In this document: positions 1 through 64,000 of the stretch, one piece after another
Position numbering within the stretch: position 1 is the first letter of the stretch
Layout of the letters: every line of letters starts with the position of its first letter
Translations under genes and position numbers: made by a program
Notes under the pieces: model-generated
The model's database searches: none
Told to the model about the DNA's origin: nothing
The model's input: the letters and a program-made list of their open reading frames with translations, nothing else
NCBI GenBank assembly: GCA_048267005.1
Contig: JBLWYI010000013.1
Location: 118,455-182,454 of the forward strand
Direction: 5' to 3'
DNA length: 64,000 nucleotides
Origin: Verrucomicrobiales bacterium
Lineage (GTDB): Bacteria; Verrucomicrobiota; Verrucomicrobiia; Verrucomicrobiales; DEV007

Positions 1-224
1 TCTTTCTAGACGGCAGCCATAGGTTTTCGGGATGGAATCCAGCAGCCAACGGATTTTTTGTCAGCATTCCAGTGTCAAACTTGACGGAATTAGGGAATCA
101 TTGAAGGTCGAGATGATAAGTGATTGAAATACCGTGAATTTTGTCGTAAATAGATAACTGGGGCATGAAGTGGTATCAATTGATATCAGAGCGGCGTGTT
201 TCACAACTATTGTTCGATCAGTAA

Positions 225-2132
225 ATGTCATTCTTCAATCTGCTTAGTGTCGACAACTTTCGTCCAGCTCGCGATATAGCACCAAAGCAGATTAGCGATG
301 AAGTGCTTGCGACTGTGCGAGAGCTTCATGAGGCGGAACAGATGGAACCCTGGATTCAGGCTATCTTGTTCGATACGAATAATACTCCCCATGGACCGTC
401 TGAGATCGTCGATATCCTGACCCATAAAGTATCTGTGCGCGAACAAGTGGGAATTGCAGCGTTTATTTTAAAGGGCCGTTCGTTTCGGACTGTGCGCCCC
501 TCTCACGTTGGCCACCAGATATTTAGGCTTGAGCGAATTCGAGACCTTCGGTTTGCCTTTTTTGTAGCATCAGGGAATATCCTTGATGAAGTGAAAGAGC
601 AGTTTATTTCAACTGCGCAGAAGTTAGCTGCCGATTACTGCATCATTGATTGTTTCGATCTTGCCAGGTTATTTGTCGCCTTTGGTTATTTATGTCCACG
701 CGACGGCGAAATAATCCGAGGGGGGCAATGTTCATGCGGATATACTCCGGCGAATCGAACGTCTAACATCCTTCAACAGGCAGCGTTGTCTGAATTACAG
801 TGCAGCCACGACCTGGATGAATCGGCAGGCGCCGTCATCCTTCCTACAGCGGCAGGGAAGACGCGGGTAGCAGTATTAGACATTGAGCGATTCGATCCAG
901 GAATGGCTGTGTATGTAGCGCACTCTCATGAAATCCTCGAATCCGCAGAAGCAGAGTTTCTTACAGAATTTTCTCAGTCTGAGGTGATCCGATTTGATTG
1001 TAAGCCGACGTCGACTGCACTTCGTAGAATTAATCTTATCACCATTCAGTCACTGTCACGAAATTTAGATGTGTTTGATGGGTTGTCGGTGGATTATATC
1101 GTCGTCGATGAATTTCATCATGCTGCCGCTCTTAGTTACCGGCGGATGATCAACGCGCTGAGTCCGTCTTTCTTGCTAGGGCTAACCGCAACGCCGTTTC
1201 GAGGTGACCAGCAAGACGTTCTTGAACTGTGCAATGGAAACGTAGTCGTCAACTACGAACTCCGGCAGGGAATCGAGTTCGGTGTACTCTGTCCATACCA
1301 CTATTTTGGATGTTTCGATGACGTCGATTACTCCGACGTTAAGTATAACGGGTCTCGGTACGATGTAGCAGATCTGGAACGCGCTTTGATCATCCCTGAA
1401 CGTGATGCGGCGATTATCAGCAAGTGGAGAGAGAAGGCGGATGGAAAGCCTACCCTGGCATTCTGTGTGTCCCACGCGCATGCGGAGCGAGTGAAGCAAA
1501 GTTTTCGTGATCAGGGTGTTGTGTCCGAGGTCTATCTCGCTACGACGCCGCAAGAAGTGAGATCAGAGCTACGTTCCCAAATGCGCGCGGGTGAGTTAAA
1601 GGTGTTGTGCGTTGTTGACGTTCTCAATGAAGGTGCTGACATGCCTTTCATCGAATGCCTTTTGTTCCTTCGTCCAACCGAATCAAAGCGGGTCTTTTTC
1701 CAGCAATTGGGTCGAGGACTTAGACGATTCTTCGGGAAGGGGCATTGTACGGTCATCGATTTTATCGGCAATTTTAAGAATGCCTATCGAATAGCCGAGG
1801 ATTTAGGTCTTGAACCCTATGACCAAATTGACCCTTCGGCCGAGAATTCCAGAGGACGAACGGGCAAGGAAATTTTGAATCTGCCTACAGGTTGCATTGT
1901 CGAATTCGACGAGCGCGTCATCGACATATTTGGTACGCAGACAATGAATCCTCGTTTTGCTACACGTCAAAACATCGCGCGTATTCTAATATACCAGTAC
2001 AAGCGTATCGAACGGCGTTTGGGACGCCGTCCTACTAAGCGTGATCTTGACCGAAATACTGTCATTGGCAGCCGGTTCTACAAATTGGTATTTGGAAGTT
2101 GGCAAGAGTTTGAACGGCGGATGGAAAAATGA
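225..2132 (+). CDS. Superfamily-2 helicase (type III restriction Res-subunit-like, DExH) with a ~190-aa N-terminal non-helicase domain, possibly a PD-(D/E)xK-like nuclease
   Basis: ATG at 225; 635-aa ORF; Walker A 'PTAAGKT', motif II 'DEFHH', motif III 'TATP', motif VI 'QQLGRGLR'; N-terminal 'ILFDTNN..EIVDILTHK' block resembles a nuclease core (inference); local GC visibly lower than downstream genes. Confidence 0.8.
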   Translation: MSFFNLLSVDNFRPARDIAPKQISDEVLATVRELHEAEQMEPWIQAILFDTNNTPHGPSEIVDILTHKVSVREQVGIAAFILKGRSFRTVRPSHVGHQIFRLERIRDLRFAFFVASGNILDEVKEQFISTAQKLAADYCIIDCFDLARLFVAFGYLCPRDGEIIRGGQCSCGYTPANRTSNILQQAALSELQCSHDLDESAGAVILPTAAGKTRVAVLDIERFDPGMAVYVAHSHEILESAEAEFLTEFSQSEVIRFDCKPTSTALRRINLITIQSLSRNLDVFDGLSVDYIVVDEFHHAAALSYRRMINALSPSFLLGLTATPFRGDQQDVLELCNGNVVVNYELRQGIEFGVLCPYHYFGCFDDVDYSDVKYNGSRYDVADLERALIIPERDAAIISKWREKADGKPTLAFCVSHAHAERVKQSFRDQGVVSEVYLATTPQEVRSELRSQMRAGELKVLCVVDVLNEGADMPFIECLLFLRPTESKRVFFQQLGRGLRRFFGKGHCTVIDFIGNFKNAYRIAEDLGLEPYDQIDPSAENSRGRTGKEILNLPTGCIVEFDERVIDIFGTQTMNPRFATRQNIARILIYQYKRIERRLGRRPTKRDLDRNTVIGSRFYKLVFGSWQEFERRMEK

Positions 2133-2218
2133 GTTGAATTAGGAAGTAGGTTTGAAAGATGGTGAAGTTTCGAGATCAACTGCCGATCTGATAAGGAACC
2201 TAAGAGTTTTATCCATGA

Positions 2219-2262
2219 AAGACCACGTTGGCATCGTCGTTAACCGATGTTCCTAACGTGGT
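2219..2262 (+). terminator. Putative rho-independent terminator (compound hairpin 'gaccacgtt...aacgtggtt' followed by TTTT)
   Basis: 8-bp outer stem with an inner 5-bp stem (catcg/cgatg), then T-run, ~85 bp after the helicase stop. Confidence 0.35.
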
Positions 2263-2313
2263 TTTAAAAAAAAGCTGGACTGAAATAGATGGGATCTTTA
2301 GCATTGCCGGACT

Positions 2314-3018
2314 ATGCCGAGAAACAAAGTAGCTGAAATCTTCACATCTTTTCTCGATGCACCATGGGTCGCTCCTTGCGAGCGCCATGTGCGTGCACTT
2401 GAAGAGGATTGTGCCCATTGCTCATGTCTCCATGCTGGTGAGCAGGATTCAAACATGAGACAATTCATTGAAAAGTTCGTCTCTGAAGTCTCATCGAAAT
2501 ATCGATTGAAGCCTAATTCACTGATTGCCTATGCAATGGGACCAGTGCGAAACGGATCGGGCCCGACTAATCCTCACTTTGAATTTTACGCCTACAGAGG
2601 AGCGTCTTCCTACCCTCGTCCTGTGCCTCACAAATTGCTGAAATCTGATGGAGCATTTAGAAACATGCTGGGACGAGACGATGAGAGAGTCGTCGAAAGT
2701 AAATTGGAAGCAGCGGGCAATCCAGAATTTCCTTTTGTGCTTTCAAAGCTGGATCATGCCATCGGAGGGGATGGCTCAGCGTTTATGTTTTCTCGGGATT
2801 ATAGAGTGTCTCCTCGTCCTCTTGTTTCTCCAGCGTTCTATATTGGTGGTTTTGAAACAATTGGGCATGTATTTGGCGATCGTGGTAAAATACCACTGGC
2901 AGATGTCGTTCATCTCAAAGAGCTCTTCACTGCAAAATTATCCATAATGATGTTTCGGCATTCGACCTGCTGCAACCAGTTTGAGTATGTTGATGAGGAC
3001 CCGCTCACTATCGACTAA
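2314..3018 (+). CDS. Hypothetical protein (234 aa), no recognisable motifs; encoded immediately downstream of the helicase in the low-GC edge segment
   Basis: ATG-initiated 705-nt ORF co-directional with the helicase; low GC. Confidence 0.5.
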   Translation: MPRNKVAEIFTSFLDAPWVAPCERHVRALEEDCAHCSCLHAGEQDSNMRQFIEKFVSEVSSKYRLKPNSLIAYAMGPVRNGSGPTNPHFEFYAYRGASSYPRPVPHKLLKSDGAFRNMLGRDDERVVESKLEAAGNPEFPFVLSKLDHAIGGDGSAFMFSRDYRVSPRPLVSPAFYIGGFETIGHVFGDRGKIPLADVVHLKELFTAKLSIMMFRHSTCCNQFEYVDEDPLTID

Positions 3019-3116
3019 ACCCAACTCCAATTGGCATGCGGATGCGGATTTGATTACGGTTATTCCTACTTCGCCGATCTGGTGCAAACGTGAGTTTTAT
3101 TAAATTTATTGCCATG

Positions 3117-4955
3117 TCACTCACCACCCGTCTTCCGCTCCACATAAACATAATACGCGCCGAGCAATGACTGCCGTTCTGCGTCATCGAACCAGGTGTG
3201 GAGACGGGTGCGGCCGGGTTGCAGGGTGGCGGTGAAGGTGACGGATTGGTCCTTTGGCTTCACGGGCCGGCGCATCATGGGGCCGGTGCCGATCTTCATT
3301 CGGGCGGTGGCGATGGGGAGGGCGACGCCGACGGGGAGCTCGCCGTCGGTGACTTTGGTGTCGGGGTAACCGGCGTTGAGGGGGAGTGCGGTCTCGCGGG
3401 GCCAGCGGCGCAGCTCGAAGGTGTACTCGCCGGCCTCGGCGACTTCGATTTCCCACCAACTGTTCTTGAGGTCGCCACGCCGGGTCTGCTGCTGCTGATC
3501 AATAAAGACGTCGAGCCATTCGCAGGCGGTGAGCATCATGGGGTTCTCGGATTCGTGACCGATGATGGTGGGCTGGGGTTCGTTGGCTGTGTCTTTGACT
3601 GCGTCCCACCAGGTGTCGAGATGCTTGTTGAGCTTTGCGGCGATCATAGCGTGAGCTGCGATGACGTTTTTCTGCTGCATGGGATCGGCCTCGAGATTGT
3701 AGAGGGTGTTGCCTTCGAGAAGTCGCCAGTGTTTCCAGAGGACGGCAGCGCCTTCGCGTCTCATGATGGACGGGCTGTCGGGGGAGGGGTAATCCATCCC
3801 GAAGGGCATGCGGCTGTAGTTGATGACGAGTTTGCGGTCGGGATCGATTTCGGTTTTGCCCTGGAGGACGGAGGCGAGGCTTTCGCCGTCGAATGTGGGT
3901 GGGGTGGCCGGCTTGATACCGGTGAGATCGAGCAGGGTGGGGAGGAGATCCTGGACCTGGCTCAAACCGGCGATGTCTTTCCCGCCGTGGAGTTTTCCCT
4001 CCGGCCAGCGGATGAAGCAGGGGACGCGGTGGCCGCCTTCCCAGAGTTGGGTTTTCTTGCCGCGCATCCCGGCGTCGAAATAGATCTCGCCCATGGTGCT
4101 GCCGTTGTCGGTGAGGAAGACAAGGATGGTGTTGTCGGCGATGCCGGATTCGGTGAGGAAGGTTTCGAGTCGGCCGAAGTTGTCGTCGATGTTTTTGCTC
4201 ATCGCGAGGAAGCGAATGAGGTTCTCCCGTTTGGCGGGCGGGAGTTTGGGGATTTTCCCGGCTTTCTCGGCGGCGATGTAATCTTTCTCCTGGGCGAGGC
4301 GGTCGGCTTCGGGAACCCACCAGGGGGAGTGCGGGGCGTTGGTGGGCAGGTAGGTGAAGAAGGGCTGTTTCTCTGCGGCGCGGGATTTCATCCAGGTGAT
4401 GGCTTCGGAAAAGAAGACGTCGGTGCAGTATCCTTTGTAGGGTTTCAACTCGCCATTGTGGCGGTAGGTGTCGTCGAAGTAGTCGTTGTTCCACACATCG
4501 GGGGTGGAGTTGATGTGGGAGGAGGGGAACCACAGCGTCTCATCGAACCCGCGGTCCTGCGGGCGGTAGGGGTAGTTGTCGCCGAGGTGCCATTTGCCGA
4601 AGATACCGGTGTGGTAACCGGCTTCTTTGAATAAGTCCGCGATGGTCGGCAGCCCGGCGCGGAGCATGGTGCGGCCGGAGCTGACGTTGATAGCGCCGTT
4701 CTTAGCCGGGTCGAGCCCGGTCATGAGCTGGCCGCGGGTCGGCGTGCACATGGGGGAGACGTGGAAATCAGTGAGGCGGATGCTGTCGGCGTGAAGGCGG
4801 TCGAGGTGGGGAGTCTTGAGGACGGGATTGCCGTGAGCGGACAGCTCGGGGTAGCCCTGATCATCGGTGATGAGGACGATGACATTCGGCTGGTCGGCTG
4901 CTTGTACTGAATGAGCCAGCATGAGGATGCCGGCGATGAGGGTGATGAATTTCAT
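3117..4955 (-). CDS. Sulfatase (arylsulfatase family), secreted
   Basis: Signal peptide 'MKFITLIAGILMLAHSVQA'; sulfatase signature 'CTPTRGQLMTG' (C-x-P-x-R). Confidence 0.9.
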   Translation of the reverse strand: MKFITLIAGILMLAHSVQAADQPNVIVLITDDQGYPELSAHGNPVLKTPHLDRLHADSIRLTDFHVSPMCTPTRGQLMTGLDPAKNGAINVSSGRTMLRAGLPTIADLFKEAGYHTGIFGKWHLGDNYPYRPQDRGFDETLWFPSSHINSTPDVWNNDYFDDTYRHNGELKPYKGYCTDVFFSEAITWMKSRAAEKQPFFTYLPTNAPHSPWWVPEADRLAQEKDYIAAEKAGKIPKLPPAKRENLIRFLAMSKNIDDNFGRLETFLTESGIADNTILVFLTDNGSTMGEIYFDAGMRGKKTQLWEGGHRVPCFIRWPEGKLHGGKDIAGLSQVQDLLPTLLDLTGIKPATPPTFDGESLASVLQGKTEIDPDRKLVINYSRMPFGMDYPSPDSPSIMRREGAAVLWKHWRLLEGNTLYNLEADPMQQKNVIAAHAMIAAKLNKHLDTWWDAVKDTANEPQPTIIGHESENPMMLTACEWLDVFIDQQQQTRRGDLKNSWWEIEVAEAGEYTFELRRWPRETALPLNAGYPDTKVTDGELPVGVALPIATARMKIGTGPMMRRPVKPKDQSVTFTATLQPGRTRLHTWFDDAERQSLLGAYYVYVERKTGGE

Positions 4956-4970
4956 GGGACGCTTGTGTCT

Positions 4971-5951
4971 TTATTCTTTGGGAGGGGCGGTCAGCAGGGA
5001 TCCCAGCAACGATTCCAGCCCGGCGGGGGATCCTTTGATGCGAACGTAGGTGTGGGCTTTGGCCCTGTCGGTATTCCAGTAGGTGTGCCCGTCTGAATCA
5101 ACGACGACGCGGCCTTTGGTCACGGAAGACCAGTATTTGTCCTCGATCCCGCGAACGGCGAGGAGGACGGTGGCGAGGTCGTGGTTGGGCTTGCCGAACT
5201 CGAGCGAGTTGGTGCCACGGAAAGGCCGCAGTTCGTAGGCCCGGCGCACGGGGTTCTCTTTGGGGGAATCATTCAGCTCGATGCCGTTGACCATGGCCGC
5301 GCCGACTTCGTAGCCCTGCCAGATGATGGGGGTGGGCCACCCGTTGGTCACGGTGACGGCGGCTGCGGGATCAAGCATGATGTTGGTTTCGGGACGGGCG
5401 GTGCGGGGGAATCCGCCGCCCATGACGAGCAGGGATTTCACCTTGGCTTTCACCAGCTCCGGCTCGGCCTGGAGGAGGTCTTCGAGATTGCTGAGGGCGC
5501 CGACGCTGCAGATCACGACGGAGCCATCGGGCTGGGCGGTGAGGGTTTTCCGATAAACTTCCAGCGCGTCGGGCATTTGATCGTCCGGCTTGCTGTCGTG
5601 CGGGAATTCAGCACTGAGGGCTGCGGTGAAGCTGCTCAATCCTTTCCAGCGGGAGGTCGGTTTGGCGCCGTCTTTGTCGGTGCCGATCAGGATGTCGGGG
5701 CGGTGATACCAGGTATTGATGGCATCGACCGCGGCGGCGGAGGCATTGCTCGGGCATTTGCGATTGGTGACGACGGCGAGGATTTCGGCCTCGCCTTTGT
5801 CAGCCAGAGCATGCAGGACGGCGAGGGCACCGACGTCATCGCAGTCGTTGGCCATGTCGGTATCGAAGATGATTTTTACCGGGTCAGCGGCCATGGCTGA
5901 GAGCCCTATCGAAAGCGCCGCGGCGGTGATGGCTCTATGGAAGATCATCAT
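4971..5951 (-). CDS. Inosine-uridine-preferring nucleoside hydrolase (IUNH)-fold protein with N-terminal signal peptide
   Basis: 'IIFDTDMANDCDDVGALAVLHA' aspartate-cluster motif of the IUNH family; hydrophobic N-terminus 'AALSIGLSAMAADP'. Confidence 0.85.
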   Translation of the reverse strand: MMIFHRAITAAALSIGLSAMAADPVKIIFDTDMANDCDDVGALAVLHALADKGEAEILAVVTNRKCPSNASAAAVDAINTWYHRPDILIGTDKDGAKPTSRWKGLSSFTAALSAEFPHDSKPDDQMPDALEVYRKTLTAQPDGSVVICSVGALSNLEDLLQAEPELVKAKVKSLLVMGGGFPRTARPETNIMLDPAAAVTVTNGWPTPIIWQGYEVGAAMVNGIELNDSPKENPVRRAYELRPFRGTNSLEFGKPNHDLATVLLAVRGIEDKYWSSVTKGRVVVDSDGHTYWNTDRAKAHTYVRIKGSPAGLESLLGSLLTAPPKE

Positions 5952-5965
5952 ACTAAGGAGAGGGG

Positions 5966-7969
5966 TTATTTTGTCTCCACAGGAGGCTCGCTTACGAGTT
6001 GAACAAACGCTTCGATGGTTCGTTCAGCCTGGGTGCCGTTGAAGACCAGGTAGCGGTCTTTGCCGTTCTCTTTGCCTTTGCGATTGGGGCGGAACAGGGT
6101 TGCGCCGTCGTCTTCCACAGTCACTAAACCCGGGGGCGACAAATCGAAATATCCCCGGTCCGGATAAACGGCGTGCAGCACTGCCGTGAGATCCCAGGTG
6201 GGGCGGTCATGCGGTTTGGTGGGGACGTAGGCGAGGTAGCCTTCCCGGATGATGTGTTTGGGATCGTATTGGTAGTCCTGTTGAATGCTTCCCCAGGGAT
6301 AGGCTGCGGCGATTCCGATCTCGTAGCCGCTCCAGATAATGGGAGTGGGCCAGGTCTTTGCGAACGACTGCGCTGACGGGACATCGAGGCGGACGTTGTA
6401 TTCCAGATGACGGGTGTCGAAGCGCACGGTCTGGAAAGCGCCGGCCATGATGATGAGTTCTTTCACCTTGGCTTTGGCAAGAGCCACGCCATCGAGGTCG
6501 GAGTGTTCGTCTGGCTCTGATTCAAGGAGCTGGGCGAGGTTGGTGAAGAATCCGACCTGCGCGATTTTAACCGACTGATCGGGCTGTGCCGCGAGGGTTT
6601 TGCGAAGCAGAGCCACGGCATCTGGGGCATCCTTGCCGCTCTTCAAATCGTGATCATAATTATCGGCAAGTCCGTTGTAGCGTCCGGGCTCGGGAGTGAC
6701 ACCGTTGCGAACGGCACCCACGGGGATGTCGGGCCGACCGTAATAGGTGTTCAGGGCATCGATGAAGGGGGCTGATTTCTCATGATCCTTGGTCGAGGTG
6801 ACTGCCAGTAGCTCGACCGCACCGCGGCGCTCGAGCTGGTGAATCAATGCCAGAGCCATGGCATCATCGATGTCATTCCCCATGTCGGTGTCGAAGATCA
6901 GTTTCACTGGTTTCTCCAGTTTCGGGGCTGCGGCGATGTGGGCTGGGGGCTGAGCCACGAGATGGACGAGGGCTTCCTGGACCCGTGCGGTTTGTCCCGG
7001 GGTCATGGTCAGGAAGCGGTCCCGTTTCTGTGCGGGCTCTTTGCCTCCCGGGCTGAATCGGGTAAAGCCATCGTCTTCTACGGTGACACGCCCCGTCTTG
7101 GAGAAACCGAAGTAGCCCCGCTGCGGGAATACAGCGTAAAGCACGCTGGTTAAGTCCCACGTCGGTCGGTCATGCTCGGGGCCGCTGTGGAGGAGGTAAG
7201 CTTCTTTAACGGGATGCTTTTCCACATAGTTGAAATCGTTCCTGATGCTGGCGCGCGGGTAGGGCGCAGCGATCCCGATCTCGAATCCGCTCCAGACGAC
7301 GGGAATCTCGTTCGGCCATTCCGCTGCGAGGATCTGCATCGACTGGACGTGATTGCGAACATTGGCTTCGAGGTAGCGGTTGTTGTCGTTGATGGTTTCA
7401 AGCGAACCGGCCATCACTGAAAGCTCTTTCACCTTTTGGCGAATGAGTGCAGGGCCGCCTTCTTCCTTGAGAAGGTCAGCGAGGTTGGTGGCCAGTCCGA
7501 CCTGGACGATGGTGACGGATCGATCTTCTGCGGCGGTCAGGGTTTTCTTCAACAGAGAGACGGCATCTTCCGCGTCTTCGTCTTTGAGGTCGTGCGGGAA
7601 TGAATCAGCCAGCTTCAGGTATTTAGAATCACGGTCAGGAGCATTGGGATTGGTCCCGACCGGGATATCGGGGCGTCCGTAAAAAGTGTTCACTGCATCC
7701 ACAAAGGGAGCAGCCTGCGGGTGCTTCTTGGAGACTGTGACGGCGAGCAGCTCGCACTTCCCCCGGTCGGCCAGAGTGTGCAGCATGGCCAGAGCGAGGA
7801 CGTCATCAACATCACCGGTGATATCGGTGTCGAAGATAATGGGGACGGGCTTTTCCTCCGCGTAGGCAGCGATACCGAGGAGACAGGAGAGAGACAGGGC
7901 GACCAAACGAACCAACAGGGTTGGTTTGGTGATCGAACAGGGTTGGTTCGTAAGGAGAGGGGGAGTCAT
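5966..7969 (-). CDS. Tandem-duplicated IUNH-fold protein (two nucleoside-hydrolase-like domains)
   Basis: Two DTD motifs ('IIFDTDITGDVDDVLALAMLH' and 'LIFDTDMGNDIDDAMALALIH'). ATG at 7969 overlaps the permease stop (tcat, ATGA coupling). An alternative TTG start near 7915 would give a clean signal peptide 'MVRLVALSLSCLLGIAAYA' and place the REP-like element outside the CDS. Confidence 0.85.
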   Translation of the reverse strand: MTPPLLTNQPCSITKPTLLVRLVALSLSCLLGIAAYAEEKPVPIIFDTDITGDVDDVLALAMLHTLADRGKCELLAVTVSKKHPQAAPFVDAVNTFYGRPDIPVGTNPNAPDRDSKYLKLADSFPHDLKDEDAEDAVSLLKKTLTAAEDRSVTIVQVGLATNLADLLKEEGGPALIRQKVKELSVMAGSLETINDNNRYLEANVRNHVQSMQILAAEWPNEIPVVWSGFEIGIAAPYPRASIRNDFNYVEKHPVKEAYLLHSGPEHDRPTWDLTSVLYAVFPQRGYFGFSKTGRVTVEDDGFTRFSPGGKEPAQKRDRFLTMTPGQTARVQEALVHLVAQPPAHIAAAPKLEKPVKLIFDTDMGNDIDDAMALALIHQLERRGAVELLAVTSTKDHEKSAPFIDALNTYYGRPDIPVGAVRNGVTPEPGRYNGLADNYDHDLKSGKDAPDAVALLRKTLAAQPDQSVKIAQVGFFTNLAQLLESEPDEHSDLDGVALAKAKVKELIIMAGAFQTVRFDTRHLEYNVRLDVPSAQSFAKTWPTPIIWSGYEIGIAAAYPWGSIQQDYQYDPKHIIREGYLAYVPTKPHDRPTWDLTAVLHAVYPDRGYFDLSPPGLVTVEDDGATLFRPNRKGKENGKDRYLVFNGTQAERTIEAFVQLVSEPPVETK
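7901..7955. repeat. REP-like short repeat, two direct copies of the 'AACAGGGTTGG' core
   Basis: 'cgaaccaacagggttggtttgg' and 'gatcgaacagggttggttcg'; same core recurs at 7 or more other loci in the window. Confidence 0.6.
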
Positions 7970-8928
7970 GATTTTTTCTGTTTCATCCGGCGGATTCGCC
8001 AAGCATCAAAGATTACAGCGATGATGATGACCAGACCGGTCACGAGGAGTTTGGTTGAGTTTTCTGCACCGATGTGGCCAAGGCCCGCTGCGAGTGTGGC
8101 CATGATGAGAACACCGAGGAAACTACCGATGACGGAGCCCCGCCCACCCATGAGACTTGTGCCACCGATGACAACGGCAGCGATGGCGTCGAGCTCCAGC
8201 ATGTTTCCAGCGCCGGGATTTGCCGAGGCGAACCGGCTGGCTTCGAATGACGCTCCCAGGCCAGCCAGGGCTCCGGCGATGATGAATACGACGATCTTGA
8301 TCGGTTGCGTGCTGATCCCGGAAAAGATGGCCGCTTCTTCATTGGCTCCGACGACTTTGGTGTAGCGACCGAAAACGGTTTTCGAAAGTAAGACCTGCCC
8401 CAACGCCACGATCAATACCGCGAAGAGGAATGCCGGGGAGATTCCAAGGTTCGTGATGGGAGCCGAGAGCCATTCAATTTCAGCTCCGATGTATTTGGTC
8501 TGGGAATCGGTGGTGCGTTGCGCCAGGCCGCGGGCGATTTGCATCATGCCAAGGGTGACGATGAAACTCGGGACCCCGAATTTAACAGAGACGAATCCGT
8601 TTCCCGCACCGCAAAGTGCGCCGGTGGCTACGGCGAGGAGAATGGCGGGGATAAACGGCCAGCTCCAGTCGACCATGGCAATCCCGAGGATGGATCCGCT
8701 GAATGCGAGGACTGAACCAACGGACAGATCGATTCCACCAGTCATGATGACCAGTGTCATCCCGACAGCAACCACCGCGAGGGCCGGGACGGAATTGGCG
8801 ACGGAGTTGAATGTCCCGGTTGAGATAAAAGAGCGGTCGACGAATCCAAAGACTGCCACGACAGCGATCAGCACGCCGAGAAGGCCGAGCGACTCACCAA
8901 ACCTCTGGAGCGTGGGGCTTTTGATCAT
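7966..8928 (-). CDS. ABC transporter permease (ribose/CUT2-type, RbsC-like)
   Basis: 320-aa polytopic membrane protein with a typical RbsC-family Gly/Ala-rich TM pattern; directly follows the substrate-binding protein gene. Confidence 0.85.
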   Translation of the reverse strand: MIKSPTLQRFGESLGLLGVLIAVVAVFGFVDRSFISTGTFNSVANSVPALAVVAVGMTLVIMTGGIDLSVGSVLAFSGSILGIAMVDWSWPFIPAILLAVATGALCGAGNGFVSVKFGVPSFIVTLGMMQIARGLAQRTTDSQTKYIGAEIEWLSAPITNLGISPAFLFAVLIVALGQVLLSKTVFGRYTKVVGANEEAAIFSGISTQPIKIVVFIIAGALAGLGASFEASRFASANPGAGNMLELDAIAAVVIGGTSLMGGRGSVIGSFLGVLIMATLAAGLGHIGAENSTKLLVTGLVIIIAVIFDAWRIRRMKQKKS

Positions 8929-8957
8929 CGGGGATTGTTTCGCCGGCTCGTGTTGTC

Positions 8958-9914
8958 TTAAAGGCTGTCTTTGGTGATGAGATCAACAGGAGTTTTCTGA
9001 TCAGCAGGGGTGTTTCCTTTGAGGATTTCCAATGCGGCTTCGATCCCGAACACTGCGAGGTCACCACCGTGTTGGTCAGCCGTTGCAAAGATGCGGCCCT
9101 CTTTGATGAGAGCTTGAACTGCGGAAATATTATCGAACCCGACGACCTTGACCTGATCTGATTTGCCAGCGGCTTTGATTGCTGACACTGCGCCAAGGGC
9201 CATGGAATCATTGCTGGCAAGGATGGCGGCGAGATCGGAGTGTTTCTGCAAGATCGCACTGGTGATCTGGTTGGCTTTATCCATTTCCCATTGCGCGCTC
9301 TGGGTCGATACGATTTCTGCTCCGGCGGCTTTCATGGCGTCTTCGAATCCAGCGCGTCGTTGCTGAGCATTGAACGCGGTGGGGACGCCCTCAAGGATGG
9401 CGACTTTTGCCCCGGCGGGGAGTTCTTTCGCGAGAGCTTCACCGACGATCCTGGCGCCTTCCCGGTTATCCGGACCGACGAAAGGGATCGTGGTCTCCGC
9501 TTGAGCCAGCACTTCCGCGTCGAGTTTGTTGTCGATGTTAATGACGGTGATTCCGGCTGCCCGGGCCCGCTTTAAAACGGTGATGAGAGCTTTGGAATCG
9601 GCTGGTGCGATGACGATGGCGTCGACTTTCTTTGCGATCATCTGCTCAACGAGAGCGACTTGCTGAGAGATGTCGGTCTCGTTCTTAATACCGTTTACGA
9701 TCAGTTTGTATTGTCCGGGGTGTGCTTTGGCGTGGGACTCTGCCCCGTCAGACATGGTTTTGAAGAACTCATTGGCGAGAGATTTCATGATCAGAGCGAC
9801 CTGAGGCGTCTCGTCTGCAGGTGCTGTCGCCGATTCATTGCCAGACCCGCAGGAAACGAGCGTAAGGGCGACAGCAGCGGCGGTCAGCTGTTGGAAAAGG
9901 CGTAAATAATTCAT
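8958..9914 (-). CDS. ABC transporter periplasmic sugar-binding lipoprotein (RbsB / PBP type I family)
   Basis: Lipobox 'LTLVSCGS'; periplasmic-binding-protein fold motifs ('KVDAIVIAP', 'GITVINID'). Confidence 0.85.
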   Translation of the reverse strand: MNYLRLFQQLTAAAVALTLVSCGSGNESATAPADETPQVALIMKSLANEFFKTMSDGAESHAKAHPGQYKLIVNGIKNETDISQQVALVEQMIAKKVDAIVIAPADSKALITVLKRARAAGITVINIDNKLDAEVLAQAETTIPFVGPDNREGARIVGEALAKELPAGAKVAILEGVPTAFNAQQRRAGFEDAMKAAGAEIVSTQSAQWEMDKANQITSAILQKHSDLAAILASNDSMALGAVSAIKAAGKSDQVKVVGFDNISAVQALIKEGRIFATADQHGGDLAVFGIEAALEILKGNTPADQKTPVDLITKDSL

Positions 9915-9930
9915 AGGTTACGTATTTGAA

Positions 9931-9958
9931 CAAACGATTGCGCAATATTGCGGTTTGG
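9931..9958. promoter_or_regulatory. Candidate LacI-family operator: palindrome 'caaac gattg CGCAATATTGCG gtttg'
   Basis: Perfect 12-bp palindrome 9941-9952 with inverted flanks, in the 45-bp gap between the lacI-family gene stop and the SBP gene start. Confidence 0.35.
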
Positions 9959-9959
9959 A

Positions 9960-10994
9960 TCAAGTTTTTTTGTTACGGGGTTGTGTCAGGACTGACCCAC
10001 GGTCGAGAAACTCGGTGGTGACTTCCACGATGAGTCCTTTGTTTTTACCCGGATCAGAAATTTCCTCAAAGGCGATGCGGAGGGCTTCGGTCGCCATTTT
10101 CCCGGTGTCTTGAACGACTGCACTGAGCGGGGTGGCGAGGACGGTGGCGTAGGGCTGGTCATCGAATGACACCAGCGAGATATCTTCGGGAATGCGAACA
10201 CCAGCCTGACCCAGAGCCTGAAGTGCGCCGAGGGCATTCACGTTTCCATAGGAGAAAATCGCGGTCGGGCGAGGGGATTGTTCGAGCAACTGCCGGGTCG
10301 AGTGGTAGCCGTCGGCGACTGAGAACTCGCTCCCTATTGACGTGCACTTCATGTTTCCGATACCGGCCTTGACCCCCCGGGTTCGTTCGAGGCTGGTCGA
10401 GGTACGCGGGTCGCCATGGAGGCACGCGATGTGGGAGTGGCCTTTGCTTTTGAGAACCGCTGCGACGTTTTTTGCCGCTTCAAAGTCAGTCGAAACCACG
10501 GATGGAGCTGAGAGATCAGGGAAATACCGGTCCACAAAGACCAATGGCAGAGCGCTTTTCACCAGATCCGCATAGACCGCGGAGTCATCGCTGACGGGGC
10601 AGGCGATGATGGCATCGACGCGGCGTTCCCGCATAACGTCTAAGGCACGTCTTTCCATTCCGGAGTTATCGCAATCGCAGAGGATCGTGACGTAACCTTT
10701 CTCCTGTGCGGCCCGTTCAACGGATCGGGCGATGGTGGCGAAGAAAGGGTTGGTAATATCGGGGAGCAACAGACCCAGGGTGAGGGTGCGCTTCATGCGC
10801 AAACTCCGGCCGGCAGGGTCGGGACGAACCCCGAACCGGGCCGCGGCATTGGTGATCTTTTCCTGAGTTGCCTTGCCAATTCGGTATTGATTTCCCTGAC
10901 CGCTGAGGGTTCGGGAGACGGTGGAGACAGAAGTGCCCAGATATGTGGCGAGTTCCTGAAGGTTGGATGGATTTGATGAACCTGAGTTCGCCAT
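9960..10994 (-). CDS. LacI family transcriptional regulator
   Basis: N-terminal HTH 'LATYLGTSVSTVSRTLSG' followed by a periplasmic-binding-protein-like effector domain. Confidence 0.9.
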   Translation of the reverse strand: MANSGSSNPSNLQELATYLGTSVSTVSRTLSGQGNQYRIGKATQEKITNAAARFGVRPDPAGRSLRMKRTLTLGLLLPDITNPFFATIARSVERAAQEKGYVTILCDCDNSGMERRALDVMRERRVDAIIACPVSDDSAVYADLVKSALPLVFVDRYFPDLSAPSVVSTDFEAAKNVAAVLKSKGHSHIACLHGDPRTSTSLERTRGVKAGIGNMKCTSIGSEFSVADGYHSTRQLLEQSPRPTAIFSYGNVNALGALQALGQAGVRIPEDISLVSFDDQPYATVLATPLSAVVQDTGKMATEALRIAFEEISDPGKNKGLIVEVTTEFLDRGSVLTQPRNKKT

Positions 10995-11003
10995 AGGTGC
11001 GCC

Positions 11004-12206
11004 TTACGGGTTCAAGAATAAGACTGATGAAGCGGTGTAACCATGAACGAAATTCTGCCCGGCCACCGGACCGATCTCTCCATTGCAGAAAAAGCCACCC
11101 ATGGGGACCTTTCCGAAAACTTCTTCGAAGATCGTGGCGTCATGGTTGGGTTCTTCAAACAGCCGAACACCTCTCCCGGCACAGGTAAACATCAGTGAGC
11201 CAAACGGTTCACCCCAGGATTTCTGTGCTTCCCGGCAGGCGATGCGCAGATCCTCGTCCGCAGTGTCTTTGTCTCGCATTTGGAACTGAACGGTTTGTCC
11301 AACTCTGGGAAGTGCCCCGAGCGCCAGCACACCGGCCTCGGGATCGCCTCCTATGATGTTTCGGACCAGAAAATCTCCACGCTTGAAGTCGTCGACGTAT
11401 TCAGAAATCGCCAGCCCGGCGAAGATATTCCCGCGTGCTTCAGATTGCTCTTCAGCATCGAGTTCCTCGAAGGTTTCCTCCAGAATCTGGTAAGCCTTTT
11501 TGCCTCCGATTTGGAGGATCACGTTTTCGTCGACGCCGGTGATTGTGTAGGGCTCGCCGATAGGACGGCAACCCTGGCTGACGACGCCACCGAATTTGAC
11601 GCCATTTTTGAAATTCACTGCAAGCAATGAGGCATCAGACACCCCTTTCTCAGTGAAGAGAAAAATCTCTTCCGGATTAGGCCCGCCGCTGGCAAGCCCA
11701 CCAAAGCAGGGGACATCGGGATAAGCTGTATTCCAACCGCGCAGCCAGGTGTCTGTGCTCATACGGGTAGGGTTCCCCAAGGTGATCCACCCACCGTTGT
11801 CATCCCCGTTCATTTGTAGACCTGTGATCGCCTGCCAGGGAGTGCCGGATTCGGCGTCATTGAGGTCGGATTCATCAAGGGGGACACAGGTAATGTCCGT
11901 ATTGGGAAGGCGCATAAACACCAGCGACATTCCGCTGACGTTTTCATCTTCCTGCCCAACTCCCACGAGTCCATATCCTGAACAGCCTACGATCAGGGGG
12001 GCGTGACCGTAGATCTGGACGATTTCTGTAAAGTCTTTGAGGTGTTGTTCCCAATCGGAGCTGACGAACGCAAATACGATATCGGGTGCTCCGCCCAGGC
12101 GACTCCGCGCGGCAACCACGGCTTGAGTTACCACTGCCTCATCAAAAGTGGTCCGAATCAGGCAGGAGGTTGCCTGATTCGATTTCAATTCTGTATCCTG
12201 TAGCAT
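11004..12206 (-). CDS. FIST domain sensory protein (FIST-N + FIST-C)
   Basis: Domain-level resemblance to FIST proteins (C-terminal 'GFFCNGEIGP' block). The ORF-track start at 12224 is a TTG; the first ATG is at 12206. Confidence 0.75.
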   Translation of the reverse strand: MLQDTELKSNQATSCLIRTTFDEAVVTQAVVAARSRLGGAPDIVFAFVSSDWEQHLKDFTEIVQIYGHAPLIVGCSGYGLVGVGQEDENVSGMSLVFMRLPNTDITCVPLDESDLNDAESGTPWQAITGLQMNGDDNGGWITLGNPTRMSTDTWLRGWNTAYPDVPCFGGLASGGPNPEEIFLFTEKGVSDASLLAVNFKNGVKFGGVVSQGCRPIGEPYTITGVDENVILQIGGKKAYQILEETFEELDAEEQSEARGNIFAGLAISEYVDDFKRGDFLVRNIIGGDPEAGVLALGALPRVGQTVQFQMRDKDTADEDLRIACREAQKSWGEPFGSLMFTCAGRGVRLFEEPNHDATIFEEVFGKVPMGGFFCNGEIGPVAGQNFVHGYTASSVLFLNP

Positions 12207-12260
12207 TGCTCCTACCGTACCCAAAAACTGCAGGAGCGGGAACTAAAAATGAGGGGAGGA

Positions 12261-13799
12261 TCAATGCAGAAAGTGACGATGACCGGTGAAGACCATTGCA
12301 GCATCGTGTTCGTTCGCGGCTTTAATCACCTCTTCGTCTCGAATTGATCCGCCTGGCTGAATGGCAGCCGTTGCTCCAGCTTCGATTGCGGAGACCAATC
12401 CGTCAGCAAATGGGAACAGCGCATCGCTGGAAACGACGCTGCCTTTGAGGCTCAACCCGGCTTGCTCTGCTTTCCAGACAGCGAGGCGGCATGAATCTAC
12501 CCGGGCCATTTGTCCTGCTCCGATACCGAGGGTGCGATCGGTTCCCGAAAAGACAATCGCGTTGGATTTAACATGTTTTACGACCCGCCAGCCAAAGCGC
12601 ATAGCTTCCATTTCATCCGCTGTCGGAGGGCGTTCCGTAACAACCCGCTTCTCAATGTTGTCGAGTCCGAGTGCTGTTTTGTCGTGATCCATCACCAGCA
12701 AACCACCCGGAGCGGACGCAATAATCGGATCGTCCAGCGTTTCGCGAAACGCTTCGTTCATCTGAATCAACCGCAGATTTTTCTTCTTCTGCAGAAGTGC
12801 TCTGGCATCGGCATCAAAATCAGGTGCAATGATCACATCGGTGAAGATTCCCGAAATCACCCGGGCGAGGCCGACATCGAGCGAGCGGTTGCAGACAATA
12901 ACTCCTCCGAACGGAGCTTGTTTGTCAGTTTCAAAAGCTTTGTCCCATGCCCCGCGAAGGCTGTCGTCATCAACTCCGACGCCACAGGGATTGGTGTGTT
13001 TAAGAATTGCGACAGCCGGACGGCGAAATTCCAGAATCAACTCAGCAGCTCCACCAATGTCGATCACGTTGGTGTAGCTGAGACCTTTGCCCTGGAGTTG
13101 CTTAAAATAGTCACCAAAATTTCCGTAGAGCGAAGCTGCCTGATGGGGGTTTTCCCCATATCGAAGCTCCTGAGAAAGTGGCAGGCACACTGAATAGCTC
13201 GCTTCTGTTTCCTGTTCCTCGTTCAGATAAGTGGAAATGGCGCGGTCGTATTCCGAGGTGCGTTGGAACACCTTGATGGCAAGGCGCTCTCTTGTTTTGA
13301 GCGTTGTATCTCCATCGTGATCGTCCATTTCTGTGATGACCGATTCATAATCGGCGTGATCACAAACCACAGTTACGGCGCTGTGGTTTTTTGCGGCTGA
13401 TCGAAGCATTGAAGGGCCTCCGATATCGATTTTCTCGATTGCTTCTTCCCGTGTGACACCTTCCTGAGCCACCGTCTCCTCAAACGGATACAAGTTTACG
13501 ACGACCAAATCGATCGGGAGAATGTCATTGTCTTCCGCCTGCTGGACGTGTTCCTCGACATCGCGACGGTGGAGGAGTCCTCCGTGAATCTTAGGGTGCA
13601 GTGTCTTTACCCTCCCTTCGAACAGTTCAGGAAATCCTGTGAAGTCTGATACTTCAATGACGGGGATGTCCATATCGGCAATGAACTTTGCAGTTCCTCC
13701 GGTTGATAGAATTTCGACTCCGTGCTTGTAGAGACCTTTGGCGAGAGCCTCGAGGCCGGATTTGTCGGAAACGGAAATAAGGGCGCGTGAAATGCTCAT
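12261..13799 (-). CDS. purH: Bifunctional AICAR transformylase / IMP cyclohydrolase
   Basis: 'MSISRALISVSDKSGLEALAKGLYKHGVEILSTGGTAKF' canonical PurH N-terminus. The ATG at 13799 was chosen; the ORF-track 48-codon upstream extension was rejected. Confidence 0.95.
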   Translation of the reverse strand: MSISRALISVSDKSGLEALAKGLYKHGVEILSTGGTAKFIADMDIPVIEVSDFTGFPELFEGRVKTLHPKIHGGLLHRRDVEEHVQQAEDNDILPIDLVVVNLYPFEETVAQEGVTREEAIEKIDIGGPSMLRSAAKNHSAVTVVCDHADYESVITEMDDHDGDTTLKTRERLAIKVFQRTSEYDRAISTYLNEEQETEASYSVCLPLSQELRYGENPHQAASLYGNFGDYFKQLQGKGLSYTNVIDIGGAAELILEFRRPAVAILKHTNPCGVGVDDDSLRGAWDKAFETDKQAPFGGVIVCNRSLDVGLARVISGIFTDVIIAPDFDADARALLQKKKNLRLIQMNEAFRETLDDPIIASAPGGLLVMDHDKTALGLDNIEKRVVTERPPTADEMEAMRFGWRVVKHVKSNAIVFSGTDRTLGIGAGQMARVDSCRLAVWKAEQAGLSLKGSVVSSDALFPFADGLVSAIEAGATAAIQPGGSIRDEEVIKAANEHDAAMVFTGHRHFLH

Positions 13800-14012
13800 T
13801 ATACTAAGATCCTGCCTAGCAGGTTCGTTCAGACTTAAACTGAGGCCGGATTGAAGCAAGGCAAAGTTTCCTGAAACAGATTCCTTAAAAAAATAACGCG
13901 AAATCGCCTGATATCCTCCTTTGAACCAGTAAAAACACCGCAATAATTTTAAAAAATTATTGCAAATTAGTTAATAGATCCTAAAATTCCTACAAGTTTA
14001 ATAAAACTGGCT

Positions 14013-14453
14013 ATGAAAATCTCGACATCCACTCTTCGATTGATTCTTCCAGCAGTCTGCGGCCTTTTCGCCGTGTCCTGTGGAAAGGATAAAGTTGCGA
14101 ACGCGAATCCATATCAGGATAACCCCTATTACGGACCGCAAAGCTCGACCTACGGAACCACTGCGACGGACACTGCTGCACCGGCAGCGCCTACCAGCAG
14201 TTACCCGACCTATACGGACAACAGCTACACTCCTCCTGCTCCGGCACCTGCTGCGCCAGCGCCTGTTGCCAATGATTCTTATGCTGCGAACACCTACTCA
14301 GGTGGAGGCTCTTCACACACTGTTCAGCAGGGAGACACGCTTTACAGCTTGAGCCGAAAGTATGGAACATCAGTTTCTGCTATCCAAAGTGCAAATGGTC
14401 TCAGTGGCGACCTGATCCGCAAGGGCCAGACGCTGACGATTCCAAGCAGCTAG
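14013..14453 (+). CDS. LysM-domain lipoprotein with Pro/Ala-rich linker
   Basis: Lipobox 'LFAVSCG'; C-terminal LysM 'HTVQQGDTLYSLSRKYGTSVSAIQSANGL'. Confidence 0.8.
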   Translation: MKISTSTLRLILPAVCGLFAVSCGKDKVANANPYQDNPYYGPQSSTYGTTATDTAAPAAPTSSYPTYTDNSYTPPAPAPAAPAPVANDSYAANTYSGGGSSHTVQQGDTLYSLSRKYGTSVSAIQSANGLSGDLIRKGQTLTIPSS

Positions 14454-14483
14454 TAAATTCGGTAGGACAGCCAAATTTCTATA

Positions 14484-14513
14484 ACCCGCATCGGTTCGCC
14501 GTTGCGGGTTTTT
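14484..14513 (+). terminator. Rho-independent terminator (stem acccgca/tgcgggt, 12-nt loop, TTTTT)
   Basis: Hairpin plus a 5-T run 30 bp after the LysM gene stop. Confidence 0.55.
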
Positions 14514-14536
14514 GCGTTCTGGTAAAGCTGTTACGC

Positions 14537-14860
14537 TCAGGCTACCGCTTCGAAGTCGGCAGAATCACTGTCAGCACAGCGTCGAATCAGGCCCAGGCTT
14601 TCCGGAGTCAACCAAACGCCGAGAATATCCACCATCACCGGGTTCCCGTCGGAATCGCGGTGTTCGCTTTCAACGGAATCCCGCAGCGCCACACTGACGT
14701 TTCCATCAGCCGTATCGTCGGCAAACATGGTACTGGCAGGAGCGCCTGACACCTCAAATGGGGATTGCAGTTTCCAGCGTAACTTTTTTCCATCCAGGTC
14801 GGAGGCAGTGAATTCGCAAGGACCGTTGACAGGGGAAGTAGCAAGGTGGGGAGTGCTCAT
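14537..14860 (-). CDS. Hypothetical protein (107 aa)
   Basis: ATG ORF downstream of and co-directional with trpG/pabA; no recognisable motifs. Confidence 0.4.
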   Translation of the reverse strand: MSTPHLATSPVNGPCEFTASDLDGKKLRWKLQSPFEVSGAPASTMFADDTADGNVSVALRDSVESEHRDSDGNPVMVDILGVWLTPESLGLIRRCADSDSADFEAVA

Positions 14861-14896
14861 CTTATGTCGGCAAATTGGATGTAACGTCGAGGACTT

Positions 14897-15460
14897 TCAC
14901 ATCTCCAGGAAATTCCGGAGCAGCTTCTTTCCTTCGCCTGTCAGTATTGATTCAGGGTGAAACTGAACCCCGTGAATCGGCAGGTCGCGATGACGCAATC
15001 CCATGATCTCGCCCTCTTCGGTTTCGGCCGTGATCTCGAGACAATCGGGGACTGTGTCACGCTTAACGATCAGTGAATGATAGCGGGTCGCTTCAAATGG
15101 ATTCTCCAACCCCGCAAAGAGACCCTCTCCGTTGTGTTTGATCGGAGATGTCTTGCCGTGCATAAGCCGGTCGGCGCGAATCACATCGCCACCATAGACT
15201 TCTCCGATACTCTGATGACCCAGACAGACACCGAAAATTGGAACAGTCCCGCCAAATTCGCGGATAACATCACAACTGATCCCTGCTTCAGCCGGGGTCT
15301 TCGGTCCCGGGGAAATACAAATCCTTCCGGGAGCCTTTTCACGAATCTCATCGAGCGTGATTTTGTCGTTTCGATAAATCTCCATCTCCGCCCCCAACTC
15401 GCCGAAATACTGGACGAGATTGTAGGTGAACGAATCGTAGTTATCGATGACCAACAGCAT
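14897..15460 (-). CDS. Anthranilate / aminodeoxychorismate synthase component II (glutamine amidotransferase, TrpG/PabA)
   Basis: '[23 protein letters not shown]' and '[10 protein letters not shown]' class-I GATase motifs; TrpG and PabA cannot be distinguished by eye. Confidence 0.9.
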
Positions 15461-15523
15461 AGTGAATCGAACGTAAGCTGAATCACATTAGGGTCAACAA
15501 TCCGCAATCTGGCGTGATCAAAT

Positions 15524-17113
15524 CTACCGGACCTTATCGAGGAGAAATCCCAGCAGTTCTGAAATCGGCATGCGGGTCTGCTCCATCGAATCACGTTCGC
15601 GAAGTGTCACCGTGTCTTTGAGCTCATCGCCACTCTCACCGAGCGTGTCGAAATCAATCGTGACACCAAATGGAGTTCCGATTTCGTCCTGACGACGGTA
15701 ACGGCGACCGATGGCTGCCGTTTCGTCATAAAACACGTTCATGTGCTTCACCAGCATGGCCTGAACTTCCCGTGCTTTCTCAACAAGCTCCGGCTTGTTC
15801 TTCAAAAGCGGGAAAACCCCGACCTTGATGGGTGCCATCTTGGGATCGAAACGCATCACTTTACGCACGGCTTCTTTACCTTTTTCGTCTGTGATCGTCT
15901 CCTCATCATACGCTTCACAAATCATTGCGAGGACCGTCCGGTCACATCCGGCACTCGGCTCAACCACGTGAGGAATCATCTTCTGGCCACCATTTTCCTG
16001 ATCGATGTAGTCGATTGGCTTCTTGGAGTGCTCTTTGTGGGCCTTGAGGTCGTGGTCGGTCCGGTAGGCAACCCCTTCGAGCTCCTGAATCCCAAACGGA
16101 AATTCATACTCAATGTCGTAGGTCTTCGAAGAGTAGTGGGCACGCTCGCCGTCAGGGATATCAACCACATGCAGCTTCTCACGCGGAACACCGATCTCAT
16201 CGTAAAACTTAAGCCGCAGCTCAAGCCACTCGTCCGTTAGACGAAGGCCGTCTTCTTCACGGCAGAAGTATTCTACCTCCATCTGTTCGAATTCACGGGA
16301 GCGAAACGTAAAGTTACGTGGATTGATCTCGTTGCGGAACGATTTTCCGATCTGAGCAATACCGAACGGCAACTTCACCCGGTTGGTATCGAGCACGTTC
16401 TTGAACTGCACAAAGATCGACTGCGCCGTTTCCGGGCGGAGATAAGCTTCAGCATTCGGGTCGGACTCAACACTGGATGCACCCATCTGGGTCTTGAACA
16501 TCAGGTTGAACTCACGCTCTTCAGTCAATAGCGATCCGTTCTCCGGATTGAACCGTGTCGTGTCTGTCACTTGCTCAGTCCGCTCGCCCTGAAGCTCCAG
16601 CTTCTTGGGTGAAATCTGTTTGTCGCTGAGAAATTTCGCGTAGAAAAGCCGCGCCGTCTTGCGCGCTTTATTCTCGTCCTGACCTTCCTGCAAAAGGACG
16701 CCGTAGTCACGCTCAGTCGTCCAGTCACTCTCCGCATGGCTGGCACCCGTGTACCAGTATACGGTTCCCGATTGCGGTTCGATCTGGTCAGCTCGAAGCC
16801 GGGCGTTCGAGAGCAGACAGTCACACATGGGGTCAGAGAATCCACCCAGGTGGCCTGATGCTTCCAGCACCGAGCGGTGTGTCAGGATCGATCCGTCCAT
16901 TCCGAGAATATCATCACGCTCCTGCACATTCTTGCGCCACCAGTAATCCTTCAAATTACGCTTCAGCTCCGCACCGAGCGGACCGTAGTCCCAGCACCCG
17001 TTCAAGCCGCCGTAGATCTCGGCTGATTGAAAGATGAATCCGCATTCTTTGCAGTGACTGACGATGGTTTTCATCAGCTCTGCATTCTTTTCTGAGATTT
17101 CCTGATCGCTCAT
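15524..17113 (-). CDS. glyQS: Glycine--tRNA ligase (dimeric alpha2 type)
   Basis: 'MSDQEISEKNAELMKTIVSHCKECGFIFQSAEIYGG...NLKDYWW' canonical GlyQS N-terminus; ATG at 17113 (ORF-track extension rejected). Confidence 0.95.
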   Translation of the reverse strand: MSDQEISEKNAELMKTIVSHCKECGFIFQSAEIYGGLNGCWDYGPLGAELKRNLKDYWWRKNVQERDDILGMDGSILTHRSVLEASGHLGGFSDPMCDCLLSNARLRADQIEPQSGTVYWYTGASHAESDWTTERDYGVLLQEGQDENKARKTARLFYAKFLSDKQISPKKLELQGERTEQVTDTTRFNPENGSLLTEEREFNLMFKTQMGASSVESDPNAEAYLRPETAQSIFVQFKNVLDTNRVKLPFGIAQIGKSFRNEINPRNFTFRSREFEQMEVEYFCREEDGLRLTDEWLELRLKFYDEIGVPREKLHVVDIPDGERAHYSSKTYDIEYEFPFGIQELEGVAYRTDHDLKAHKEHSKKPIDYIDQENGGQKMIPHVVEPSAGCDRTVLAMICEAYDEETITDEKGKEAVRKVMRFDPKMAPIKVGVFPLLKNKPELVEKAREVQAMLVKHMNVFYDETAAIGRRYRRQDEIGTPFGVTIDFDTLGESGDELKDTVTLRERDSMEQTRMPISELLGFLLDKVR

Positions 17114-17195
17114 ATATTCGTCTCCGTTTTCGGAGGGCGGCAAAGAAACGCCGTGCGGCATTTATCCGCAAGGGGAAAGTGGTATCAGTCAGGAC

Positions 17196-20100
17196 TCAGC
17201 GTTTCGTGATCGATTCGTCGAAATTCATCAGCGTGGATACCAGCACGTTGACTGCGGCGAGGCGGGCCGGATCATCAACCACTTCGACCTTTTTCTCACC
17301 GATCTTGAATAATTCAGCCGCTTTCTCCGGAGCTGCCTGAAACTCCGCCAGTTGCTCATCAAGCAGGGCTTTCAGGATCTTCGATTCCTCCGCGTCGGGC
17401 ATCCGACTCGTGAAAAGCCGGAACGCGTCGTGCAAAATCGCCTGCTCATCGTCACCGTGCTTCGCGATCAATTTCTGCGCCGTAACTCGCGCCGCTTCGA
17501 CAAATTGCGGGCCGTTCATTAGCACTAAACTCTGTAGCGGAGAAGCCGTTTCCTCCCGTTTCACGCGGCACACTTCACGCTTCGAGGCATCCAGCGTCAT
17601 CATCACCGGCGATGCCGCCGTTTGCTTCCAAAACGTATAGACGCTCCGGCGATAGAGGCTCTCTCCGCTCGAGGGCTTGATCGGCTTGAATGAAACCGCG
17701 AGATCGTAGGGATTCACCGATGCCCCTCCGACCTTGGCTGAAAGCAGACCGCTGACAGCCAGCGCGTTGTCGCGAATCATTTCGGCGGCGATTTTCCCGC
17801 TGGGTGACCGGGCCAGATAGATATTCTCAGGATCACGCTCCCGCAGGTCAGATGTCACATCACTCACCTGACGGTAAGTTGCGGAAAGCGCCATCTTCTT
17901 CAGCAGTTGGTGCAGATCCCAGCCGCCTGCGACAAAATCCCGCGACAGCCAGTCGAGCAACTCAGGGTGTGATGGCGGTTTGCCCTGGCTTCCGAAGTCC
18001 TCTGATGTGGAAACCAGCCCCCGCCCAAACATCATCTGCCAATAACGATTCACCGCGACCCGAGCCGTGAGAGGATGGTTGGGATCAGTCAGCCACCTGG
18101 CCAAATCCAGACGATCGGCATCTTTCCTGTCGGGCAGGGCAGGGAGAACCGCGGGAATATCGGGCGTCACTTTTTCGGCGCGAGCCTCATAGCTTCCCCG
18201 ATCCAGGATATAAGCTTCAGCTGGCCCGGGCTTGTCCTGCATCACCATGATTTCCTTGATTCCCTTCTGCACCGCACTCCGTTTCTCACGGGCAGCTTTC
18301 AACTGGTCGAGCCACTTCGCGACCTTTTCGTTGTCCGTCAGGTAGTGATGCTCAAGGTCCGACTTTACCTCCTTGTCGGGATTCGCCAGCTTCTCCACCT
18401 CCCGCTCCGACAACTGACGGTCAAAGACATAAAACTCATCCACCAGCCCGTTCTTAAAGCCATTGTCACGCATCCGCTGCCCCAGCCCGACAAAGTCATC
18501 GCCGCCACCGACAATCTCACGGGTCAGCTTGTCCCGAACAATCTCCGTGTCCGCAGGTTTGCCATTGAGGAACAACTTCAACCCCGCAGCCCGGCTCGAG
18601 CCATCGTAGTTCACCATCACATGCTGCCATTCCCCAACTGGTAGAGCCTCTTTCATTTGCACCCGGATCGAATTCCCCGGCTCGAAATGGACCAGCGCTG
18701 CGCTCAGCTTGCCTTCAAGGAGAATTAACTCGTAGCCCCGGCTCGCGGCGTCCGTCCACGCCTTCGATCTCCGGACAATGACTCCCCGTTCTTTCACATC
18801 CGGAGTCTGGATCCACAAGGCATATGAGAACGGTTGATCCCGCGTAAAGTTCCCGACCCCTTTTGGCAGATTGATGGCGTCGTCGCCTGTCAGCTTGACG
18901 GCATTCCCGACCTTTCCGGGCACCACCTTGTTATTGGCGTTGGTTGAAGCCGGACTCTTCTCGTCAGCCCTGTTGGCGAACTTATTTTTCTCCAATGCCT
19001 CAAAGTCCAGATGCACGATCTGCCCGGCTTTAGGAATATCGACCGGTGCGGGTTCAAATTTGCCCGCCATCTCCGGCTTTTCGCCTGCCAGTTCATCGAT
19101 TGCTTTCTCAGCTTCAGCCAATGCCTTTTCCTGTGCCTCCGTAGGCAGCTCCAGCGTCGGAGTCGGAACCGACGAGGTGAAGAACGAATACAACCCCGCT
19201 TCATCGATATTCGAGAAGAAAGCGGACAACGAATAGTAATCATGCTGCGTCAAAGGATCATACTTGTGATCGTGACACCGGGTGCATTCCATAGTTAGCC
19301 CGAGGAAAGCCGTTCCAAAGGTGTGAACCCGGTCTGCAATATATTCGATTCGAAATTCCTCGGGCACACTGCCGCCTTCCACCTTCTGCCCGTGGAGCCG
19401 GTTAAAAGTCGTTGCCAGAATCTGATCCCGCGTTGCGTTCGGCAGCAGATCACCAGCCACCTGGTGCGTCATAAACTCATCATAGCCCAGGTTCTTGCGG
19501 AAAGCCCCGATCACCCAGTCTCTCCACGGCCAGACCTCCCTGTTGCGATCCACCTGGAACCCATACGTGTCAGAATATCGTGCCACATCCAGCCACTCAC
19601 TCGTCATCCGTTCCGCATAGGCATCCGTGTTCAGAAGCCGGTCGACCACTTTTTCATAGGCAGCAGTGGATGAGTCATCCAGAAAGGCATCAACCTCCGC
19701 CAAAGTCGGGGGCAGGCCCGTCAGATCAAAGGTCACCCGGCGAATCCATTTCTCTTTCGTGGTCTCCGGCGATGGCTCCAGCTTGTGCTCCGTTATCTTC
19801 TCCAGAATAAATGCATCGATCTCATTGCGCCCCCAATTCTTATTGCCGGTCTCAGGAACCTCCACCTTCTCCGGCAACGGGTTGAGCGACCAGTGTTTCG
19901 CAAATTTCCCTCCCTGTAGAATCCATTGATCAATGATGTCTTTCTCCTCATCCGTCAGCTTCATCTTCGATTTCGGAGTCGGCATCATTTCATCGGGATC
20001 ATCCGAACGGATCCGCCAGTGTACTTCGCTCTCCTTCAAATCCCCCGGCACAATTCCCTTCACTCCGTCGAGATCTTCCGTGGCGTGATCAAACGTATCG

Positions 20101-20258
20101 ATGCGAAACTCCGACTTCTGGTTCTTGGCATCCGGTCCGTGGCACTTGAAGCACTTGTCCGAAATGATGGGGCGCACATCCCGATTGAAATCGATCTTCT
20201 TCTCTGCTGCAAAGCCGGGCAGAGTAAAGATGAGGAGGCATAGGAAAACTCGGATCAT
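17196..20258 (-). CDS. Planctomycete PSD1-type protein (PSCyt1 cytochrome-like + DUF1549 + LamG-like insert + DUF1553)
   Basis: Signal peptide; 'CFKCHGPD' heme-like motif; 'CTRCHDHKYDP' DUF1549 signature; 1020 aa. Confidence 0.9.
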   Translation of the reverse strand: MIRVFLCLLIFTLPGFAAEKKIDFNRDVRPIISDKCFKCHGPDAKNQKSEFRIDTFDHATEDLDGVKGIVPGDLKESEVHWRIRSDDPDEMMPTPKSKMKLTDEEKDIIDQWILQGGKFAKHWSLNPLPEKVEVPETGNKNWGRNEIDAFILEKITEHKLEPSPETTKEKWIRRVTFDLTGLPPTLAEVDAFLDDSSTAAYEKVVDRLLNTDAYAERMTSEWLDVARYSDTYGFQVDRNREVWPWRDWVIGAFRKNLGYDEFMTHQVAGDLLPNATRDQILATTFNRLHGQKVEGGSVPEEFRIEYIADRVHTFGTAFLGLTMECTRCHDHKYDPLTQHDYYSLSAFFSNIDEAGLYSFFTSSVPTPTLELPTEAQEKALAEAEKAIDELAGEKPEMAGKFEPAPVDIPKAGQIVHLDFEALEKNKFANRADEKSPASTNANNKVVPGKVGNAVKLTGDDAINLPKGVGNFTRDQPFSYALWIQTPDVKERGVIVRRSKAWTDAASRGYELILLEGKLSAALVHFEPGNSIRVQMKEALPVGEWQHVMVNYDGSSRAAGLKLFLNGKPADTEIVRDKLTREIVGGGDDFVGLGQRMRDNGFKNGLVDEFYVFDRQLSEREVEKLANPDKEVKSDLEHHYLTDNEKVAKWLDQLKAAREKRSAVQKGIKEIMVMQDKPGPAEAYILDRGSYEARAEKVTPDIPAVLPALPDRKDADRLDLARWLTDPNHPLTARVAVNRYWQMMFGRGLVSTSEDFGSQGKPPSHPELLDWLSRDFVAGGWDLHQLLKKMALSATYRQVSDVTSDLRERDPENIYLARSPSGKIAAEMIRDNALAVSGLLSAKVGGASVNPYDLAVSFKPIKPSSGESLYRRSVYTFWKQTAASPVMMTLDASKREVCRVKREETASPLQSLVLMNGPQFVEAARVTAQKLIAKHGDDEQAILHDAFRLFTSRMPDAEESKILKALLDEQLAEFQAAPEKAAELFKIGEKKVEVVDDPARLAAVNVLVSTLMNFDESITKR

Positions 20259-20374
20259 TGAGGTCAGTATATGCCGGATTCCCCCATAATATTACTGCCT
20301 TAAACAGGTGAGATGAAAGAATCGCGGAAGGCCAAAAGACAATCCCGCCCTTTTCATTTACCCGATCTTCAGGA

Positions 20375-21871
20375 ATGATCCCGTTCACACCTATGAAAAC
20401 CTCCCTTTCTTTTCTCTTACTCTTTTGCCTGATCGGATTGCGGGCAAACGCCGCTGACACCCCCAACATCGTTCTCATCATGGCCGATGATCTGGGCTGG
20501 GCCGATATCGGCTGCAACGGCAACGACTTTATCGAAACCCCCAACATCGACAAGCTCGCCACCGACGGTATGCGCTTCACAAACTTCTACGCCGCCGGAG
20601 CCGTTTGTTCCCCGACCCGCTGCGCCATCCAGTCCGGGCAGAATCAGGCCCGTATCGGTATCACCGCCCATATCCCCGGGCACTGGCGCCCCTTCGAGCG
20701 GGTGCAAACACCGCTCACGACGATGGCGCTCCCACTCGACACCGTCACCATCGCAGAATCTTTCAAAAAAGCGGGTTACACCACCGGTTACATCGGTAAA
20801 TGGCATCTGGGGAACGCTCCGCAGTTTCAGCCGGAACATCAGGGCTACGACTGGACGGCCGTGGTGGGTGGGCCGCACCTGCCGGGTAAATTCCGGGTCC
20901 AGTACGGGGCAAAAGATATCAAGCCAAAGCCCGGACAGTTCCGGACCGAGTTTGAAGCCGACCTCTCTGACCAGTTTGTCACGGCGAATAAAGACAAGCC
21001 CTTCTTCCTCATGGTGTCGCCCTATGCTGTTCATATTCCGCTGGCAGGAGAATCCGGGCTCGTTGCCAAATATGAGGAGAAAGCCGCAGCCACCAAGCGC
21101 GAGCTTCCTCATCCCGTTTATGCTTCCATGACCGAGCAGCTCGATACCATGGTCGGCCGGATCATTGATTCCATTGAAGCCAATGGCCTCACCGGAAAGA
21201 CCATGATCGTCTTCACCTCCGACAATGGAGGTCTTTATCGCCGCTACGACTACACCCCCGAAGCCGATGACAACGTCACCTCCAACGCCCCGCTGCGGGG
21301 AGAGAAAGGACAGCTTTACGAAGGCGGAATCAGAGTGCCGCTTGTGGTGAAATACCCGCCCATGGTGAAAGCCGGCACCACCTCCGAAGCCATCACCATC
21401 AGTCACGACTTCTACCCGACCTTTGTCGAAATGGCCGGGGGCACACTTCCTTCCACCCAGACGATAGACGGCGTTAGCTTTCTCCCTGCCCTGAAAGACG
21501 GCGGGGCCAAGCTGGCCCGCAATGCGATCCACTTTCATTACCCGCACTACCATCATCATCGTCCCGCCGGAGCCATCCGCGAGGGTGACTGGAAGCTGAT
21601 CCAGTATCTGGATAACACCGGGGAAGTGGAACTCTACAACCTCGCTACCGACATCGGCGAAACCAAAGACCTCAGCAAAGAGAAGGCTGGGCGCGCAGCT
21701 GATCTGACAAAGAAGCTGAAAGCCTGGCAGACTGATGTGTCCGCCCGCATGCCGATCATCAATCCGCACTATGACGAAAGCCGTGCCGCTGAGTGGTGGA
21801 GTCTACGCACCGGTCAGCCAATCGACAGCACTTCCCGCAAACGGTTTCCGCCCACCGAGAAAGACCTCTAG
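20375..21871 (+). CDS. Sulfatase (secreted)
   Basis: Signal peptide; 'CSPTRCAIQSGQ' sulfatase motif. Confidence 0.9.
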   Translation: MIPFTPMKTSLSFLLLFCLIGLRANAADTPNIVLIMADDLGWADIGCNGNDFIETPNIDKLATDGMRFTNFYAAGAVCSPTRCAIQSGQNQARIGITAHIPGHWRPFERVQTPLTTMALPLDTVTIAESFKKAGYTTGYIGKWHLGNAPQFQPEHQGYDWTAVVGGPHLPGKFRVQYGAKDIKPKPGQFRTEFEADLSDQFVTANKDKPFFLMVSPYAVHIPLAGESGLVAKYEEKAAATKRELPHPVYASMTEQLDTMVGRIIDSIEANGLTGKTMIVFTSDNGGLYRRYDYTPEADDNVTSNAPLRGEKGQLYEGGIRVPLVVKYPPMVKAGTTSEAITISHDFYPTFVEMAGGTLPSTQTIDGVSFLPALKDGGAKLARNAIHFHYPHYHHHRPAGAIREGDWKLIQYLDNTGEVELYNLATDIGETKDLSKEKAGRAADLTKKLKAWQTDVSARMPIINPHYDESRAAEWWSLRTGQPIDSTSRKRFPPTEKDL

Positions 21872-21989
21872 GAAACCAAAACAGAGAACCAAAGTAGAGC
21901 GGGGGCATCCTCCGCTCCGCAGTTTGCGCATCTTGTATTCGAAGGCACCTCGCCGGACCGCGAGTTGCCCACTCGCGTCAATGCCAAAA

Positions 21990-22032
21990 CGATCAGACCC
22001 TGTTCGTTCATCGGTCAGACCCTGTTGGATCG
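21990..22032. repeat. REP-like repeat, two copies in reverse orientation ('cagaccctgttcg', 'cagaccctgttggatcg')
   Basis: Lies between convergent sulfatase and DUF1501 genes. Confidence 0.6.
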
Positions 22033-22043
22033 TAAAGCCTCGA

Positions 22044-23285
22044 TCACTCCAGCCCTGTCATGGTCCCGGTCCCGGAGGCGAACTCACCGGTTTCCAACCC
22101 CAGGTTCTGCATCATGCTGACGAACAGATTCGGTAGCGGGTAGTTCTTTCTCGCATCGAAGGCGAGGTGCTGACCGTGTTTGAAACCTCCGCCGGCCAGA
22201 AGCACGGGCAGGTTGGTTGTGATGTGGCCACTGGCATTGCCGAGGTTGCTGCCCATGAGCACCTGGGTGTTATCGAGCAAGGTCCCGGCGCCATCCGCCG
22301 TCTCTTTGAGGCTTTCGATAAATTCTACCCATGCCTGAATCACACCGCGGTCAATCACTTCGAGCTGACGCATCATGTCCGGGTTCTTGCCGTGATGAGA
22401 CAACCCGTGATACCCCATGGATACGCCCGGTAGCGGCGGGACAAGTCCATGACTGGGGCCGCCGAAAGCCACGACCCTGGTGGAGTCTGTCGCGAGGGCC
22501 AGACGGATGACTTCGAAGTGCGACTGCATCCAGGTGACAATATCGCCGGAGCCAACATTGGCTGGCGGTTTGGCATCGACGACCGGCTTCGGTGTCTCAA
22601 GCCAGCGCTCGGATTTGGTCAGGCGATTCTCGGTCTCACGGACTGCGGTGAAGAACTGATCGAGCTTCTCACGGTCGGCACGGGAGATCTTCTTCTGCAT
22701 CGAGTTGGCCTCTTCCAGTACGGTGTCGAGGATGCTGTGCCCGTCATTGATTTGCTGCTTCTGCTCACTGAGATCTTTCTCGGTGCCGGACATAAACAGC
22801 TTCTCAAATACTTTAGCGGGTGACTTTTCCTGCGGAATTGAAACGCCGTTTGCGGTCCATGAAAGGCTGCGGTCGCCCACCGTGAGTGATGAAAAACGTG
22901 TCGCGTCTCCGATCGATTTGGCGACCACTTGATCCATCGATATCGTATTCTTAAACCCGCGTGCTCCGGGATGGGGAGCGGCCGTGAGAAAAGATTTCTC
23001 GGCTGCGTGACCGCCATCGACAAGCGGATGGCTCACACCCGAAATCACTGTGAAATCATCGCGCAGGTGATCAGCGGCTTTCAAATAAGCACTCGTCTCG
23101 TAGCCGCGTCCGGCGGTCTTCGGGAAGAACGGCTCCGGCAGAAAACCAAGCGGGATATTGACAGCGACCATCCGCTTGGTGGCAGAGGCGGCTGCGCCGA
23201 AGGATTCCAGTGCGGGCAATGCCATGCTGACACCTACCCCCCGGAGGAATTGGCGACGGTCGAGACTGGAGAGTTTCTGTTTCAT
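22044..23285 (-). CDS. DUF1501 family protein (Tat-secreted; sulfatase-like fold)
   Basis: Twin-arginine signal 'LDRRQFLRGVGVSMALPAL'; ATGA overlap with the upstream PSD gene. Confidence 0.9.
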   Translation of the reverse strand: MKQKLSSLDRRQFLRGVGVSMALPALESFGAAASATKRMVAVNIPLGFLPEPFFPKTAGRGYETSAYLKAADHLRDDFTVISGVSHPLVDGGHAAEKSFLTAAPHPGARGFKNTISMDQVVAKSIGDATRFSSLTVGDRSLSWTANGVSIPQEKSPAKVFEKLFMSGTEKDLSEQKQQINDGHSILDTVLEEANSMQKKISRADREKLDQFFTAVRETENRLTKSERWLETPKPVVDAKPPANVGSGDIVTWMQSHFEVIRLALATDSTRVVAFGGPSHGLVPPLPGVSMGYHGLSHHGKNPDMMRQLEVIDRGVIQAWVEFIESLKETADGAGTLLDNTQVLMGSNLGNASGHITTNLPVLLAGGGFKHGQHLAFDARKNYPLPNLFVSMMQNLGLETGEFASGTGTMTGLE

Positions 23286-25648
23286 GGCTGTGAGAAAAGC
23301 GGGCTGGTGATGATGTTGGAAATCAAGGTTCGCAGACCGCTGCCGTCGGCTTTGGTTTTTTCGACGATGGCTGCGATGGCGGGACGATCAGAAAAACCAA
23401 GTTCACGGCCGAGGGCATAGGTGGCGATCCGTTCGGTCAAACATTTGGCAAATTGATCTGAATCAGCCATCAGGAGAGCTTTGAAGTCTTCGATGGTGGT
23501 GAATGCCTCCCCGGTCGAGAGATTTCCCGAAGCATCCACCGGCTTGGCTTTGATAACCTTCCCCCATCCCTTTTCCGGGTGCTCGGCATGGACTTTAAAC
23601 TGTAAATAATTCTCCCGATACCCCCCGATCGGATCGAAGCTTTCCAGGGCAAAACCGGGCGGATCGATGTATTGATGACAGCCCGCGCAGCTTTCGGAGT
23701 CCCGGTGCAAATCCAACTGCTCACGAATAGTCGTGGCTTCGCGGATATCGGGTTCGATGCCTGCGATGTTTGGCGGTGGCGGTGGAATGTGTTTCCCGAG
23801 AATGTTTTCCAAAACCCAGACACCGCGAATCACGGGGGAGGTGTTGGTTCCGTTGGCTGTCACTTTTAAAACTGCGGCCTGCGTCAGAACGCCGCCTCTC
23901 ACACTGTCCTCAGGCAGTTTGACTGGCTGCATCTCGATCCCGCGGGTTTTATCCATCCCGTAGTGCTCCGCCAGGCGGCGATTCAGCATCACGAAATCGG
24001 AATCAATAAAATTTGTAATCGGAAGGTCGTCAGTCAGCAGCTTGGTGAAGAATGAGCGCGATTCATTGACCATGCTGATTTGCAAAAGCTCATCGAATTC
24101 CGCATACAGCTTTCGGTCAGGTGTGGTGTCGTCAATTTCGCGAAGCTTGAGCCATTGATCCGTGAAGTTCTCAATAAAGCGGTCAGTTTTAGGATCGCGC
24201 AACATGCGCTCCGCTTCGCCGGCCAGCGTAGGCGGATCGAGCAGTTTCCCGGCGTCCGCCACGGTCAGCAGAGCTTCGTCCGGCATCGAGTTCCACAAGA
24301 AATACGACAACCGCGAGGCCAGTTCATGATTAGAGATCTGATGGTGGGCCGGAGTTGTATTTGGTTCGTCAGAAGAGCCATTCCGTCCGACAGAGGATTC
24401 CTCCCTCAGATACAGAAAGTTCGGCGAGCACAAGACTGCCTCAAGGCCAACCCGGAGACTGTCGATGAAAGGCCTGTCATTGGAGAGGGCGTTTTCCACC
24501 AGCGAAAGGGGACGGGCAACTTCTTCATCAAAAACCGGTCGGCGATAGGCGCGGGGCATTAACTTTCGCAAGACACGCTCCGCATCCGCCAGTGTGCCGT
24601 TTTCCAGATTCACGCCGCCCAACAGTTGCGTGTGACTTTTCGGAGGCCAGGTGTCAACAAGGGGGCCGGTGATTTCGACCTCGCTGAAACCAACGCCGGG
24701 GTGCGAACTCTTGTCTGCGTCTTTGATCCACGTCGGCAATCCCTGAGCAAAGAATTGGATCGCGAATTTTTCGTCGAGCACCGCTTCAATCTCAAAAGTC
24801 CGGGGTTCAGTCGTGGCATCGAAATAGCCGAGTGTTTTATGAATCGCACCGACTGAGTTAAAATCCGAGGCATCGATAGAAAAGGTGATCGGCTCGTCCG
24901 TATTGACCGCTGCGGCGGAAAATTTGAATCGATAGCGCCCGCGCTCGGGCAGTCTTGCCTTTCGGGTCGAAATTTTGCTGTATTGCCCTTTGTCACTGAG
25001 GAAAGCGGTCACCCGGCCATCGATCAGCGCGTATTGTTTGCCAAGGTACTGGTTCACTTCGTAAAGCGAATCGGTCGTAACGGTCTTGGTCTCCGGTTTC
25101 GGCCCGGTTTGAATCGCCTCATCGAGGGCGCGCCGCGCCGCTTCCAGATAGCGCTCGAAAAGCTCCGCCGAAATGGCCAGAGCCGCACCGTTGTTGTCAA
25201 AACCGCCTGCGGATTGGTCTTCCGGGAGCAAGTCCTTCAGTTCCACCTCGATGCCGAGCAAATCGTGCATCGTGTTCTCGTATTCGACGCGATTGAGCCG
25301 CCGTTGGACCACTTCGCGCCGGGCGGAGTCCGCTTCGGCCAATTTCGGGCGAATCCATTCCAGAAATGCACTCTTTTCCGCCGATTCGGGGCGTTTTTTC
25401 TTTTTCGGGGGCATCTCCCCGTGATCGACCCGGTCAAATATGGCCGTCCATTGGTCCACATCTTTTGCGCCGGCGATCTCCGCCTTCACCGCAGAATAAA
25501 GGTCCAGTCCGCCTTTTGCCGTCACATCGTCATGGCACTCCACGCAGTGTTTTTCCAAAAAAGGCCAGGCCGTGTCGTCAAAGTCAGCTGCGCTCACGCA
25601 AGGGGCTGCGATGCAGGCGATGAGGACTGGTATTGAGAGACATTTCAC
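23282..25648 (-). CDS. Planctomycete DUF1592/DUF1595/DUF1587/DUF1588-type protein with N-terminal cytochrome-like domain
   Basis: Signal peptide; 'CVECHDD' motif; 788 aa; classic partner of DUF1501. GTG start at 25648 (no in-frame ATG upstream of the signal peptide). Confidence 0.85.
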   Translation of the reverse strand: MKCLSIPVLIACIAAPCVSAADFDDTAWPFLEKHCVECHDDVTAKGGLDLYSAVKAEIAGAKDVDQWTAIFDRVDHGEMPPKKKKRPESAEKSAFLEWIRPKLAEADSARREVVQRRLNRVEYENTMHDLLGIEVELKDLLPEDQSAGGFDNNGAALAISAELFERYLEAARRALDEAIQTGPKPETKTVTTDSLYEVNQYLGKQYALIDGRVTAFLSDKGQYSKISTRKARLPERGRYRFKFSAAAVNTDEPITFSIDASDFNSVGAIHKTLGYFDATTEPRTFEIEAVLDEKFAIQFFAQGLPTWIKDADKSSHPGVGFSEVEITGPLVDTWPPKSHTQLLGGVNLENGTLADAERVLRKLMPRAYRRPVFDEEVARPLSLVENALSNDRPFIDSLRVGLEAVLCSPNFLYLREESSVGRNGSSDEPNTTPAHHQISNHELASRLSYFLWNSMPDEALLTVADAGKLLDPPTLAGEAERMLRDPKTDRFIENFTDQWLKLREIDDTTPDRKLYAEFDELLQISMVNESRSFFTKLLTDDLPITNFIDSDFVMLNRRLAEHYGMDKTRGIEMQPVKLPEDSVRGGVLTQAAVLKVTANGTNTSPVIRGVWVLENILGKHIPPPPPNIAGIEPDIREATTIREQLDLHRDSESCAGCHQYIDPPGFALESFDPIGGYRENYLQFKVHAEHPEKGWGKVIKAKPVDASGNLSTGEAFTTIEDFKALLMADSDQFAKCLTERIATYALGRELGFSDRPAIAAIVEKTKADGSGLRTLISNIITSPLFSQP

Positions 25649-25717
25649 AGATTGAATCGTCTCTCAGGCCGCAATTTTCGTCAAGATCGTGAAATGGCTC
25701 AATCGGGCTGGCTGGAC

Positions 25718-26070
25718 GTGAATGGTCGTGACGGCAACCCGCTTCTGCTGCGGAAGAAGTGAATGGTCATGGTGGCAACTCGCTTCTGCTGCGGAAGAAG
25801 CGAATGGTCACGGTGGCAACTCGCTTCTGCTGCGGAAGAAGTGAATGGTCGTGGTGGCAACTCGCTTCTGCTGCGGAAGAAGCGAATGGTCATGGTGGCA
25901 ACTCGCTTCTGCTGCGGAAGAAGTGAATGGTCATGGTGGCAACTCGCTTCTGCTGCGGAAGAAGTGAATGGTCATGGTGGCAACTCGCTTCTGCTGCGGA
26001 AGAAGCGAATGGTCATGACGGCAACTCGCCTCTGCTGCGGAAGAAGTGAATGGTCATGATGGCAACTCGT
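25718..26070. repeat. Tandem array, 41-bp unit, ~8.6 contiguous copies ('gtgaatggtcatggtggcaactcgcttctgctgcggaagaa')
   Basis: Directly visible; units abut with no spacers, with a few point variants (c/t, a/g) between copies; sits in a divergent intergenic region. Confidence 0.95.
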
Positions 26071-26595
26071 TAGTAATGAGCCTTTTGTGTGTTGAGAGCC
26101 TGAACAGACGGGCTGGCTTGGACTTTTTCCTATGGTCCGACGCAGTTAAAGTTGAATTCGTTGAAAAACAGAACGGATTTTGGTGGTTAATGCGTTAATC
26201 AAAAGCAGGTTATAACCTTTGTTGAGTCTGTCTTGATTCCCCCTCAAACCAACCTGTTGCTGCGGTGAGTCGCCGTCCTCTCCCGCCGATATCACTTACG
26301 TAATTGTCCCGGCCGCCTCCCAAACAGGTGATTTGGCTGTGATATTTCTGGAAAATGGCTGTTTTCGGAGGCTGAAAGTCAAAATCGGCCCGTTGTGGCT
26401 ATTCGGATTTCCTTGCCAAAAGGGAGCGATTTCGTCATTCTGGCGTCATTACGTGGCACTTGTTTCCGCAGGGGTCCCTCTTGCTTAACCGCGCTTCGTA
26501 ACTATGTTTCTACTGGGTTGGTGTAATCTCGAGGCACCCATGCATTCCGAGATTTGTTCTGATCCTGTAAACTGTTTCAAGTTCCCTTCGACGTC

Positions 26596-29500
26596 ATGAA
26601 AAATCGTCCCACTCGCTCCTGCCTCAGCATTGCCGTATCCATATTAACGATTGGAGCCGTCCAGGCTGCGGATGACAAAAAAGCTGCGGCTGAAAAAATC
26701 ACTTATCAGGATCATGTGCTTCCTATTCTGGAAAACCGCTGCCTGAACTGCCACAACCCGGATGAAGCCAAGGGCGGACTCGACCTGTCTTCCTATGGCG
26801 CAACCATGAATGGTGGTTCCGGTGGTGAAGTGGTCATTTCCGAAGATGCAAACAGTTCGCGTCTCTACACGCTGACAGCTCATATTGAGACACCCAAGAT
26901 GCCGCCAGAGAAGCCAAAGTCTCCAGACAAAGAGCTCGAGACGATCAAGAAATGGATCGATGGCGGTCTGCTGGAAACGGCAAGTTCGAAAGCGAAGAAG
27001 TCGGACAAGCCCAAGCTGGATATGAATTTGATCACTTCGGTTGGTAAGCCGGAGAACCCCGCGATGCCGGAGCACTTGATTCTCGAGCCTGCGTTGGTGA
27101 CGGATCGTCCAAACTCGGTTCCGGCCATTGCGCACAGCCCGTGGGCTCCGATCCTTGCGGTGGCGGGTCAGAAGCAGGTGTTGCTCTATCACTCTGAAGA
27201 TTTCGATCTGCTGGGCGTTCTCCCTTACCCGGAAGGATTTCCGCAGTCGCTGAACTTTTCATCAAACGGATCGCTCCTCTCATGTGGTGGCGGTCGCGGT
27301 GGCAAATCGGGATCGGTTGTCGCCTGGGATGTAAAAACCGGTGAGCGGGTTATCGAAGTGGGAAAAGAATTCGATATTGTTTTGGGATCTGACATCTCAG
27401 CTGATCATCGCCGCGTGGTCATGGGGGGACCGGGCAAGAATATTAAGATTTGGGATACCGTTGCCGGCGAGCAGGTCAGCACGATTAAGAAGCACCCGGA
27501 CTGGATGTTGACGGCTGATATTTCTCCGGACGGAGTCCTTTTTGCGACAGGTGGTCGGAATTCGGGCCTTTATATATGGGAGACAGCAACCGGGCTGGAA
27601 TTTTACACCCTGAAGGGACACACCGGGGCCGTGACGGACCTGGCCTGGCGTCCGGACGGAAACGTTCTTGCATCGGTTTCCGAAGATGGACAGGCGATAC
27701 TCTGGGAAATGAATGAGGGCAAGCAGGTCAAAAAGTGGGCAGCCCACAGTGGCGGTGCGCTTGCGGTCGATATCGCCCCGGATGGAACGATTGCGACGGT
27801 GGGGCGTGATAAGAACCTGAAACTCTGGAAGGCCGATGGTGCGGCATTGAAAACGGTCGCGGCGAGTGATGACATTGTGATGAGCGTTGCTTTCTCTCAG
27901 GACAGCAAGCGGGTGATTACCGGTGATTACTCAGGAAACATCAAGGTTTGGAACATTGCGGACGGGGTGGAGCTGGCCAAGCTGGATTCGAATCCGCCAA
28001 CGATCGATCAGCAGCTTGCCTACTCGACGAAGCGGATTGCAGAAGTCCGCGGCAACCTTCCGAAGTTGCAGGAAGGCATCAAGGCGGCCGGCACGGAATT
28101 GACCGCTGCCACCGCCAAGGCAGGAGAAGTGAATAAGGCTTTTTCAGAGGCTGCCGGCAAAAAAGGGGCCGCAGAAAAGTTGGTCGCGACTCTGGATGGA
28201 CAGGTCAAGACTTACACGGCGCAGGTTCAGGCTGCGCAGAAGAACGTGGCGGCCAAAGCGGCTGATGCGAAGGCGAAGACAGATGCTTACAACGCCACGG
28301 TGACCGCACAGACAGAGGCGAAGAATGAGGTCACTAAGTGGACCGGGGCTTTCCAGAAAGCAGAAGCAGCCGCGAAACAGGCGGCGACGAATTTAGCAGC
28401 CGCCAAAGCTGCGGCTGAAAAACCCATGCTGGATGCGGCGACGCAAAAAGCGTTAACGGATGCCGTGAACGGCTACAACGCAGCGGATGCCGCCAAAAAG
28501 CAGGCAGATGCGAAGGTTGCTCAGGCAAAAGCGGCTGATGATGCCGCGAATCAAAAGCTGGCTGCGGCGAACAAGGCCAAGGCTGATAATGCCGCCAAGG
28601 TCACTGCGGCGACGGCAGCGGCAAAGAAAGCGGCTGATGCGCTGGCTGCCGCTTCCCAAAACGGTGCTGTTCCCCCTGCTCCGGTTGTTCAAGCTGATGC
28701 CGCTGCGAAGAAAGCCCTGCAGCAATCCCAGGCGGCATTGAACACGGCTTCTCAAGCGCAAGTGGCGGCACAAAATGCCAGGAACGCGACAGCGAAACAA
28801 CTCGCTGATGCCACTGCACTTCAGGCACCGGCTGCGAAGAAGCTGGCTGATGCGGGCGCGGCTCTGAAGCCGTTGCGCGAGAAAGAGGCGGCGGCAAAAG
28901 CGGTGCTTGATAAGGCGAAGGCTCTTTTGGCCCAGCGCACGACTGAGAATGCGGCTGCGGCGAAGGCACTGGCTGATAACAAAGCGCAACTGGACAATGC
29001 GAATAAGAATATCGCGGCCGCAGACGCCAAAGTGAAGTCGGCTCTGGGTGCCCGTGATGCGGCGAATGTCGCATCAAAAGCTGCCAGCGATGATCTGGCT
29101 GCGAAGAATAAGACTTTGGCGGATGCCAATACCAAACTGAAGACTTCAAAAGAGGAAGTCGCAAAGCTTACCGCTCTGGTTGATAATTTGACGAAGCAGA
29201 AAGAAGCCAGCGCAAAACTGGTCGCTGCAATCCAGAAGAAAGAGGCGGACGCCAAGAAGTCTGTCGAAGTCGCTCAGATGGAAGTTCAGACGAACGAGTT
29301 TCTGGTTAAGAAGTTCACTGCAGCAGCCATCAATCTGGATGCGAAGGAGCAGGCTGAAGAACTCGTGGAAATGACCGAGGAACTTGAGGAGAAAGTCGTG
29401 GAAGTGGCTGAAGCGAGTGAGGAATTCAAGAAAGCGGCTCAATCCCGTGCCGCTGCCGAGAAGACGCTCGCGGATGCGAAGAAGACCGTTGATGAAGGGA

Positions 29501-30090
29501 AGAAAGAGCTTTCGATGACTTCTTCCAACGTTCTCGAGAAAGCGATGCGACTTGCCGCGGCCCGTGCGGTGGCTGAAGTTCGTGCGGATGTGATTGGTGA
29601 AGTGGCCAGCGATGTTGAGCCGGACACCGACGCGAATCCTGAAACTGCAAATGCGGTTGCTGAAGGGGACATGCCGAAGGCCGACACAGAGGAGGAGGCA
29701 CCTATGGATCCCGATGAAGCCGAGGTGGTTGCCGTGGCTGCGGATGCGCTCTTGACTAAGAAATCACGTGAAGAGATCGAGAAAGAAATCGACGACTTGC
29801 GTGCCCGTCTCCAGACGCTGGAGGGTGTGATTCGTGAATCCTATGACAAGGCGGATAAGACTCATGAAACCGTGATGAAAGCCTCTGACGTCGCGGCGAA
29901 GACTCCGAAAGTGATTGAAGAGCGTGCCAGAATTGAGTCCATGAAAGCTCAGGAGAAACAAAAGATTGAGCAGGCAAAAGCACAGCAGGAAAAGGCTGTG
30001 GGCGATCAGAAGTCTAAGATTGAGTCATTGAAGAAGAAATATCTCGAGTCGGTTCCCAAGCGGGATGAGATCAAAAAGCCGGTCGAATAA
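26596..30090 (+). CDS. Large secreted protein: planctomycete cytochrome c-like domain + WD40 beta-propeller + ~700-aa Ala/Lys-rich coiled coil
   Basis: Signal peptide; 'CLNCHNPDEAKGGLDLSSY'; WD40-type repeats ('ILWEMNEG', 'KLWKADG', 'IKVWNIADG'); long AAKA/EAAK low-complexity helical region. Confidence 0.85.
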   Translation: MKNRPTRSCLSIAVSILTIGAVQAADDKKAAAEKITYQDHVLPILENRCLNCHNPDEAKGGLDLSSYGATMNGGSGGEVVISEDANSSRLYTLTAHIETPKMPPEKPKSPDKELETIKKWIDGGLLETASSKAKKSDKPKLDMNLITSVGKPENPAMPEHLILEPALVTDRPNSVPAIAHSPWAPILAVAGQKQVLLYHSEDFDLLGVLPYPEGFPQSLNFSSNGSLLSCGGGRGGKSGSVVAWDVKTGERVIEVGKEFDIVLGSDISADHRRVVMGGPGKNIKIWDTVAGEQVSTIKKHPDWMLTADISPDGVLFATGGRNSGLYIWETATGLEFYTLKGHTGAVTDLAWRPDGNVLASVSEDGQAILWEMNEGKQVKKWAAHSGGALAVDIAPDGTIATVGRDKNLKLWKADGAALKTVAASDDIVMSVAFSQDSKRVITGDYSGNIKVWNIADGVELAKLDSNPPTIDQQLAYSTKRIAEVRGNLPKLQEGIKAAGTELTAATAKAGEVNKAFSEAAGKKGAAEKLVATLDGQVKTYTAQVQAAQKNVAAKAADAKAKTDAYNATVTAQTEAKNEVTKWTGAFQKAEAAAKQAATNLAAAKAAAEKPMLDAATQKALTDAVNGYNAADAAKKQADAKVAQAKAADDAANQKLAAANKAKADNAAKVTAATAAAKKAADALAAASQNGAVPPAPVVQADAAAKKALQQSQAALNTASQAQVAAQNARNATAKQLADATALQAPAAKKLADAGAALKPLREKEAAAKAVLDKAKALLAQRTTENAAAAKALADNKAQLDNANKNIAAADAKVKSALGARDAANVASKAASDDLAAKNKTLADANTKLKTSKEEVAKLTALVDNLTKQKEASAKLVAAIQKKEADAKKSVEVAQMEVQTNEFLVKKFTAAAINLDAKEQAEELVEMTEELEEKVVEVAEASEEFKKAAQSRAAAEKTLADAKKTVDEGKKELSMTSSNVLEKAMRLAAARAVAEVRADVIGEVASDVEPDTDANPETANAVAEGDMPKADTEEEAPMDPDEAEVVAVAADALLTKKSREEIEKEIDDLRARLQTLEGVIRESYDKADKTHETVMKASDVAAKTPKVIEERARIESMKAQEKQKIEQAKAQQEKAVGDQKSKIESLKKKYLESVPKRDEIKKPVE

Positions 30091-30096
30091 GCGGCC

Positions 30097-30135
30097 GGAT
30101 CGACAGGGCAACAGGGTGTGATCGTAAAACGATCG
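30097..30135. repeat. REP-like repeat ('ggatcgacagggcaacagggtgtgatcg')
   Basis: Core CAACAGGGT in the short gap after the WD40 gene stop. Confidence 0.5.
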
Positions 30136-31647
30136 CGCCCTGAAAAAAGTCCGGCAGGGGAGTTGCGGCGTAGTAGTCTTACGTCGTTGAAATTTCTCTT
30201 CATATTACTTATCCCGATCCTTTTCGGAGGGAGTCTGGCAACAGGGCAGGAGTTGCCCGTTGCGGCGCGGATTCATTGTTCCGGTTGCCATCAGCCTCCC
30301 CGCCCCGGTTCCATGACCCGGGAGGCTTGGTTTCCTACGATCGCCATCATGCTCGAACTGATGGAGGAACAAAAGTTCCCCCTTCCGACCCGGAGCCAGT
30401 TTATTGAGATCACTGACTTTTACGTGAAGAACAGCCCGGTCGATTACGAACCGGCGAAGGACGACCTGGAGCCGTCGAAGATTCCTTTTGAAAAGGTAAC
30501 GGTGGGGGATAAGCCGGTCAATGAGCGGCCGCAGGTCACTAACGTGAGAGTTTGTGACCTGGACGGGGATGGGCAATCCGATGATGTGGTGGTCTGCGAC
30601 AATGAGTTTGGAACGGTCAGTTGGCTGCGATTGCTGGACGATGGAAAGACCTGGAAAGAAACCGTCATTGCGGAGGCGCCGGCTCCGGTGCGGTCGACTG
30701 TCTTCGATTTTGATGGCGATGGGGATATGGACATCGCGGTATCAGCGATGGGATTCATGCACCCTAACGATCGGTTGATCGGTGAGTTCCATTTGCTGCT
30801 GAACCGGGGAGATCAGACATTCGAGCAGAAAGTTCTGCTGAAGGGCACGCCACGCATTGCAGATATCGCCCCGGGGGATTTCGACGGGGATGGCGACTTT
30901 GATTTCGTGATCGCGATGTTCGGATGGCGGACGACCGGCGGGATCGGGCTGTTGACTCAGGAGGCAAACGGGAAGTTTAAATTTGATACGGTCTTCAAGA
31001 TCAACGGAACGATGCGGGTGACCCCTGCGGACCTGAACGGAGATGATAAGCTCGACTTTCTGGCACTGATCACGCAGGAGCACGAGACTATCGGGGGGTT
31101 TATGAATCAGGGGGACGGGAAGTTTGCAGATACGGTCGTCGCGAGAGCGAATCACCCGGTGTTCGGCTCATCGGGGATCGAGTGGGCCGACCTCGATGGT
31201 GACGGGGACATGGATATCGTCTACTCGAACGGCGATATGATGGATGAAAACCCTGAGCCGAAGCCGTATCACGGGATACGATGGTTTGAGAACAGAGACG
31301 GTAAGTGGATCTTGCACCAGATCGCCCAGATGCCGGGCTGCTTTTCGGGTTCGGTCCGTGATATGGATGGGGACGGCGACCTCGATATCGTTGCCTCAGC
31401 TCTGTACTTTCATTGGGATGTGCACGACTTTCCCAGCTTGATCTGGCTGGAGAATACCGGAGGCGCGAAGTCCTTCATACGCCGGAGGATTGCCTATGCC
31501 CCGTCAAACCTGGCGAGCACAGACGTGGGAGACCTGAACGGAGACGGTCTCCTCGATATTGTGGGCGGCGGGATGCATGTTCCCGGGCCGACGGGCCGCA
31601 AGGGACGCCTGACCCTATGGTTACAAAAGCCGGCGGAAACCGACTGA
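30118..31647 (+). CDS. FG-GAP / VCBS repeat beta-propeller protein (integrin-alpha-like), secreted
   Basis: Repeated 'DxDGDGDxD' loops ('DLDGDGQSDDVVV', 'FDFDGDGDMDIAV', 'DFDGDGDFDFV', 'DLDGDGDMDIV'). Start uncertain: GTG at 30118 lies inside the REP-like element; TTG at 30187 would yield signal peptide 'MKFLFILLIPILFGGSLA'. Confidence 0.75.
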   Translation: MIVKRSRPEKSPAGELRRSSLTSLKFLFILLIPILFGGSLATGQELPVAARIHCSGCHQPPRPGSMTREAWFPTIAIMLELMEEQKFPLPTRSQFIEITDFYVKNSPVDYEPAKDDLEPSKIPFEKVTVGDKPVNERPQVTNVRVCDLDGDGQSDDVVVCDNEFGTVSWLRLLDDGKTWKETVIAEAPAPVRSTVFDFDGDGDMDIAVSAMGFMHPNDRLIGEFHLLLNRGDQTFEQKVLLKGTPRIADIAPGDFDGDGDFDFVIAMFGWRTTGGIGLLTQEANGKFKFDTVFKINGTMRVTPADLNGDDKLDFLALITQEHETIGGFMNQGDGKFADTVVARANHPVFGSSGIEWADLDGDGDMDIVYSNGDMMDENPEPKPYHGIRWFENRDGKWILHQIAQMPGCFSGSVRDMDGDGDLDIVASALYFHWDVHDFPSLIWLENTGGAKSFIRRRIAYAPSNLASTDVGDLNGDGLLDIVGGGMHVPGPTGRKGRLTLWLQKPAETD

Positions 31648-31655
31648 AAACAGAC

Positions 31656-32135
31656 TCAGTTTGTACCCAGGTCTTTCTGGATCTGTTCGAAATCTCCCTC
31701 TTCGCAGCAGCGGACGAATCCTTCAATGAAGGCTTTCAGCTTATCCCATACGAGTCGGATCTGAGCGGACTCTTCGGGGGTGATGGTATTATCAAGGGCT
31801 GCCTGTGAAACTACAGTGAGGAGTCCGGCGAACTGCTGGACGATTTCGTGGGTGGCTGGAACCACTTCATATCCCTCCTGGCAGGAGCTTTTCGGGTTGT
31901 TGACGAAATAGCCGCCGGCCTGCTGGCTGAGCCATTCGACAATGGCCGGTTCTTTGGTCAGCTGAATGAGCTGTGAGACCCGATCGAGCGGGTTCTTACT
32001 GCCGGAACCGTTTTCCGAGTTGGGTTGGGCCCACTTATAAACGAGCGAAAGAGAGACCCCCATTTCAGAGGCGATTTCTTTCGGGCTGGTCGTTGGGCTT
32101 TCGAAGGCAGTCTTGAGGACCTCGTGCGATTCCAT
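31656..32135 (-). CDS. Small HTH DNA-binding protein (putative transcriptional regulator), divergent from the NfeD-flotillin operon
   Basis: ATG at 32135 ('MESHEVLKT...'); HTH-like 'SPKEIASEMGVSLSLVYKWAQ'; ORF-track 70-codon upstream extension rejected. Confidence 0.6.
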   Translation of the reverse strand: MESHEVLKTAFESPTTSPKEIASEMGVSLSLVYKWAQPNSENGSGSKNPLDRVSQLIQLTKEPAIVEWLSQQAGGYFVNNPKSSCQEGYEVVPATHEIVQQFAGLLTVVSQAALDNTITPEESAQIRLVWDKLKAFIEGFVRCCEEGDFEQIQKDLGTN

Positions 32136-32420
32136 AGGCGTAGATTTTGGTTTAATTAGTGGGATAAAACAAGCTTCGGTTTTCTGAAGTTGAGACGATT
32201 TCATCAGAACAGCCCGGGATCGTCCGTTATAAACGCCTGTCTGTATTGTAACGGGAGTGATGACATCGTCGAAACTTACAAAAGTATCGACCAATTGTAA
32301 TGGGCAAAGGACGGGCAACGGGGCAACATCCTCACATGCGGTCAAAATAAGAGTAAGCCAGCTTGACGAACCTCATTTGAATTTTACACACTACCCACCA
32401 AGAACCACAGACCACAAGCC

Positions 32421-33167
32421 ATGCCAGAAATCATCCAGGAAGCGTTCAGGGGAATCAACCTTCCGATCACCATCGCACTTGGTGTCATTCTACTTTACTG
32501 GATAATCGCCATGTTGGGTATGATCGACCTGGATGCCATCGACGGATTTCTGGGGCTTGATACGGACGTTCACGTTGATGTGGACGGGCACGGGCACGGG
32601 CAAGGGGGCGACTCCGTAGATGGACACGGTGATGTTGAAGGACACGGCGAGGGGGCAACTCCTGAATCCCATTCGCCGAATGCCTTTCAGGCTGTTGCAA
32701 AGTTCATGGGCGCACAAGATGCGCCCATCATGTTTGTGCTGAGCACCTTCACGCTCATTCTCTGGGCGGGGAATTTGATCGGGAACTATTATTTCAACAA
32801 AGGTGACTCCACCTTTCTCGCCAACTGCATTCTGGGAGCCAGTCTGGTGGGCGCTTTCCTGCTCACCAAGCTTACGGTGCGCCCGCTCCGGCCTTTGATG
32901 AAAATGATGCGAACCGCATCGAACAATGAGCCTGTGATCGGAATGGCGGGAACGGTCCGCTCCAAAGAATTAACCATCGAATCAGGACAGGTAGAGGTGA
33001 TACAGGATGGCGCGTCCATTTTGTTGAATGCCCGGCTCTCCGAAGGTGCGTCCCGGCAGGTTGATCGAGGTGCTCAGGTATTGATCGTTGCGCGCGACGA
33101 TGACGGTAAGCGCTACGTGGCCAGGCCTCTCACACCCATTTCACAGAAAGAAACCAATAACAATTAA
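32421..33167 (+). CDS. NfeD-like membrane protein (short form, C-terminal OB-fold) with His/Asp/Gly-rich insert
   Basis: N-terminal TM helices, His-rich loop 'HVDVDGHGHGQGGDSVDGHGDVEGHGEG', C-terminal beta-rich NfeD-type domain; immediately upstream of an SPFH gene (canonical pairing). Confidence 0.75.
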   Translation: MPEIIQEAFRGINLPITIALGVILLYWIIAMLGMIDLDAIDGFLGLDTDVHVDVDGHGHGQGGDSVDGHGDVEGHGEGATPESHSPNAFQAVAKFMGAQDAPIMFVLSTFTLILWAGNLIGNYYFNKGDSTFLANCILGASLVGAFLLTKLTVRPLRPLMKMMRTASNNEPVIGMAGTVRSKELTIESGQVEVIQDGASILLNARLSEGASRQVDRGAQVLIVARDDDGKRYVARPLTPISQKETNNN

Positions 33168-33192
33168 CTGAAAACCGGAACCCTAAGAAACT

Positions 33193-35283
33193 ATGATACT
33201 AGCAGATATACCATTTTGGGCTCAGATCCTTGGATTCGCGATAGTCGCGGTCGTTGTGATTCTGTTCGCCACCGGCATCGTCTATGCCAGCCTCTTTAAA
33301 AAGGTTAAGAAAGGAACCGCTCTGGTCGTGACCGGTTCGGGAGGAACAAAAGTCTCCTTTAACGGGATCTTTGTTATTCCGATCTTTCATCGTGTTGAAG
33401 AGATCGACCTGTCTGTAAAGCGGATGGAGGTCGACCGGACCGGAGCGAACGGCTTGATCTGTAAGGACAACATGCGGGCGGACATCAAAGTTGCCTTCTT
33501 TGTCCGGGTGAATCCAACCAAAGACGATGTCATCCGCGTTGCGAATTCAATCGGGTGTGAGCGGGCTTCGAGTCTCGCTGAGGTTGAGCATCTGTTTGAT
33601 GCGAAGTTTTCTGAAGCCTTGAAGACTGTTGGTAAGCGCTTCAACTTCATTGAGCTTTATGAGGAACGGGACACCTTCCGTGATGAGATGATCAAGTTGA
33701 TCGGGACAGACCTCAATGGGTTCTCTCTTGAAGATGCGGCGATCGATTTCCTTGAGCAAACTCCACTGAGTTCGATGGATCCGGACAACATTCTCGATTC
33801 AGAAGGTATCAAGAAGATTACCGAACTGACCGCTACCCAGGCAAAGCTGGCGAACAATATTCAACGTGACAAGGAAAAGGTCATAAAGCAGCAGGACGTC
33901 GAGGCGAAGGAAGCAATTCTTGAGCTGGAACGACAGCAGGAAGAAGCGGTGTCCAAGCAGGCCCGCGAAGTGGCCAACGTTCGTGCCCGTGAGGAGGCGG
34001 AGTCTGCGAAAGTCATGCAGGAAGAAAAGCTGAAGTCCGAGCGTGCCCGGATTCAGACTGAAGAGGAAGTCGAGATCGCGACTCAGAACAAAGAGCGTGA
34101 GGTGATCGTTGCCCAGCGTAACAAGGAACGGACTGATGCCGTGGAACTTGAGCGGGTGAAGCGTGATCAGGAGCTTGAGGCGATCGAGCGGGACCGTGTT
34201 ACAACTCTGAAAGAGATCGAGAAGGAGAAGGCGGTTGAGATCGAGAAGAAGGAGATCCAGGACGTGATCAAGGAGCGCGTCGCAGTTGAAAAGCTGGTGG
34301 TTGAAGAGCAGCAGAAGATTCTCGATACCGAGGCCTTTGCCGGAGCTGATCGTGAGAAGCAGGTTGCCGTGACACTTGCGGAGAAGACAGCGCAGGAAGG
34401 CTTGATTCAGAAGATCAAAGAAGCCGAGGCAGCCAAGGAAGCGGCCCAGCTCAAGGCGGATCAGGACCTTTACGAGGTTGTGAAAAGAGCAGATGCCAGC
34501 AAGCAGGCTGCTGAATTGAAAGCTGAGGAAGTGGTCGTGGCCGCGGAAGCAGAGCAGACCGCATCAGAGAAACTCTCTGTGGCGAAGAAAACTCTCGCTG
34601 AAGGTGTCAAAGCTGAGATGGCGGCTCCCGGGTTGGGTGAAGCTGATGTGGTTGCTGCCCGCGGTAAAGCGGAAGCGTCTGCGGTTCAGGCGAAAGGCCT
34701 GGCGGAAGCTGAGGCAATCAGAGCGCATGGTTTGAGTGAAGCTGAAGGTATCGATGCGAAAGCGGATGCGATGAAGAAATACAACGACGCCGGTAAAGAG
34801 CATGAAGAATTCAAGCTCAACCTTGAGAAAGCGAAGGCGGTTGAACTCGCTGAGATCGAAGTTCGTGCCAAGGTTGCGGCGAAGCATTCTGAGGTCATGG
34901 CTGAAGCGCTTAAGTCTGCCAATATCGACATTGTCGGTGGTGAGACTGAGTTCTTCGACAAGATCACGAGTGCCATCACTCAGGGGAAAGCGGTTGACCG
35001 TCTGGTCGATAACAGCCACACCCTGACTACGGTTCGCGACACGTTCTTCACGGGTGATCCTGAAGATTTCCAGATTCAGATTCGCGAGTTCGTGGATCGG
35101 TTTGGAGTCTCCAGTGATGACCTGAAGAATCTCTCGATTGCCGCACTTCTCACCAGCATGATTGACCAGGCAGGTGACGATGGTGATACCAAGGGTAAGC
35201 TTGGCAGCATGTTAGGTGCCGTGAAGCGCTTCGGTATCAGCGACGAAAATGCCGGAAAAGTAATCAAGCGATTGACCAGTTAA
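33193..35283 (+). CDS. Flotillin / SPFH (band 7) family protein with extended E/A/K-rich coiled coil
   Basis: N-terminal TM anchor; SPFH core 'FIVPIFHRVEEIDLSVKRMEV...DIKVAFFVRV'; 696 aa, longer than typical FloT/YqiK. Confidence 0.9.
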   Translation: MILADIPFWAQILGFAIVAVVVILFATGIVYASLFKKVKKGTALVVTGSGGTKVSFNGIFVIPIFHRVEEIDLSVKRMEVDRTGANGLICKDNMRADIKVAFFVRVNPTKDDVIRVANSIGCERASSLAEVEHLFDAKFSEALKTVGKRFNFIELYEERDTFRDEMIKLIGTDLNGFSLEDAAIDFLEQTPLSSMDPDNILDSEGIKKITELTATQAKLANNIQRDKEKVIKQQDVEAKEAILELERQQEEAVSKQAREVANVRAREEAESAKVMQEEKLKSERARIQTEEEVEIATQNKEREVIVAQRNKERTDAVELERVKRDQELEAIERDRVTTLKEIEKEKAVEIEKKEIQDVIKERVAVEKLVVEEQQKILDTEAFAGADREKQVAVTLAEKTAQEGLIQKIKEAEAAKEAAQLKADQDLYEVVKRADASKQAAELKAEEVVVAAEAEQTASEKLSVAKKTLAEGVKAEMAAPGLGEADVVAARGKAEASAVQAKGLAEAEAIRAHGLSEAEGIDAKADAMKKYNDAGKEHEEFKLNLEKAKAVELAEIEVRAKVAAKHSEVMAEALKSANIDIVGGETEFFDKITSAITQGKAVDRLVDNSHTLTTVRDTFFTGDPEDFQIQIREFVDRFGVSSDDLKNLSIAALLTSMIDQAGDDGDTKGKLGSMLGAVKRFGISDENAGKVIKRLTS

Positions 35284-35465
35284 ATTAACAAGGCGGGTCC
35301 ACCGGTTGCGACAATTCCTCGTTGCACCGTGGACCGACGCCGTATTTGAGGGCCGTTTGGCTTTGCCTGAACGCTACCTTCCAAGAGGTATCGAACGAGG
35401 AAGACAAATTATAGAGAACCACGGGAGGACGAGAGATCGTTGATGTCCTTGGAGCTGAAAACAAC

Positions 35466-38400
35466 ATGCCCGAAGAACCAATAGAAAAAAACACTGACGC
35501 CGGGGCGTCAGGAGCGGAGCAGCAACTCGAAGGCGGTGCCTACGAGATCATCCGGAACCGCCTCACGCAGCACGGTTCGGATCTGCGAACCCGGCTTGGG
35601 AAACTCAACTCGGAACGGCAGGCCGTCTTTGGTGCCGTTGAGCCTGCCTTAATCGCGACCGAGCGGGTAACGACCGACAATAATTGTGAAGCCCGTGACA
35701 TCATCGCTGTCGGCGATAACAAGTTCATCTTTGGTTACAATGTTCACATCGGTCTTAAGTCGATAACTGATCTTGCAGATGTGTTTGCGGCTTATGAATA
35801 TGATCCTGACACGCACACATTTTCGGATGTGGGATTGGATATTCTGAACAAGGGCACTTTTGCCGAGGACTTTCTTTACCTGTATAAATACTATCGGGAA
35901 ACAGTCTTCGTGAAGTTTATGAAGATCGGGCCGCACCTCTACATGGCGTTCCGGGTGGGCAAAAAGGTGGATGACATCAAATGCTTCAAGTGGCTCATCA
36001 AAGAGGGTGGTGTTCTGGAATACATTGGCAACCGGTTCGATCATGAATACAGGTTTCCGCCTCAGCAGGAGTTTGAGTGGGTGCGCGCACATCGCGGGAT
36101 GTACCGCGAGGGGATGCACCCGCATGTTTCGATCGACGACCGGCTTTTTGTTGAGACCGTGGGAGGCGACCTGACTGTAAAGGTCGAGGACAACACAGAG
36201 TCAGGGGAGGGGATTTACGAAGAGCAGGTGACCAATGAGGATCAGACTCTGGATGACGCCGAGATCTTTTATGCCATTGTCGGCAGCCTCATTTTGTTGA
36301 AGGTCCTGCCTTATCAGGAAAAGGATTACCGCTACCTCGTCTACAATGAGAAAGTCAAGTCGGTCACCAGGATTGATTCGATCGCAAACTCCTGTGTGTT
36401 GCTTCCGGAAGATCACGGGATCATCTTTTCCGACGGCTTTCACCTTCAGACAGGGGATACCAAGCGTTTCGATTCAGGACTGAGAGATATGCTCTTTGAG
36501 CGACGGGTCGCTTCGCCCAATGGAGAGGATTTCCTTTACGTGTTTTACAACCGGCTGTCAGGGACCTATGTCCTGATGTCGTACAATCTCATCGATCAGA
36601 AGGTTGATAACCCGATTGTTTGCAACGGTTACACCGTTTTTAAAAACGGGGAGTTGATCTACTTCCGCACGGATGAAGAACCGAAGAAACACCATGCTCT
36701 TCAAGTCTGGACAACGCCCTACATGGAGGGCGAGTTCCGTGTCGATGAGAAGACGGACAGCTACCTTTTCAAGATCGGGAACGCAGAGGTGGTGCGTGCC
36801 ATGGCGGAGTGCCATGAGATATTAAATCTGATCTCCCGGGATGATTCTTACGCCGACTTGTATGTGGATCTGACCAAGAAAGCTGGTGACCTGATTGATA
36901 CTTACTTCTGGATTGGCCAGGAAGCTGCGTTCAACTTGAAAGCTGCCCTTGGTGAAATCAAGGGAGCTGCAGAGGCAGCAATATCCGAGTTTGACAAGGT
37001 TCAACGCCTTCGCAAATCAACGGCTGACGAGTCAAAACGGGTTTCCGATTCAGCGAAACAAATCGCTAAGGCGGCGCGTAATACACGCCCCGATGACATC
37101 ATGGGTTTCGTCCACCGGTTATCGGAATTGCGGACCGTTCGTGGAGAAATTATTTCCCTGAAGGATCTGCGTTACGTTGACTCTGATACGGTTGAATCTC
37201 TCGAAGCTGAGGTGGTCGAGGCTACCGAAATGGTGTCGCAGAACTGTGTGGAGTTTCTTCTGGAGCCTGTTGCACTTGATCCTTACCGAGAGCAGGTCTC
37301 AGTTCAGGAGAAACGGGTTCCTGAAGTGGCGAAAGTAACTGAGGCGGATCAGGTTGAGGAGGAACTCGACAAGGCCGGAGCGGAGTTGGAGATGCTGATT
37401 GAGATCGTCACGAACTTAAAGATTGAAGACGCGACGCAGACCACGCAGATCATTGATGATATATCGGCCATCTACGCGACGCTGAATGCGGTTCGTGCTT
37501 CGCTAAGGAATCGCCGCAAGGCACTTTCGAAAACCGAAGGCGCGGCTCAGTTCGGGGCGCAGGTAAAGCTGATCAACCAGGCCGTGATCAATTATCTGGA
37601 TTTGTGTGAGACGCCGGAAAAGACCGACGAGTATCTCTCCAAGGTCATGGTCCAGCTCGAGGAACTTGAGGGGAACTTTTCGGACTTCGAAGATTATGTT
37701 GATGAACTGACCGAAAAGCGGGACGAGATCTACAACGCGTTTGAATCAAAGAAAGTCGCTCTTGTCGAAGCGCGAAACAAACGGGCTGGATCGCTCGTGA
37801 AGTCAGCCGAGCGGGTTCTCACTACAATTCAGCATCGACTTTCCAGTCTCGATTCAATCCCGGATATCAATGGCTATCTTGCTGGCGATTTGATGGTCGA
37901 GAAAGTGCGGGATATCATTGAACAGCTCAATTTGGTCGGGGATTCCGTCAAAGCCGACGACATTCAGACACGGCTGAAAACGCTGAGGGATGATTCAGTT
38001 CGTCAGCTAAAAGACCGCCAGGAGCTGTTTGTCGACGGAAAGAATATTATCCAGTTCGGGAACAATAAGTTTTCCGTCAATTCACAGGAGTTGGAGCTCT
38101 CAATTGTTCCGCACAATGAGAAGATGTGTTTTCACCTGAGCGGGACAGATTTCTTTGAAGCTGTAACCGATGAAGAATTTCTATCGACAAAATCGGTCTG
38201 GAATCAGGAAGTGCTTTCAGAAAACCGAACCGTTTATCGTGCTGAATATCTGGCGTGGAAGTGTTTGCAAGCCGGTGTGGAGCCGACTCTCGAAGCCGTT
38301 CAGAAATTCATGGCTCCGCGATACGCGGAGGGTTATACCAAAGGAGTTCACGACCGCGATGGATTTGCCATCTACGAAAAGCTGCATTCGGTTCACAGCC

Positions 38401-40661
38401 AGGTTGGGTTGCTTCGTTTTGCTCCTGAAGACCGGGCGCTTGCGTTGCTGTTCCTTCACCAGTGGAAAACAGATGGGGGGCATGATCAACTCGCGAAGAA
38501 GATTCGTGGCCTTGGAATTCTAAGAGAGAGTTATGCTTCGGATGCGGTGGCTGAAATTTACGTTGGGGAAATCAAAGACGAGCTCAATCATTTTCTCGAA
38601 ACCAGTGCGAGAAACTGCCCTCGCCTTAAAGCGGCAAATATTGATCAAGCGGCTGAGTATTTGTTTTTCGAATTACTCGATGCAAAGAAGTTTGCGATAT
38701 CGCCTCAAGCTGGCGAGGTCGTGAAACAGTTTCAGCATACGTTAACCGCGAAGCGGCTTGAGAAGCAGTTCGCGGCCGCGGTGGAAGGTTTCAATGGTGA
38801 TGCCACGGGACGCTTCGAAGTCACTCGCGACTGGATCGAGGGAATCTGTGGAGCTGAGATTGAGAAGAATGAGGTTTCCCCTGATCAACTGTCAACGGAC
38901 GGAGAGAAGCAGGAACGATCCAACACTGTAAGTTCGTTGAACGTACCCTATTGGATCGAAGCGGCGGTTCATCTGGTTCGGGGAGGGTTTGAATTGACGG
39001 CGATTCAGCAGATTGAAATGTCAGCCGCTTTGGAGGGGATTACCGGGTCGCACTCACTTGTGGAAGACGGGGTTTACCAGTTCGATTATATCAATTTCAC
39101 TCAGAGGTTGCGTCGTTTTGAAACCGAGGACGCTCCGCGCTTCGCTGCGTATCAGCATCGCAAAACCGATTTGATCGAATCCAAGCGCGAGGAGATGCGT
39201 TTGGAAGAGTTTAAGCCCAAGGTGATGTCTGCATTTGTGCGGAATAAATTACTGAACCGAATCTATCTCCCGTTGATCGGTGACAATCTGGCGAAGCAAA
39301 TGGGAACTGCCGGTGCGGATACCCGGACAGACCGAATGGGAATGTTGCTTCTGATTTCTCCGCCCGGATACGGAAAGACGACTTTGATGGAATACGTCGC
39401 CAACCGGTTGGGGATCACATTCATGAAGATCAACGGGCCGGCCATCGGGCATGATGTGACTTCCCTGGATCCGGAAGAAGCGCCCAATGCAAGCGCCCGC
39501 GAGGAGGTCAACAAGCTGAACCTGTCGCTTGAGATGGGGGACAATGTCATGATTTATCTCGATGACATTCAGCACTGCAACCCTGAGTTTTTGCAGAAGT
39601 TTATTTCGCTATGTGATGCTCAGCGGAAGATCGAGGGCGTCTGGAAAGGCAAGCCGCGCACTTATGACTTGAGGGGAAAAAAGGTCTGCGTCGTGATGGC
39701 TGGAAACCCTTACACCGAGAGCGGTGGCAAGTTTCAGATTCCCGACATGCTCGCGAACCGGGCGGACACTTATAATCTGGGGGATATCATCGGGGCTCAT
39801 TCCGGTGACTTCGAGGCGAGTTACGTCGAGAACTGCCTCACTTCGAACTCTGTCCTGAGTCAACTCGCCAGTCGCAGTCAGTCGGATGTCTATTCGGTGA
39901 TGAAGATTGCGGAAACGGGCAGCCACGAAGGAGTCGACTTTGAAGGGAACTATTCGATGGAAGAGATTGAAGACTTGGTCTCGGTGATGAAGAAGTTGAT
40001 GCGGGTTCGCGATACGATCCTGCGGGTAAATATGGAATACATCCGTTCCGCCGCGATGGAAGATGACTACCGCACCGAGCCACCATTTAGAATGCAGGGC
40101 TCATACCGGAACATGAACCGGATCGCTGAGAAGATCTTACCGATCATGACGGATGCCGAGGTCGAGCAAGTGATTATGGATCACTATGAAAATGAATCGC
40201 AGACGCTGACGGCCGGAGCGGAGGCAAATTTGCTGAAATTCCGGGAGCTGGAAGGGATTCAGACTGATGAGGAGAAAGTGCGGTGGGATGAGATTAAATC
40301 GAAGTTCAATCGCAATCAGTTGATGGGCGGACGTGGTGAAAACGATCCTGTCTCACGGGTGGTTGGCACGCTGGCGAGTATTCATGAAACTCTGGCAAAA
40401 GCGGCAACGCACCAGATGCAGCCTGCTACGTTGGCTGATGTAACGGTTGAGAGGTTGGCTGAAATTATTGCAAACCTGCGAGCGGTTCCGGTGGATGTAG
40501 AGATCAAGGTGGTTCCCGTTCACGAAGGCGAAGAAGAGGGGCCTCCTAAGAAGGTATCGAAAAAGAAGTCAGCTAAAACGAAAAAGATCTCAGGCAAGGA
40601 GATCAACCTTCCCGTGGATGTTGAGGCTGTCGTCGACCAAAAAGATGGTAATTCGGACTAG
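35466..40661 (+). CDS. Giant (1731 aa) protein of unknown function with a single MoxR/AAA_5-like P-loop ATPase module near the C-terminus
   Basis: ATG at 35466; Walker A 'SPPGYGKTT' (~aa 1290), Walker B 'VMIYLDDIQH', sensor-1-like 'VVMAGNP', Arg-finger-like 'DMLANRADTY'; ~1250 aa upstream with no motifs I recognise; Lys-rich C-terminal tail. Confidence 0.85.
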   Translation: MPEEPIEKNTDAGASGAEQQLEGGAYEIIRNRLTQHGSDLRTRLGKLNSERQAVFGAVEPALIATERVTTDNNCEARDIIAVGDNKFIFGYNVHIGLKSITDLADVFAAYEYDPDTHTFSDVGLDILNKGTFAEDFLYLYKYYRETVFVKFMKIGPHLYMAFRVGKKVDDIKCFKWLIKEGGVLEYIGNRFDHEYRFPPQQEFEWVRAHRGMYREGMHPHVSIDDRLFVETVGGDLTVKVEDNTESGEGIYEEQVTNEDQTLDDAEIFYAIVGSLILLKVLPYQEKDYRYLVYNEKVKSVTRIDSIANSCVLLPEDHGIIFSDGFHLQTGDTKRFDSGLRDMLFERRVASPNGEDFLYVFYNRLSGTYVLMSYNLIDQKVDNPIVCNGYTVFKNGELIYFRTDEEPKKHHALQVWTTPYMEGEFRVDEKTDSYLFKIGNAEVVRAMAECHEILNLISRDDSYADLYVDLTKKAGDLIDTYFWIGQEAAFNLKAALGEIKGAAEAAISEFDKVQRLRKSTADESKRVSDSAKQIAKAARNTRPDDIMGFVHRLSELRTVRGEIISLKDLRYVDSDTVESLEAEVVEATEMVSQNCVEFLLEPVALDPYREQVSVQEKRVPEVAKVTEADQVEEELDKAGAELEMLIEIVTNLKIEDATQTTQIIDDISAIYATLNAVRASLRNRRKALSKTEGAAQFGAQVKLINQAVINYLDLCETPEKTDEYLSKVMVQLEELEGNFSDFEDYVDELTEKRDEIYNAFESKKVALVEARNKRAGSLVKSAERVLTTIQHRLSSLDSIPDINGYLAGDLMVEKVRDIIEQLNLVGDSVKADDIQTRLKTLRDDSVRQLKDRQELFVDGKNIIQFGNNKFSVNSQELELSIVPHNEKMCFHLSGTDFFEAVTDEEFLSTKSVWNQEVLSENRTVYRAEYLAWKCLQAGVEPTLEAVQKFMAPRYAEGYTKGVHDRDGFAIYEKLHSVHSQVGLLRFAPEDRALALLFLHQWKTDGGHDQLAKKIRGLGILRESYASDAVAEIYVGEIKDELNHFLETSARNCPRLKAANIDQAAEYLFFELLDAKKFAISPQAGEVVKQFQHTLTAKRLEKQFAAAVEGFNGDATGRFEVTRDWIEGICGAEIEKNEVSPDQLSTDGEKQERSNTVSSLNVPYWIEAAVHLVRGGFELTAIQQIEMSAALEGITGSHSLVEDGVYQFDYINFTQRLRRFETEDAPRFAAYQHRKTDLIESKREEMRLEEFKPKVMSAFVRNKLLNRIYLPLIGDNLAKQMGTAGADTRTDRMGMLLLISPPGYGKTTLMEYVANRLGITFMKINGPAIGHDVTSLDPEEAPNASAREEVNKLNLSLEMGDNVMIYLDDIQHCNPEFLQKFISLCDAQRKIEGVWKGKPRTYDLRGKKVCVVMAGNPYTESGGKFQIPDMLANRADTYNLGDIIGAHSGDFEASYVENCLTSNSVLSQLASRSQSDVYSVMKIAETGSHEGVDFEGNYSMEEIEDLVSVMKKLMRVRDTILRVNMEYIRSAAMEDDYRTEPPFRMQGSYRNMNRIAEKILPIMTDAEVEQVIMDHYENESQTLTAGAEANLLKFRELEGIQTDEEKVRWDEIKSKFNRNQLMGGRGENDPVSRVVGTLASIHETLAKAATHQMQPATLADVTVERLAEIIANLRAVPVDVEIKVVPVHEGEEEGPPKKVSKKKSAKTKKISGKEINLPVDVEAVVDQKDGNSD

Positions 40662-40703
40662 ACCGAATTATCCACCTTCGTAGCCTCCCAAGCGCGCCAC
40701 TTA

Positions 40704-40726
40704 GGCGGTTGCTACGCCGCCTTTTT
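40704..40726 (+). terminator. Possible terminator hairpin (ggcgg..gccgcc + TTTTT) overlapping the 3' end of the convergent sulfatase gene
   Basis: Short GC stem with a T-run ~45 bp after the giant gene stop; weak. Confidence 0.3.
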
Positions 40727-42295
40727 CTTCTGGTCTGCTTTAGGTTTGGCTTTCCCCTTGTTTTTCATTCTCTGATCACGTCGACTTGGAGGGTCCTGTG
40801 CCGGGAGCTGATAAACTTCGCGCAGACGTTTCAGCTCAGCTTCGAGCGCCTTCTGAATTTCTGCGTATTCCGGCTTGCCGTGAACAGAGACAAGTTCGTT
40901 GGGATCTTTTTGGATATCGAAAAGCTCGAATTCGGCGGGTTCAAGATTGTAATAATGAATCAGCTTATGTTTTCCATCAGTGACGCCGTAGTGGCGGGCC
41001 ACGGAGTGCGCTCCGGGGAACTCATAGTAGTGATAGTAAAAAGAAGTCCGCCAGTCTTCGGGGGTGTTTCCTTTAAAGATAGGAACGAGGCTCTTGCCTT
41101 GCATATCGGCCGGTACTTCGACGCCTGCGAGATCCAAAAAGGTTTCTGCAAAGTCGAGGTTCGAGACAATGTCGTTGTTGACCGAACCGGGCTTGATGAC
41201 GCCGGGCCAGCGGGCGAGAAGTGGTGTCTTGAGTGATTCTTCATACATCCAGCGTTTGTCGAACCATCCATGTTCACCAAGATACCAGCCTTGGTCACTG
41301 GAATAAATAACGATGGTGTTCTCAGCCAGCCCGGCTTCCTCAAGGTAGTCAAGAACGTCGCCGATTGCGTCATCTACAGACTTCACACAGCGGAGGTAGT
41401 CCTTCACGTAGCGCTGATATTTCCATTTGATGATTTCCTTCTCCGTCATGGAGTCACGCTTTGCGAGATAGGCTTCATTCTTCGGCTTGTAGGCTGCGTC
41501 CCATGCCGCCCGCTGCTCAGACGTCAGGTTTCCTGGGGCTTTTAGTTTCAAGTCGGCTTCGGTAAGATGCCGTTTGATTTCCATGGTCTGCTTTCCCGCG
41601 GGGCTCGCCCGGTTGGCGTAGTCGTCAAACAGTGTTTGGGGTTCGGCGATCGTTTCATCGTCCAGCCAGGTCAGGTATTTCGGCCCGGGTTGCCAGTTGC
41701 GGTGCGGGGCTTTGTGCTGAAACATCAGCATGAATGGTTTGTCGTCCTTGCGCTGGTTCTTCAGCCAATCGAGGGCTTTATCGCGGATGATATCAGTGGT
41801 GTATCCGATATGTTCCCGCTTGGTTGCTTTTGCTTCAATGCCACCGTGGAGCATGGGTGGATTGTAATAGGGGCCCTGTCCAACAAGAACGTCGAAGTAA
41901 TCGTAACCCTGTGGAGTCGATCCAAGGTGCCACTTACCGACGACGGCAGTCTGATACCCGGCGGCGTGGAGCAGTTTAGGAAAGGTCTGTTGATCTCCGT
42001 TGAAGGTATTCCCGTTGGTCATGAAACCGTTGAGATGACTGTACTTTCCGGTTTGAATGACGGCGCGACTTGGGCCGCAAATACCGTTCGTGACATAACA
42101 GCGTTTGAATTTCATGCCTTCATTAGCAATGCGATCCATATGAGGCGTGATGATTCGGGAATCATCATAGGCGCTCAGTGCCTGCTCACAGTGATCGTCC
42201 GTGAAGATAAAAACGATATTTGGCCGGTCAGCAGATCGGGCGACGCCGGCCAGCAGCAAACTGCAGAGCAGGATTACAGGGGTGAAATTCTTCAT
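40712..42295 (-). CDS. Sulfatase (secreted)
   Basis: ATG at 42295 gives signal peptide '[22 protein letters not shown]'; '[15 protein letters not shown]' sulfatase motif. Confidence 0.9.
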
Positions 42296-42435
42296 GGCGA
42301 TAAAGTGACTGAAATTGAGGTGAGCGGCAATCCCACGAATGGGCCTCTTTCTTCGGAACAAGGTTGAAGTGTTTGCTTTTTCATGCAAAATCGACTGATC
42401 GATTCGTCAAACTCGTATCGTTATCTGATCCTAAG

Positions 42436-43056
42436 ATGAAAAATCTTCTTCGTTCCTCTCCCGTTTTCGCACTCTTTGCTGCTGTGTTCCAGGTCTGTGG
42501 CCCTGAGTTATTTGCTGTCGACTTTGATGAGGATGTTGAGCCCATTCTCCGGAAGAAGTGCTTCAAGTGCCACTCCGGTCCCCGTGCCAAGGGTGGCTTG
42601 CGGATGGATAACAAAACGTATTTTCAGAAGAAGATCGCGGAAGAGGATGGAATCCCGATTTTCCCCGGCCACCCTGAAAAGAGTTTGATGGTTAGAAAGA
42701 CATCGTTGCCCCGTACCGACACGGACGCCATGCCGCCGCCAACGCGTGGCGAGCCTTTGTCTGCTGTTGAGCTTGGAACAATCAAGAAATGGATCACCGA
42801 AGGTGCAAAGCTGGAAAAAACGGAGGGGACTGATGCTCCCACCACTCCCGACACTGATCCAAAACCTGCTGCGGACATGACCAAGCTTCACACTTGGACC
42901 AACACGGAAGGAAATTCGCTGAAAGCTGCGTTCGTAAAGCTTGATGGACGAAATGTGGTGTTGAAGAAAGAGGACGGAAGCGAGTTCTCCTACCCAATGT
43001 CGAGTCTTGCGGCTGAGAGTCGAAAGCTCGCAACTGACTTGTCTACTGCTCAGTAA
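42436..43056 (+). CDS. Secreted planctomycete cytochrome c-like domain protein with C-terminal SHD1-like domain
   Basis: ATG at 42436 ('MKNLLRSSPVFALFAAVF'); 'CFKCHSGPRAKGGLRMD'. Confidence 0.75.
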   Translation: MKNLLRSSPVFALFAAVFQVCGPELFAVDFDEDVEPILRKKCFKCHSGPRAKGGLRMDNKTYFQKKIAEEDGIPIFPGHPEKSLMVRKTSLPRTDTDAMPPPTRGEPLSAVELGTIKKWITEGAKLEKTEGTDAPTTPDTDPKPAADMTKLHTWTNTEGNSLKAAFVKLDGRNVVLKKEDGSEFSYPMSSLAAESRKLATDLSTAQ

Positions 43057-43076
43057 AAGTATCGTGTCTGACTGAC

Positions 43077-44081
43077 ATGGCCGCTGCGGATTCGCTTACT
43101 ACCGGTCTTGTCTTGCAGGATCTGGGCGGAGTCATTCTCGTGACACTGGCTTTTGGCCTGGTGTTCCATGGCATCCGCCGATCAATCTTTGGAGGGAAAT
43201 CAAGGGGTGAGCCCAGCCCTGCTATAGGAATTCCCGGACCGCTGAATGCGGAAGTCCCCCCGCTTCCGGGGCAGAAGCGGCAGGCGGGAGTCGATTCAAG
43301 TCACTTCACGTGGTGGGATTTACTGATTTGCAGTGTGGTCCTCTTCTTCTTTGTGATTCCCATCATATTGATCGATTCCGATGCGGTTCAAGATTCATTG
43401 AAGGCTGTGGATGGGGCTGCTGAAAACGCTGATTCCGTTAAGATGAAGACGTTTTTCGCACAGATCTTCATGTATATCATGCTCACGACCATGATCATCA
43501 CGATGATCCAGTGGGTGGGGATGCGGAATCCCGTGGTTGTCCTGGGATTGAAGAATCAAAGCTTTCGTTCCGTGCTGATCTGGGTGGCACTGGCGTCGGT
43601 GGTGGCCGTTTACAGCGTGAACTGGGTGAGTGGATTTTCCAGTGCTTACACTCAAAGTCTCTTTGGGGAAATGGAGTTACAGGCTCCTGTGAAGAGTCTG
43701 CAGAACTCTGAATCACTGACTAGCCAGATAATGATGGTTTTTACTGCTGTGATTCTCGCACCTCTCTTCGAGGAACTCGTCTTCCGTGGTTACTTCTATG
43801 GTATCCTGAAGAAATTTACCGACCCCATGTTCGCGGCGTTTACCAGTGGAGCGGTGTTCGCACTTATTCACATGAACCTCCCGGCCGTTTTACCGCTGTG
43901 GTTCTTCGCCATTTTCCTAACATTGACTTATGAAGCCAGTCGCAGTTTGTGGGTGCCGATAGGAATTCATGCGGTCTTCAATGCCGTGACCGTCACCATG
44001 ATTTTTCTCTCGAAGAACGAGGAGGTTGCACCGATCGAAGATGCCGTCACCTCATTTGGCGGCTATCTTATTCGCGGATGA
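43077..44081 (+). CDS. CPBP family intramembrane metalloprotease (CAAX protease / Abi-like)
   Basis: 'APLFEELVFRGYFYG' and 'FALIHM' CPBP motifs; multiple TM helices. Confidence 0.85.
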   Translation: MAAADSLTTGLVLQDLGGVILVTLAFGLVFHGIRRSIFGGKSRGEPSPAIGIPGPLNAEVPPLPGQKRQAGVDSSHFTWWDLLICSVVLFFFVIPIILIDSDAVQDSLKAVDGAAENADSVKMKTFFAQIFMYIMLTTMIITMIQWVGMRNPVVVLGLKNQSFRSVLIWVALASVVAVYSVNWVSGFSSAYTQSLFGEMELQAPVKSLQNSESLTSQIMMVFTAVILAPLFEELVFRGYFYGILKKFTDPMFAAFTSGAVFALIHMNLPAVLPLWFFAIFLTLTYEASRSLWVPIGIHAVFNAVTVTMIFLSKNEEVAPIEDAVTSFGGYLIRG

Positions 44082-44947
44082 GCGACAGCCTTTCAGATAT
44101 CGGGGAAGATGGTTTGATTGACCGTATCACGCGTGAACTGCCACTCGACCCAAAGTGGGTGATCGTTGGGCCGGGGGACGATTGCGCAGTACTTCGCACC
44201 GCAGATCCCCGGGTCTATCAATTGCAGAAGACAGATTGTGTCGTTGAAGGCATACACTTTCTACGGGAGACCCCTCCTTCGAAAATCGGATGGAAAGCGA
44301 TGGCCCGGGCAGTGAGTGACATTGCGTCCATGGGTAGTAAGGCCCGGCCAATATCAGCAATGGTCACTGTTGCGTTTGGTAAAGACCGGTCCGTCTCCGA
44401 TATCGAAGGGTGGTATACAGGGATGAGAAAATGCGCCGAAGCATATAAATTTTCGATCGTGGGCGGTGAAACCACATCACTCCCCCCAGGGGCTTCCACG
44501 ATGATCTCTGTAGCAATGATAGGGGAAGTGCCGCACAACAATTGCGTGTTGAGAAGCGGTGCGAAAACGGGAGACTTTATCGGTGTTTCAGGAAACCTGG
44601 GAGGCTCGTTTGAAAGTGAACGGCATCTCAGTTTCGAACCGCGGATCGGTTTCGGGGTGAATCTCAGCCCGACCGCAATGATGGATCTCAGCGATGGATT
44701 GGCGAAAGATCTTCCCCGACTCGCACGGGCCAGTGGCGTGGGATTTGCACTGGACTTAGATTCCATTCCGCGGCATGACGGCTGCGATTTGAAGGCTGCT
44801 CTGACGGATGGAGAAGACTACGAATTGCTGATGACACTTCCGGAAAGACCTCCTGCAGATTCAGGGGTTACGGTGATTGGTCGTATCACTGAAACGATAG
44901 AAACACCGCTTGATGGTGGATGGGATCACTTTACTCCAACTTCTTAA
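44078..44947 (+). CDS. thiL: Thiamine-monophosphate kinase (PurM-like fold)
   Basis: ATG at 44078 overlaps the CPBP stop (ATGA); 'GEDGLIDRITRELPLDPKWVIVGPGDDCAVL' ThiL-like N-terminus. Confidence 0.75.
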   Translation: MSDSLSDIGEDGLIDRITRELPLDPKWVIVGPGDDCAVLRTADPRVYQLQKTDCVVEGIHFLRETPPSKIGWKAMARAVSDIASMGSKARPISAMVTVAFGKDRSVSDIEGWYTGMRKCAEAYKFSIVGGETTSLPPGASTMISVAMIGEVPHNNCVLRSGAKTGDFIGVSGNLGGSFESERHLSFEPRIGFGVNLSPTAMMDLSDGLAKDLPRLARASGVGFALDLDSIPRHDGCDLKAALTDGEDYELLMTLPERPPADSGVTVIGRITETIETPLDGGWDHFTPTS

Positions 44948-46130
44948 AGACCTCGGGCAATCCTTTCCCGGCTTCCCGTTGATTGGCAATGGTGAACGGC
45001 CGACCGTTCGGAGAGAACGCCGTTTTAAAAGGATCCACACCCATGGCCGCAGCGATGATTCCATTGAAGGTCTTTGCGGATACACGTCCTTCTTCCAGTG
45101 CAATTGCTTTGTCCGAGGTATTGCCAATGACCTTGCCTTTGGATAGTCCGCCACCAGCCATGACGGCGCAGGAATGTCTCAAACTGAATTGTCGTTGGGT
45201 GTCTTTTATTTTCCACCGGCCCACATCTGTTGCAATGACCACCAGTGTTGAATCCAGTAGGTTCCGCTTTTCCAGATCGAGAATTAGAGAGGAGAATCCG
45301 TCGTCGAGCTGTCCGCAAAGCTTCCTCGTCTCTTCCATGAACACAGTGCTTTCTTTATCCCATCCCGGTAATGCGACTTCGACAAAAAGGGCATCTGCTT
45401 TCTCCACCAGTCTCCTGGCTAAAAGACAACCCTTTCCAAAGTCGTGATCTCCATAGTCGGCTTGCAATTCTACAGGCTCATCTTCCCAGGCCATCGCATC
45501 AGTGGCCAATTCAGTGCTGAAGAACCGGGCCGCAGTTGATGACTTCTCACGCGGCTCCAGTGCTTCGGAATTGAGTAACGAAAGCATACGACTTCTCGCC
45601 GTCCAGCGCTCCGGGGCGCCTTTGAATTTTGCTGCCATGTTAGGATTTGGAATGACGATGGGCTCGCAGATATGATTCGGGAAAAATCCAGAGCCTGTGT
45701 AAAGACTCCCGCTGATCCGAAAGTAGGGGCCGGCATTGGGAACTTGCATCGAAAGCCAGGCCCCAATACCGGGGTGGGAGATCGTCGTTCGCCTCTGATA
45801 GCCGGTCAGTCGGAAGTGCTGAGCGTCTTCAGTGACGTGAGTGAATCCGGACTCCACATTGCGAAAGACAACGCAACGGTCCAGCACTTTTGCCGTCTTC
45901 GGTAACAGTGATGAGATACGGCAATCCGGAATACTGGATTCGATGGCTTCGTAAGGTCCGGAGAGCCCATCCAAGTCCGGTTTCGGATCGAATGTCTCAA
46001 ACTGACTCATTCCACCGACCATATTCAGATAGATGACGTGCTTCGCATCGCCGCGATTTTCCTGACCAAAGCCGGCTGTGCTGAAAGCCACCCAGAAAGC
46101 GATCAGGCTATGGAACGGTTTGAAATTCAT
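44931..46130 (-). CDS. DUF1501 family protein (secreted)
   Basis: 'MNFKPFHSLIAFWVAFSTAGF' signal peptide; DUF1501 fold; follows a DUF1549-type gene. Confidence 0.85.
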   Translation of the reverse strand: MNFKPFHSLIAFWVAFSTAGFGQENRGDAKHVIYLNMVGGMSQFETFDPKPDLDGLSGPYEAIESSIPDCRISSLLPKTAKVLDRCVVFRNVESGFTHVTEDAQHFRLTGYQRRTTISHPGIGAWLSMQVPNAGPYFRISGSLYTGSGFFPNHICEPIVIPNPNMAAKFKGAPERWTARSRMLSLLNSEALEPREKSSTAARFFSTELATDAMAWEDEPVELQADYGDHDFGKGCLLARRLVEKADALFVEVALPGWDKESTVFMEETRKLCGQLDDGFSSLILDLEKRNLLDSTLVVIATDVGRWKIKDTQRQFSLRHSCAVMAGGGLSKGKVIGNTSDKAIALEEGRVSAKTFNGIIAAAMGVDPFKTAFSPNGRPFTIANQREAGKGLPEVFKKLE

Positions 46131-47421
46131 CAGATAGAAAGATAGTTCCATAAAGGTCCCGGGTGCCTTCAGGGGAAGCCGCACGCATTTTTTCGGCGTG
46201 CCCCACCTCATTGGGGCGGGGTGGTCGTGTCAGGGTTGCCAGCCAGATGTTCAAGGTTTGTTGGTCTTCCGGGAGGTCATGAGTCGCCAGTAGCGTATCT
46301 ACAAATTGGGCCTGCGAGAGGAACGGATCAAGAGGGGCCGGCGATTCGTCACGATTCGAGATTGATACTCCAAGCGCTGATTCGATTGAATCCAGCCATT
46401 GTTCACGCGTCATCAGAGTGCTTCTAATTTCTCCTTTAGCTGACGCTCTCTGGGCAAAGGTTGGTCCGTTGACAAAAGATTGGATCAATCTCAGCTCATC
46501 ATATTTGCTCAGCTTCAAAGTCCTGGTCATGGGCTGTAACTCACGCAATAGCTGGCTGGAATCGTCCCGATTCTTCCAGACCTCCGCCACCAGATCGGAG
46601 CGCCCCGTCAACCATTCCCCATAGCGCGCTCCCAGGATTTCGAGCGGCACGGAATTCGCCCGGAAGTTCGTCAGCCAGTTTCCGAAACTCCGGCGCGCTC
46701 TACCATTTTCCGGCCATGGATCGCCAGCTTTGACCTTTTTCAGGTCAGAGGGCGGTAGTGTCATCTTGAACTTCGCTCCGAATGGAGTTTCAGCAGAAAT
46801 GACATCCCCGGACTTTGCATCGGTGTAGAGGTAATTAGGAGGCAGAGTCACGAGTCCAGCGTTGTTCATGAAGCCAGCCAGTTGCATGAAATCCATCATC
46901 TTCCACTTCTCGAAGGGATGATCGTGGCATTGCGCGCATTCCAGATTGATTCCCAAAACTGAAGGCCCGACTTCGGCCAGGGCCGCTATTGAAGACTCCG
47001 AATCCGGTGAGCCGGGCCTCTGCGTGGCAAACCACACTTTCAGCCGCCCATCGACAGGAGTGTTGTTCGTGATCTCGTCACGAAGCCACGCGATGTCCTG
47101 CGGGTTTGTGATTTTCAGGTAGCTTGCCCAAAACCTCTCGCGTGATTTCAGGAAATCATCATGAGCCAGGAGTCGCCCTGTGAGTGCTTCGATATCACCC
47201 TCACGGATGAACTGATTCACTTCCTCAATATTGGGCGTCCGGTCAGCCAGCCGGAGATAAATTCGGCGCAGGAATTGAAATGCATCAGCTCCTTCTTCCT
47301 GAGAAATTCCCGCAGGTTGGAAAAGAGTCAGTCCCAAAAAAATAATGGCAGCCAGTCGCTTCACTGCAAAAATGATAGCCGGAAAACGGATTCTCGCGCA
47401 AGTTCCATCGAAGTTATTCAT
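46108..47421 (-). CDS. DUF1549/DUF1553-type protein lacking the N-terminal cytochrome-like domain
   Basis: 'LECAQCHDHPFEKW' DUF1549 signature; start taken at ATG 47421 ('MNNFDG...AIIFLGLTLF'); start uncertain. Confidence 0.7.
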   Translation of the reverse strand: MNNFDGTCARIRFPAIIFAVKRLAAIIFLGLTLFQPAGISQEEGADAFQFLRRIYLRLADRTPNIEEVNQFIREGDIEALTGRLLAHDDFLKSRERFWASYLKITNPQDIAWLRDEITNNTPVDGRLKVWFATQRPGSPDSESSIAALAEVGPSVLGINLECAQCHDHPFEKWKMMDFMQLAGFMNNAGLVTLPPNYLYTDAKSGDVISAETPFGAKFKMTLPPSDLKKVKAGDPWPENGRARRSFGNWLTNFRANSVPLEILGARYGEWLTGRSDLVAEVWKNRDDSSQLLRELQPMTRTLKLSKYDELRLIQSFVNGPTFAQRASAKGEIRSTLMTREQWLDSIESALGVSISNRDESPAPLDPFLSQAQFVDTLLATHDLPEDQQTLNIWLATLTRPPRPNEVGHAEKMRAASPEGTRDLYGTIFLSDEFQTVP

Positions 47422-47428
47422 TCCAGCA

Positions 47429-47860
47429 ATGCCAACAGATTTACGCAGCCTCACTTCCGAACAAGACACACACGACTTTGGTGCCGAAGTCGCAGTCGGC
47501 CTGAAATCTGGCAGCGTCATCGGGCTGATCGGTCAGCTTGGAGCCGGGAAAACCCACTTCACTCAGGGAATCGTTAATGCTCTAGGATCAGAGGAATCAG
47601 TCACCAGCCCGACTTTTACGCTGGTTAACGAATACCATGACGGTCGGCTTCCGGTCTTCCACTTTGACTTTTACCGGATGGATACCCGCGACGAAGTCCT
47701 CAAGATTGGGTGGGACGAATTCCTCGACGAGCCGGGTATCGTCATTGTCGAGTGGGCCGATAAATTTGCCGAATTGATGCCCGAAGAAACATCCTGGTTC
47801 ACATTCAAGATCCAACCGGACGGCACCCGAACGATCGAACAGGGTCTGTCCGACAAGTGA
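47429..47860 (+). CDS. tsaE: tRNA threonylcarbamoyladenosine biosynthesis protein TsaE
   Basis: ATG at 47429; P-loop 'GQLGAGKT' and 'SPTFTLVNEY' TsaE motifs. Confidence 0.9.
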   Translation: MPTDLRSLTSEQDTHDFGAEVAVGLKSGSVIGLIGQLGAGKTHFTQGIVNALGSEESVTSPTFTLVNEYHDGRLPVFHFDFYRMDTRDEVLKIGWDEFLDEPGIVIVEWADKFAELMPEETSWFTFKIQPDGTRTIEQGLSDK

Positions 47861-47874
47861 ACAGGGTTGGATCG
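47831..47874. repeat. REP-like repeat pair ('cgatcgaacagggtctg' + 'gaacagggttggatcg') spanning the tsaE stop codon
   Basis: First copy encodes the last residues of TsaE (..EQGLSDK*), second copy lies in the convergent intergenic gap. Confidence 0.65.
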
Positions 47875-47879
47875 AAAAC

Positions 47880-48860
47880 CTAGACCGTTTGGCTGGTCTT
47901 TCGCTTTGCCCAGGCCGCTGCGCCCATCACTCCCGCATCATCTTCGAGGCTGGCTGCCACCACCTTGAAGCTGTTCTTGTAAGTCGCGATGAGATGCTTG
48001 TTGGCTGATTTGTGAACGTTCTTCACGTAAAGGTCAGGCAGAGCTTCGACTAAGCCACCACCGAGAACAATCAGGTCCGGTGCCAGGAGATGCACCACGG
48101 TGGCCACGCCGGCTCCCAGAGTTTTTGCCGCCTCCTTCACAATCTTTTCGATCGCTTTGTCGCCTTTCTCAATTGAGGCCGCGAGCTTTCCGCTGGTGAT
48201 TTTAGAAATATCAGTACCGCACAGTTTCAATAAATGGGGAGCCTGTCCACGGTAGGCCGCGCGGGCCGCTTCGATTGCAATTTTCAATCGGCTGCACTCA
48301 GTTTCCAGAGACGGGCCACCGTTCCCCAGAGGGATGTGTCCCAGCTCCATACAGGAAAGCTTGCCGCCCTGAAGCAACTGGCCATCCAGAACCGCACCCG
48401 CACCAATCCCGGTTCCGGGGAAAATTCCCACCACACAGTCCACACCTTTGGCGACACCCATTTGGTATTCGGCATAGATCCCGGCATCGACGTCATTGCA
48501 AATCCAGGTCGGAGCCCCGAACTCAGCAGTCAGATGCTCAGAGACCGGTACGTTTTTCCAGCCCAGATTCGGGGCTTCCACGAGGATGCCCGTCTTCGGG
48601 TTGATTGGACCGGGGCAACCCACTCCAATCGTTTCGATCTGATCCGCAGTTACTCCCGCGTTGTCGAGGGCTTCGCGAATAGTCAGTGCCATTCTCTTCA
48701 AGCCGGAGCTGACTCCGCGATGGCCTTCCGTTTTCGTCTTGGCACGTCCCAGCTCTTCGAAATTGTCATCGAAAATCTTAGCCAGCATTTTCGTGCCGCC
48801 GAGATCGAATCCGACGATGACTGAACCAGTATGAGATGGGGGGGATTGTTCTTTGCTCAT
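47880..48860 (-). CDS. ROK family sugar kinase (glucokinase-like)
   Basis: 'VIVGFDLGGTKM' and 'GCPGPIN' ROK motifs; ATG overlaps the dxr stop. Confidence 0.9.
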   Translation of the reverse strand: MSKEQSPPSHTGSVIVGFDLGGTKMLAKIFDDNFEELGRAKTKTEGHRGVSSGLKRMALTIREALDNAGVTADQIETIGVGCPGPINPKTGILVEAPNLGWKNVPVSEHLTAEFGAPTWICNDVDAGIYAEYQMGVAKGVDCVVGIFPGTGIGAGAVLDGQLLQGGKLSCMELGHIPLGNGGPSLETECSRLKIAIEAARAAYRGQAPHLLKLCGTDISKITSGKLAASIEKGDKAIEKIVKEAAKTLGAGVATVVHLLAPDLIVLGGGLVEALPDLYVKNVHKSANKHLIATYKNSFKVVAASLEDDAGVMGAAAWAKRKTSQTV

Positions 48861-50029
48861 GACGCAACGATTGAGGTGGCTGTCTCACGGGCCCATGTAT
48901 CTGCAGCGATAATTTCGTCCAGAGTCGGATGCGCTGTCACGGAGTGATCGGCCATTACCTGACCCACCGTTTCCCAGATTTGGGGAAAACCCAACGATTT
49001 TTCCAGAAAAGCGGCCACTGCAATCTCATTGGCAGCATTCATCACTGCCGGAAGCGTTCCTCCTTCTTTGCCCGCCCGCTTGGCGAGATTCAGAGCCGGG
49101 AAGTCATCAAACCTGGGTTTCTCAAAATCGAGCTGCGCCAGTTCGGCGAAATCAAGCGGTGGCAATGTGTTTGGAACCCGCTCCGGCCAGGTCACTGCGT
49201 ATTGAATCGGGAAACACATGTCCGTGGTGCTGAGCTGCGCCAGAATGGAGCCATCAATAAATTCCACCATGCTGTGGACGATACTCTGTGGGTGGACGAT
49301 GACATCGACGCGATCCATTTCGACATCGAAGAGCCATCGTGCCTCTATCATTTCCAGGCCTTTGTTGAAAAGGGTCGCAGAGTCGATCGTGATCTTCCGG
49401 CCCATTTCCCATGTGGGGTGTTTCAAGGCCTGCTCCACGGTGACAGCATCCAGTTCCTCCTTCGGTGACTGGCGAAAAGGCCCACCGGACGCCGTCAGGA
49501 TAAGTCGGGAAACATCGGTCGATTTCTTTCCCTCAAGACACTGGAAGATCGCATTGTGCTCCGAGTCGACCGGCAACACATTGACTCCTTTTTCGCGGGC
49601 AGCGGTCATCACCGCTTCGCCGGCCATGACCAGAATCTCCTTGCTGGCTACGGCAATGTCTTTCCCGGCCTCGATAGCTGCCAGCGCAGGGCGGAGCCCG
49701 TCCGTGCCGACAATCGCGATGAGAACCATGTCAGCTTCAGGCAGCGTGGCCAGCTCGATCATGCCCTCTTCGCCGACACCGGTCTTTATATCGATCCCGT
49801 TTAAGCCACTCTTCAATTCGCCATGGCAGGATTCGTCCGTCAGCGAGCAATGTTTGACTGAGAATTCCGCACACTGTTCAGCGAGACGCTTCGCACTGCG
49901 ATTCGCGGCGAGAGCGATGACCTCCATTCTCTCCGGAATATCGCGAGCCACTTTAAGCGCGCTTTCCCCGATGGAACCGGTGGATCCAAGAATAACGAGT
50001 TTTTTCGGGGGAGGGGAGTCTTCAGGCAT
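48857..50029 (-). CDS. dxr: 1-deoxy-D-xylulose 5-phosphate reductoisomerase
   Basis: 'KKLVILGSTGSIGESAL' NADPH-binding motif; ATG at 50029 preferred over GTG at 50038. Confidence 0.95.
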   Translation of the reverse strand: MPEDSPPPKKLVILGSTGSIGESALKVARDIPERMEVIALAANRSAKRLAEQCAEFSVKHCSLTDESCHGELKSGLNGIDIKTGVGEEGMIELATLPEADMVLIAIVGTDGLRPALAAIEAGKDIAVASKEILVMAGEAVMTAAREKGVNVLPVDSEHNAIFQCLEGKKSTDVSRLILTASGGPFRQSPKEELDAVTVEQALKHPTWEMGRKITIDSATLFNKGLEMIEARWLFDVEMDRVDVIVHPQSIVHSMVEFIDGSILAQLSTTDMCFPIQYAVTWPERVPNTLPPLDFAELAQLDFEKPRFDDFPALNLAKRAGKEGGTLPAVMNAANEIAVAAFLEKSLGFPQIWETVGQVMADHSVTAHPTLDEIIAADTWARETATSIVAS

Positions 50030-50034
50030 GTGGG

Positions 50035-50940
50035 TCACGAAATAAACAGCAAATACAGATACAGAACAGGAGCGGTAAACAGCACTGAATCAATCAGATC
50101 CAGCACCCCACCAATGCCGGGCATTTTGCGGCCGGAATCTTTGGCTTCCAGGCTTCGCTTCAGGATTGATTCCGCCAAATCTCCCAAAACCGCGACCAGC
50201 GCCAGCGCTACCGCCAGTATGGCGGCATGAAGCGGAGTGATCAGGGGAATCTTGTCCCCGAAGAGAAAATACGCTCCGAAACTCGCAATGAATCCAAAGA
50301 GAATGGCCCCGCCGAAGCCCTGCCAGGTCTTACCGGGGCTGACATGCGGTACCATTTTGTCGCGACCGATCAGTGAGCCCACCGCGTAGGCACCCATATC
50401 GGTGAACTTGGTGACCATCAGCAGGAAAAGAACGTAAAAATGAGCAGAATCGTTTCCGGACGTATCTTTCAGATCGAGCAGCAGGATCTTCGGCACAAAA
50501 GCGAAAAGAATCACGATGTAGATAAAACCAAAGATGGTCGTCGATATTTCATCCAGTGTCCGGAACCCTTCAATCGGGGCGCGCAACCGTTCCAGCACAA
50601 CACAGATCACCAGCGCTGCGACGGCCAGGCTGTCCAGATCAACAAGCCAGTCCGGCGAGAAACCCCAGTGCCGGGCAAAAAGCAACCCGAGGTAGGCTGC
50701 AGTGACCCCATAGGTCTGCCATTGAAACCGGCGAAAGCCCCGCAGGGGGAACAGTCCGAAGTATTCAAACAACGCCAGAAACGCGATGGCCCCGGCGATG
50801 GTGAAAAACAACCAGTCGATCGCCAACCAGAACGCCACGACGAAAAAGGCCCACAAAAAAAGCGTGCTGACGAGGCGGCTGCCGAAAACTTGTTTTTTCG
50901 AAGGCTTAGGGGCGGTTTTTTCTGAAGAATCGTCGGACAT
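50035..50940 (-). CDS. cdsA: Phosphatidate cytidylyltransferase (CDP-diglyceride synthase)
   Basis: C-terminal signature 'ESILKRSLEAKDSGRKMPGIGGVLDLIDS'; ATG at 50940. Confidence 0.9.
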   Translation of the reverse strand: MSDDSSEKTAPKPSKKQVFGSRLVSTLFLWAFFVVAFWLAIDWLFFTIAGAIAFLALFEYFGLFPLRGFRRFQWQTYGVTAAYLGLLFARHWGFSPDWLVDLDSLAVAALVICVVLERLRAPIEGFRTLDEISTTIFGFIYIVILFAFVPKILLLDLKDTSGNDSAHFYVLFLLMVTKFTDMGAYAVGSLIGRDKMVPHVSPGKTWQGFGGAILFGFIASFGAYFLFGDKIPLITPLHAAILAVALALVAVLGDLAESILKRSLEAKDSGRKMPGIGGVLDLIDSVLFTAPVLYLYLLFIS

Positions 50941-51036
50941 GCAAGCGGGCAATTCGCCGCCAAGGAAACAGGGTCACGACCGAGTTGGCAATGACGAAGT
51001 TGCGCAAATTCACCACTTAAAGCGTTAGTTCCGGTT

Positions 51037-51381
51037 TCAATCAGGTTCTCCCCGCTTCGCATCACCCACCCCATCAAGGAAGAATTCGAGGTGACCGCAT
51101 TCCGGGCAGTGGTAAATGTCGAACCGCTCCGATCGCGAGCCGAGTTGGAACCCCATCAGGTGAATTTCAAGTGAGTCATCCTCTTTAAACCTGCGGGTGC
51201 CGTCATAAACGAGCTGCTTGTTGCAGCGAAGACAGCTCATGAAGCGTTTGATTTTCTTCGCATGAGCTTGTCGCTCCAGGGCCAACTCATCCGGCTTTGC
51301 TCCTTTGTCAGAAGAGCAGCGCCAGCAAGTTTCCCACGAATCTTCGTCGATTTCGGCTTCGCATACCAGGCAGGTCCACAT
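51037..51381 (-). CDS. Small double zinc-ribbon protein (hypothetical)
   Basis: Two CxxC..CxxC pairs ('CLVCEAE..CWRCSS', 'CLRCNK..CPECGH'). Confidence 0.6.
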   Translation of the reverse strand: MWTCLVCEAEIDEDSWETCWRCSSDKGAKPDELALERQAHAKKIKRFMSCLRCNKQLVYDGTRRFKEDDSLEIHLMGFQLGSRSERFDIYHCPECGHLEFFLDGVGDAKRGEPD

Positions 51382-51407
51382 CCGTTGTTTCTATCAGAAA
51401 TCTACGG

Positions 51408-52250
51408 TTACGGCCTCCCTTTTCCTTTTGAGCCTTTACCTTTGCCCCCTTTATCCCCGCCTTTGCCCCCGCCGCTGTCGATTTTGCCATCGCCATCACG
51501 ATCCTCGCCGTAGGGCATTTCGTTCTCGAAAAAGATTCGCTCGCGGCGGCCCGTGTCGACGTGTTCGCTGTAGACTTTGCGTTCTTCAGTGAGGGAAAAC
51601 CCTGTATTGGCTTTCAAAAGCGCAGTCTTGATTTCTTCGGCGCTGGCTGTGAGTGGCAATTGCTCGACCACCCGTCCCGATTGACCAAATGGATCGGCAT
51701 GGACGATGACGAGCCCGGATTTGCCCCGTGTCCGTTCAATGTTTTCGGCCCAGGCGGCATCTTTGGCCGTATCGGCGAAGTCGAGATGAAATTTCCCGAT
51801 GACCTCGTCATCCGCGAAAACCGGTTTGAGGGTTTGCTTTACCTTGGCCTGATCATCATCAGCTGCGGCGACAAAGAGCAGCAATCGTTGGTCTCCAGCC
51901 GCCACATTCAGGGCCTGCCGAAAGGTGTGAAAGTCTTGCAGCGTCGCGTCCTTTTCATCACCACGGGGGCGATAGGACATTGCGATGTTTTCCAGCGCTT
52001 TGATCACTTCTTCGGCCGACGGTTCATTATCCGGGCCGGGGCGACCGGCGGAAAGCCCGTGCTCAGGACCGCGACCGGTGCGGGAGAGCCGTTCCTTTCC
52101 GTCAGGTGCCAGAATGCAGAACGCGGTGTTGGCGAATCGACCGTTTAAAAGGGACCGGACCAAATCCTGGTGTTCCTGGCTTTCATATGATTCGAGACGG
52201 ACACAGACAAATTTACGTGAAGCTTCGATGAATTCTTTTTGTGAGAACAA
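51408..52250 (-). CDS. Hypothetical protein with Gly/Lys-rich C-terminal tail
   Basis: 280-aa ORF with TTG start (no in-frame ATG near the N-terminus); tail 'GGGKGGDKGGKGKGSKGKGRP'. Confidence 0.55.
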   Translation of the reverse strand: MFSQKEFIEASRKFVCVRLESYESQEHQDLVRSLLNGRFANTAFCILAPDGKERLSRTGRGPEHGLSAGRPGPDNEPSAEEVIKALENIAMSYRPRGDEKDATLQDFHTFRQALNVAAGDQRLLLFVAAADDDQAKVKQTLKPVFADDEVIGKFHLDFADTAKDAAWAENIERTRGKSGLVIVHADPFGQSGRVVEQLPLTASAEEIKTALLKANTGFSLTEERKVYSEHVDTGRRERIFFENEMPYGEDRDGDGKIDSGGGKGGDKGGKGKGSKGKGRP

Positions 52251-52277
52251 ACTGTTCTGCGTTTTGGTGTAACCGGG

Positions 52278-52505
52278 TCAGAACACTCCGGAGATGCCGG
52301 AGCAGGTAGCGGCGGCTGCCATGAAGAAAATAGGTCGATTGGAGCGGGCTGCTTCTGCGAGAGCGGTGTCCCAGGTCGTGTACCACATAATGCCGGCATC
52401 ACCGACTGGTTGAGGGCTCGCCGCGATGTCGGTCGGGCGGGTTCCCTGTGAGTATACTGCAGTTGCCCCGAGGGTTGCTACCATAAGTGTTTTCAGGATA
52501 TTCAT
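52278..52505 (-). CDS. Small putative secreted protein (75 aa)
   Basis: ATG; signal-peptide-like 'MNILKTLMVATLGATAVYSQG'; directly upstream of the preceding hypothetical gene. Confidence 0.35.
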   Translation of the reverse strand: MNILKTLMVATLGATAVYSQGTRPTDIAASPQPVGDAGIMWYTTWDTALAEAARSNRPIFFMAAAATCSGISGVF

Positions 52506-52594
52506 AGGAAGATGAACAAAGCATGAATAAAGTGGTTGCAGAATTTTCTGATTTTCGAATGAAGGCGAACAGATCTTCCTTCCAAATGCGTGAA

Positions 52595-52637
52595 CGATCC
52601 AACAGGGTCTGATCGACGAGGCAACCCTGTTGTCTCG
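52595..52637. repeat. REP-like repeat, inverted pair forming a hairpin ('ccaacagggtctg ... caaccctgttg')
   Basis: 8-bp perfect inverted cores separated by ~15 nt. Confidence 0.6.
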
Positions 52638-52727
52638 TGCGTCTTTTCAGCTAGGGAAAACCGACTGCTTCCTGTCTTTTAATGCCAACTTTGAAGCATG
52701 AGTTTGACCTGGAAAAAGTACCCAATT

Positions 52728-52990
52728 TGCGGGTCCGCACGAACGGTACCCTGCCGTCAGGACGTCCTGACGGGCAGGTACCACACGGATATGGGCAAAA
52801 GTGCGTCCTGACGGGCAGGTACCACACGGATATGGGCAAAAGTGCGCCCTGACGGGCATAAATCGCACGGACATGGGCAAAAGGACGTCCTGACGGTCAT
52901 AAATCGTACGGACATGAGCAAAAGGACGTCCTGACGGTCATAAATCGTACGGACATGAGCAAAAGGACGTCCTGACGGTGGGTGCCGTCC
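52728..52990. repeat. Tandem array, 41-bp unit, ~6 copies ('gacgggcaggtaccacacggatatgggcaaaagtgcgtcct'; later units diverged to 'gacggtcataaatcgtacggacatgagcaaaaggacgtcct')
   Basis: Contiguous units without spacers; first unit contains a GACGTC-centred palindrome. Confidence 0.9.
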
Positions 52991-53086
52991 GCGAAATGGC
53001 GAAAATGGTGCCTGAACGCGGGAGTTTCGATTGGTGTATCGGCGCTGAACTTTTTGAGAGCACCCGGTTTGTAAACGGGGCGCAGT

Positions 53087-55003
53087 TTGCTACGTTCGCG
53101 CGTGTCATCTCCTGAAAAACGCAAAATTGCCTACCTGTTTTCCCGTTATCCGGTTGTTTCGCAGACTTTTTGCGATTCGGAAATGCTGGCTCTGGAATCC
53201 CGTGGCTTTGATCTCGACATCGCATCGATCAATCCACCGCCAAATCCGTTTCGTCACGAGAGGTTTGAGCAATTCGAGGCAGATGCTTTTTACCCGCCGT
53301 CTTCGTCCGTGCTGTCTCAACTGAAGAAGAACGCCCAGGCGGACGGAACGTGGCAGGAGCGCTTCGGGGACATGATTGCCCGTCATAACACGGAATACGG
53401 GCCGGGTTTCAAGGCTGATATCCGGGCGAGGAATGCGCTCTATTTTGCTGAACTCTTCAAGAAGCGCGGGATTCAGCATTTCCACGTCCATTTCGCCAAC
53501 CGGGCGACACACACGGCTCTTTTCATCAAACAATGGTCCGGGATTCCGTTCAGTTTCACGCCTCATGCCCAGGATTTCATGATCGATCTGGGCAGCGACG
53601 ATTTGTTGCGGGAGATGTGTCGTGAAGCTGAGTTTGTCATCGGGGTGAGCGATTTTTCCTGTGATCTGCTGCGCGAGACCTGCCCCGACTCCGCAGAAAA
53701 GATCAGCCGGATTTACAACGGGATCGACATGAGTCAGTTCCCGCAGGCACCCATCAATGACACGGGACCACTGCGGATTGTTTCGATTGGCCGGTTGATC
53801 GACTTCAAAGGGTTCAATCATTTGATCGCCGCCTGCGCTCTCCTCAAGGAACGCGGCGTAGAGTTTTCCCTGACGATTGTGGGGGACGGTCCGTTGCGGG
53901 AGCCGTTGCAAAATCAAATCGCAGAGCTCGGGTTGGAAGCTGAAGTCACGCTTGCCGGGGTGATGAGCCAGGAGCAGGTGAAATCCACGCTCCAGAACAG
54001 TGAGGTGTTTGCTCTGGCCTGTGTGGTCGATTCCAAGGGAGCGAGTGACATTTTACCGACGGTGATTACCGAGGCGATGGGTTGCCGGTTGCCGATTGTG
54101 TCGACGAGGCTCGTTGGAGTTCCTGAGATGGTTGATCATGAGAAGACAGGTCTTCTTGTCGAGCCCGGAAACGAAGCTGAACTGGCGGACGCCCTGGCTG
54201 TTTTTGCTGAGGATCGTGGAAAGGCCCGCGCTATGGGACTGGCTGGTCGCGAGCGGTCGGAATCGATCTTCGAGTTGAAGATCACGGCGGATCAATTGAT
54301 CTCCAAATTTGAGTCAGTCATGGCGCCACCGGCGGAGGTGCCGCAAAATCCACCGATACTGTTTTTGGTGGATGAATTCCCGCTTTCAACATCAGCCAAC
54401 GAATGGCATCGCGAATCGATCCTGAATGAGCTGGCGTTTGCCGCCAAACATCACGCGGAGGCCATTGAGATCATGGCGGCCCGTTCGGCGCGTCGTTTTG
54501 ATAAGGAGCGAACGGCTGAGATCTTCCCGAACTGGGCGGAGACGGTTGAGTTTTTCCCGGACGGGCTGGTTTTGGAAGCGGAGTGGCACAACCAACCGGA
54601 GGCCGTTTCAAGAATTCTCGAATTGCGGGGCAAGTTGGGGACGGGGCTTGATACCGAATTTTACTTTGCCCAGGCGAGGCGGGCTTTACATCTCGCGCGG
54701 GTGATTCGGAAACGTGGCACAGCACGACTCCACGCGGTCCGGAGTGACATGGCGGTGTGTGCGTGGCTCGTCTTTAAATTGACGGGAGTTCCGTTTTCGT
54801 TTTCGGCGGAGCCGGATTCATCAATAGGATCGGACACGCTGGATAAACTTGCCAGTGATGCGGTCGAAATCGCGAAGCTGGATTTGGCAGAGCCGGATCG
54901 CACCAAGCGCCTCAAACTGGGACCGCTGAAACTGAAGTTGCCCGGTGAATCAGACCTGCCTGAACGCAGCGGAGCTCTGGAGGCCTGGTTCGGCAATCTG
55001 TAA
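53087..55003 (+). CDS. Glycosyltransferase family 4 (GT-B, group 1) with ~230-aa C-terminal extension of unknown function
   Basis: 'EAMGCRLPIVSTRLVGVPEMVDHEKTGLLVEPGN' GT4 motif; start is TTG (53087) or GTG (53102), no ATG near the N-terminus. Confidence 0.8.
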   Translation: MLRSRVSSPEKRKIAYLFSRYPVVSQTFCDSEMLALESRGFDLDIASINPPPNPFRHERFEQFEADAFYPPSSSVLSQLKKNAQADGTWQERFGDMIARHNTEYGPGFKADIRARNALYFAELFKKRGIQHFHVHFANRATHTALFIKQWSGIPFSFTPHAQDFMIDLGSDDLLREMCREAEFVIGVSDFSCDLLRETCPDSAEKISRIYNGIDMSQFPQAPINDTGPLRIVSIGRLIDFKGFNHLIAACALLKERGVEFSLTIVGDGPLREPLQNQIAELGLEAEVTLAGVMSQEQVKSTLQNSEVFALACVVDSKGASDILPTVITEAMGCRLPIVSTRLVGVPEMVDHEKTGLLVEPGNEAELADALAVFAEDRGKARAMGLAGRERSESIFELKITADQLISKFESVMAPPAEVPQNPPILFLVDEFPLSTSANEWHRESILNELAFAAKHHAEAIEIMAARSARRFDKERTAEIFPNWAETVEFFPDGLVLEAEWHNQPEAVSRILELRGKLGTGLDTEFYFAQARRALHLARVIRKRGTARLHAVRSDMAVCAWLVFKLTGVPFSFSAEPDSSIGSDTLDKLASDAVEIAKLDLAEPDRTKRLKLGPLKLKLPGESDLPERSGALEAWFGNL

Positions 55004-55013
55004 AAATGAAAAT

Positions 55014-55044
55014 GCCGGAGTTGAAAACAACTCCGGCATTTCTT
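55014..55044. terminator. Bidirectional rho-independent terminator (gccggagtt / aactccggc hairpin with T-rich flanks on both strands)
   Basis: 9-bp stem, 6-nt loop, between the convergent GT4 and fasciclin genes. Confidence 0.55.
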
Positions 55045-55092
55045 CCCGGGCGCTAAAAGGAGGGAATCGCCCGGGAGTAAAGATTTTCAGGA

Positions 55093-55626
55093 TTAGCTCT
55101 TCGGCATAATCACTGCATCGATGACGTGAATGACACCGTTTGATGCTTTGACGTCAGTGGCGGTAACGTTTGCACCGTCGATCATGACTTTACCGTCTTC
55201 GACTTTCACGCTGGCTTCAGTTCCGTTTACGGTAGGGGCCATCATGGTTTTTACATCAGCTGCCATTACTTTCGCAGGCACAACGTGGTAGGTGAGAATG
55301 GCAACGAGCTTCTCTTTGTTTTCCGGCTTGAGCAGCATTTCGACGGTTCCTTCAGGAAGTTTTTCGAAGGCTTCGTTGGTGGGCGCAAAAACAGTGAACG
55401 GACCTTCACCGGAGAGTGTTTCAACAAGGTCGGCTGCTTTGACTGCGGCAACGAGGGTTGAGAAGTCCTTATTTCCGGCTGCAACTTCCACGATGTTCTT
55501 TTCCTCGTGGTTATCAGCAAGGGCTGAAAGGGTAAGACCTGCGGTCACGATGATCGCGAGTGCTGAAGTGGTGATTTTGGTAGTGAGTTTCATTCTGTTA
55601 TTTCTGGTTGCCCGTGAATTCTTCAT
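55093..55626 (-). CDS. Fasciclin (FAS1) domain protein, secreted
   Basis: '[18 protein letters not shown]' and '[10 protein letters not shown]' FAS1 motifs; start at ATG 55626 or 55593. Confidence 0.8.
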
Positions 55627-55811
55627 GAATGCGGGTTGATCAGTGATTCGGGCGAGATGAATCATTGGATCTACTTTTTTCAGAAAAGAATTTCCGGGCT
55701 CAGAATAAGACGGCGAATGGCCGGCTCATCAGCCCTTGTCGCGAACGGGAAACCGAACAGATCGGGAGACTGAGCGTTTGGCCTCAAACGGGGGCTGATC
55801 GTGGAACGTGA

Positions 55812-56555
55812 TCAAAGGGCTCCGACAAGGACCATGGGACCTTCAGCAACCGGCACACCGCCCTTTTTCTCGAGGCTTACAGCGAAGGCTTTGACCTCGT
55901 CGATCTTCTGCTTTGGTGTGAATGTGATGGTGGCAGCACCATCGTCGTCGACTTGAAAGACTCCGCCATCGACAGGAGTTTTGTATTTCGGATCAACAAT
56001 CCACAACTGGTAGTCCTTTCCGGCTTCGAGCTTTGGGATACGCGAAACCTGAAGAAGTCCGCGCCCGTTTTGGCCGTCCCACACGGCCGCTCCGAAGTAT
56101 GCCGAATTAATTTCGGACTGAAGGGAAACAATTTTCAGACGATCGAGCTTCTGGTTCTCTTCGAATTCCGCAATGCTGGCCAGAAGACGTTTTTGCTCAC
56201 CGGCAAGTTCATCGATGTGTGCTTCCTTCACATCGATGACTTCAGTGAGGGTTGAGTTCTTTTCCCAGAGCATGATGGCAGCGACTGCCAATGCGGCGGC
56301 GGCAGCCCACGGAATGAAAACCGGGAAACTCGAAGGCCGAGTCTCCGGGGCGGGTAGCGAAGTGATGTCCTGTGAGGGGAGGGCATCAAAGGTCCGGTCT
56401 TTCAGTGAGTCCGGCGCTTCAACAGAAGGCGTGTCGGCCCAGGCCAGAGTTTCGACAACCCGGTCGAATTCTTCCGGGCTTAAGTCACGAGCTGCCTCAC
56501 CAAGATCCGCTTTCAGCCGATCCAGGTCGTCGTCAGTTGGATTGTTTGGATTCAT
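55812..56555 (-). CDS. Anti-sigma factor (RskA-like C-terminal domain), single-pass membrane
   Basis: TM 'PWAAAAALAVAAIMLW'; C-terminal 'YQLWIVDPKYKTPVDGGVF' RskA-type domain; 4-nt overlap with the sigma gene. Confidence 0.8.
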   Translation of the reverse strand: MNPNNPTDDDLDRLKADLGEAARDLSPEEFDRVVETLAWADTPSVEAPDSLKDRTFDALPSQDITSLPAPETRPSSFPVFIPWAAAAALAVAAIMLWEKNSTLTEVIDVKEAHIDELAGEQKRLLASIAEFEENQKLDRLKIVSLQSEINSAYFGAAVWDGQNGRGLLQVSRIPKLEAGKDYQLWIVDPKYKTPVDGGVFQVDDDGAATITFTPKQKIDEVKAFAVSLEKKGGVPVAEGPMVLVGAL

Positions 56556-57136
56556 GATGACGCGTAGCGGTTCCTGAGTTTTTCCAGGCCATATCGGATT
56601 CTGGCTTTCACAGTGCCCAGGCTCAAATCTCTTCTCTCGGCGATTTCGGAATGAGTCCAGCCTGACAGAAAAGCCAGCTCCAGAACATCCTTCTGTTCTC
56701 CGGGAAGTTCGAGTAGCGCATTCAGTAATTCGTTGGCTTCTTCCTTTCGCATCAAACGAGCCACAGCGCTCTCTTCAGGCCCTGCTTCAACCTCCCGTTT
56801 GGGCAATCTTACATTGTCTTCCGCCGGAAAGTTTTCACTGGTGGCGATTCTCGATCCCCGGGCGCGCAGTCGATCGATACAGCGGTTTCGGGTCATGGCC
56901 GTCATCCATGTGAATAACCCCGCCCGACTGGAATCGAATGTGCCTGCCTTTTTCCATACTGAGCAGAAGACATCCTGAATAACTTCTTCGGCATCGTTGC
57001 GATTGCCGAGGATTTTCAGTGCCAGTGAGAACAGGGGATTCGAGAAACGGTCGTAAATTTCAGAGAAGGCCGCACGGTCTCCTGTTGCTGCCCTTGTGAG
57101 AAGCTGAGTTTCGTATGCTTTGTTCCACGTCGACAT
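56552..57136 (-). CDS. ECF (sigma-70 family) RNA polymerase sigma factor
   Basis: Region 2 'EEVIQDVFCSVWKK', region 4 'LSGWTHSEIAERRDLSLGTVKARIRYGLEKLR'; ATG at 57136. Confidence 0.9.
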   Translation of the reverse strand: MSTWNKAYETQLLTRAATGDRAAFSEIYDRFSNPLFSLALKILGNRNDAEEVIQDVFCSVWKKAGTFDSSRAGLFTWMTAMTRNRCIDRLRARGSRIATSENFPAEDNVRLPKREVEAGPEESAVARLMRKEEANELLNALLELPGEQKDVLELAFLSGWTHSEIAERRDLSLGTVKARIRYGLEKLRNRYASS

Positions 57137-57278
57137 CTGGGGCTCGGACTCGGTAAGAAAGAGGAGGTTAAACTGTAGGCTACGCTGCACACCTGTTTTT
57201 CGGATGTCACGTGAGATTGGATCTATATTGTAGACGGGTATTCCCCCGCTTCCTTCCCTGCATTTTCAATATAATCCC

Positions 57279-59330
57279 TCACACCTGCCCCAGCAGATCA
57301 ACCAGGGCTACGATGCCCAGTAGTTTTTCATCTTCATCGATGATCAACGTTTTGCTGGCGCCGGCCCGAATCATCTGTTCGAGCATATCGGAAACCGGAG
57401 CTGTCGGCAGAGCCGTCGGCAGGGTAGCCAGCATGAGATCCTTGAGCTTGGTCTTTGCGCTGTAAGTGTCGCTCTTCAGGATATCATAAACGCTGCTTCG
57501 GCGTAGCACGCCGTCCAGCTTTCCGGTGTCGGGTTCCACCACTGGATAGGTGCTGTGGGGTTCATCGCGCAGTCTTTGCATGGCGTCAGCGAGTGTTTCA
57601 TCACCTGAGAGGGAACAGATCTCTGAGCACATCACGTCAGCAGCGGTCTTGCTGCGGCGATCGACCGGAACGCGCGCCACGACGGTATTGATTTCTTCGG
57701 ACGTGGCGTAGGCTTTTGCGGTGGTGGAGAATAGCTGCGAGATATCAGTGGAACCCGCCACCAGCTGTTTGAACACATTTTCACCCAGAGCGACCAGTGT
57801 GGACGCTTCGCTGGCGACTGCGTTGTATCGCCAGATGTGATCTTCCAAAAGCGCCCGCTCGCCGAAGTGATCACCTTCGTGGATGGTCCGCACGATGTTG
57901 CCTTCGTCGTCGGTGATGTTGATGGACCCCGCTTTCACGAAGTAAAACGAGAAGGCCGGTTCACCGCTCTGGAAGAGGACGTCTCCCGCTTCGAGGTGGG
58001 CTTCTTTCAGAGCTGATGTGTATTTCGGCGTCAGCAGGCTGATGTCTTTGGAGAAGAAAATATCGAGGGTCCATTCGGCCATCACCCGGATTTTACGATC
58101 GAGTCCCGGAAGTTTGCTGAGGTAAACCGAGCGCCACATCCACCAGGCGATAAAGCCTGAGAAGTTCATCCCGAAGGCGTGGGCGACGGCTTTGTTGTGA
58201 CCGATCGCGGCCATTTCACCGAGGCCTTTGAAGTCGAATGTCTTCAGCCCGCGGTCCGATGCCTGCAAAGTTGCCGCCATATTCGTTCCCGCTGTGGTGC
58301 CCTGCCGCTGGGCGAACTGGGCCGTAGGCGGGCAGAAGTCGTTGCCCTCTCCCGCGAATGGAACGGCGGCGCAATCGCCGGCGGCCCACACATTTTCAAA
58401 ATCATCACTGATGACGCGGAGAAAAGGATCGGTCACGACTTTTCCGTAGGCGCTTTCAAGCTCGTGCTGTGCGATCACCGATGTAATCAGCGGGTTCGGT
58501 GCGTTGCCCACGGTGGAAACCACGGTTGACGCGGGGAGCTTGGTGCCGTCGTCGAGAACGACCTGTCGGGCGGTGACGGATTTCACACGATGGTTCAGGA
58601 CAACATTAACACCCTGATCTTCGAGGCATTTTCGGGTGTATTCGCCGAGATTCGGGGCCAGCGTCGGCAGGAGCACCCCGCGACTGTGAATTAAGCTCAC
58701 GGTAAAATCATCGTGATCCACATTCCCGTAGAATTTGTGGACTTCGTTCAGCAAATCGATGATCTGGCCGGCCGTTTCCACCCCGGAGTATCCACCGCCG
58801 ACAATCACAAAGTTTAAGAGGAGACGTCGACGCGGTTTGTCCGAGATCAGGTTCGCCTCCTCGACCCGGCCGATAATGGTGGCGCGGAGTTTCATGGCGT
58901 CACCCACGTTCTGCATGAGATAGGCATGTTCCGCCATGCCGGGGATCCGGCTCAGATTCACAACCGATCCCGTTGCCAGCAGGAGATGCCTGCAATGGAA
59001 AGTGATGTCCGGCGAGAACGATCCCGCGGACGCCCGCAGCGTCCGGTTAGCCAGGTCGATTTCAGTGATGCTGCATTTGTAAACAAGCGCTCCTTTTGCC
59101 AGACGACGGATGGGATTGACCACATGCCTCGGGGCGAGCGATCCGCCGGCGACCTCCGGCAGCATGGGCTGAAATGTCATGTGGTTCTCATCAGCAATCA
59201 CCCCGACCCGCTTTCCCGAGGTGTGCTTCATCAATGCCTTGGCCGCGTAGACGCCGGCAAAGCCTCCGCCGATGATGGCACAGTCGAGATCGATTTTTTC
59301 GCGGTATTCTTTCGGGTTGGCGGTCGGCAT
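57279..59330 (-). CDS. NDH-2-like FAD/NAD(P)H oxidoreductase fused to a cyclic-nucleotide-binding domain and a CBS pair
   Basis: 'IIGGGFAGVYAAKAL' Rossmann; 'FQSGEPAFSFYFVKAGSI...GDHFGERALL' cNMP-binding; C-terminal CBS segments. Confidence 0.9.
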   Translation of the reverse strand: MPTANPKEYREKIDLDCAIIGGGFAGVYAAKALMKHTSGKRVGVIADENHMTFQPMLPEVAGGSLAPRHVVNPIRRLAKGALVYKCSITEIDLANRTLRASAGSFSPDITFHCRHLLLATGSVVNLSRIPGMAEHAYLMQNVGDAMKLRATIIGRVEEANLISDKPRRRLLLNFVIVGGGYSGVETAGQIIDLLNEVHKFYGNVDHDDFTVSLIHSRGVLLPTLAPNLGEYTRKCLEDQGVNVVLNHRVKSVTARQVVLDDGTKLPASTVVSTVGNAPNPLITSVIAQHELESAYGKVVTDPFLRVISDDFENVWAAGDCAAVPFAGEGNDFCPPTAQFAQRQGTTAGTNMAATLQASDRGLKTFDFKGLGEMAAIGHNKAVAHAFGMNFSGFIAWWMWRSVYLSKLPGLDRKIRVMAEWTLDIFFSKDISLLTPKYTSALKEAHLEAGDVLFQSGEPAFSFYFVKAGSINITDDEGNIVRTIHEGDHFGERALLEDHIWRYNAVASEASTLVALGENVFKQLVAGSTDISQLFSTTAKAYATSEEINTVVARVPVDRRSKTAADVMCSEICSLSGDETLADAMQRLRDEPHSTYPVVEPDTGKLDGVLRRSSVYDILKSDTYSAKTKLKDLMLATLPTALPTAPVSDMLEQMIRAGASKTLIIDEDEKLLGIVALVDLLGQV

Positions 59331-59474
59331 AGTGGAAGAGGATGCAATTAGTATGCCTTAGACTCCGTTGTCAGATATATTTCGAGCAAAATTTGGGGGA
59401 ACTTTTGACAGATAGCTCCGAAACGGGGGCGCAAAAACGAATGCGGTTGGTTTGTATCTGTTTATAATCAACCA

Positions 59475-60878
59475 ATGGGGAGTCCAATTCGAAGGAGAAA
59501 CTTTATCAGCCGTTCCGCGCAGTTCGCAGCGGGAAGCCTTGCCGCCCGGACCGTGCAAACGGGATTCGCAGCCGGAGACAGCACACCTGATTATTACATC
59601 CCGGGGCAGCGGGGGTATGAAACGGCGCGGCGGCCTTTCAACACCGAGGTGGGATTGAAGCCCGGGGTGATTGCCGCCTGCGAGAACGATGCCCATGTGG
59701 TCACGGCCGTGAATCGGGCGAGGGCAGAAGGGCTGCCGATATCGGTTAAAAGCCGTGGCCACAGCTTCGAGGGATTTTCGCTGAACGAAGACGGGCTGGT
59801 GATTGAGCTGTCACGCCTTTCGCAACCTGTCCTGACGGCGGATCAGCGTTTCATTTCAGGGCCCGGCATCACCCTGGGGGATGTGTATGGTTTTCTCCTG
59901 CCCAAAGGACGACTGCTTCCGGCTGGCTCCTGCTCCGGCGTGGGGTTGGGCGGGCTGACTCTCGGTGGAGGCTATGGTCTCTTTGCCCGGCAGTTTGGAT
60001 TGACCTGTGATCTCCTGGAGCGGGTTCGCATGGTGGATGGCAGGGGGCAGGTTGTGGATTCCCGTGATGATCCCGATCTGCTGTGGGCCTGTCGCGGTGG
60101 TGGCAACGGCAATTTTGGAGCGATCACATCGATGGAGTTCAGAACGGTGGAAGCTCCACCAATGTTGTCTGCCCAACGGTTTAAGTCAGGAACGGTCTCG
60201 GTGGCCGAAGCCAATCGCAAAGCTGAGCTGTGGTTTGCCATGGCAAAAGAGTTGCCTGATGCGATTTTCTCCGGATTCATCGTGAACGGCAAAAACATCA
60301 CCGTCCTGATCACGTCGACCTACTCCCATTCCGGCCCGGCTTTTCAGCGGGCAGTCGCAGCGATGAAAGCGGCGGGATTCACCAGCAATGGTCCCTCTCA
60401 GACCGCGACCCAACAGGCCATCAAACGATACTACGGCGCGCAGTCCCCGCTTCCGTTTAGAAATTTCTGTGGGGGGATGGCTGACAGCTTCGCTGATTAT
60501 GCTCCGGCCATGCCGGCTGTGATGGAGGAAATACAGCGCTCGAATGTGATGATTCAGTTCAACACGCTGGGCGGTATGATCTCCCGGGCCGCCAGTGGTG
60601 CCTATCCGCATCGGAAGCGCCAATTTCTCTCGGAAGTTCAGGCCTACTGGAGCAAACCGGATCAGCGGGATGCGAAAGTGGCGGCGACACAACGTATCCG
60701 TGAACATTTGGCCCGGGTTGTCAGTGCTCATTACCGGAATTACCCGAGCATTGATTTCCCCAACTGGGAGGAGGCGTATTATGGGAAGAGTTACGCGAAG
60801 CTGCAGGAGTTGAAGCTTCGCTACGATCCCGAAAACCTGTTTCGTCATCCGCAAAGTGTCCGGCTCCCCGGGCAATAG
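59475..60878 (+). CDS. FAD-linked oxidase (berberine-bridge-enzyme-like), Tat-secreted
   Basis: 'RRNFISRSAQFAAGSLAA' Tat signal; C-terminal BBE motif 'YRNYPSIDFPNWEEAYYGKSYAKLQELKLRYDPENLF'. Confidence 0.9.
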   Translation: MGSPIRRRNFISRSAQFAAGSLAARTVQTGFAAGDSTPDYYIPGQRGYETARRPFNTEVGLKPGVIAACENDAHVVTAVNRARAEGLPISVKSRGHSFEGFSLNEDGLVIELSRLSQPVLTADQRFISGPGITLGDVYGFLLPKGRLLPAGSCSGVGLGGLTLGGGYGLFARQFGLTCDLLERVRMVDGRGQVVDSRDDPDLLWACRGGGNGNFGAITSMEFRTVEAPPMLSAQRFKSGTVSVAEANRKAELWFAMAKELPDAIFSGFIVNGKNITVLITSTYSHSGPAFQRAVAAMKAAGFTSNGPSQTATQQAIKRYYGAQSPLPFRNFCGGMADSFADYAPAMPAVMEEIQRSNVMIQFNTLGGMISRAASGAYPHRKRQFLSEVQAYWSKPDQRDAKVAATQRIREHLARVVSAHYRNYPSIDFPNWEEAYYGKSYAKLQELKLRYDPENLFRHPQSVRLPGQ

Positions 60879-60882
60879 ATTT

Positions 60883-62562
60883 ATGCCGCCATCGCTCCCG
60901 ACATCCAGTTCCGCCCGTCTCCATGATCTGGATGCGTTGCGGGCCTTTGCGATGTTGCTGGGCATTATTCTACACGCCGCCATCGCCTTCGTTCCGTTTC
61001 CCGGTTGGCTCGTGCAGGATGTGGAGAGACCGATGTGGAACACCCCTGAATTTCTCCACCAGCTGGGCCTCACCCTGCCGGAGACGTTCAGCCCGATGGC
61101 TCTGTTGCTCAACCTCATCCACGCCTTCCGGATGCAGTTGTTCTTTGTCGTGAGTGGATTCTTTGCGGCCATGCTCTGGAAAAAGCGCGGGCTGCGGGCA
61201 TTGCTCAAGCATCGCGCAAAACGCATCCTCCTGCCGCTCGTTCCGGCCACGATACTTATCTGGCCGCTCGTCGCACTCGCGGGGCTTATGGTGGCAGGGA
61301 CAAAGCCGGATTCTCTCTGGGTGGCGGCGAAGGAGGGGCGGATCGAGGTGGTGAAAGCGCAGCTTGAGGCAGGAGTCGACCCGAACGAACTCGATCCGTC
61401 AGCCGGTGTTTCGGCCCTGACCTGGTCGGCATGCGCCGGGCATCTGGAGGTCGCTGAATGGTTGATTGCCAGCGGAGCCGAGGTGGAACGGCGGGATCGG
61501 GACGGGGGAACACCTCTCCATGCCGCGGTGTTCTTCGCCCATCCAGAGGTGGTCAACTTGCTGGTGGCGAATGGCGCTGACGTACAGGTCAAGAATCAGC
61601 GGGGCGAATCGGCCCTTGATGTGGTTGAGGCTGACTACGGAACCACAAAATTCATTGGCAGGCTGATCGGGGTTCCTGTCAAAGAAGAGGCAGCCTTCGC
61701 TGATAGCCGTGAGCAAATAGGAAAACGCTTGGGGAAACTCGAAGGGGAAGTTGAGAGCGATTCAACGTGGGAGATTTGGAAGATGATTCTCGGTGTCTAC
61801 ATGGCAGCGGCGATGGCTCCGGTCTTTCTGCACCTGTGGTTTCTGCACTATCTCTTTTGGCTTGTCCTGTTGTTTGCCTTCGCGGCCTGGAGGTATGAAA
61901 AATCGGGCCGCAAATTTCGTCCCCGGATTGCCTGGTTGATTCCATTGGCGGTTATTCCGCAGCTGTTCATGGTCCTGGATTTTGGTCCCGACACCGCTCC
62001 GGGATTGATCCTGTGGCTGCCCAAGCTTGCCTACTACGCGGTGTTCTTCGGAGTCGGGGCCCTGTTTTATGGGCGGCCGGATTTTGGTGAGAAGCTCAAG
62101 CTTCGATGGCCTGTGCTCTTTGCCGTGGCTCTGCCGGTCGGCTGCATCGCCCTGTATTTCAATTTCCTGAGAGACGTGACCTTTGAAGCCGGCTTTGATG
62201 AGAATCAGGTGCCGGTATTTGGCTTTCACATCATCTATTGCATCGGCGCGGTGGCATTCGCCTGGCTTATGGTCTTCGGGATGATTGGAGTCTTCCGCCG
62301 GTTTTTTCCCGCAGAAGACCCGCGGATTCGCTACATTTCAGACGCGAGCTACTGGCTCTACATCGCGCATTTGCCGCTGCTGTTTTTCATCCAAATCGCC
62401 ATGACCGGCTGGGAGTTTCCCGCGCTGTTGAAACTGTTGATCGCCTGCGTTGCCACGATTGGAATTCTCCTTCTCGCCTACGAGTGGTTCGTTCGATACA
62501 CTTTTATCGGCACATTGCTGAATGGGAAAAAAGTGAAGCCGTCACGAACCAACAGGGTCTGA
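60883..62562 (+). CDS. Acyltransferase family 3 (OafA-like) membrane protein with internal ankyrin-repeat insert
   Basis: 'LDALRAFAMLLGIILHAAIAF' AT3 N-terminus; ankyrin repeats ('GGTPLHAAVFFAHPEVVNLLVANGADV'); ATG at 60883 just after the upstream stop. Confidence 0.85.
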   Translation: MPPSLPTSSSARLHDLDALRAFAMLLGIILHAAIAFVPFPGWLVQDVERPMWNTPEFLHQLGLTLPETFSPMALLLNLIHAFRMQLFFVVSGFFAAMLWKKRGLRALLKHRAKRILLPLVPATILIWPLVALAGLMVAGTKPDSLWVAAKEGRIEVVKAQLEAGVDPNELDPSAGVSALTWSACAGHLEVAEWLIASGAEVERRDRDGGTPLHAAVFFAHPEVVNLLVANGADVQVKNQRGESALDVVEADYGTTKFIGRLIGVPVKEEAAFADSREQIGKRLGKLEGEVESDSTWEIWKMILGVYMAAAMAPVFLHLWFLHYLFWLVLLFAFAAWRYEKSGRKFRPRIAWLIPLAVIPQLFMVLDFGPDTAPGLILWLPKLAYYAVFFGVGALFYGRPDFGEKLKLRWPVLFAVALPVGCIALYFNFLRDVTFEAGFDENQVPVFGFHIIYCIGAVAFAWLMVFGMIGVFRRFFPAEDPRIRYISDASYWLYIAHLPLLFFIQIAMTGWEFPALLKLLIACVATIGILLLAYEWFVRYTFIGTLLNGKKVKPSRTNRV

Positions 62563-62587
62563 CCGGTGAGGCAACAGGGTTGGATCG
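62543..62587. repeat. REP-like repeat pair ('cgaaccaacagggtctgaccg' + 'gaggcaacagggttggatcg') spanning the acyltransferase stop codon
   Basis: Same two-unit arrangement as at the tsaE 3' end. Confidence 0.65.
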
Positions 62588-62597
62588 TATAATACCA

Positions 62598-63002
62598 CTA
62601 AGACTTAGTGATAATTTCATCGGCCAGTTTATCGGTGATCCCTTCTCGAGCGTCCACCCACTTCAGGCTTTTAATTTCATCAGGGATGTCACAATCATGA
62701 AGGAGAATGGGAACAACTCTGGCCAAAGTATTCATAGGGTCGTTGAATAAATGTAACCATACCTCGAAATTAGCCCATTTTGATTCTACAAAAGAAGGGG
62801 ATAGTAAAATGAGAGCCCGTCGCGAATTCTTCATTCCTGCAACAACTTCTATTCCAATATTTGCCCCATAATTTAGATCGTCGTCAAACCAGCACGGACG
62901 ACCTTTGGATGTGAAAATATCTCGAAGTAGTTTTGCTTCAATCTTGTCGTCCGAAGAATGGGAGAGAAAGAAGCTAAATTGGTATTTGTCGATTTTGCTC
63001 AT
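62598..63002 (-). CDS. Minimal TIR-domain protein (134 aa)
   Basis: 'FSFFLSHSSDD' beta-A motif, 'ALILLSPSFVESKWANFEVW' with Glu in the catalytic-Glu position; ATG overlaps the upstream gene stop (ATGA); region GC ~40%. Confidence 0.85.
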   Translation of the reverse strand: MSKIDKYQFSFFLSHSSDDKIEAKLLRDIFTSKGRPCWFDDDLNYGANIGIEVVAGMKNSRRALILLSPSFVESKWANFEVWLHLFNDPMNTLARVVPILLHDCDIPDEIKSLKWVDAREGITDKLADEIITKS

Positions 63003-63574
63003 GCTGCTTTCGCCAATGACATCGAAAGTTCTTTCCCCCGATCAGTCAGTTCAAATAGCTTTTCTTTGTGGCCCGCTTTCTCAATATTGCTTTCAACAAA
63101 GCAGCCTTGGCTAATTAAGGAATTTACTTGCGCCGTCGCGTTTGTAGATGAAGCGCCATATTCGCTTTTTAGCCGAACCGTGAGAATTGACGTGCGTAGG
63201 TATACTTCAGGCACTTCCAACTCTTGCAGCCACCCCATCAGAAGAAGCTTATCTTTGAATTGATTTAACCTGTGAATCGCATCTTTGGCACTGTATTCAA
63301 CAGACCCGTTTCGCTTAATTCGCTTCCGTTTAAATTGGTGCAAAACAAGCCGTCTAAGGTGTCGAGGGCTCACTTCCAAGAGTTCGCTCAAGAGACCAAG
63401 CGATATCCGATCAAGGGGTTCCTCGTCCGCTAAATGAATGAAATTTGGAAGATAGTAATCATCTTCAAGTCCAATTTCGATAAGGATTTCCTGCATTGCA
63501 AGGTCACGCTGCTCTCCCTTAATCTGCAAAAACGTATTCAACGCTTGCAAATAGTTATTCGTTTCGGGCCCCAT
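62999..63574 (-). CDS. HTH/winged-helix domain protein (191 aa), translationally coupled partner of the TIR gene
   Basis: HTH-like 'LGLLSELLEVSPRHLRRLV' and C-terminal winged-helix-like 'AQVNSLISQGCFVESNIEKAGHKEKLFELTDRGKEL'; low GC. Confidence 0.75.
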   Translation of the reverse strand: MGPETNNYLQALNTFLQIKGEQRDLAMQEILIEIGLEDDYYLPNFIHLADEEPLDRISLGLLSELLEVSPRHLRRLVLHQFKRKRIKRNGSVEYSAKDAIHRLNQFKDKLLLMGWLQELEVPEVYLRTSILTVRLKSEYGASSTNATAQVNSLISQGCFVESNIEKAGHKEKLFELTDRGKELSMSLAKAA

Positions 63575-63861
63575 TTAGGGGGCAATTTAGCAAGCGGCAC
63601 ATAAAACTCAATGAAAATCGGACTGAAATTAGTGCAATTTGCAAAATACAGCTGATTTCTTCTGTTCGCAAGCGGTATTTTGGATTTATTAACTAAATCG
63701 TTTAGTTGGAATTCTGTTTTGCCATGAAATGGTTTAGGACGAATTAACATTTGGTCGGTCGTAATCATTGTTGTGCTGAAAACCTCGGTGAGCGTTTTCT
63801 GGGAAATCACATGAATGGCCGCTTCATTACTAATTTTGCCCCTTGTTCGACCAAACGGCAA
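63538..63861 (-). CDS. Hypothetical small Lys-rich protein, possible third gene of the low-GC islet
   Basis: 107-aa ORF in AT-rich DNA (where random ORFs are rarer); TTG start or an internal ATG; overlaps the partner-gene start by 37 nt out of frame. Confidence 0.25.
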   Translation of the reverse strand: MPFGRTRGKISNEAAIHVISQKTLTEVFSTTMITTDQMLIRPKPFHGKTEFQLNDLVNKSKIPLANRRNQLYFANCTNFSPIFIEFYVPLAKLPPKWGPKRITICKR

Positions 63862-63868
63862 GAGGAGC

Positions 63869-64000
63869 GACCTTCCGAACGTTCAGACACGGGGTTGTGA
63901 AAAACGTACGACCTTCCGAATGCTCAGACACGGGGTTGTGAAAAACAAACGACCTTCCGAACGTTCAGATACGAGGTTGTGAAAAACAAATGACCTTCCG
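63869..64000. repeat. Tandem array, 41-bp unit, at least 3.2 copies, truncated by window end ('gaccttccgaacgttcagacacggggttgtgaaaaacgtac')
   Basis: Contiguous units with point variants; runs to the last base of the window. Confidence 0.9.

Follow-up and report, generated by a model that had tools for sequence, protein, structure and literature searches.

The membrane-organizing and membrane-repair functions of bacterial flotillins and PspA have attracted much study, and we know of no energy-consuming factor that controls the assembly of these proteins. Operons encoding CesT/Tir, PspA, YqiJ/YuaF and Band-7/flotillin proteins together with a β-propeller, coiled-coil and AAA+ ATPase have been described by comparative genomics, with the neighbourhood of ANH61663.1 from Dokdonia donghaensis as an example (Ravi, Anantharaman, Aravind, Gennaro et al., 2024, mSystems 9:e00847-23). 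The authors explicitly mentioned abbreviated operons containing the flotillin, YqiJ/YuaF and AAA+ genes only and suggested that the system acts in assembly and dynamics beneath the membrane; their paper does not name the AAA+ clade and reports no experiment. According to a 2025 review (PMC7619361), bacteria are apparently without a Vps4-like ATPase, and what Band-7 partners do is yet to be determined.

The locus analysed here lies in a 64-kb window (the whole stretch of DNA analysed, 64 000 nucleotides) and corresponds to the abbreviated form. It matches the system of Ravi et al. (2024) in the architecture of the ATPase, in both membrane partners and in their order, but is without CesT/Tir, PspA and the HTH + S24 regulator and instead has a divergent CII-like HTH gene and a conserved palindrome. 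No PspA, CesT or S24 homologue was found anywhere in the window. The full form was reproduced by Bacteroidota loci in the present analysis; PspA_IM30 was present in ten of these, nine of which also carried CesT_Tir_1.

The gene for the 1731-residue protein closes a conserved operon of three genes (yqiJ-like, yqiK/flotillin-like, AAA+), and this operon context, which had gone unremarked in the original prediction, is the most informative feature. The first gene (32421–33167, + strand) encodes a YqiJ/YuaF-type (NfeD2-like) membrane protein of 248 residues with three predicted transmembrane (TM) segments (residues ~11–41, 101–121 and 130–151), an Asp/His/Gly-rich loop and a soluble C-terminal domain. 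Its family profile was aligned to Escherichia coli YqiJ with hhalign (probability 97.6%, E = 3.3e-12, 191 columns), and Pfam YqiJ_N matched 24 of 56 homologues; sequence and profile searches of the PDB with the family matched nothing. The second gene (33193–35283, + strand) encodes a YqiK/FloT-type flotillin-like SPFH protein of 696 residues, consisting of an N-terminal TM segment, the SPFH domain, an E/A-rich coiled coil and a subfamily-specific C-terminal extension of ~220 residues. The corresponding profile was aligned to E. coli YqiK using hhalign (probability 100%, E = 1.3e-42, 411 columns) and hmmsearch (E = 6.6e-72, over positions 14–451 of the 674 in the profile only). NCBIfam FloT also matched this protein (E = 1e-7), which was not recognized by the Pfam Band_7 and Flot models. 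Its TM segment (residues 1–38) is followed by KKVKKG, from which most of the protein is predicted to be cytoplasmic by the positive-inside rule.

An SPFH scaffold and an NfeD-type partner are likewise encoded by the two-gene operons yqiJ–yqiK of E. coli and yuaF–floT of Bacillus subtilis. In contrast to the window operon, no AAA+ gene adjoins yqiJK in E. coli, and the ~220-residue C-terminal extension of the window flotillin does not align with YqiK. Among related loci, the flotillin-like gene was directly upstream of the ATPase gene and on the same strand in 60 of 65, and the yqiJ-like gene was upstream in 54 of 63; no window neighbours beyond the three core genes were conserved. A terminator-like G+C hairpin with a T-run (40703–40732, + strand) separates the end of the operon from a convergent sulfatase gene.

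The third gene (35466–40661, + strand, ATG start) encodes a DUF3686–DUF7902–AAA+ protein of 1731 residues that carries the NCBI name 'DNA repair ATPase'. The reading frame had been proposed from the DNA alone and is a real gene rather than a chance frame: the protein database holds an identical entry and more than 4200 clusters of homologues. The family ranges in length from ~1600 to 1900 residues, into which the protein fits, and no TM segments were predicted. The closest relatives are from Verrucomicrobiales MAGs, and the cultivable carriers of the family include Hymenobacter, Pontibacter, Rhodopirellula and Dokdonia. The original prediction had considered the architecture uncommon; this was not borne out, as the same full-length layout was found with 48–86% identity in at least 546 species-level genomes from at least six phyla. 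The protein is thus an ordinary member of a widespread bacterial family already noted in comparative genomics. Literature searches on the DUF3686/PF12458 family and its flotillin or MoxR links found no experimental study of any member.

The N-terminal ~1250 residues, which had been thought unplaceable, matched two named families, the function of neither of which is known. Pfam DUF3686 covered residues 39–481 over its complete profile (positions 1–448 of 448; 608.3 bits against a cut-off of 25, E = 9e-183) and DUF7902 covered residues 603–685 (99.7 bits against a cut-off of 26, E = 1e-28). Structure models were obtained with pLDDT values of 83–84, and model alignments were made from a slice of the window protein together with database proteins. 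In the models, the N-terminal fold is a divergent β-propeller followed by spectrin-like helical bundles. The predicted propeller (residues 61–416, ~28 strands; 35646–36713, + strand) forms the core of DUF3686, is preceded by a helix (residues 23–55) and was modelled by AlphaFold2 with a mean pLDDT of 84. Its best matches in a Foldseek search of the PDB were WD-repeat and other propellers, among them Elp1 (E = 2.6e-6) and the DCAF1 WDR domain (E = 4e-6, probability 1.0). The helical rod that follows (residues 433–854; 36762–38027, + strand) includes DUF7902 (nucleotides 37272–37520); its modelled helices span the whole of this segment, and spectrin-repeat structures were matched in the fold search. 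A middle region (residues 861–1172; 38046–38981, + strand) was delimited from the modelled secondary structure, pLDDT and the conservation profile. It comprises a small five-stranded β-domain (residues 861–899) and a helical domain (residues 925–1172) in the model, with poor conservation from residue 1001 onwards. No Pfam family matched this region, and PDB sequence and profile searches with residues 850–1250 matched nothing.

The four motifs on which an AAA+ module had been proposed were found where they had been placed: LLISPPGYGKTTLMEYV at residues 1295–1311, NVMIYLDDIQHCNPEFLQKFISL at residues 1360–1382, KVCVVMAGNPY at residues 1406–1416 and IPDMLANRADTYNLG at residues 1425–1439. They lie in an AAA+ α/β core (residues 1260–1445; 39243–39800, + strand) with the Walker A motif GYGKT (Lys1304), a DD-type Walker B motif (Asp1366 and Asp1367), the sensor-1 residue Asn1414 and Arg1432 as a candidate arginine finger. 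The family motifs SPPGYGKTT, DDIQH, MAGNPY, MLANRAD and QGSYRNM are all present. Walker A, the Walker B DD pair, the sensor-1 Asn and the candidate finger Arg are invariant in 74 sequences, and the ATPase motifs are kept in cluster representatives with only ~30% identity in the N-domain. Identity in the AAA core between the window protein and 73 relatives from at least six phyla is 83–91%. Because the catalytic motifs are invariant and the core is strongly conserved across phyla, the protein is likely, judged from its sequence, to be an active ATPase.

Strand 2 and helix 2 of the core are joined by the invariant loop NGPAIGHDVTSLDP. An insert in helix 2 was sought; no strands were predicted, and an invariant loop of ~18 residues, NGPAIGHDVTSLDPEEAP, leads into an uninterrupted helix 2. 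A pre-sensor-1 β-hairpin was predicted between Walker B and sensor 1 (strands at residues 1388–1393 and 1396–1401; model positions 549–562), in agreement with the MoxR/AAA_5 group, which has such a hairpin between helix 3 and strand 4. The core continues into an extended helical lid/C-domain of ~195 residues (residues 1446–1640; 39801–40385, + strand), defined from the model and from conservation, in which QGSYRNM (residues 1544–1550) is near-invariant and may possibly be sensor 2. The suggestion that the last ~280 residues form the lid therefore held for this conserved, unusually long segment and failed for residues 1641–1731 (40386–40658, + strand), a variable low-confidence tail (block pLDDT 36–65) that is Lys-rich in the window protein and shows 7–22% identity with many gaps among relatives.

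The proposal that the C-terminal part holds one AAA+ module, of the MoxR/dynein-related AAA_5 type, was supported by Pfam (AAA_5, 25.9 bits against a cut-off of 22). PF00004 AAA scored 31 bits (cut-off 21.2), and both matches are weak. Sequence and profile searches of the PDB with the module gave P-loop matches only (p97/VAT/RuvB). The nearest AAA+ structures in the fold search were those of MoxR, midasin and dynein, with only 12–15% sequence identity to MoxR-family structures. Membership of the classic AAA clade (Vps4, p97/CDC48, FtsH; PF00004) was judged from a full-length PF00004 match, a second region of homology with paired arginines, an aromatic pore loop 1 and the absence of a pre-sensor-1 hairpin; the module does not show this set of features, its pre-sensor-1 hairpin being predicted, and the classic clade was rejected. 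As the loop between strand 2 and helix 2 contains no aromatic residue, the module is unlikely to work by threading as Vps4 does.

MoxR ATPases normally act with a VWA partner. The window protein departs from members of this family such as CbbQ, NorQ and RavA (Pfam AAA_5/AAA_3) in having ~1250 additional N-terminal residues fused in cis, a DD rather than DE Walker B motif, a lid of ~195 residues and no clearly predicted helix-2 β-hairpin. It also has no VWA/MIDAS partner gene at its locus; such a domain was found neither in the protein itself nor in the window neighbours nor among the Pfam-scanned recurring and inserted genes of related loci. Midasin/Rea1 and the dynein heavy chain likewise combine AAA_5 modules with long helical linkers, but carry six AAA modules per chain. 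With its single module, the window protein would have to oligomerize.

From the observed domain architecture, AAA+ clade, intact conserved ATPase motifs and operon linkage, we infer that the most likely role of the protein is to remodel flotillin/PspA assemblies. Since its gene is tightly linked to the flotillin gene, a role on membrane scaffolds rather than on DNA is probable. Stated in full, the proposal is that the protein serves a conserved membrane-scaffold module as its ATPase subunit and remodels flotillin (and PspA) assemblies by means of ATP, and we favour it with restrained confidence. The protein would be soluble and cytoplasmic, and its single MoxR-clade AAA+ module would most likely assemble into a hexameric ring. 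Each subunit of the ring would project a spectrin-like rod of ~420 residues with the β-propeller at its tip, and the propellers would dock on the cytoplasmic face of the flotillin-like oligomer, for which the C-terminal extension of the flotillin subfamily is a plausible site. In operons with CesT/Tir and PspA, the propellers may also dock on PspA polymers. ATP hydrolysis would then remodel the assemblies, whether by assembly, opening or disassembly, under envelope or membrane stress, the substrate and direction here being presumed; comparable cases would be the action of Vps4 on ESCRT-III and that of FtsH within HflK/C cages. The topology fits this model, since the AAA+ protein has no TM segment and the bulk of the flotillin is cytoplasmic. 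That an AAA+ machine can work together with an SPFH cage has a precedent in FtsH and HflK/C; FtsH, unlike the window ATPase, is a membrane-anchored AAA protease of the classic clade. Several observations count against remodelling: the Walker B motif is DD and not DE, the locus has no VWA/MIDAS partner gene, the ATPase gene has no adjacent flotillin gene in ~8% of loci, the strand 2–helix 2 loop is without an aromatic residue, and PspA is missing from the window and from the Verrucomicrobiota and Planctomycetota loci. The strong conservation, the linkage to flotillin genes and the occurrence in hundreds of species, cultivable ones included, make the family a concrete and testable candidate.

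A bolder version of this proposal can be put forward only tentatively. The family could be an ATP-driven motor that remodels flotillin cages and, where co-encoded, PspA (ESCRT-III-type) polymers, and a functional counterpart of Vps4, with a MoxR-clade module and its own propeller/spectrin-like adaptor in place of the VWA partner. Comparison with Vps4–ESCRT-III and archaeal CdvC–CdvB would be by functional analogy only: in these systems a membrane-remodelling polymer is both co-encoded with an AAA+ ATPase and acted on by it. PspA, which joins the operon in Bacteroidota, is a member of the ESCRT-III superfamily. If true, this would explain how some bacteria control the dynamics of flotillin/PspA scaffolds and would provide the first biochemical function for the NfeD2/YqiJ–flotillin pair.

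The operon linkage is equally compatible with an ATP-driven chaperone or extractor acting on membrane proteins gathered on a flotillin platform, in which case flotillin and YqiJ would serve as membrane anchor and organizer only, in the manner of HflK/C for FtsH, and the scaffold would not be remodelled. MoxR relatives such as CbbQ and NorQ act by remodelling client complexes in the folded state rather than by taking polymers apart, and a β-propeller is a generic protein-binding platform. No conserved client gene was found nearby, however, the three core genes alone recurring, and the C-terminal extension of the flotillin is absent from E. coli YqiK, the operon of which has no adjacent AAA+ gene; this joint absence points to a direct flotillin–ATPase interaction. 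We regard action on clients as rather unlikely.

A membrane-associated anti-phage or conflict system, in which the ATPase senses infection or executes the response at the membrane, is improbable. Large NTPases with propeller or coiled-coil sensors are common in defence, a divergent repressor with HTH_3 and Peptidase_S24 domains, akin to phage CI/LexA, accompanies the operon in Bacteroidota, the divergent gene in the window resembles phage CII, and some loci hold or adjoin variable small genes (DUF559 endonuclease-like and DMP19-like, with AbiEii nearby). The best matches in PADLOC-DB v2, however, were IetA (E = 0.001, over 30 P-loop residues), mad8 (E = 0.023) and LmuB (E = 0.057), none of which is meaningful. 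The identity of 48–60% across phyla and the stable gene order are housekeeping-like and not the patchy, fast-evolving pattern of defence, and in the window the operon is flanked by genes of ordinary metabolism and envelope function.

A function in DNA repair, given in the product name at NCBI and in the description of Pfam DUF3686 ('ATPase involved in DNA repair'), is very improbable. Beyond the names themselves, it has on its side weak P-loop-level RuvB matches and the S24 (LexA-like) regulator that adjoins the operon in Bacteroidota. Against it, the NCBIfam RuvB models scored 25.6 and 22.5 bits (cut-offs 282 and 299), the 25.6-bit match covering only ~48 residues around the P-loop. The protein contains no nuclease, helicase or DNA-binding domain and the operon no DNA-related domain; the Walker A–Walker B gap of 60 residues in one contiguous C-terminal module is not that of a split ABC/SMC head; both conserved partners are membrane proteins; and literature searches turned up no support for the name. 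Assignments to RuvB, SMC/SbcC, dynamin and STAND were rejected on scores, domain layout and signatures; the absence of dynamin, STAND and SMC signatures that had been noted earlier was upheld by domain and profile searches. The name probably stems from coiled-coil similarity to SbcC-type entries described as 'ATPase involved in DNA repair'. It is carried by thousands of database entries and, lacking support, should form no basis for inference. Such an origin is consistent with the weak match of the coiled coil to the SMC-like LmuB.

The gene divergent from the operon (31656–32135, − strand) encodes a CII-like HTH protein (Pfam Phage_CP76, E = 1e-6), which is a candidate regulator of the operon. 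Its longest open reading frame reaches 32345; homology and an independent gene call favour a start at Met71, giving 159 residues, and a Phage_CP76 gene of the same length was called independently in one related locus (L081). Homologues occupy the same divergent position in loci L001, L003, L004, L006, L007, L052 and L015 and a same-strand position in L029. The palindrome TTACAA-N13-TTRTAA occurs twice in the divergent promoter region (32227–32251 and 32276–32300, together spanning 32227–32300 without strand assignment). These copies are the sole such sites in the 64-kb window (0.00 expected from 100 shuffles), and the pair is a candidate operator. The palindrome recurs at the matching place in loci L001, L003, L005, L006, L007, L015 and L052, and it is the sole conserved block in an alignment of eight such intergenic regions.

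The AAA+ open reading frame (35466–40661, + strand) has an ATG start and encodes 1731 residues. By sequence it is a genuine gene, because the protein database contains the identical protein together with over 4200 clusters of homologues (clustered at 90% identity). Nearly all of the clusters are 1650–1800 amino acids long and have the same Pfam content as the window protein. When a single genome was scanned for each GTDB species, relatives were encoded in at least 546 species; full-length identity to the window protein was 48–86% for the best 80 loci of this set, which belong to Verrucomicrobiota, Planctomycetota, Bacteroidota, Kiritimatiellota, Hydrogenedentota and Fibrobacter. The closest relatives among the matches listed are from Verrucomicrobiales MAGs. 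The original prediction had called the architecture uncommon, which the numbers of clusters and species contradict; judged by homology, the gene is a member of a family already described computationally.

DUF3686 (Pfam, E = 9e-183, full profile) was assigned to aa 39–481 and DUF7902 (Pfam, E = 1e-28) to aa 603–685, against the earlier view that the N-terminus could be placed in no family. At aa 1294–1417 the Pfam models AAA and AAA_5 score 31 and 25.9 bits, respectively, both of them weak though above threshold. NCBIfam and PADLOC scans of the protein gave P-loop similarity and nothing further, and no transmembrane segments were found in it. With the DUF3686 region as query, phmmer retrieved 728 clusters at E ≤ 1e-3 (254 at E ≤ 1e-30) from 1.84 billion cluster representatives. 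Since every complete DUF3686-matching cluster was 1.5–2.0 kaa, the domain seems to be confined to the full propeller–rod–AAA+ architecture.

Two AlphaFold2 models, each from 78-sequence alignments, were obtained for aa 1–900 (pLDDT 84.2) and aa 840–1731 (pLDDT 83.1, pTM 0.72). The N-terminal model consists of a helix (aa 23–55), a domain with roughly 28 strands (aa 61–416) and long helices (aa 433–854). Foldseek comparison of the β domain with the PDB gave WD-repeat and other propellers, with Elp1 and DCAF1 at E ~1e-6, followed by prolyl-oligopeptidase and clathrin propellers; because the TM-scores were low, it is regarded as a divergent propeller. The rod is spectrin-like. The C-terminal model begins with a small five-stranded β domain (aa 861–899) and a helical domain (aa 925–1172), which is poorly conserved among relatives and had no match in Pfam or the PDB. 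These are followed by a long linker helix, the AAA+ α/β core (aa 1260–1445), an unusually long helical lid/C-domain (aa 1446–1640) and a variable low-confidence tail.

All four motif strings noted originally in the motor were located, at aa 1295–1311, 1360–1382, 1406–1416 and 1425–1439. The proposed AAA_5-like assignment is supported by a pre-sensor-1 β-hairpin between Walker B and sensor 1 in the model, in which no helix-2 hairpin is evident. The module is nevertheless atypical in its Walker B, its loop without an aromatic residue, its long lid and its missing VWA partner, none being encoded alongside the gene. Walker B is DD (D1366–D1367; 39561–39566; context hhhhDDIQH) instead of the usual DE in all family members examined, and the strand 2–helix 2 loop, invariant as NGPxxGHxVTSLDP, contains no aromatic residue. 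The catalytic motifs were all invariant in 74 sequences and were kept in 61–63 of 66 sequences comprising the window protein and 65 full-length cluster representatives, the N-domains of which are only ~30–57% identical to that of the window protein. Across phyla, the AAA core is 83–91% identical, compared with 40–70% elsewhere in the protein. Motif invariance and core identity together point to an active, strongly constrained enzyme.

The most telling context is given by two genes that directly precede the AAA+ gene on its own strand. The first (32421–33167, + strand) encodes a YqiJ-like protein of 248 amino acids with three transmembrane segments and a loop that is acidic and His/Gly/Asp-rich; the profile of its family matched Escherichia coli YqiJ nearly end to end (97.6% probability, E = 3e-12), and Pfam YqiJ_N was detected in 24 of 56 homologues. 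The loop, after the first transmembrane segment (aa 37–80; 32529–32660), reads DTDVHVDVDGHGHGQGGDSVDGHGDVEGHGEG. With a family consensus of alternating Asp (DxDxDxDxD), it may possibly serve in metal binding or in sensing. The second gene (33193–35283, + strand) encodes a flotillin-like protein of 696 amino acids with an N-terminal transmembrane segment, KKVKKG, an SPFH region and an E/A-rich coiled coil. The subfamily is not recognized by Pfam Band_7; its profile matched E. coli YqiK, of the flotillin family, over 411 columns (100% probability, E = 1e-42; hmmsearch E = 7e-72), and the NCBIfam FloT model matched at E = 1e-7. The last ~220 profile positions (aa ~470–696; ~34600–35280) failed to align with YqiK and therefore represent a subfamily-specific conserved C-terminal extension, where the ATPase may dock.

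Among related loci with sufficient upstream sequence, the flotillin-like gene lay directly upstream of the AAA+ gene in 60 of 65 and the yqiJ-like gene upstream in 54 of 63; the few loci without linkage have unrelated neighbouring genes. No conservation of other neighbours was found across these loci, and a terminator-like hairpin lies downstream of the AAA+ gene. E. coli yqiJK has no neighbouring ATPase gene. Operon linkage to flotillin and the NfeD2-type partner is near-obligate, and that to PspA and CesT is facultative.

The window protein is soluble and carries an intact single MoxR-clade AAA+ module with propeller and spectrin-like rod in cis. In the reading judged most likely, the AAA+ modules would form a hexamer by analogy with other MoxR ATPases, and six rod-and-propeller arms would replace the separate VWA adaptor of those enzymes. 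The arms may attach to the flotillin oligomer on its cytoplasmic side, possibly through the flotillin's C-terminal extension, or may bind PspA, and ATP hydrolysis would then remodel flotillin/PspA scaffolds under membrane stress. Vps4 acts by threading; the pore loop here lacks an aromatic residue, which disfavours that style and favours surface remodelling in the manner of the MoxR, midasin and dynein relatives. The leading alternative, by analogy with FtsH and HflK/C, is that the ATPase works on client proteins collected on the flotillin platform. A role in defence is possible but poorly supported, with no PADLOC match and a housekeeping-like conservation pattern. The database label 'DNA repair ATPase' has no support, as RuvB scores about one-tenth of the cutoff, DNA-related domains or partners are absent and its conserved partners reside in the membrane; SbcC-type entries, through coiled-coil similarity, are the probable source of the name.

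Nothing relevant turned up in the literature under DUF3686, PF12458 or the database name, and no experimental work on the DUF3686–AAA+ family was found. The gene system is already known from comparative genomics, since exactly the same neighbourhood was reported by Ravi et al. (2024, mSystems; PMC11237479); they report more widespread abbreviated operons limited to the flotillin and YqiJ/YuaF proteins and sometimes the ATPase, and the Dokdonia donghaensis gene order in their Table S3 is that of the Bacteroidota loci here. The NfeD2–SPFH2 pair (YqiJ–YqiK, YuaF–FloT) has been known since 2009. According to a 2025 review (PMC7619361), a Vps4-like ATPase appears to be absent in bacteria, and what the Band-7 partners of PspA do had yet to be established. 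New beyond the published description are the assignment of the motor to the MoxR clade, the invariant DD Walker B and strand 2–helix 2 loop, the spectrin-like rod, the flotillin-like subfamily with its private C-terminal extension, the quantified linkage (60/65 loci), and a lineage-specific CII-like regulator with a conserved TTACAA-N13-TTGTAA palindrome.

This regulator gene (Pfam Phage_CP76; 31656–32345, probably 31656–32135, − strand) is divergent from the operon, the mechanical ORF exceeding the conserved part by ~70 codons. Its position is conserved in Verrucomicrobiales/Opitutales relatives, and it is on the same strand in one Kiritimatiellota locus. Two copies of the palindrome TTACAA-N13-TTRTAA (32227–32251 and 32276–32300) lie in the divergently transcribed intergenic region ahead of the yqiJ-like gene and nowhere else in the 64 kb window (0.00 expected by chance). 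The palindrome occurs at the equivalent place in seven related loci, where it is the sole conserved block of the intergenic region, and it is a candidate operator. PspA was not found within the window; it is carried by ten Bacteroidota loci (PspA_IM30, E = 4e-41), nine of which also have an upstream CesT_Tir_1 gene (E = 4e-54) and a divergent HTH_3 + Peptidase_S24 gene of the LexA/CI-like, self-cleaving type. The CesT_Tir_1, PspA_IM30 and regulator genes precede the operon, at 1932–4063 in locus L035 and 1813–4061 in locus L082. Independent gene calls for Hymenobacter swuensis (CP007145.1) corroborate the arrangement. The regulators, HTH_3 + Peptidase_S24 in CesT/PspA loci versus the CII-like protein, therefore differ by lineage around the same core.

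In Bacteroidota, small variable genes separate the flotillin-like gene from the AAA+ gene or closely follow the latter (L059, 7344–7901; L041, 6612–7698; L082, 7582–7956 and 13046–13465; L072, 6283–7982); they are DUF559 endonuclease-like, DMP19-like, DUF3997 and DUF3592 genes and several without a match. The window flanks (23282–31647 and 40712–43056) hold genes typical of the Planctomycetes–Verrucomicrobia group, encoding a PSCyt1 + PSD1–5 protein, a WD40 + PSCyt1 protein, an FG-GAP repeat protein, a sulfatase and a further PSCyt1 protein, and elsewhere adjoin the operon only in L001, the closest relative among the matches listed.

Follow-up and report, generated by a model that had tools for sequence, protein, structure and literature searches.

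The last codons of the tsaE gene in a Verrucomicrobiales genome lie inside a short repeat that continues past the stop codon. Positions 47831 to 47874 of the 64,000-nucleotide stretch of DNA that we analyzed (hereafter the window) read CGATCGAACAGGGTCTGTCCGACAAGTGAACAGGGTTGGATCG, which comprises two copies of one unit set 22 nt apart. An earlier note, made from the sequence of the window, had assigned this site to a REP-like family with two cores, located mostly at gene 3' ends. The locus raises the questions of whether such a family exists, how far it extends among bacteria, and what keeps its members in place.

Repeat units in the window

The 8-nt core AACAGGGT occurs 13 times without mismatch in the window (64 kb), compared with 1.27 copies expected and a maximum of 6 in any of 100 dinucleotide-preserving shuffles. 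The longer motif AACAGGGTYTG is present five times (0.05 expected), and the 16-mer proposed in the earlier note, with up to three mismatches allowed, is present 12 times (0.58 expected). Gene gaps or last codons hold 12 of the 13 exact cores and, because about 88% of the DNA is coding, this placement is far from chance. The proposal in the earlier note of a genuine short interspersed repeat family with high density and strong extragenic bias is borne out, and all seven of its listed sites are present, either exactly where it placed them or a few bases off.

The two sequences that had been taken for separate cores are variants of a single unit that carries either TCTG or TTGG after the core. 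These units form four head-to-tail pairs at exactly 22 nt, one inverted pair, and two single units. The earlier note did not mention that the tandem copies keep a fixed distance of 22 bp. The sites in the window, together with a decayed copy and an isolated core, are as follows.

7907 to 7950, plus strand: two head-to-tail units, cores at 7914 to 7921 and 7936 to 7943
21990 to 22033, minus strand: two head-to-tail units, cores at 21997 to 22004 and 22019 to 22026
30097 to 30143, plus strand: one exact unit (30103 to 30124, core at 30110 to 30117) after a degenerate GACAGGGC (30102 to 30109)
47831 to 47874, plus strand: two head-to-tail units, cores at 47838 to 47845 and 47860 to 47867
50960 to 50981, plus strand: single unit, core at 50967 to 50974
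52594 to 52638, no single strand: inverted pair, cores at 52601 to 52608 (plus) and 52624 to 52631 (minus)
62544 to 62587, plus strand: two head-to-tail units, cores at 62551 to 62558 and 62573 to 62580
38910 to 38931, minus strand: decayed intragenic copy CGAACTTACAGTGTTGGATCG with two core mismatches, in the gene for a 1731-aa ATPase
6093 to 6100, plus strand: isolated exact 8-mer without matching arms, in the nucleoside hydrolase gene

The last of these is probably a chance occurrence outside the family, since the density of exact cores in coding sequence (see below) equals the chance level.

As the earlier note had observed, the repeat often abuts or overlaps stop codons. The first unit at 47831 to 47874 encodes the last seven codons of tsaE, and the predicted protein ends in EQGLSDK (GAA CAG GGT CTG TCC GAC AAG TGA) with the stop codon at 47858 to 47860. 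Likewise, the acyltransferase ends in TNRV (ACC AAC AGG GTC TGA), where the stop codon at 62560 to 62562 is the TGA within GTCTGA of the first unit at 62544 to 62587. The element at 30097 to 30143 starts 7 nt past a stop codon (30088 to 30090), and the right half of its unit forms a 14-bp hairpin with an inverted copy (30112 to 30142) that is followed by A6.

Three of the pairs occupy convergent gaps: between a sulfatase gene and a DUF1552 gene (21990 to 22033), between tsaE and a ROK kinase gene ending at 47880 (47831 to 47874), and between the acyltransferase gene and a TIR-domain ORF (62544 to 62587). The pair at 7907 to 7950 is flanked by the stop of an ABC permease gene (7966 to 8928, minus strand) and the start of the nucleoside hydrolase gene; its units read ACCCTGTT in the sense of both flanking genes, and an orthologous array lies in the same gap and orientation at L032, one of the loci described below. 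The single unit at 50960 to 50981 is directly upstream of a cdsA-like gene (50035 to 50952, minus strand). The relative L189, whose ROK protein is 77% identical to that of the window, keeps TGACCCTGTTTCCTTGGCGGCGA upstream of cdsA and has a differently arranged pair of units at the same ROK 3' end. The inverted pair at 52594 to 52638 is situated in a divergent or noncoding region, and a 41-bp tandem array is located 120 bp from it. Pfam domains in the genes around the window arrays include PSCyt1, DUF1552, and sulfatases, a set that indicates the Planctomycetes-Verrucomicrobia group.

Distribution, architecture, and placement of the family

A scan for AACAGGGTYKG-N11-AACAGGGT, using one genome per species, returned at least 107 loci, and at least about 29 assemblies among the matches listed are labeled Verrucomicrobiales, Akkermansiaceae, or Verrucomicrobia. 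Carriers include a cultivated relative, Verrucomicrobiales bacterium BCK34 (L015 and L068), and arrays are also borne by assembly JACKQC. A separate look at viral contigs gave four matches, three of which are one locus. Four of the 107 listed loci come from other taxa (L035, L083, L095, and L033) and were excluded from later statistics. L035 is a Bacteroidota plasmid with a true iteron array that shares the core by chance, and it is not a family locus; L083 and L095 look like chance matches. L033 is a 3-kb contig labeled Bacteroidetes that carries family-like arrays. As a control, 80 metagenomic loci from other lineages (764 kb), chosen by a DXR that is 52 to 75% identical to that of the window, yielded 18 cores and no arrays. 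This density, 0.024 cores per kb, equals the coding background. Because the matches span about 29 listed assemblies and the core is at chance level in the control DXR loci, the family is restricted to a clade yet spans many species. It is thus a clade-specific interspersed repeat of the Verrucomicrobiales and not the peculiarity of one strain.

The family is apparently new: no description of it was found in Rfam or in the literature searched. The window gave no Rfam match at gathering thresholds, a four-unit array gave only spurious eukaryotic matches at E ≤ 10, and literature searches for the sequence and for repeats of Verrucomicrobia returned no account of it.

Layout statistics were compiled from a pooled set consisting of the window and the 107 listed loci (814 kb). 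This set holds 312 exact cores in 152 clusters, of which 29 have one core, 91 have two, 28 have three, three have four, and one has five. Of 160 pairs of neighboring cores, 144 have the same orientation at a spacing of 22 nt, whereas same-orientation spacings of 21 nt and 23 nt each occur once. Inverted neighbors account for another 13 of the 160, and 12 of these are spaced at 23 nt.

The unit is 22 bp long and has the form nCGAyyCAAC-AGG-GTTGGrTCGn, a two-fold symmetric consensus around an asymmetric and invariant AGG center. The consensus of 148 distinct units is nnCGAnnCAACAGGGTTGGnTCnn, which contains no GTAG or CGTC tag. The core is held exact, and the arms drift around the symmetric consensus. 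In the hairpin register, 70.3% of positions are paired, compared to 67.3% after shuffling within columns, and the complementarity of the two arms of one unit equals that of the facing arms of neighboring units. These two comparisons indicate that pairing is explained almost wholly by the consensus itself. Real covariation is weak and limited to one or two positions.

Gene context was assessed with a simple codon-score caller, which places stop codons exactly but start codons only approximately. Of 110 uniform arrays with at least two units, 98 have a called gene on both sides, and these arrays fall in 72 co-directional, 15 divergent, and 11 convergent gaps. When expressed as the share of gaps occupied across the 107 listed loci, the three classes are similar (co-directional, 22.6%; divergent, 20.9%; convergent, 14.8%), so there is no preference for 3' ends as such. 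The view that the repeat resides mostly at gene 3' ends consequently does not hold for the family, given its occupancy of divergent gaps and the many arrays that are only 0 to 40 nt upstream of a start codon. Within co-directional gaps, the median distance from the upstream stop codon to the array is about 6 to 7 nt, sometimes with overlap, and the median distance from the array to the downstream start is 32 to 76 nt. Offsets from stop codon to core range from -2 to -40 with no favored value, and this scatter gives no sign that stop codons are a fixed target for insertion.

Orientation is biased relative to transcription. In 49 of the 72 co-directional gaps, or about 2:1, the sense strand reads ACCCTGTT (two-sided binomial, about 0.003), and array orientation matches the strand of most genes at the locus in 66 cases versus 27 (Fisher p = 5e-5). 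About 30% of arrays have the opposite orientation. A replication-strand hypothesis was rejected because array orientation showed no link to local GC skew (p = 0.5).

Exact cores have a density of 2.67 per kb between genes and 0.019 per kb in coding sequence, a 140-fold difference, whereas cores with one mismatch are only about 1.5-fold denser between genes. The edges of the arrays are sharp, as only 12 of 214 flanking in-phase 22-mers have a core with one or two mismatches. Of the units located solely by their arms, about 90% contain an exact core, even though per-site agreement of the arms with the genome consensus is only about 70%.

Four pairs of loci have arrays of the same orientation in orthologous gaps (window/L032, L008/L029, L025/L040, and L054/L074), and the flanking genes of these pairs share 64 to 78% DNA identity. 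By hand count, the core bases in the four gaps are identical at 64 of 64 positions, compared with about 32 of 56 (about 57%) for arm and spacer positions. No insertions or deletions have accumulated inside the diverged arrays, and copy number shifts by whole units, for example, from two in L054 to three in L074. An array can also be present in one species and absent from the orthologous gap in another (L063 and L087, respectively). The intact cores and the indel-free arrays at orthologous gaps argue that core and spacing are kept either by selection or by continual renewal.

Some copies may have spread as blocks, and some lie inside genes. In L024, two 66-nt blocks of three units lie 4 kb apart and are about 95% identical, with unrelated flanks, and assembly JAEUHH carries identical 44-nt two-unit arrays at several loci. 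The identity of arms is 0.55 within genomes and 0.46 between genomes, although this difference is true for some genomes only: in JAKSBG and JAGRPB, the arms lack within-genome homogeneity and the cores are still exact. Inside dxr, L012 has three in-frame units (66 nt, coding for GIQQGCLFDSTGLGDLSNRVKS), the corresponding position in L190 holds two exact cores, and a decayed version (AAACACGGT and AAAGAGGGC) is present in L109, whose lineage shows no arrays in 21 kb. The repeat-bearing segment aligns to ordinary DXRs residue for residue and without gaps. Therefore, either the cores arose within coding sequence that was already there, or an insertion was offset in full. The orthologue in L100 of the 1731-aa ATPase gene of the window contains an exact in-frame inverted pair, and the copy at 38910 to 38931 is a decayed relic where L100 has this pair. 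Together, the near-identical blocks at unrelated loci and the in-frame copies point to dispersal or conversion.

Comparison with described repeats and signals

Elements of the REP, BIME, and REPIN type that carry a GTAG tag are mobilized by RAYT transposases in Enterobacteria and Pseudomonas. The Verrucomicrobiales units resemble them as short imperfect palindromes in many copies, nearly all of which are extragenic and often just past stop codons or within operons. Both kinds are also kept at orthologous gaps in related species and have variants that are partly genome-specific. In contrast, the Verrucomicrobiales units are without the GTAG tag and are arranged head to tail at a 22-bp period, their conserved part is the center of the palindrome instead of its foot, and their arrays occupy divergent gaps as often as other gaps. 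The definition of REPs includes a GTAG or CGTC tag, conserved and unpaired, at one end of the hairpin (PMC3733652), and head-to-tail dimers of REPs are absent or rare (Di Nocera et al. 2013, PMC3733652). The label REP/BIME-like in the earlier note accordingly fits the short imperfect palindrome, the high copy number, and the extragenic location, but not the tag or the inverted-dimer layout. Classic REPs usually flank the gene for their cognate RAYT, a Y1 HUH transposase. A tblastn search with E. coli RayT against the window and the 107 listed loci (814 kb, well under 1% of each genome) gave no match better than E = 0.86 and hence no RAYT homologue in this sample, and a Pfam scan of the genes between paired arrays identified ordinary genes only.

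A likeness may also be drawn with CGTC-tagged or untagged REP-like families, which also have 8- to 9-bp stems, short loops, some intragenic copies, and no known dedicated transposase (PMC3733652). Nevertheless, the Verrucomicrobiales unit lacks the CGTC tag, forms phased head-to-tail arrays, and has an invariant loop of 3 nt as opposed to the 4 to 5 nt of those families (PMC3733652).

Several other systems share individual traits. As in the DNA uptake sequences of Neisseria (DUS) and Pasteurellaceae (USS), an exact core of 8 to 12 nt is conserved throughout a clade of family rank while its flanks differ among lineages, decayed copies are few, and intragenic copies accommodate the protein sequence. 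DUS and USS occur in coding as well as noncoding DNA, singly or as inverted pairs, and are abundant within genes, whereas the Verrucomicrobiales repeat is biased 140-fold toward gaps, forms phased tandem arrays, and has an orientation tied to transcription. Rickettsia palindromic elements (RPEs) and intragenic REPs provide a parallel for in-frame copies in conserved genes, at variable protein segments; however, RPEs are insertions and the dxr copies add no length. Mycobacterial interspersed repetitive units (MIRU) are likewise found as tandem arrays in the gene gaps of operons, with ends that can overlap a neighboring stop or start codon and with copy number that changes by whole units. MIRU units are 40 to 100 bp long, carry small ORFs, and are not palindromic, in contrast to the two-fold symmetric unit of 22 bp described here.

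Head-to-tail sites of about 22 bp are also typical of plasmid iterons and of the transposase-binding repeats at the ends of Tn7 and Mu, where one protein unit is bound per site. The Verrucomicrobiales copies differ in that they are dispersed on the chromosome by housekeeping genes and are not beside a rep gene or a transposon end. Plasmid iterons, which are repeats of 17 to 22 bp next to a rep gene or origin, were consequently rejected despite the fitting period, as the arrays adjoin tsaE, ROK kinase, ABC permease, and sulfatase genes. Integron attC sites have RYYYAAC ... GTTRRRY outer cores, inner L boxes, and extrahelical bases, and they occur in cassette arrays by an integrase gene. By eye, only the AAC/GTT core shows a resemblance; the unit is 22 nt versus at least 57 nt, and the genes beside the Verrucomicrobiales arrays are housekeeping genes rather than cassettes. 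Inspection by eye also led us to drop a sigma-70 or sigma-54 promoter, the Verrucomicrobia LexA box, an IHF site (wrong spacing), pairing with the 3' end of 16S rRNA (arm sequences differ from genome to genome), and a CsrA site (GGA is lacking, and the majority of copies point in the wrong direction).

Maintenance of the arrays and its significance

We tentatively favor, at somewhat less than even confidence, the reading that the repeat is REP-like, that a putative clade-specific protein recognizes its core, and that it increases by duplication of whole units with occasional dispersal of blocks. Under this reading, AACAGGGT would be recognized by a dedicated sequence-specific protein, and the 22-bp period, about two helical turns, would place successive sites on the same face of the DNA. 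Alternatively, the arrays could act as a string of short hairpins in single-stranded DNA. Growth and shrinkage by whole units would likely reflect local duplication or insertion beside an existing unit, and whole multi-unit blocks might now and then be copied to new sites. Copies would survive where they are harmless, which is to say in gene gaps, near the upstream stop and away from the downstream start, and in-frame copies in tolerant protein segments would be rare survivors. The genomic ecology would then be like that of REP and REPIN elements, and any effects on neighboring genes, such as on mRNA ends or insulation, would be secondary.

This reading draws on the excess of the core over chance, its spread throughout the clade, the constraint on the core, the fixed 22-nt spacing, the signs of dispersal, and the placement of the arrays. 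Other observations count against it. No candidate protein emerged from the sampled DNA, either in the RayT search or among the genes between paired arrays. The exact cores of JAKSBG and JAGRPB, in which arms are not homogeneous, are more in keeping with selection at the level of the host than with recent spread. In dxr, the copies take the place of a segment of the same length, which a simple insertion model would not predict. Persistence at orthologous gaps with flanks of only 64 to 78% identity needs either self-targeted renewal or a real function, and a mechanism that acts only on DNA leaves the 2:1 orientation preference relative to transcription unexplained.

A rival explanation is that the arrays are fixed host cis-elements, namely, phased operator-like sites for an abundant DNA-binding protein (nucleoid-associated, or acting as a roadblock or insulator) that marks gene boundaries with one protein unit per 22 bp. 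We regard this alternative as possible but unlikely. It agrees with a two-fold symmetric consensus that explains nearly all pairing, with the equal complementarity within units and between neighbors, and with a spacing that is strict even in diverged arrays. It is also in keeping with cores that are conserved islands in diverged intergenic DNA at the four orthologous gaps and with exact cores that persist where arms are not homogenized. However, near-identical multi-unit blocks at unrelated loci, in-frame copies inside genes, and the presence of an array in L063 opposite an empty orthologous gap in L087 count against it. Moreover, the invariant asymmetric AGG center is not expected for a symmetric dimer, and arrays show no preference for gaps that contain promoters. 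A related proposition, which we also judge improbable though worth stating, is that the family is a host-maintained punctuation signal rather than a selfish element, with a putative protein that reads AACAGGGT at a 22-bp phase in gene gaps. If true, the arrays might form, for instance, a protein-dependent transcription boundary or roadblock, and the signal would be old enough to occupy orthologous gaps across genera, even within dxr.

A role for the arrays as RNA, in which transcribed hairpins at the ends of genes would cause termination, shield 3' ends, or serve in operon processing, seems to us distinctly unlikely. What speaks for it is the location of arrays within co-directional gene pairs and close behind stop codons (median distance about 7 nt), an orientation that follows transcription and not GC skew, and the folding of some arrays. 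Compared with shuffled sequences, z-scores on the two strands were -4.0 and -3.8 for the array at 7907 to 7950 (folded from 7901) and -2.7 and -3.0 for the inverted pair (from 52588, -22.7 kcal/mol), and the hairpin at 30097 to 30143 (from 30090) reached -28.3 kcal/mol with z = -5.5. However, the three other pairs fold no better than shuffles: z = -0.7 and -0.9 for 21990 to 22033 (from 21984), +0.2 and -0.5 for 47831 to 47874 (from 47825), and -0.7 and -0.8 for 62544 to 62587 (from 62538). Runs of T follow only 10 of 101 arrays (about 10%), a rate equal to that of A runs and to that on the upstream side, and G-U versus A-C mismatches showed no bias by transcribed strand. The suggestion in the earlier note that the elements act as terminators is not supported by these T-run and folding results, and the arrays are not ordinary intrinsic terminators, although they may have a looser function at the RNA level, for instance in 3'-end protection or processing. 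A scan for terminator-like sites between 44 and 64 kb of the window found 28, with 25.4 expected and hence no overall enrichment, and the inverted pair at 52594 to 52638 was the sole family member among them. Ordinary terminators exist elsewhere, including a textbook example in the window at 55009 to 55042. An RNA role is also at odds with the oppositely oriented arrays, with arrays in divergent gaps and directly upstream of starts, and with a strict 22-nt spacing that has no obvious reason at the RNA level. Least probable of all, and in our estimation very improbable, is a motif maintained by drive without local function, either as a DNA uptake signal like DUS or USS or through biased gene conversion. 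Such drive would suit a short core that is exact across many species with few one-mismatch relics, that persists at orthologous positions, and that appears in dxr without a change of length in a segment homologous to ordinary DXRs, decayed in L109. Against it stand the gap bias, so different from signals common inside genes, the strictly phased head-to-tail units with few inverted pairs (12 of 160), and the orientation bias relative to transcription. Furthermore, these organisms are not known to be competent.

An exact core in at least about 29 species, a strict 22-bp phase, and length-neutral copies in dxr make this more than a routine family of REPs. Verrucomicrobiales abound in soil, sea, and gut, but to our knowledge almost no noncoding elements have been characterized in them. 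The repeats have practical consequences, as they break metagenomic assemblies (contig L189 ends inside one) and shift predicted gene starts or ends, as for tsaE, the acyltransferase gene, and the hydrolase gene. Their use as clade markers is also conceivable. The combination of an 8-nt core held exact over so many species with the 22-bp phase offers a handle on a putative transposase, recombinase, or nucleoid protein. More broadly, the family allows a test of whether selfish spread, host function, or drive maintains short repeats in a lineage that is distant from the Proteobacteria, the group in which REPs were defined.

Repeat units at and within coding sequences

The 22-bp repeat units lie mostly in gene gaps, yet exact copies of the 8-nt core also occur inside the dxr genes of two related loci (L012 and L190), at 22-nt spacing and in frame.

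L012, 4348-4413: three exact cores within dxr
L190, 9039-9090: two exact cores within dxr

The length of these core-bearing dxr genes is unchanged relative to other DXRs. The dxr gene of a further relative (L109) carries a decayed version of the same segment, although arrays are absent from the 21-kb L109 locus.

Repeat units also bear on the start of the nucleoside hydrolase gene, which in the window (7880-7910) is most likely a TTG codon that abuts or falls within the last repeat unit. Reading from this codon (TTG GTT CGT TTG GTC ...) yields a signal peptide in which an arginine sits close to the N-terminus. The orthologous gene at L032, where an array occupies the same gap, starts with ATG 10 nt past that array. 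A Shine-Dalgarno sequence is absent from both hydrolase genes.

Array boundaries and neighboring repeat types

In the JAEUHH and JAEUHI assemblies, whole arrays are bracketed by an additional inverted pair, (A)TTTCC ... GGAAA(T), as seen at L001, L010, L011, L017, L044, L047, L066, and L080. Because this pair is not found at the junctions between units in these arrays, it is either an extension at the outer edges of the element or a palindrome that serves as a preferred target.

The 3' end of the ROK kinase gene carries a two-unit array in the window, whereas the corresponding site in L190 is occupied by a different structure.

L190, 11012-11095: inverted repeat, nearly perfect over about 75 nt

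This inverted repeat (AAAGTGACAGGGACTTCAGTCCCT ... AGGGACTGAAGTCCCTGTCACTTT) is organized around GACAGGGAC and may be a member of another repeat family. In a second relative (L189, 6440-6476), the contig terminates within the pair of repeats that follows the ROK gene, which suggests that the 22-bp repeats break short-read assemblies.

We excluded one candidate from the family. L035 (1150-2900), a contig of a Saprospiraceae MAG, is plasmid-like, and its ORFs resemble, as judged by eye, genes for Rep, ParA, primase, ArdC, and SSB. Its 22-bp direct repeats (CATAAGTAAACAGGGTTCATGG) adjoin the rep gene and were rejected as iterons that share the core and period by chance.

Other features of the window

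Three non-coding tandem arrays have a 41-bp period.

25718-26069: 8.6 copies
52759-52978: 5.4 copies
63868-64000: at least 3.2 copies

Matches within these arrays reach 90-94%, and their unit sequences are unrelated to one another (no more than 20 of 41 positions identical in any rotation). A distance of 120 bp separates the second from the inverted pair of 22-bp units at 52594-52638, and the third continues past the window end.

Just past the last 22-bp array begins a low-GC stretch (62598-63861), with ORF GC of about 0.40-0.48 versus about 0.54 for the window, which may be an acquired defense island.

62598-63002, minus strand: TIR-domain ORF, the first in this stretch

A textbook intrinsic terminator follows the gene at 55093-55665.

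55009-55042, minus strand: 15-bp stem, then a T run

Therefore, ordinary terminators are in use in this organism.

Follow-up and report, generated by a model that had tools for sequence, protein, structure and literature searches.

A lineage-specific 41-bp tandem array within a putative small insertion element of a Verrucomicrobiales bacterium

Analysis of a 64,000-nt stretch of a Verrucomicrobiales genome (hereafter the window) revealed, in the intergenic region between two divergently oriented genes, a non-coding tandem array composed of 41-bp units, designated array 2. It is a new, lineage-specific representative of a well-known class, the small non-coding repeat elements that contain a minisatellite. 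The reading that we favour, and which we give an even chance of being correct as a whole, is that array 2 is a young, lineage-specific, non-coding minisatellite that needs no function, and that it sits inside a MITE- or pneumococcal BOX-like insertion. The genuinely unusual feature, and the only one behind which something new might lie, is the 41-bp period, which is common to all three of the arrays discussed below.

Structure of the 41-bp repeat

The following components of the array were distinguished.
52759..52979, no strand assigned: array 2, the 41-bp tandem array, 5.4 copies without indels (Tandem Repeats Finder score 279)
52769..52850, no strand assigned: units 1-2, subfamily A, with GGTACC, one transition apart
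52851..52891, no strand assigned: unit 3, A/B intermediate, matching A at 33/41 and B at 38/41 positions
52892..52973, no strand assigned: units 4-5, subfamily B, mutually identical, with CGTACG

The tandem array predicted by the first-pass annotation proved to be real. Tandem Repeats Finder places it at 52759-52978 (period 41, 5.4 copies, 91% matches, 0% indels), and its lag-41 identity (165/180 = 0.92) lies far outside the background obtained from 180-nt segments elsewhere in the window (0.246 +/- 0.033, maximum 0.367). With at least two head-to-tail copies of a unit in the 10-100-bp range, repeated above chance, array 2 is a minisatellite. When set in register, it consists of five full units (52769-52973) plus partial units of 10 nt at the left end and 6-14 nt at the right end. 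The earlier count of about six copies was too high: the segment 52728-52768 matches unit 1 at only 20/41 positions. A true partial unit accounts for the last 10 nt of this segment, and an inverted copy of the unit start for the remainder.

The unit types follow one another in the order A, A, hybrid, B, B. Units of the two subfamilies are alike at 30/41 positions and differ at 11/41, which corresponds to a divergence of 27% and not to the ~40% given initially. The register is indeed kept (0 indels), as the first-pass annotation had noted. Its further claim, that register is conserved more strongly than sequence, does not hold: the neighbouring units are young duplicates (identical or one base apart), so that the lack of indels is uninformative and says nothing about selection. 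Two other interpretations of the repeat were rejected. No internal 20-21-bp periodicity was found within the units, which speaks against their being composed of two half-units, and a CRISPR array is incompatible with units that abut without spacers and vary by point changes.

Every junction between units contains a 10-bp perfect palindrome, AGGACGTCCT, which reaches ~28 bp in B units; the extended form of the B-unit junction palindrome is ATGA..GGACGTCC..TCAT. An additional palindrome, TGACGGTCA, is present in the B units. At the A-type junctions the palindrome is interrupted (GTGCGTCC).

Termini and flanking repeats

Array 2 is enclosed by sequences that give it the appearance of a discrete element.
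52733..52744, no strand assigned: left flanking direct repeat GTCCGCACGAAC, target-site-duplication-like, pairing with GTCCGCGAAATG
52745..52768, no strand assigned: left inverted terminus GGTACCCTGCCGTCAGGACGTCCT, an inverted partial unit, aligning with the right end in 21/24 columns
52745..52782, no strand assigned: 38-bp palindrome (16/19 complementary arm positions) made up of the inverted partial unit together with the first part of unit 1
52964..52986, no strand assigned: right inverted terminus AGGACGTCCTGACGGTGGGTGCC, comprising the last junction and a diverged partial unit, counterpart of the left end
52987..52998, no strand assigned: right flanking direct repeat GTCCGCGAAATG, pairing with GTCCGCACGAAC

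The element spans 242 bp (52745-52986) and has a direct duplication of 9-12 bp on its flanks. Its termini, 23/24 nt long, consist of unit sequence, the terminus reading GGTACCCTGCCGTCAGGACG; the left one and the reverse complement of the right one agree in 21/24 columns when one gap is permitted. The core of the left terminus, CCGTCAGGACGTCCT, has its exact complement (100%) in each B-type unit junction, and the inner 15 nt of the terminus, AGGACGTCCTGACGG, are found again at every B-type junction. A palindrome centred on GACGTC had been assigned to the first unit of the array. The palindrome exists, and extends over 38 bp (52745-52782) around this centre, but the supposed first unit is the inverted partial unit described above.

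The flanking direct repeats GTCCGCACGAAC and GTCCGCGAAATG are located directly outside the termini and match at 9 bases with a 2-nt gap, thus forming an imperfect duplication. Their alignment was equalled by 0.5% of random 12-mer pairs taken from the window (p ~0.005).

Several of these features are those of a MITE-like element. It is small and non-coding (242 bp, no spanning ORF, no Pfam match), and terminal inverted repeats are present at 52745-52768 and 52964-52986. Dispersed copies, a further property of such elements, were not found, the terminus/unit core having no other occurrence in the 64-kb window or ~400 kb of sequence from relatives. No transposase gene was identified in the 64-kb window.

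Genomic context and distribution

The surroundings of array 2 include the following features.
52505..51408, minus strand: secreted thioredoxin-like gene, neighbour of array 2
52560..53086, no strand assigned: window-specific intergenic segment of 527 bp, corresponding to ~70 bp between the same anchors in relatives L001, L017 and L018
52594..52638, no strand assigned: REP-like hairpin belonging to a separate family dispersed across the clade, not part of array 2

The array is placed between two divergent genes, the thioredoxin-like gene on the minus strand and, downstream of array 2, a gene encoding a family 4 glycosyltransferase, whose start codon is probably the GTG at 53102. Its location upstream of a glycosyltransferase gene, described in the first-pass annotation, was thereby confirmed. 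Relatives L001, L017 and L018 (glycosyltransferase 78-80% identical) retain the divergent gene pair and lack array 2, and the same is true of L002 (glycosyltransferase 72% identical), so the array is missing from the same intergenic region in four relatives. Since the whole 527-bp segment is absent in relatives, array 2, the REP-like hairpin and the surrounding DNA are all lineage-specific. The empty site could not be reconstructed from the relatives examined. Searches with the unit pattern of array 2 gave no matches in JGI metagenome contigs or IMG/VR, and a literature search yielded no account of 41-bp arrays in Verrucomicrobia. Intergenic DNA constitutes 7% of the window, and the three arrays are located in its three largest gaps.

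The inverted REP-like pair that had been noticed beside the array is a genuine hairpin (52594-52638), unrelated in sequence to the array units. Because the REP-like hairpin family and the units exhibit no similarity, derivation of the arrays from this family was rejected. REP, BIME and REPIN elements are characterized by many dispersed copies of one short palindromic unit, frequently with a GTAG or CGTC head, whereas the units of array 2 are unique to this locus.

Coding capacity, RNA and transcription signals

On the plus strand, each of the frames contains 3-4 stop codons across array 2. One minus-strand frame stays open over the array, and the minus-strand ORFs located there (62-95 aa) start inside the repeat. 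No ORF spans array 2, its ORFs have no Pfam match, and its flanks contain no ORF of at least 60 aa beyond the repeat-derived ones. The suspicion that the minus-strand ORFs are repeat artefacts was well founded, given the plus-strand stops, the lack of a spanning ORF and of Pfam matches, and their absence in relatives. The array was also confirmed as non-coding and intergenic: a repeat-protein ORF was looked for and none was found. A coding repeat was rejected on account of the plus-strand stops, the missing Pfam match and the absence of the sequence in relatives; moreover, 41 is not a multiple of 3, and a repeat-protein gene would need a 123-nt period.

No match was obtained for the whole window in Rfam at gathering thresholds. 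Permissive Rfam thresholds applied around arrays 1 and 2 gave only chance hairpin matches, and a known RNA family was rejected. No tRNA or tmRNA was found. Folding of both strands of array 2 is far more stable than that of shuffled sequence (z = -5.6 and -4.3) because the junctions are self-complementary, and neither strand is favoured.

Sigma-70-like promoters were not found near any of the three arrays, nor was a terminator found after array 1; overall, the arrays carry no sigma-70 promoters or terminators beyond chance. The lone terminator-like site at array 2 is a weak one on the minus strand (52734-52720) with a 5-bp stem. Two candidate promoter motifs were considered and discarded. The sequence C[AC]ATTTTCG[CT]CA, which precedes arrays 1 and 2, was rejected as a shared promoter motif (weak similarity, p = 0.06-0.09), and at array 1 it belongs to the ancestral flank, conserved in relative L025. 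An ECF-sigma-type promoter in each unit (GGAC-N17/18-CGTA in B units) was compared with the putative GGGAA-N17-CGTC upstream of a nearby ECF sigma gene and dropped, as the likeness is loose and the motif is missing from array 1.

Three arrays with one period

Two further arrays and a flank motif are relevant to the origin of array 2.
25718..26069, plus strand: array 1, 8.6 copies of an unrelated 41-bp unit, outermost units with GTC[GA]TGACGGCA
52706..52725, minus strand: flank motif TTGGGTACTTTTTCCAGGTC, with which a ~140-nt flank similar to that of array 1 begins
63868..64000, no strand assigned: array 3, at least 3.2 copies of a third 41-bp unit, running past the window end

Autocorrelation of the 64-kb window at lags 8-300 revealed only three non-coding periodic regions, all of them at lag 41; all other periodicities are intragenic, with lengths divisible by three. 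The existence of other period-41 arrays, reported by the first-pass annotation, was thus corroborated (25718-26069, and 63868 to beyond 64000). The consensus units of the three arrays match at only 15-21/41 positions in the best rotation and strand (p = 0.04-0.4), three-way rotation consistency does not exceed 12/41, and no motif common to all three arrays was found. Homology between the array units was rejected on these grounds. The likeness of array 2 to blocks of array 3 that had been suggested is at chance level (19-21/41 over every rotation, p = 0.04-0.17). Variation within arrays 1 and 3 consists almost entirely of transitions, as expected for unconstrained DNA.

Array 1 is absent at the syntenic locus of L025 (74% identical orthologue), which aligns well on either side of it; the gap corresponds to window positions 25710-26351, the window having ~640 extra bp. 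At the same locus, no array was found in L026 and L027. Direct repeats of 14/15 nt border array 1 (25704-25717 and 26109-26123), for which no inverted termini were detected. Array 3 is located upstream of a TIR-domain defence-type operon and carries a 14-bp palindrome, TCCGAACGTTCAGA. It is adjoined by a gene for a 191-aa protein that looks DNA-binding by eye only, for which no ToxN, Abi, PADLOC or Pfam match and no protein-database homologue were found. In ~400 kb of sequence sampled from relatives, a 42-bp array at a contig end (L009) and a 21-bp array (L008) were all that was identified when period-41 arrays were sought, in a survey that is weak because short-read assemblies would break at such arrays.

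Arrays 1 and 2 are probably one diverged family of insertions, and this is the simplest reason for their shared period. Within the window, the exact 12-mer GTCNTGACGGCA is restricted to the outermost units of array 1 (25725 and 26012) and the left terminus of array 2 (52752-52763, minus strand). For these two arrays, a coincidental match of 11/12 has an estimated probability of ~0.03. The ~140-nt flanks of arrays 1 and 2 resemble each other in one relative orientation (z = 3.9-4.3) and not in the other (z ~0.5), and the flank core ACTTTTTCC..GGTC..AAAGTT occurs in 466 kb only here, at array 2, and at 26118. In the matching flank orientation, both arrays, as read from the sequence, begin straight after GGAC. 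Taken singly, the matches between the flanks are weak (blastn E ~1.7), and an equally high-scoring one runs in the opposite orientation. The flank of array 3 gave no orientation-specific signal. A single transposase acting on both arrays fits poorly with the 14/15-nt direct repeats of array 1 and its lack of inverted termini. Common descent as the cause of the shared period is suggested, not proven, by the flanks and one 12-mer, which are the whole of the evidence for it.

Comparison with known repeat elements

Pneumococcal BOX elements (boxA-(boxB)n-boxC) are MITE-like composites that are likewise small, non-coding, intergenic and hairpin-forming. They have in common with array 2 a variable-number internal module of similar size, arranged head-to-tail between termini. 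Longer BOX arrays vary more in copy number (PMC3049150). BOX copies share their A, B and C modules, whereas the units of the three arrays described here are unrelated to one another and only arrays 1 and 2 have a weak common flank. What these two share is the ~140-nt flank (z ~4, one orientation) and the 12-mer at the edge, with unrelated internal units. In further distinction from BOX, no second copy of the terminus was found in the window or in ~400 kb of relatives.

The MIRU-VNTR loci of mycobacteria and the 34-46-bp VNTRs of Leptospira are intergenic minisatellites used for strain typing. They resemble array 2 in consisting of a few copies of 40-100-bp intergenic units, the neighbouring ones being near-identical, with slippage as the presumed mechanism of copy-number change. 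MIRUs lie inside operons and their sequence is shared between loci; the loci analyzed here have a common period and different sequences.

Proposed origin of array 2

Given the observed anatomy of the element and its lineage-specific presence, we infer a history that combines mobility, slippage and common descent. An insertion would have landed in the divergent promoter region of the thioredoxin-like and glycosyltransferase genes, where the DNA appears to tolerate insertions. The 15-nt self-complementary junction motif, recurring each 41 bp, could then have favoured strand misalignment in replication or recombination, by which units would be gained or lost. Recent duplications may have converted A into AA and B into BB, and the identical units 4 and 5, the near-identical units 1 and 2 and the intermediate unit 3 can be understood as traces of slippage. 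The 41-bp period common to arrays 1, 2 and 3 would derive from descent from one element family, in which concerted evolution replaced the internal units and left the unit length unchanged. Any effect of array 2 is probably confined to a displacement of the two promoters ~450 bp apart and to the hairpin-prone DNA that it adds.

Alternative explanations

The array could instead have arisen by slippage in place, with no mobile element, from two copies of the 15-nt motif that happened to lie 41 bp apart; identity of the three periods would then be a coincidence or the outcome of some bias of the replication machinery. The partial unit at each array end (10 nt left, 6-14 nt right) is what slippage predicts, no second copy of the termini is present in the sequence sampled, and independent fast-evolving tandem repeats are known, e.g. 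in archaeal Borg elements (PMC9879509). As summarized in the abstract of that paper, Borg repeats are lineage-specific, recent and fast-evolving, and occur at many loci with locus-specific units (PMC9879509). No single shared period is described in the abstract, whereas here the three arrays all have period 41. We nevertheless consider slippage in place unlikely. If periods were spread over 20-80 bp, the chance of three out of three arrays having the same one would be ~(1/60)^2. Slippage accounts neither for the inversion of the terminal copy nor for the direct repeat on the flanks, the full 527-bp segment, and not the array alone, is missing in relatives, and arrays 1 and 2 have a common flank and an edge 12-mer.

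Another explanation, which we regard as similarly doubtful, is that a DNA-binding protein recognizes multiple sites in array 2, within the promoter region that the glycosyltransferase and thioredoxin-like genes have in common. The array might serve as an operator, as a decoy, as an array of the partition-site type or as a switch that responds to methylation, and changes in its copy number would tune or phase-vary the expression of the glycosyltransferase; glycosyltransferases are a classic phase-variable gene class. Each junction is palindromic (AGGACGTCCT, plus TGACGGTCA in B units) and the junctions are spaced by about four helical turns. The 14-bp palindrome of array 3, next to the 191-aa protein that is DNA-binding-like by eye, points in the same direction. 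So does the distribution of GTAC, the second most under-represented tetranucleotide of the window (36 observed vs 100 expected). It is equally depleted in every relative sampled (observed/expected 0.24-0.28, i.e. ~four-fold across the clade), and yet six of the 36 sites of the window lie within 52718-52947, about one per unit, in the context GGTACC in A units and the left terminus and CGTACG in B units. This distribution also counts to some extent against our favoured reading, as the sites may matter, e.g. for methylation. Alternatively, the element may be too young or too foreign for them to have been purged.

The sopC centromere of the F plasmid comprises 12 tandem 43-bp units, a length close to 41 bp, each with an inverted repeat bound by SopB. 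Both sopC and array 2 consist of tandem units about four helical turns long, each with a short palindrome. Unlike sopC, array 2 is chromosomal, has no partition genes near it, is not conserved, and is one of three arrays with different palindromes within 64 kb; no ParA/ParB/Rep-type domains, as would accompany a centromere or iterons, were found in the window. Against binding sites of any kind stand the observations that the junction palindrome is present nowhere else in the window, that it is broken at A-type junctions (GTGCGTCC), that the three arrays have no common motif and that no regulator gene lies beside arrays 1 or 2. The conserved regulation of the gene pair does not include array 2, which four relatives with the same two genes lack.

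It is quite improbable that array 2 specifies a repetitive non-coding RNA with individually acting 41-nt modules, be it a type III antitoxin-like RNA that an endoribonuclease cuts into units, or a protein sponge with a GGA-type motif in every module. The common period would in that case be given by the dimensions of the RNA module or of the protein that binds it. Type III antitoxin arrays have units of 31-62 nt in toxIN and 40-48 nt in cptIN loci, present in 1.9-5.6 copies (PMC3401426), and array 2 falls within these ranges (41 nt, 5.4 copies). The tandem units of ToxI, CptI and TenpI have a palindrome behind them (PMC3401426), and in type III systems a palindromic terminator separates the array from the toxin gene. 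At array 2, the 38-bp palindrome is located at the left end; read on the minus strand, this strong palindrome and then the weak terminator-like site at 52734-52720, with its 5-bp stem, come after the array. The folding above shuffled sequence (z = -5.6 and -4.3) and the position of array 3 upstream of the TIR-domain defence-type operon are further points in favour of an RNA.

However, a type III toxin-antitoxin system was rejected because no toxin gene is present. Unlike ToxI, CptI and TenpI, array 2 has no downstream endoribonuclease toxin gene and no predicted promoter. Its neighbours are the thioredoxin-like and glycosyltransferase genes rather than ToxN, CptN or TenpN, no toxin-like gene was found in either direction, and, in contrast to type III systems, the flanks carry conserved housekeeping-type genes that are present in relatives without the array. 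For the 191-aa protein beside array 3, neither a ToxN, Abi or PADLOC match nor a database homologue was found. Arguing likewise against an RNA are the lack of a sigma-70-like promoter near any array and of a terminator after array 1, the lack of an Rfam match and of conservation, and the fact that strong folding is trivial, on both strands, for self-complementary junctions.

An assembly artefact or a coding repeat is very improbable: the contig is metagenome-assembled, tandem repeats are error-prone in assembly and one minus-strand frame is open, but the variants are ordered (A, A, hybrid, B, B) within unique flanks, the three arrays differ in sequence, 41 is not a multiple of 3, and the 62-95-aa ORFs start in the repeat and have neither Pfam matches nor counterparts in relatives.

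Biological significance

If our favoured reading of array 2 as a young minisatellite within a small insertion is correct, it represents one more small selfish repeat family, in an uncultured Verrucomicrobiales lineage. Its practical uses would be as a strain-typing marker and as a warning that ORFs called over the array are artefacts. It is also conceivable, and in our opinion improbable, that the 41-bp arrays are united by function, their common unit length being dictated by a molecular ruler rather than inherited from one ancestor. Such a ruler may be part of an unrecognised RNA-protein system, with 41-nt RNA modules that, as in type III antitoxins, are processed and bound singly, here by an unlinked or unknown partner, or it may be an integrase- or nuclease-driven duplication of exactly 41 bp at palindromic sites. 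In either version the period would be kept and the sequence would be free to differ between loci. If the 41-bp period turned out to be a genome-wide rule for unrelated arrays, it would indicate that unit length is set by some mechanism, or that the modules function as RNA or in protein binding, in a way so far undescribed for the phylum.

Genes and gene order around array 2

The 41-bp tandem array at 52759-52979 (array 2) adjoins the following gene:

51408-52505, minus strand, secreted thioredoxin-like gene

This gene contains an in-frame TGA at 52278-52280 (translated context ..CSGISGVF*PGYT..), at the position of the first active-site Cys expected for a thioredoxin-fold protein, and a hairpin (52244-52258, AGAACAgttTGTTCT) lies approximately 20 nt downstream of this codon. 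Both are kept in two relatives' loci with the same gene pair (L001 and L017). The TGA looks like a selenocysteine codon and the hairpin like a bacterial SECIS element; a pseudogene is disfavoured. Gene callers broke the gene into two ORFs.

The gene order of the window (47880-55003) was compared with that of the closest relative (L017, 8770-15079). In L017 the glycosyltransferase gene is followed by cdsA, dxr and the ROK kinase gene, whereas in the window these three are located on the other side, past the thioredoxin-like gene, on the opposite strand. Judged from this difference in placement, a local rearrangement has taken place around the gene pair bearing array 2.

Dispersed and tandem repeats

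Members of a REP-like family are dispersed across the clade, with copies in relatives' loci L002, L017, L025, L026 and L027 and at these positions in the window:

7914-7945
21995-22033
30109
47829-47870
52594-52638
62544-62585

Each consists of CGATCCAACAGGGTCTGwTCG, a short spacer and a second copy, which is either inverted (AACCCTGTTGGATCG, making a hairpin of ~43 nt) or direct (22 nt further on). The majority are placed shortly past gene ends, and the 11-mer core of the family occurs 6 times in the window (~1 expected).

A 42-bp tandem array (4.4 copies) was found at an assembly end in a more distant member of the Verrucomicrobia (L009, 1-185). Every unit carries the 14-bp palindrome GGGGAAnnTTCCCC. 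Its two central bases switch between CA and TG from one unit to the next, giving an 84-bp super-period; the 9-mer GACCTTCCG is common to this array and array 3 (from 63868). The array 1 unit is open in each of its three plus-strand frames, so a spurious 98-aa ORF (25763-26059, plus strand) lies wholly within the repeat, and an automatic annotator would probably report it as a gene.

Conserved non-coding block and candidate defence systems

Three further features were distinguished:

26443-26476 (plus 26500-26520), non-coding block GCGTCATTACGTGGCACTTGTTTCCGCAGGGGTC, upstream of a WD40/cytochrome-domain gene
31656-40661, phage CII-like regulator, two proteins and a 1731-aa DUF3686/AAA ATPase
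62598-63574, TIR-domain protein and 191-aa partner, directly downstream of array 3

The block at 26443-26476 is identical to L025, the locus syntenic with array 1, at 34 of 34 positions, while the proteins share only 74% identity. It had no match in Rfam and could be a promoter, operator or leader RNA.

Both gene sets resemble defence systems. In the first, the two proteins listed beside the regulator and the ATPase matched no family; at L025 other genes take the place of this set. In the second, the TIR-domain protein is the ThsB-like PADLOC candidate PDC-S66; no homologue of its partner was found in the protein database.

Depletion of GTAC

GTAC occurs 36 times in the window against a Markov expectation of 100 (reported as about four-fold depletion), and 6 of these 36 sites belong to array 2 (cluster 52718-52947). 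The observed/expected ratio is also low among the relatives, at 0.24-0.28 for each group. Together these values suggest a bias of restriction or repair throughout the clade.

Follow-up and report, generated by a model that had tools for sequence, protein, structure and literature searches.

The 64,000-nucleotide stretch of DNA that was analysed (the window) contains an islet of low GC content at positions 62588–63867 (1,280 bp, minus strand), made up of a non-coding upstream region and two genes, and nothing else. The first gene (62999–63574, minus strand) encodes an orphan two-domain protein of 191 aa, called the partner hereafter, and the second one (62598–63002, minus strand) encodes a TIR protein of 134 aa. 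In the GC profile, the values fall to 0.40–0.44 over positions 62600–63900, compared with 0.52–0.65 in the 6 kb before, and the GC3 of the two islet genes is 0.45 and 0.41, versus 0.65–0.69 in three neighbouring host genes. The islet DNA is foreign by composition, and the GC3 contrast agrees with the horizontal acquisition proposed in the initial annotation, which had set a stretch of about 40% GC against a genome of about 57%; the low GC is real, but the second figure is slightly high, since the GC of the whole window is 0.539. No integrase, ncRNA, riboswitch, terminator or Rfam match was found within the islet, and its ends showed neither conserved terminal repeats nor att-like sites.

Both ends of the islet adjoin repeats of host type. 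The last host sequence before the islet is a dispersed repeat (62550–62587, plus strand) that overlaps the acyltransferase-ankyrin stop codon and consists of a doublet of the 16-mer CAACAGGGTYKGAYCG, 22 nt apart. This 16-mer is present in 11 copies in the window (0.37 expected), as doublets with the same 22-nt spacing at four places, as an inverted pair at a fifth and as a single copy at a sixth, and the six loci align into a consensus of about 48 nt. The element had been described as REP-like, of which the dispersed repetition stands, but no inverted repeat was found in it and its hairpin was not significant (z = −0.5). The other border is a 41-bp tandem array (63868–64000, plus strand), also recognised from the beginning, for which TRF reported at least 3.2 copies with 90% matches, continuing past the end of the window. 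It was considered as a part of the module and rejected, as two further arrays of 41-bp period lie elsewhere in the window and none adjoins the modules of the two homologous loci described below (L001 and L002); the array is a feature of the host genome.

The 134-aa protein is a complete TIR domain with nothing else attached, of the TIR_2 type represented by AbTir and BtTir. Pfam TIR_2 matched residues 11–123 (6.6e-18; 65.8 bits versus a cutoff of 28), PF01582 TIR gave 37 bits (cutoff 21.3), and the closest solved structures were those of AbTir (7uxr, 7uwg and 8g83, from 1.8e-9 to 8.6e-8). The motifs quoted earlier for both proteins were all found, with FLSHSSDD at residue 12 and SKWANFEVW at residue 74 of the TIR protein and LSELLEVSPRHLRRLV in the partner. 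The WxxxE codons lie at 62763–62777 on the minus strand, with W76 at 62775–62777 and E80 at 62763–62765, and these two residues align to W204 and E208 of AbTir and are invariant in the three TIR proteins of the family; the identities of the islet TIR to its homologues are 58% (L001) and 33% (L002). The description of a bare TIR with a catalytic Glu was thereby upheld. When the TIR protein was searched by tblastn against plasmids and phages, only distant, multi-domain TIR proteins were recovered. Bare TIR domains of the AbTir type cleave NAD+ upon self-association, and the 134-aa protein is predicted, from its sequence, to be an NAD+-cleaving enzyme. In AbTir, the E208A mutation inactivates the protein, the Trp of the WxxxE motif has been linked to the formation of cADPR isomers, and expression of the bare TIR domain in E. 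coli makes NAD+ fall, the cells for AbTir expression being kept at 18 °C to mitigate toxicity (PMC10641520).

The partner, on the other hand, showed no match in Pfam, NCBIfam or PADLOC, and no SIR2, SLOG, Macro, cyclase, STING or TM module was found in it, in agreement with what had been read from the translation. AF2 predicted two domains, the first of which (residues 1–95; 63290–63574, minus strand) is helical, with helices at residues 3–16, 20–33, 56–66 and 70–82. This N-terminal domain is acidic (pI about 5.2–5.6) and fast-evolving, with identities of 36% and 14% to the two homologues. The second domain (residues 106–190; 63005–63259, minus strand) is modelled as a winged helix-turn-helix of the PadR/MarR/F-93 type followed by a terminal helix, and contains the conserved motifs LRTS, RLK, N-x-TA-x-x-NSL (recognition helix) and EK-x-F (wing). 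The recognition helix is nearly invariant among the three partners, and the conservation of the whole winged-helix domain parallels that of the TIR protein (37–52% versus 33–58% identity). Its pI of 5.2–8.1 shows that it is not basic, which is unusual in a dedicated DNA binder.

These results changed the position of the putative DNA-binding element. The initial annotation had placed a classic HTH at LSELLEVSPRHLRRLV (residues 62–77), which begins at residue 62, within the N-terminal domain of 14–36% identity, and its basic residues are not kept in the homologues, so that this assignment was abandoned. In contrast, the winged-helix-like segment noticed at the C-terminus was borne out as a conserved module of DNA-binding type, predicted by AF2 to be a PadR/MarR-like winged helix in a model built from three input sequences, in which four of the five models scored much lower (42–67). 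From the single sequence, AF2 reached a pLDDT of only 41. A BFVD fold search with the partner gave generic winged-helix matches only, and a sequence-profile search against the PDB, spurious coiled-coil matches only.

Several observations indicate that both genes form a unit. Positions 62999–63002 read tcat on the plus strand, which is ATGA in the coding direction (minus strand), and therefore the TGA stop codon of the partner overlaps the ATG of the TIR gene, both ORFs sharing these four positions, as had been annotated. At the homologous loci the junction is similarly tight (L001, a spacer of 4 nt or an overlap of 11 nt; L002, a spacer of 1 nt), which suggests that the two proteins are made together, as complex-forming proteins are. 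An exhaustive phmmer search against 1.84 billion sequences that represent about 15 billion proteins was complemented with a search of 5.8 billion cluster sequences and with word-indexed searches using the partner, the TIR protein and the partner alignment. Only two relatives of the partner were found, P0003 (9.3e-35) and P0004 (8.3e-4); no further members appeared in back-translated pattern scans of genome, JGI metagenome and viral contigs, and a tblastn search of plasmids and phages with the partner gave no match. Both homologues are encoded immediately upstream of a TIR gene of 129–132 aa, with a gap of 1–4 nt, so that the co-conservation with TIR, a check named beforehand, was found in two of two cases. 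Each homologous pair lies in a low-GC islet of its own, the GC dip coinciding exactly with the upstream region and the two genes at the three loci, whereas all other neighbours differ and nothing is conserved in the flanking DNA. As both relatives keep their TIR gene amid unrelated neighbours, the pair is a real, mobile and extremely rare unit, with a family of three members, all from GC-rich genomes that look planctomycete-like, and the partner is an orphan family seen only with the TIR clade of the pair (3/3). A 378-aa P-loop gene that follows the TIR gene in L001 was discarded as a third component: its product is RsgA-like, its GC is that of the host, and neither of the other loci has it. 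The defence-island setting that the composition had evoked was not found at any of the three loci, where only housekeeping genes adjoin the pair.

The upstream region (63575–63867, minus strand; 293 bp, GC 0.40) is the presumed promoter/operator. It includes a near-palindrome, TGCAATTTGCAA / TTGCAAAATACA (63633–63650), and an inverted repeat (63642–63653 / 63671–63682); these palindromes lie 40–110 nt before the start codon of the partner and are non-homologous among the loci. ATTTAG/CTAAAT, present here at 63693–63698 and 63585–63590, was the only hexamer with two or more copies in all three upstream regions. Any shared hexamer of this kind turned up in 3.3% of the resamples (p about 0.03), which leaves ATTTAG/CTAAAT as a weak candidate for a shared operator. 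Shared 10- to 14-mers among the three regions were no better than in shuffles, and no sigma-70 consensus was found in the upstream region. An ORF of 107 aa within it was also considered as a third gene and rejected, as it showed no family match and is not conserved.

The comparison with described TIR systems, for which the PADLOC models were those of PADLOC-DB v2.0.0 (2023), placed the pair outside all of them, as the initial annotation had proposed, since the partner features of Thoeris, CBASS, SPARTA, retrons and PDC-S66 are all absent. By sequence, the nearest to the islet TIR are AbTir/BtTir and PDC-S66 (3.5e-14 for the latter), all of them with the WxxxE motif, but these are single proteins of about 270–290 aa in which an N-terminal region of some 140 aa precedes the TIR, whereas the islet TIR is bare. 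Of the 282 positions of the PDC-S66 model, the islet TIR covers only 145–240, compared with positions 1–281 (6.9e-96) for a true member, a B. cereus plasmid protein, and the partner is unrelated to the PDC-S66 N-terminal region (hhalign probability 0.2%). Thoeris also has a small TIR beside a second gene, but the matches of the islet TIR to the PADLOC ThsB models were weak (6.8e-6 to 0.07, and down to 1e-9 for the L001 TIR), that to Pfam ThsB_TIR was under the cutoff (13.2 versus 21.2 bits), and no ThsA (SIR2/SLOG or Macro/TM) was found in the partner or its neighbours at any of the three loci. Genes of CBASS, Pycsar, retron or SPARTA systems (cyclase, SAVED/STING, reverse transcriptase, pAgo/APAZ) were lacking in the islet and its flanks, and the matches to SAVED_TIR (0.0025) and Retron_TIR (33 bits versus a cutoff of 600) were at the level of the TIR domain only. 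SPARTA has an assembly-dependent TIR NADase beside a nucleic-acid-binding protein (PMC9097488), which would be like the pair if the partner binds nucleic acid; however, it has Argonaute MID-PIWI and APAZ, both missing from the islet, where the TIR is unfused and the partner has 191 aa. SpbK of ICEBs1 is a single TIR NADase on a mobile element that causes abortive infection (PMC12847820), but it is larger and directly triggered by a phage protein, and the PADLOC spbK model matched the islet TIR with only 0.043.

Outside the TIR systems, a comparable layout is found in CapW/BrxR and CapS, where the gene of a winged-helix protein directly precedes an immune gene that kills the cell (PMC13373217); these are broad families that serve many systems and carry WYL or kinase-controlled modules, whereas the islet partner has no WYL. 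The islet has the layout of type II toxin–antitoxin modules, with small, adjacent and co-directional genes, an overlapping stop and start, and a unit kept at the three loci. Among them, the RES-Xre modules (NatR-NatT, MbcA-MbcT-like) are likewise small bicistronic operons with an upstream protein of DNA-binding type and an NAD+-consuming enzyme, and they are described as pairs of an HTH antitoxin and an NAD+-degrading toxin, often horizontally mobile, like the islet pair (PMC9503650; PMC11535050). The toxin of RES-Xre has, however, a RES/ART fold instead of TIR, and its antitoxin is an Xre-HTH instead of an orphan winged helix without any HTH_3, HTH_31 or Xre match.

TIR enzymes are central to immunity across bacteria, plants and animals, and the large sensor domains attached to them are the usual explanation for their silencing until needed. 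In the islet, where only the TIR domain itself is left, a single small partner, not seen before, must exert all the control, which would make the pair a compact model for the trans-regulation of TIR assembly, with a significance limited by its rarity (three members). Since two other genomes contain the pair as well and it corresponds to none of the described systems, it is a credible candidate for a new toxin–antitoxin-like or anti-phage module. The reading that we tentatively prefer, although we hold it at somewhat less than even, is that the islet is a self-contained mobile two-gene operon whose function resembles that of type II toxin–antitoxin or abortive-infection modules; the NADase activity, the toxicity, a partner that represses and neutralises, and the trigger are all inferred. 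The TIR encoded downstream would be a minimal enzyme, its WxxxE intact, able to cleave NAD+ once self-associated. Since neither a sensor nor an auto-inhibitory domain is part of this TIR, and since the bare AbTir TIR is active and toxic alone, restraint in trans would be needed, and the upstream coupled gene would provide it. The winged helix of the partner probably binds the AT-rich region before the operon, holding its expression low, and the whole partner, made in step with the TIR protein, probably binds it and blocks its assembly. If the partner were lost or titrated, through phage host shut-off, its own degradation or loss of the element, the freed TIR would oligomerise, leading to NAD+ depletion or to cADPR-type products and, consequently, to cell arrest or death.

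In favour of such a toxin–antitoxin-like operon are the conservation of the pair as a unit, its exact GC dip and tight junctions, the complete TIR with W76 and E80, the toxicity of the bare AbTir TIR, the winged-helix fold predicted for the partner and the precedent of RES-Xre and NatR-NatT (PMC9503650; PMC11535050); the ATTTAG/CTAAAT hexamer and the upstream palindromes add a weak operator lead. Against it, no statistically convincing shared operator was found, the winged helix is not basic, and both domains of the partner are predicted by AF2 to be folded, whereas in classical type II antitoxins the part that binds the toxin is usually a disordered tail. Moreover, the AF2 models rest on three sequences and the family has only three members, and no TIR acting as a type II toxin is described in the literature searched; within that literature, the islet would be the first type II module with a TIR toxin, provided that the partner is an antitoxin.

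The same features admit other explanations, among which an activating role of the partner appears fairly unlikely. In that case, partner and TIR would form an inert complex whose winged helix, with little sequence specificity, loads on invading nucleic acid, clusters the TIRs and switches on NAD+ cleavage, in a SPARTA-like manner without Argonaute. The nearly invariant recognition helix, combined with three upstream regions without a clear common operator, is compatible with it, and so are the tight translational coupling, which suggests a stoichiometric complex, and the fast-evolving N-terminal domain, which could be an arms-race surface; TIR NADases are generally switched on by induced assembly, for instance, short pAgo/TIR-APAZ on its target (PMC9097488). 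Nevertheless, a neutral-to-acidic winged helix would be a poor non-specific binder of DNA, neither a nuclease nor a helicase nor any other module discriminating nucleic acids was found, and an activator alone would not explain how cells tolerate the pair, because the bare AbTir-type TIR is already active by itself (PMC10641520). We regard as similarly doubtful the wider proposal that the partner is a minimal sensor of invaders, either loading TIRs on foreign nucleic acid or recognising a phage protein through its N-terminal domain, and in this way nucleating TIR assembly. An activating partner would make the islet a minimal sensor–TIR immune pair. Were the minimal-sensor proposal true, no smaller two-part immune system of sensor and TIR would be known, and the pair would be analogous to SPARTA without the Argonaute and the bacterial counterpart to nucleic-acid-templated TIR filaments.

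The remaining readings seem less probable still. That the partner does no more than regulate its own operon as a transcription factor, without contact with a stand-alone TIR that would be either a self-sensing NAD+ depleter or the maker of a signal for an effector encoded elsewhere, is quite unlikely: the predicted fold is that of a generic PadR/MarR-type repressor, winged-helix repressors are found upstream of diverse immune operons, such as that of CapS (PMC13373217), and the TIR gives weak ThsB-type matches, but an orphan family seen only with this TIR clade is not expected of a generic regulator. In addition, a TIR of 134 aa is too short to include a sensor, neither a ThsA-like protein nor another effector is encoded next to the TIR gene in any locus, and neither paralogues nor obvious defence genes were found in the nearest 15 kb. 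A Thoeris-like arrangement, in which the partner, as a ligand-controlled transcription factor, would be the receptor of a cADPR-type nucleotide made by the TIR and would reprogram transcription, is the least probable of those considered, and we give it very little weight. It would agree with the conservation of W76, the residue tied to cADPR isomers in AbTir (PMC10641520), and with a layout of sensor domain plus winged helix like that of one-component regulators; however, a small all-helical bundle is unlike the ADPR/cADPR binders (SLOG, Macro, Nudix, WYL), the identity of 14–36% is too low for a conserved ligand pocket, and no killing or arrest effector is evident. Finally, we consider it improbable that the pair is a selfish addiction cassette without an anti-phage role, or its TIR a protein-interaction scaffold or an enzyme of other nucleotide chemistry under a local regulator. 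The housekeeping surroundings of the three loci speak for this reading, as does the fact that TIR domains also serve as scaffolds, the best non-bacterial matches of the islet TIR being the TIRs of TLR1 and TLR6, but the catalytic WxxxE is invariant, the nearest solved relatives are bacterial NADases, and mobility together with a foreign composition is typical of conflict genes.

The 191-aa protein (62999–63574, minus strand; hereafter the partner) and the 134-aa TIR protein (62598–63002, minus strand) are encoded by consecutive ORFs within an islet of 1,280 bp (62588–63867), whose limits are given by a dispersed repeat on one side and a 41-bp tandem array on the other, and which contains a 293-bp AT-rich leader, the two genes and no further content. 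The coding-strand sequence across their junction is ...GCAGC-ATGA-GC, where the TGA stop of the partner overlaps the ATG of the TIR by 4 nt, as the initial annotation had described; the motifs it quoted were located at TIR residues 12 and 74 and at partner residue 62. GC content was 0.40–0.44 across 62600–63900 versus 0.52–0.65 just upstream (0.539 for the whole window), and GC3 was 0.45 in the partner gene and 0.41 in the TIR gene, compared with 0.65–0.69 in three neighbouring host genes. The proposed low-GC two-gene islet is borne out, and the GC3 gap clearly points to recent acquisition from a foreign source. An integrase, a tRNA and a terminal repeat were sought in the islet, and none was found.

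A word-indexed search of 5.8 billion cluster sequences returned the partner itself as the sole match, and exhaustive phmmer against 1.84 billion representatives yielded two relatives, P0003 (46% identity, 9.3e-35) and P0004 (C-terminal half only, 8.3e-4), both from one ENA metagenome and on contigs of 64% overall GC. A profile built from the three sequences recruited no further members in any collection searched, and the family is extremely rare, with three members. Each relative is immediately followed by a small TIR gene, the junctions being as tight as that of the window: 8105–8692 followed by 8697–9095 (132 aa) in the P0003 locus, L001, and 10001–10537 followed by 10539–10928 (129 aa) in the P0004 locus, L002. 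In all three loci, the GC dip is restricted to the leader of about 290 bp and the two genes, which form a real, conserved unit. A P-loop gene 3′ of the TIR in L001 was ruled out as part of it, as it has host GC.

Beyond the pair, neighbours differ among the loci and are all of housekeeping type: an NDH-2-like oxidoreductase, a BBE-type oxidase, an acyltransferase-ankyrin gene and an ECF sigma/anti-sigma pair in the window, a PhoD-like gene and an RsgA-like GTPase in L001, and secreted proteins and lipoproteins in L002. None of the three loci has a defence-island setting. PSCyt2/DUF1549 is encoded in the window and DUF1501 in L001, which, given the known expansion of these families, suggests hosts that we presume to be planctomycete-like.

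The small protein matches Pfam TIR_2 (6.6e-18) over residues 11–123 of 134, and is thus a TIR domain without any extension. Among solved structures, it is closest to bacterial NADase TIRs: 7uxr, followed by AbTir (7uwg/7uxu) and 8g83 (1.8e-9 to 8.6e-8). The sequence 'SKWANFEVW' aligns with 'KDWTNYELD' of AbTir, placing W76 and E80 on the WxxxE residues W204 and E208, so the earlier claim of a bare TIR with Glu in the catalytic position holds. The E208A substitution abolishes AbTir activity, and expressing the AbTir TIR domain by itself reduces NAD+ in E. coli, with a toxicity that made the authors grow cells at 18 °C (PMC10641520).

Searches of Pfam, NCBIfam and PADLOC gave no match to the partner at E values up to 10, and PHROGs gave only marginal short ones. 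AlphaFold2 reached a pLDDT of 41 from the single sequence and of 76.9 with the three-sequence alignment in the best model, the remaining four being much worse. The best model predicts an N-terminal helical domain (helices 3–16, 20–33, 56–66 and 70–82) and, in agreement with the initial annotation, a C-terminal winged-helix-like module (H-H-H-β-β-H, residues 106–190). Identity to P0003 and P0004 is 36% and 14% in the former and 52% and 37% in the latter, with 58% and 33% for the cognate TIRs. Three segments hold most of the invariant residues: helix 2 (LRTS..RLK), the wing (EK-x-F..T..G) and, between them, the recognition helix (N-x-TA-x-x-NSL). The 'classic HTH' noted at residues 62–77 does adopt a helix-turn-helix in the model, but neither homologue has its basic residues, which means that it is not the conserved DNA-reading element; the conserved DNA-binding-type module is instead the predicted C-terminal winged helix.

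The pair matched no described TIR system, as had been anticipated. ThsA of Thoeris is absent, as are the partner modules of CBASS, Pycsar, retrons and SPARTA, and the folds differ from those of RES-Xre, a known NAD+-toxin toxin–antitoxin class. The best PADLOC match of the TIR, the candidate single-gene system PDC-S66 (3.5e-14), covers only model positions 145–240 of 282, whereas a real member from a B. cereus plasmid matches end to end (6.9e-96) and has some 140 N-terminal residues unrelated to the partner (hhalign probability 0.2%); membership was rejected, since the TIR part alone matches. A full-text literature search retrieved no description of a TIR paired with a winged-helix, repressor or antitoxin protein. 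The pair is thus undescribed, and we regard it as a predicted conflict module in which a TIR NADase is joined by a novel partner acting in trans.

No DNA outside the coding sequences is conserved between the three loci, and 10–14-mers shared by the leaders did not exceed chance. The single lead is ATTTAG/CTAAAT, the sole hexamer with two or more copies in every leader; 3.3% of Markov-1 resamples yield some hexamer of this kind. Non-homologous palindromes lie 40–110 nt upstream of the partner start codon in the window and L002. Of the three loci, L002 has the clearest operator-like feature: at 9904–9961, about 40–60 nt upstream of that codon, its leader contains a tandem AAATTTAGTT repeat together with a perfect 8-nt inverted repeat, GATTTATC(N9)GATAAATC.

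A TIR protein of 134 aa is too short to include a sensor or an auto-inhibitory domain, and bare TIRs of this type show activity on expression. Restraint must therefore come in trans, and the co-translated partner is the only conserved candidate for this. Gene order, the 4-nt overlap, small sizes and mobility as a foreign two-gene cassette fit a type II toxin–antitoxin or abortive-infection design; the pair shares the genetic architecture of a type II toxin–antitoxin, in which toxicity of the TIR and its neutralisation by the partner would be further features, and autoregulation could draw on the predicted winged helix and the weak shared hexamer. In the nearest functional precedent, RES-Xre/NatR-NatT, the antitoxin is an HTH protein and the toxin degrades NAD+ (PMC9503650; PMC11535050). 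On the need for restraint, the architecture and this precedent, we rank first, tentatively and inferring every functional step, a partner acting as negative controller: it would repress via its winged helix and probably also bind the TIR directly, and its loss would let the TIR assemble and deplete NAD+.

The main rival, raised in the initial annotation, is that the partner is an activating sensor, for which an invariant recognition helix beside leaders sharing no operator, and the analogy with SPARTA, can be argued; against it, it does not account for a bare TIR being active by itself, and the pI of the winged-helix domain is in the neutral to acidic range (5.2–8.1). We consider this model unlikely. 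Still less probable is a plain regulator beside a stand-alone TIR, followed by a non-conflict role of the pair, and we give very little weight to a transcription factor responding to a TIR signal.

Regarding the host repeats flanking the islet, the 16-mer CAACAGGGTYKGAYCG occurs 11 times in the window versus 0.37 expected, as doublets 22 nt apart (7913–7950, 21990–22027, 47837–47874, 62550–62587), an inverted pair (52600–52632) and a single copy (30109–30124). These six places align to a consensus of about 48 nt built from two 22-nt units, each with CAACAGGGTYKGAYCG, and at least three copies lie at or just past a gene 3′ end. The 'REP-like element' is thus a genuine dispersed host repeat. It forms no significant hairpin. 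The copy at 62550–62587 ends 10 nt before the TIR stop codon and overlaps that of the acyltransferase-ankyrin gene (60856–62562, plus strand), which encodes a 568-aa membrane acyltransferase (Acyl_transf_3) with an ankyrin-repeat block inserted after the first ~185 residues, an unusual domain combination. L001 and L002 have no 41-bp-period arrays; the window has three, all intergenic, at 25718–26069 (8.6 copies), 52759–52978 (5.4) and, at the islet edge and running past the window end, 63868–64000+ (at least 3.2), with units no more similar than shuffled sequences and hence unrelated. A perfect palindrome of about 29 nt, CCTGCCGTCAGGACGTCCTGACGGGCAGG, marks the start of the second (52745–52775). 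Finally, the gene at 57279–59330 (minus strand) encodes a 683-aa fusion of an NDH-2-type pyridine-nucleotide-disulphide oxidoreductase with a CBS pair and a cyclic-nucleotide-binding domain, which suggests a nucleotide-regulated respiratory dehydrogenase.
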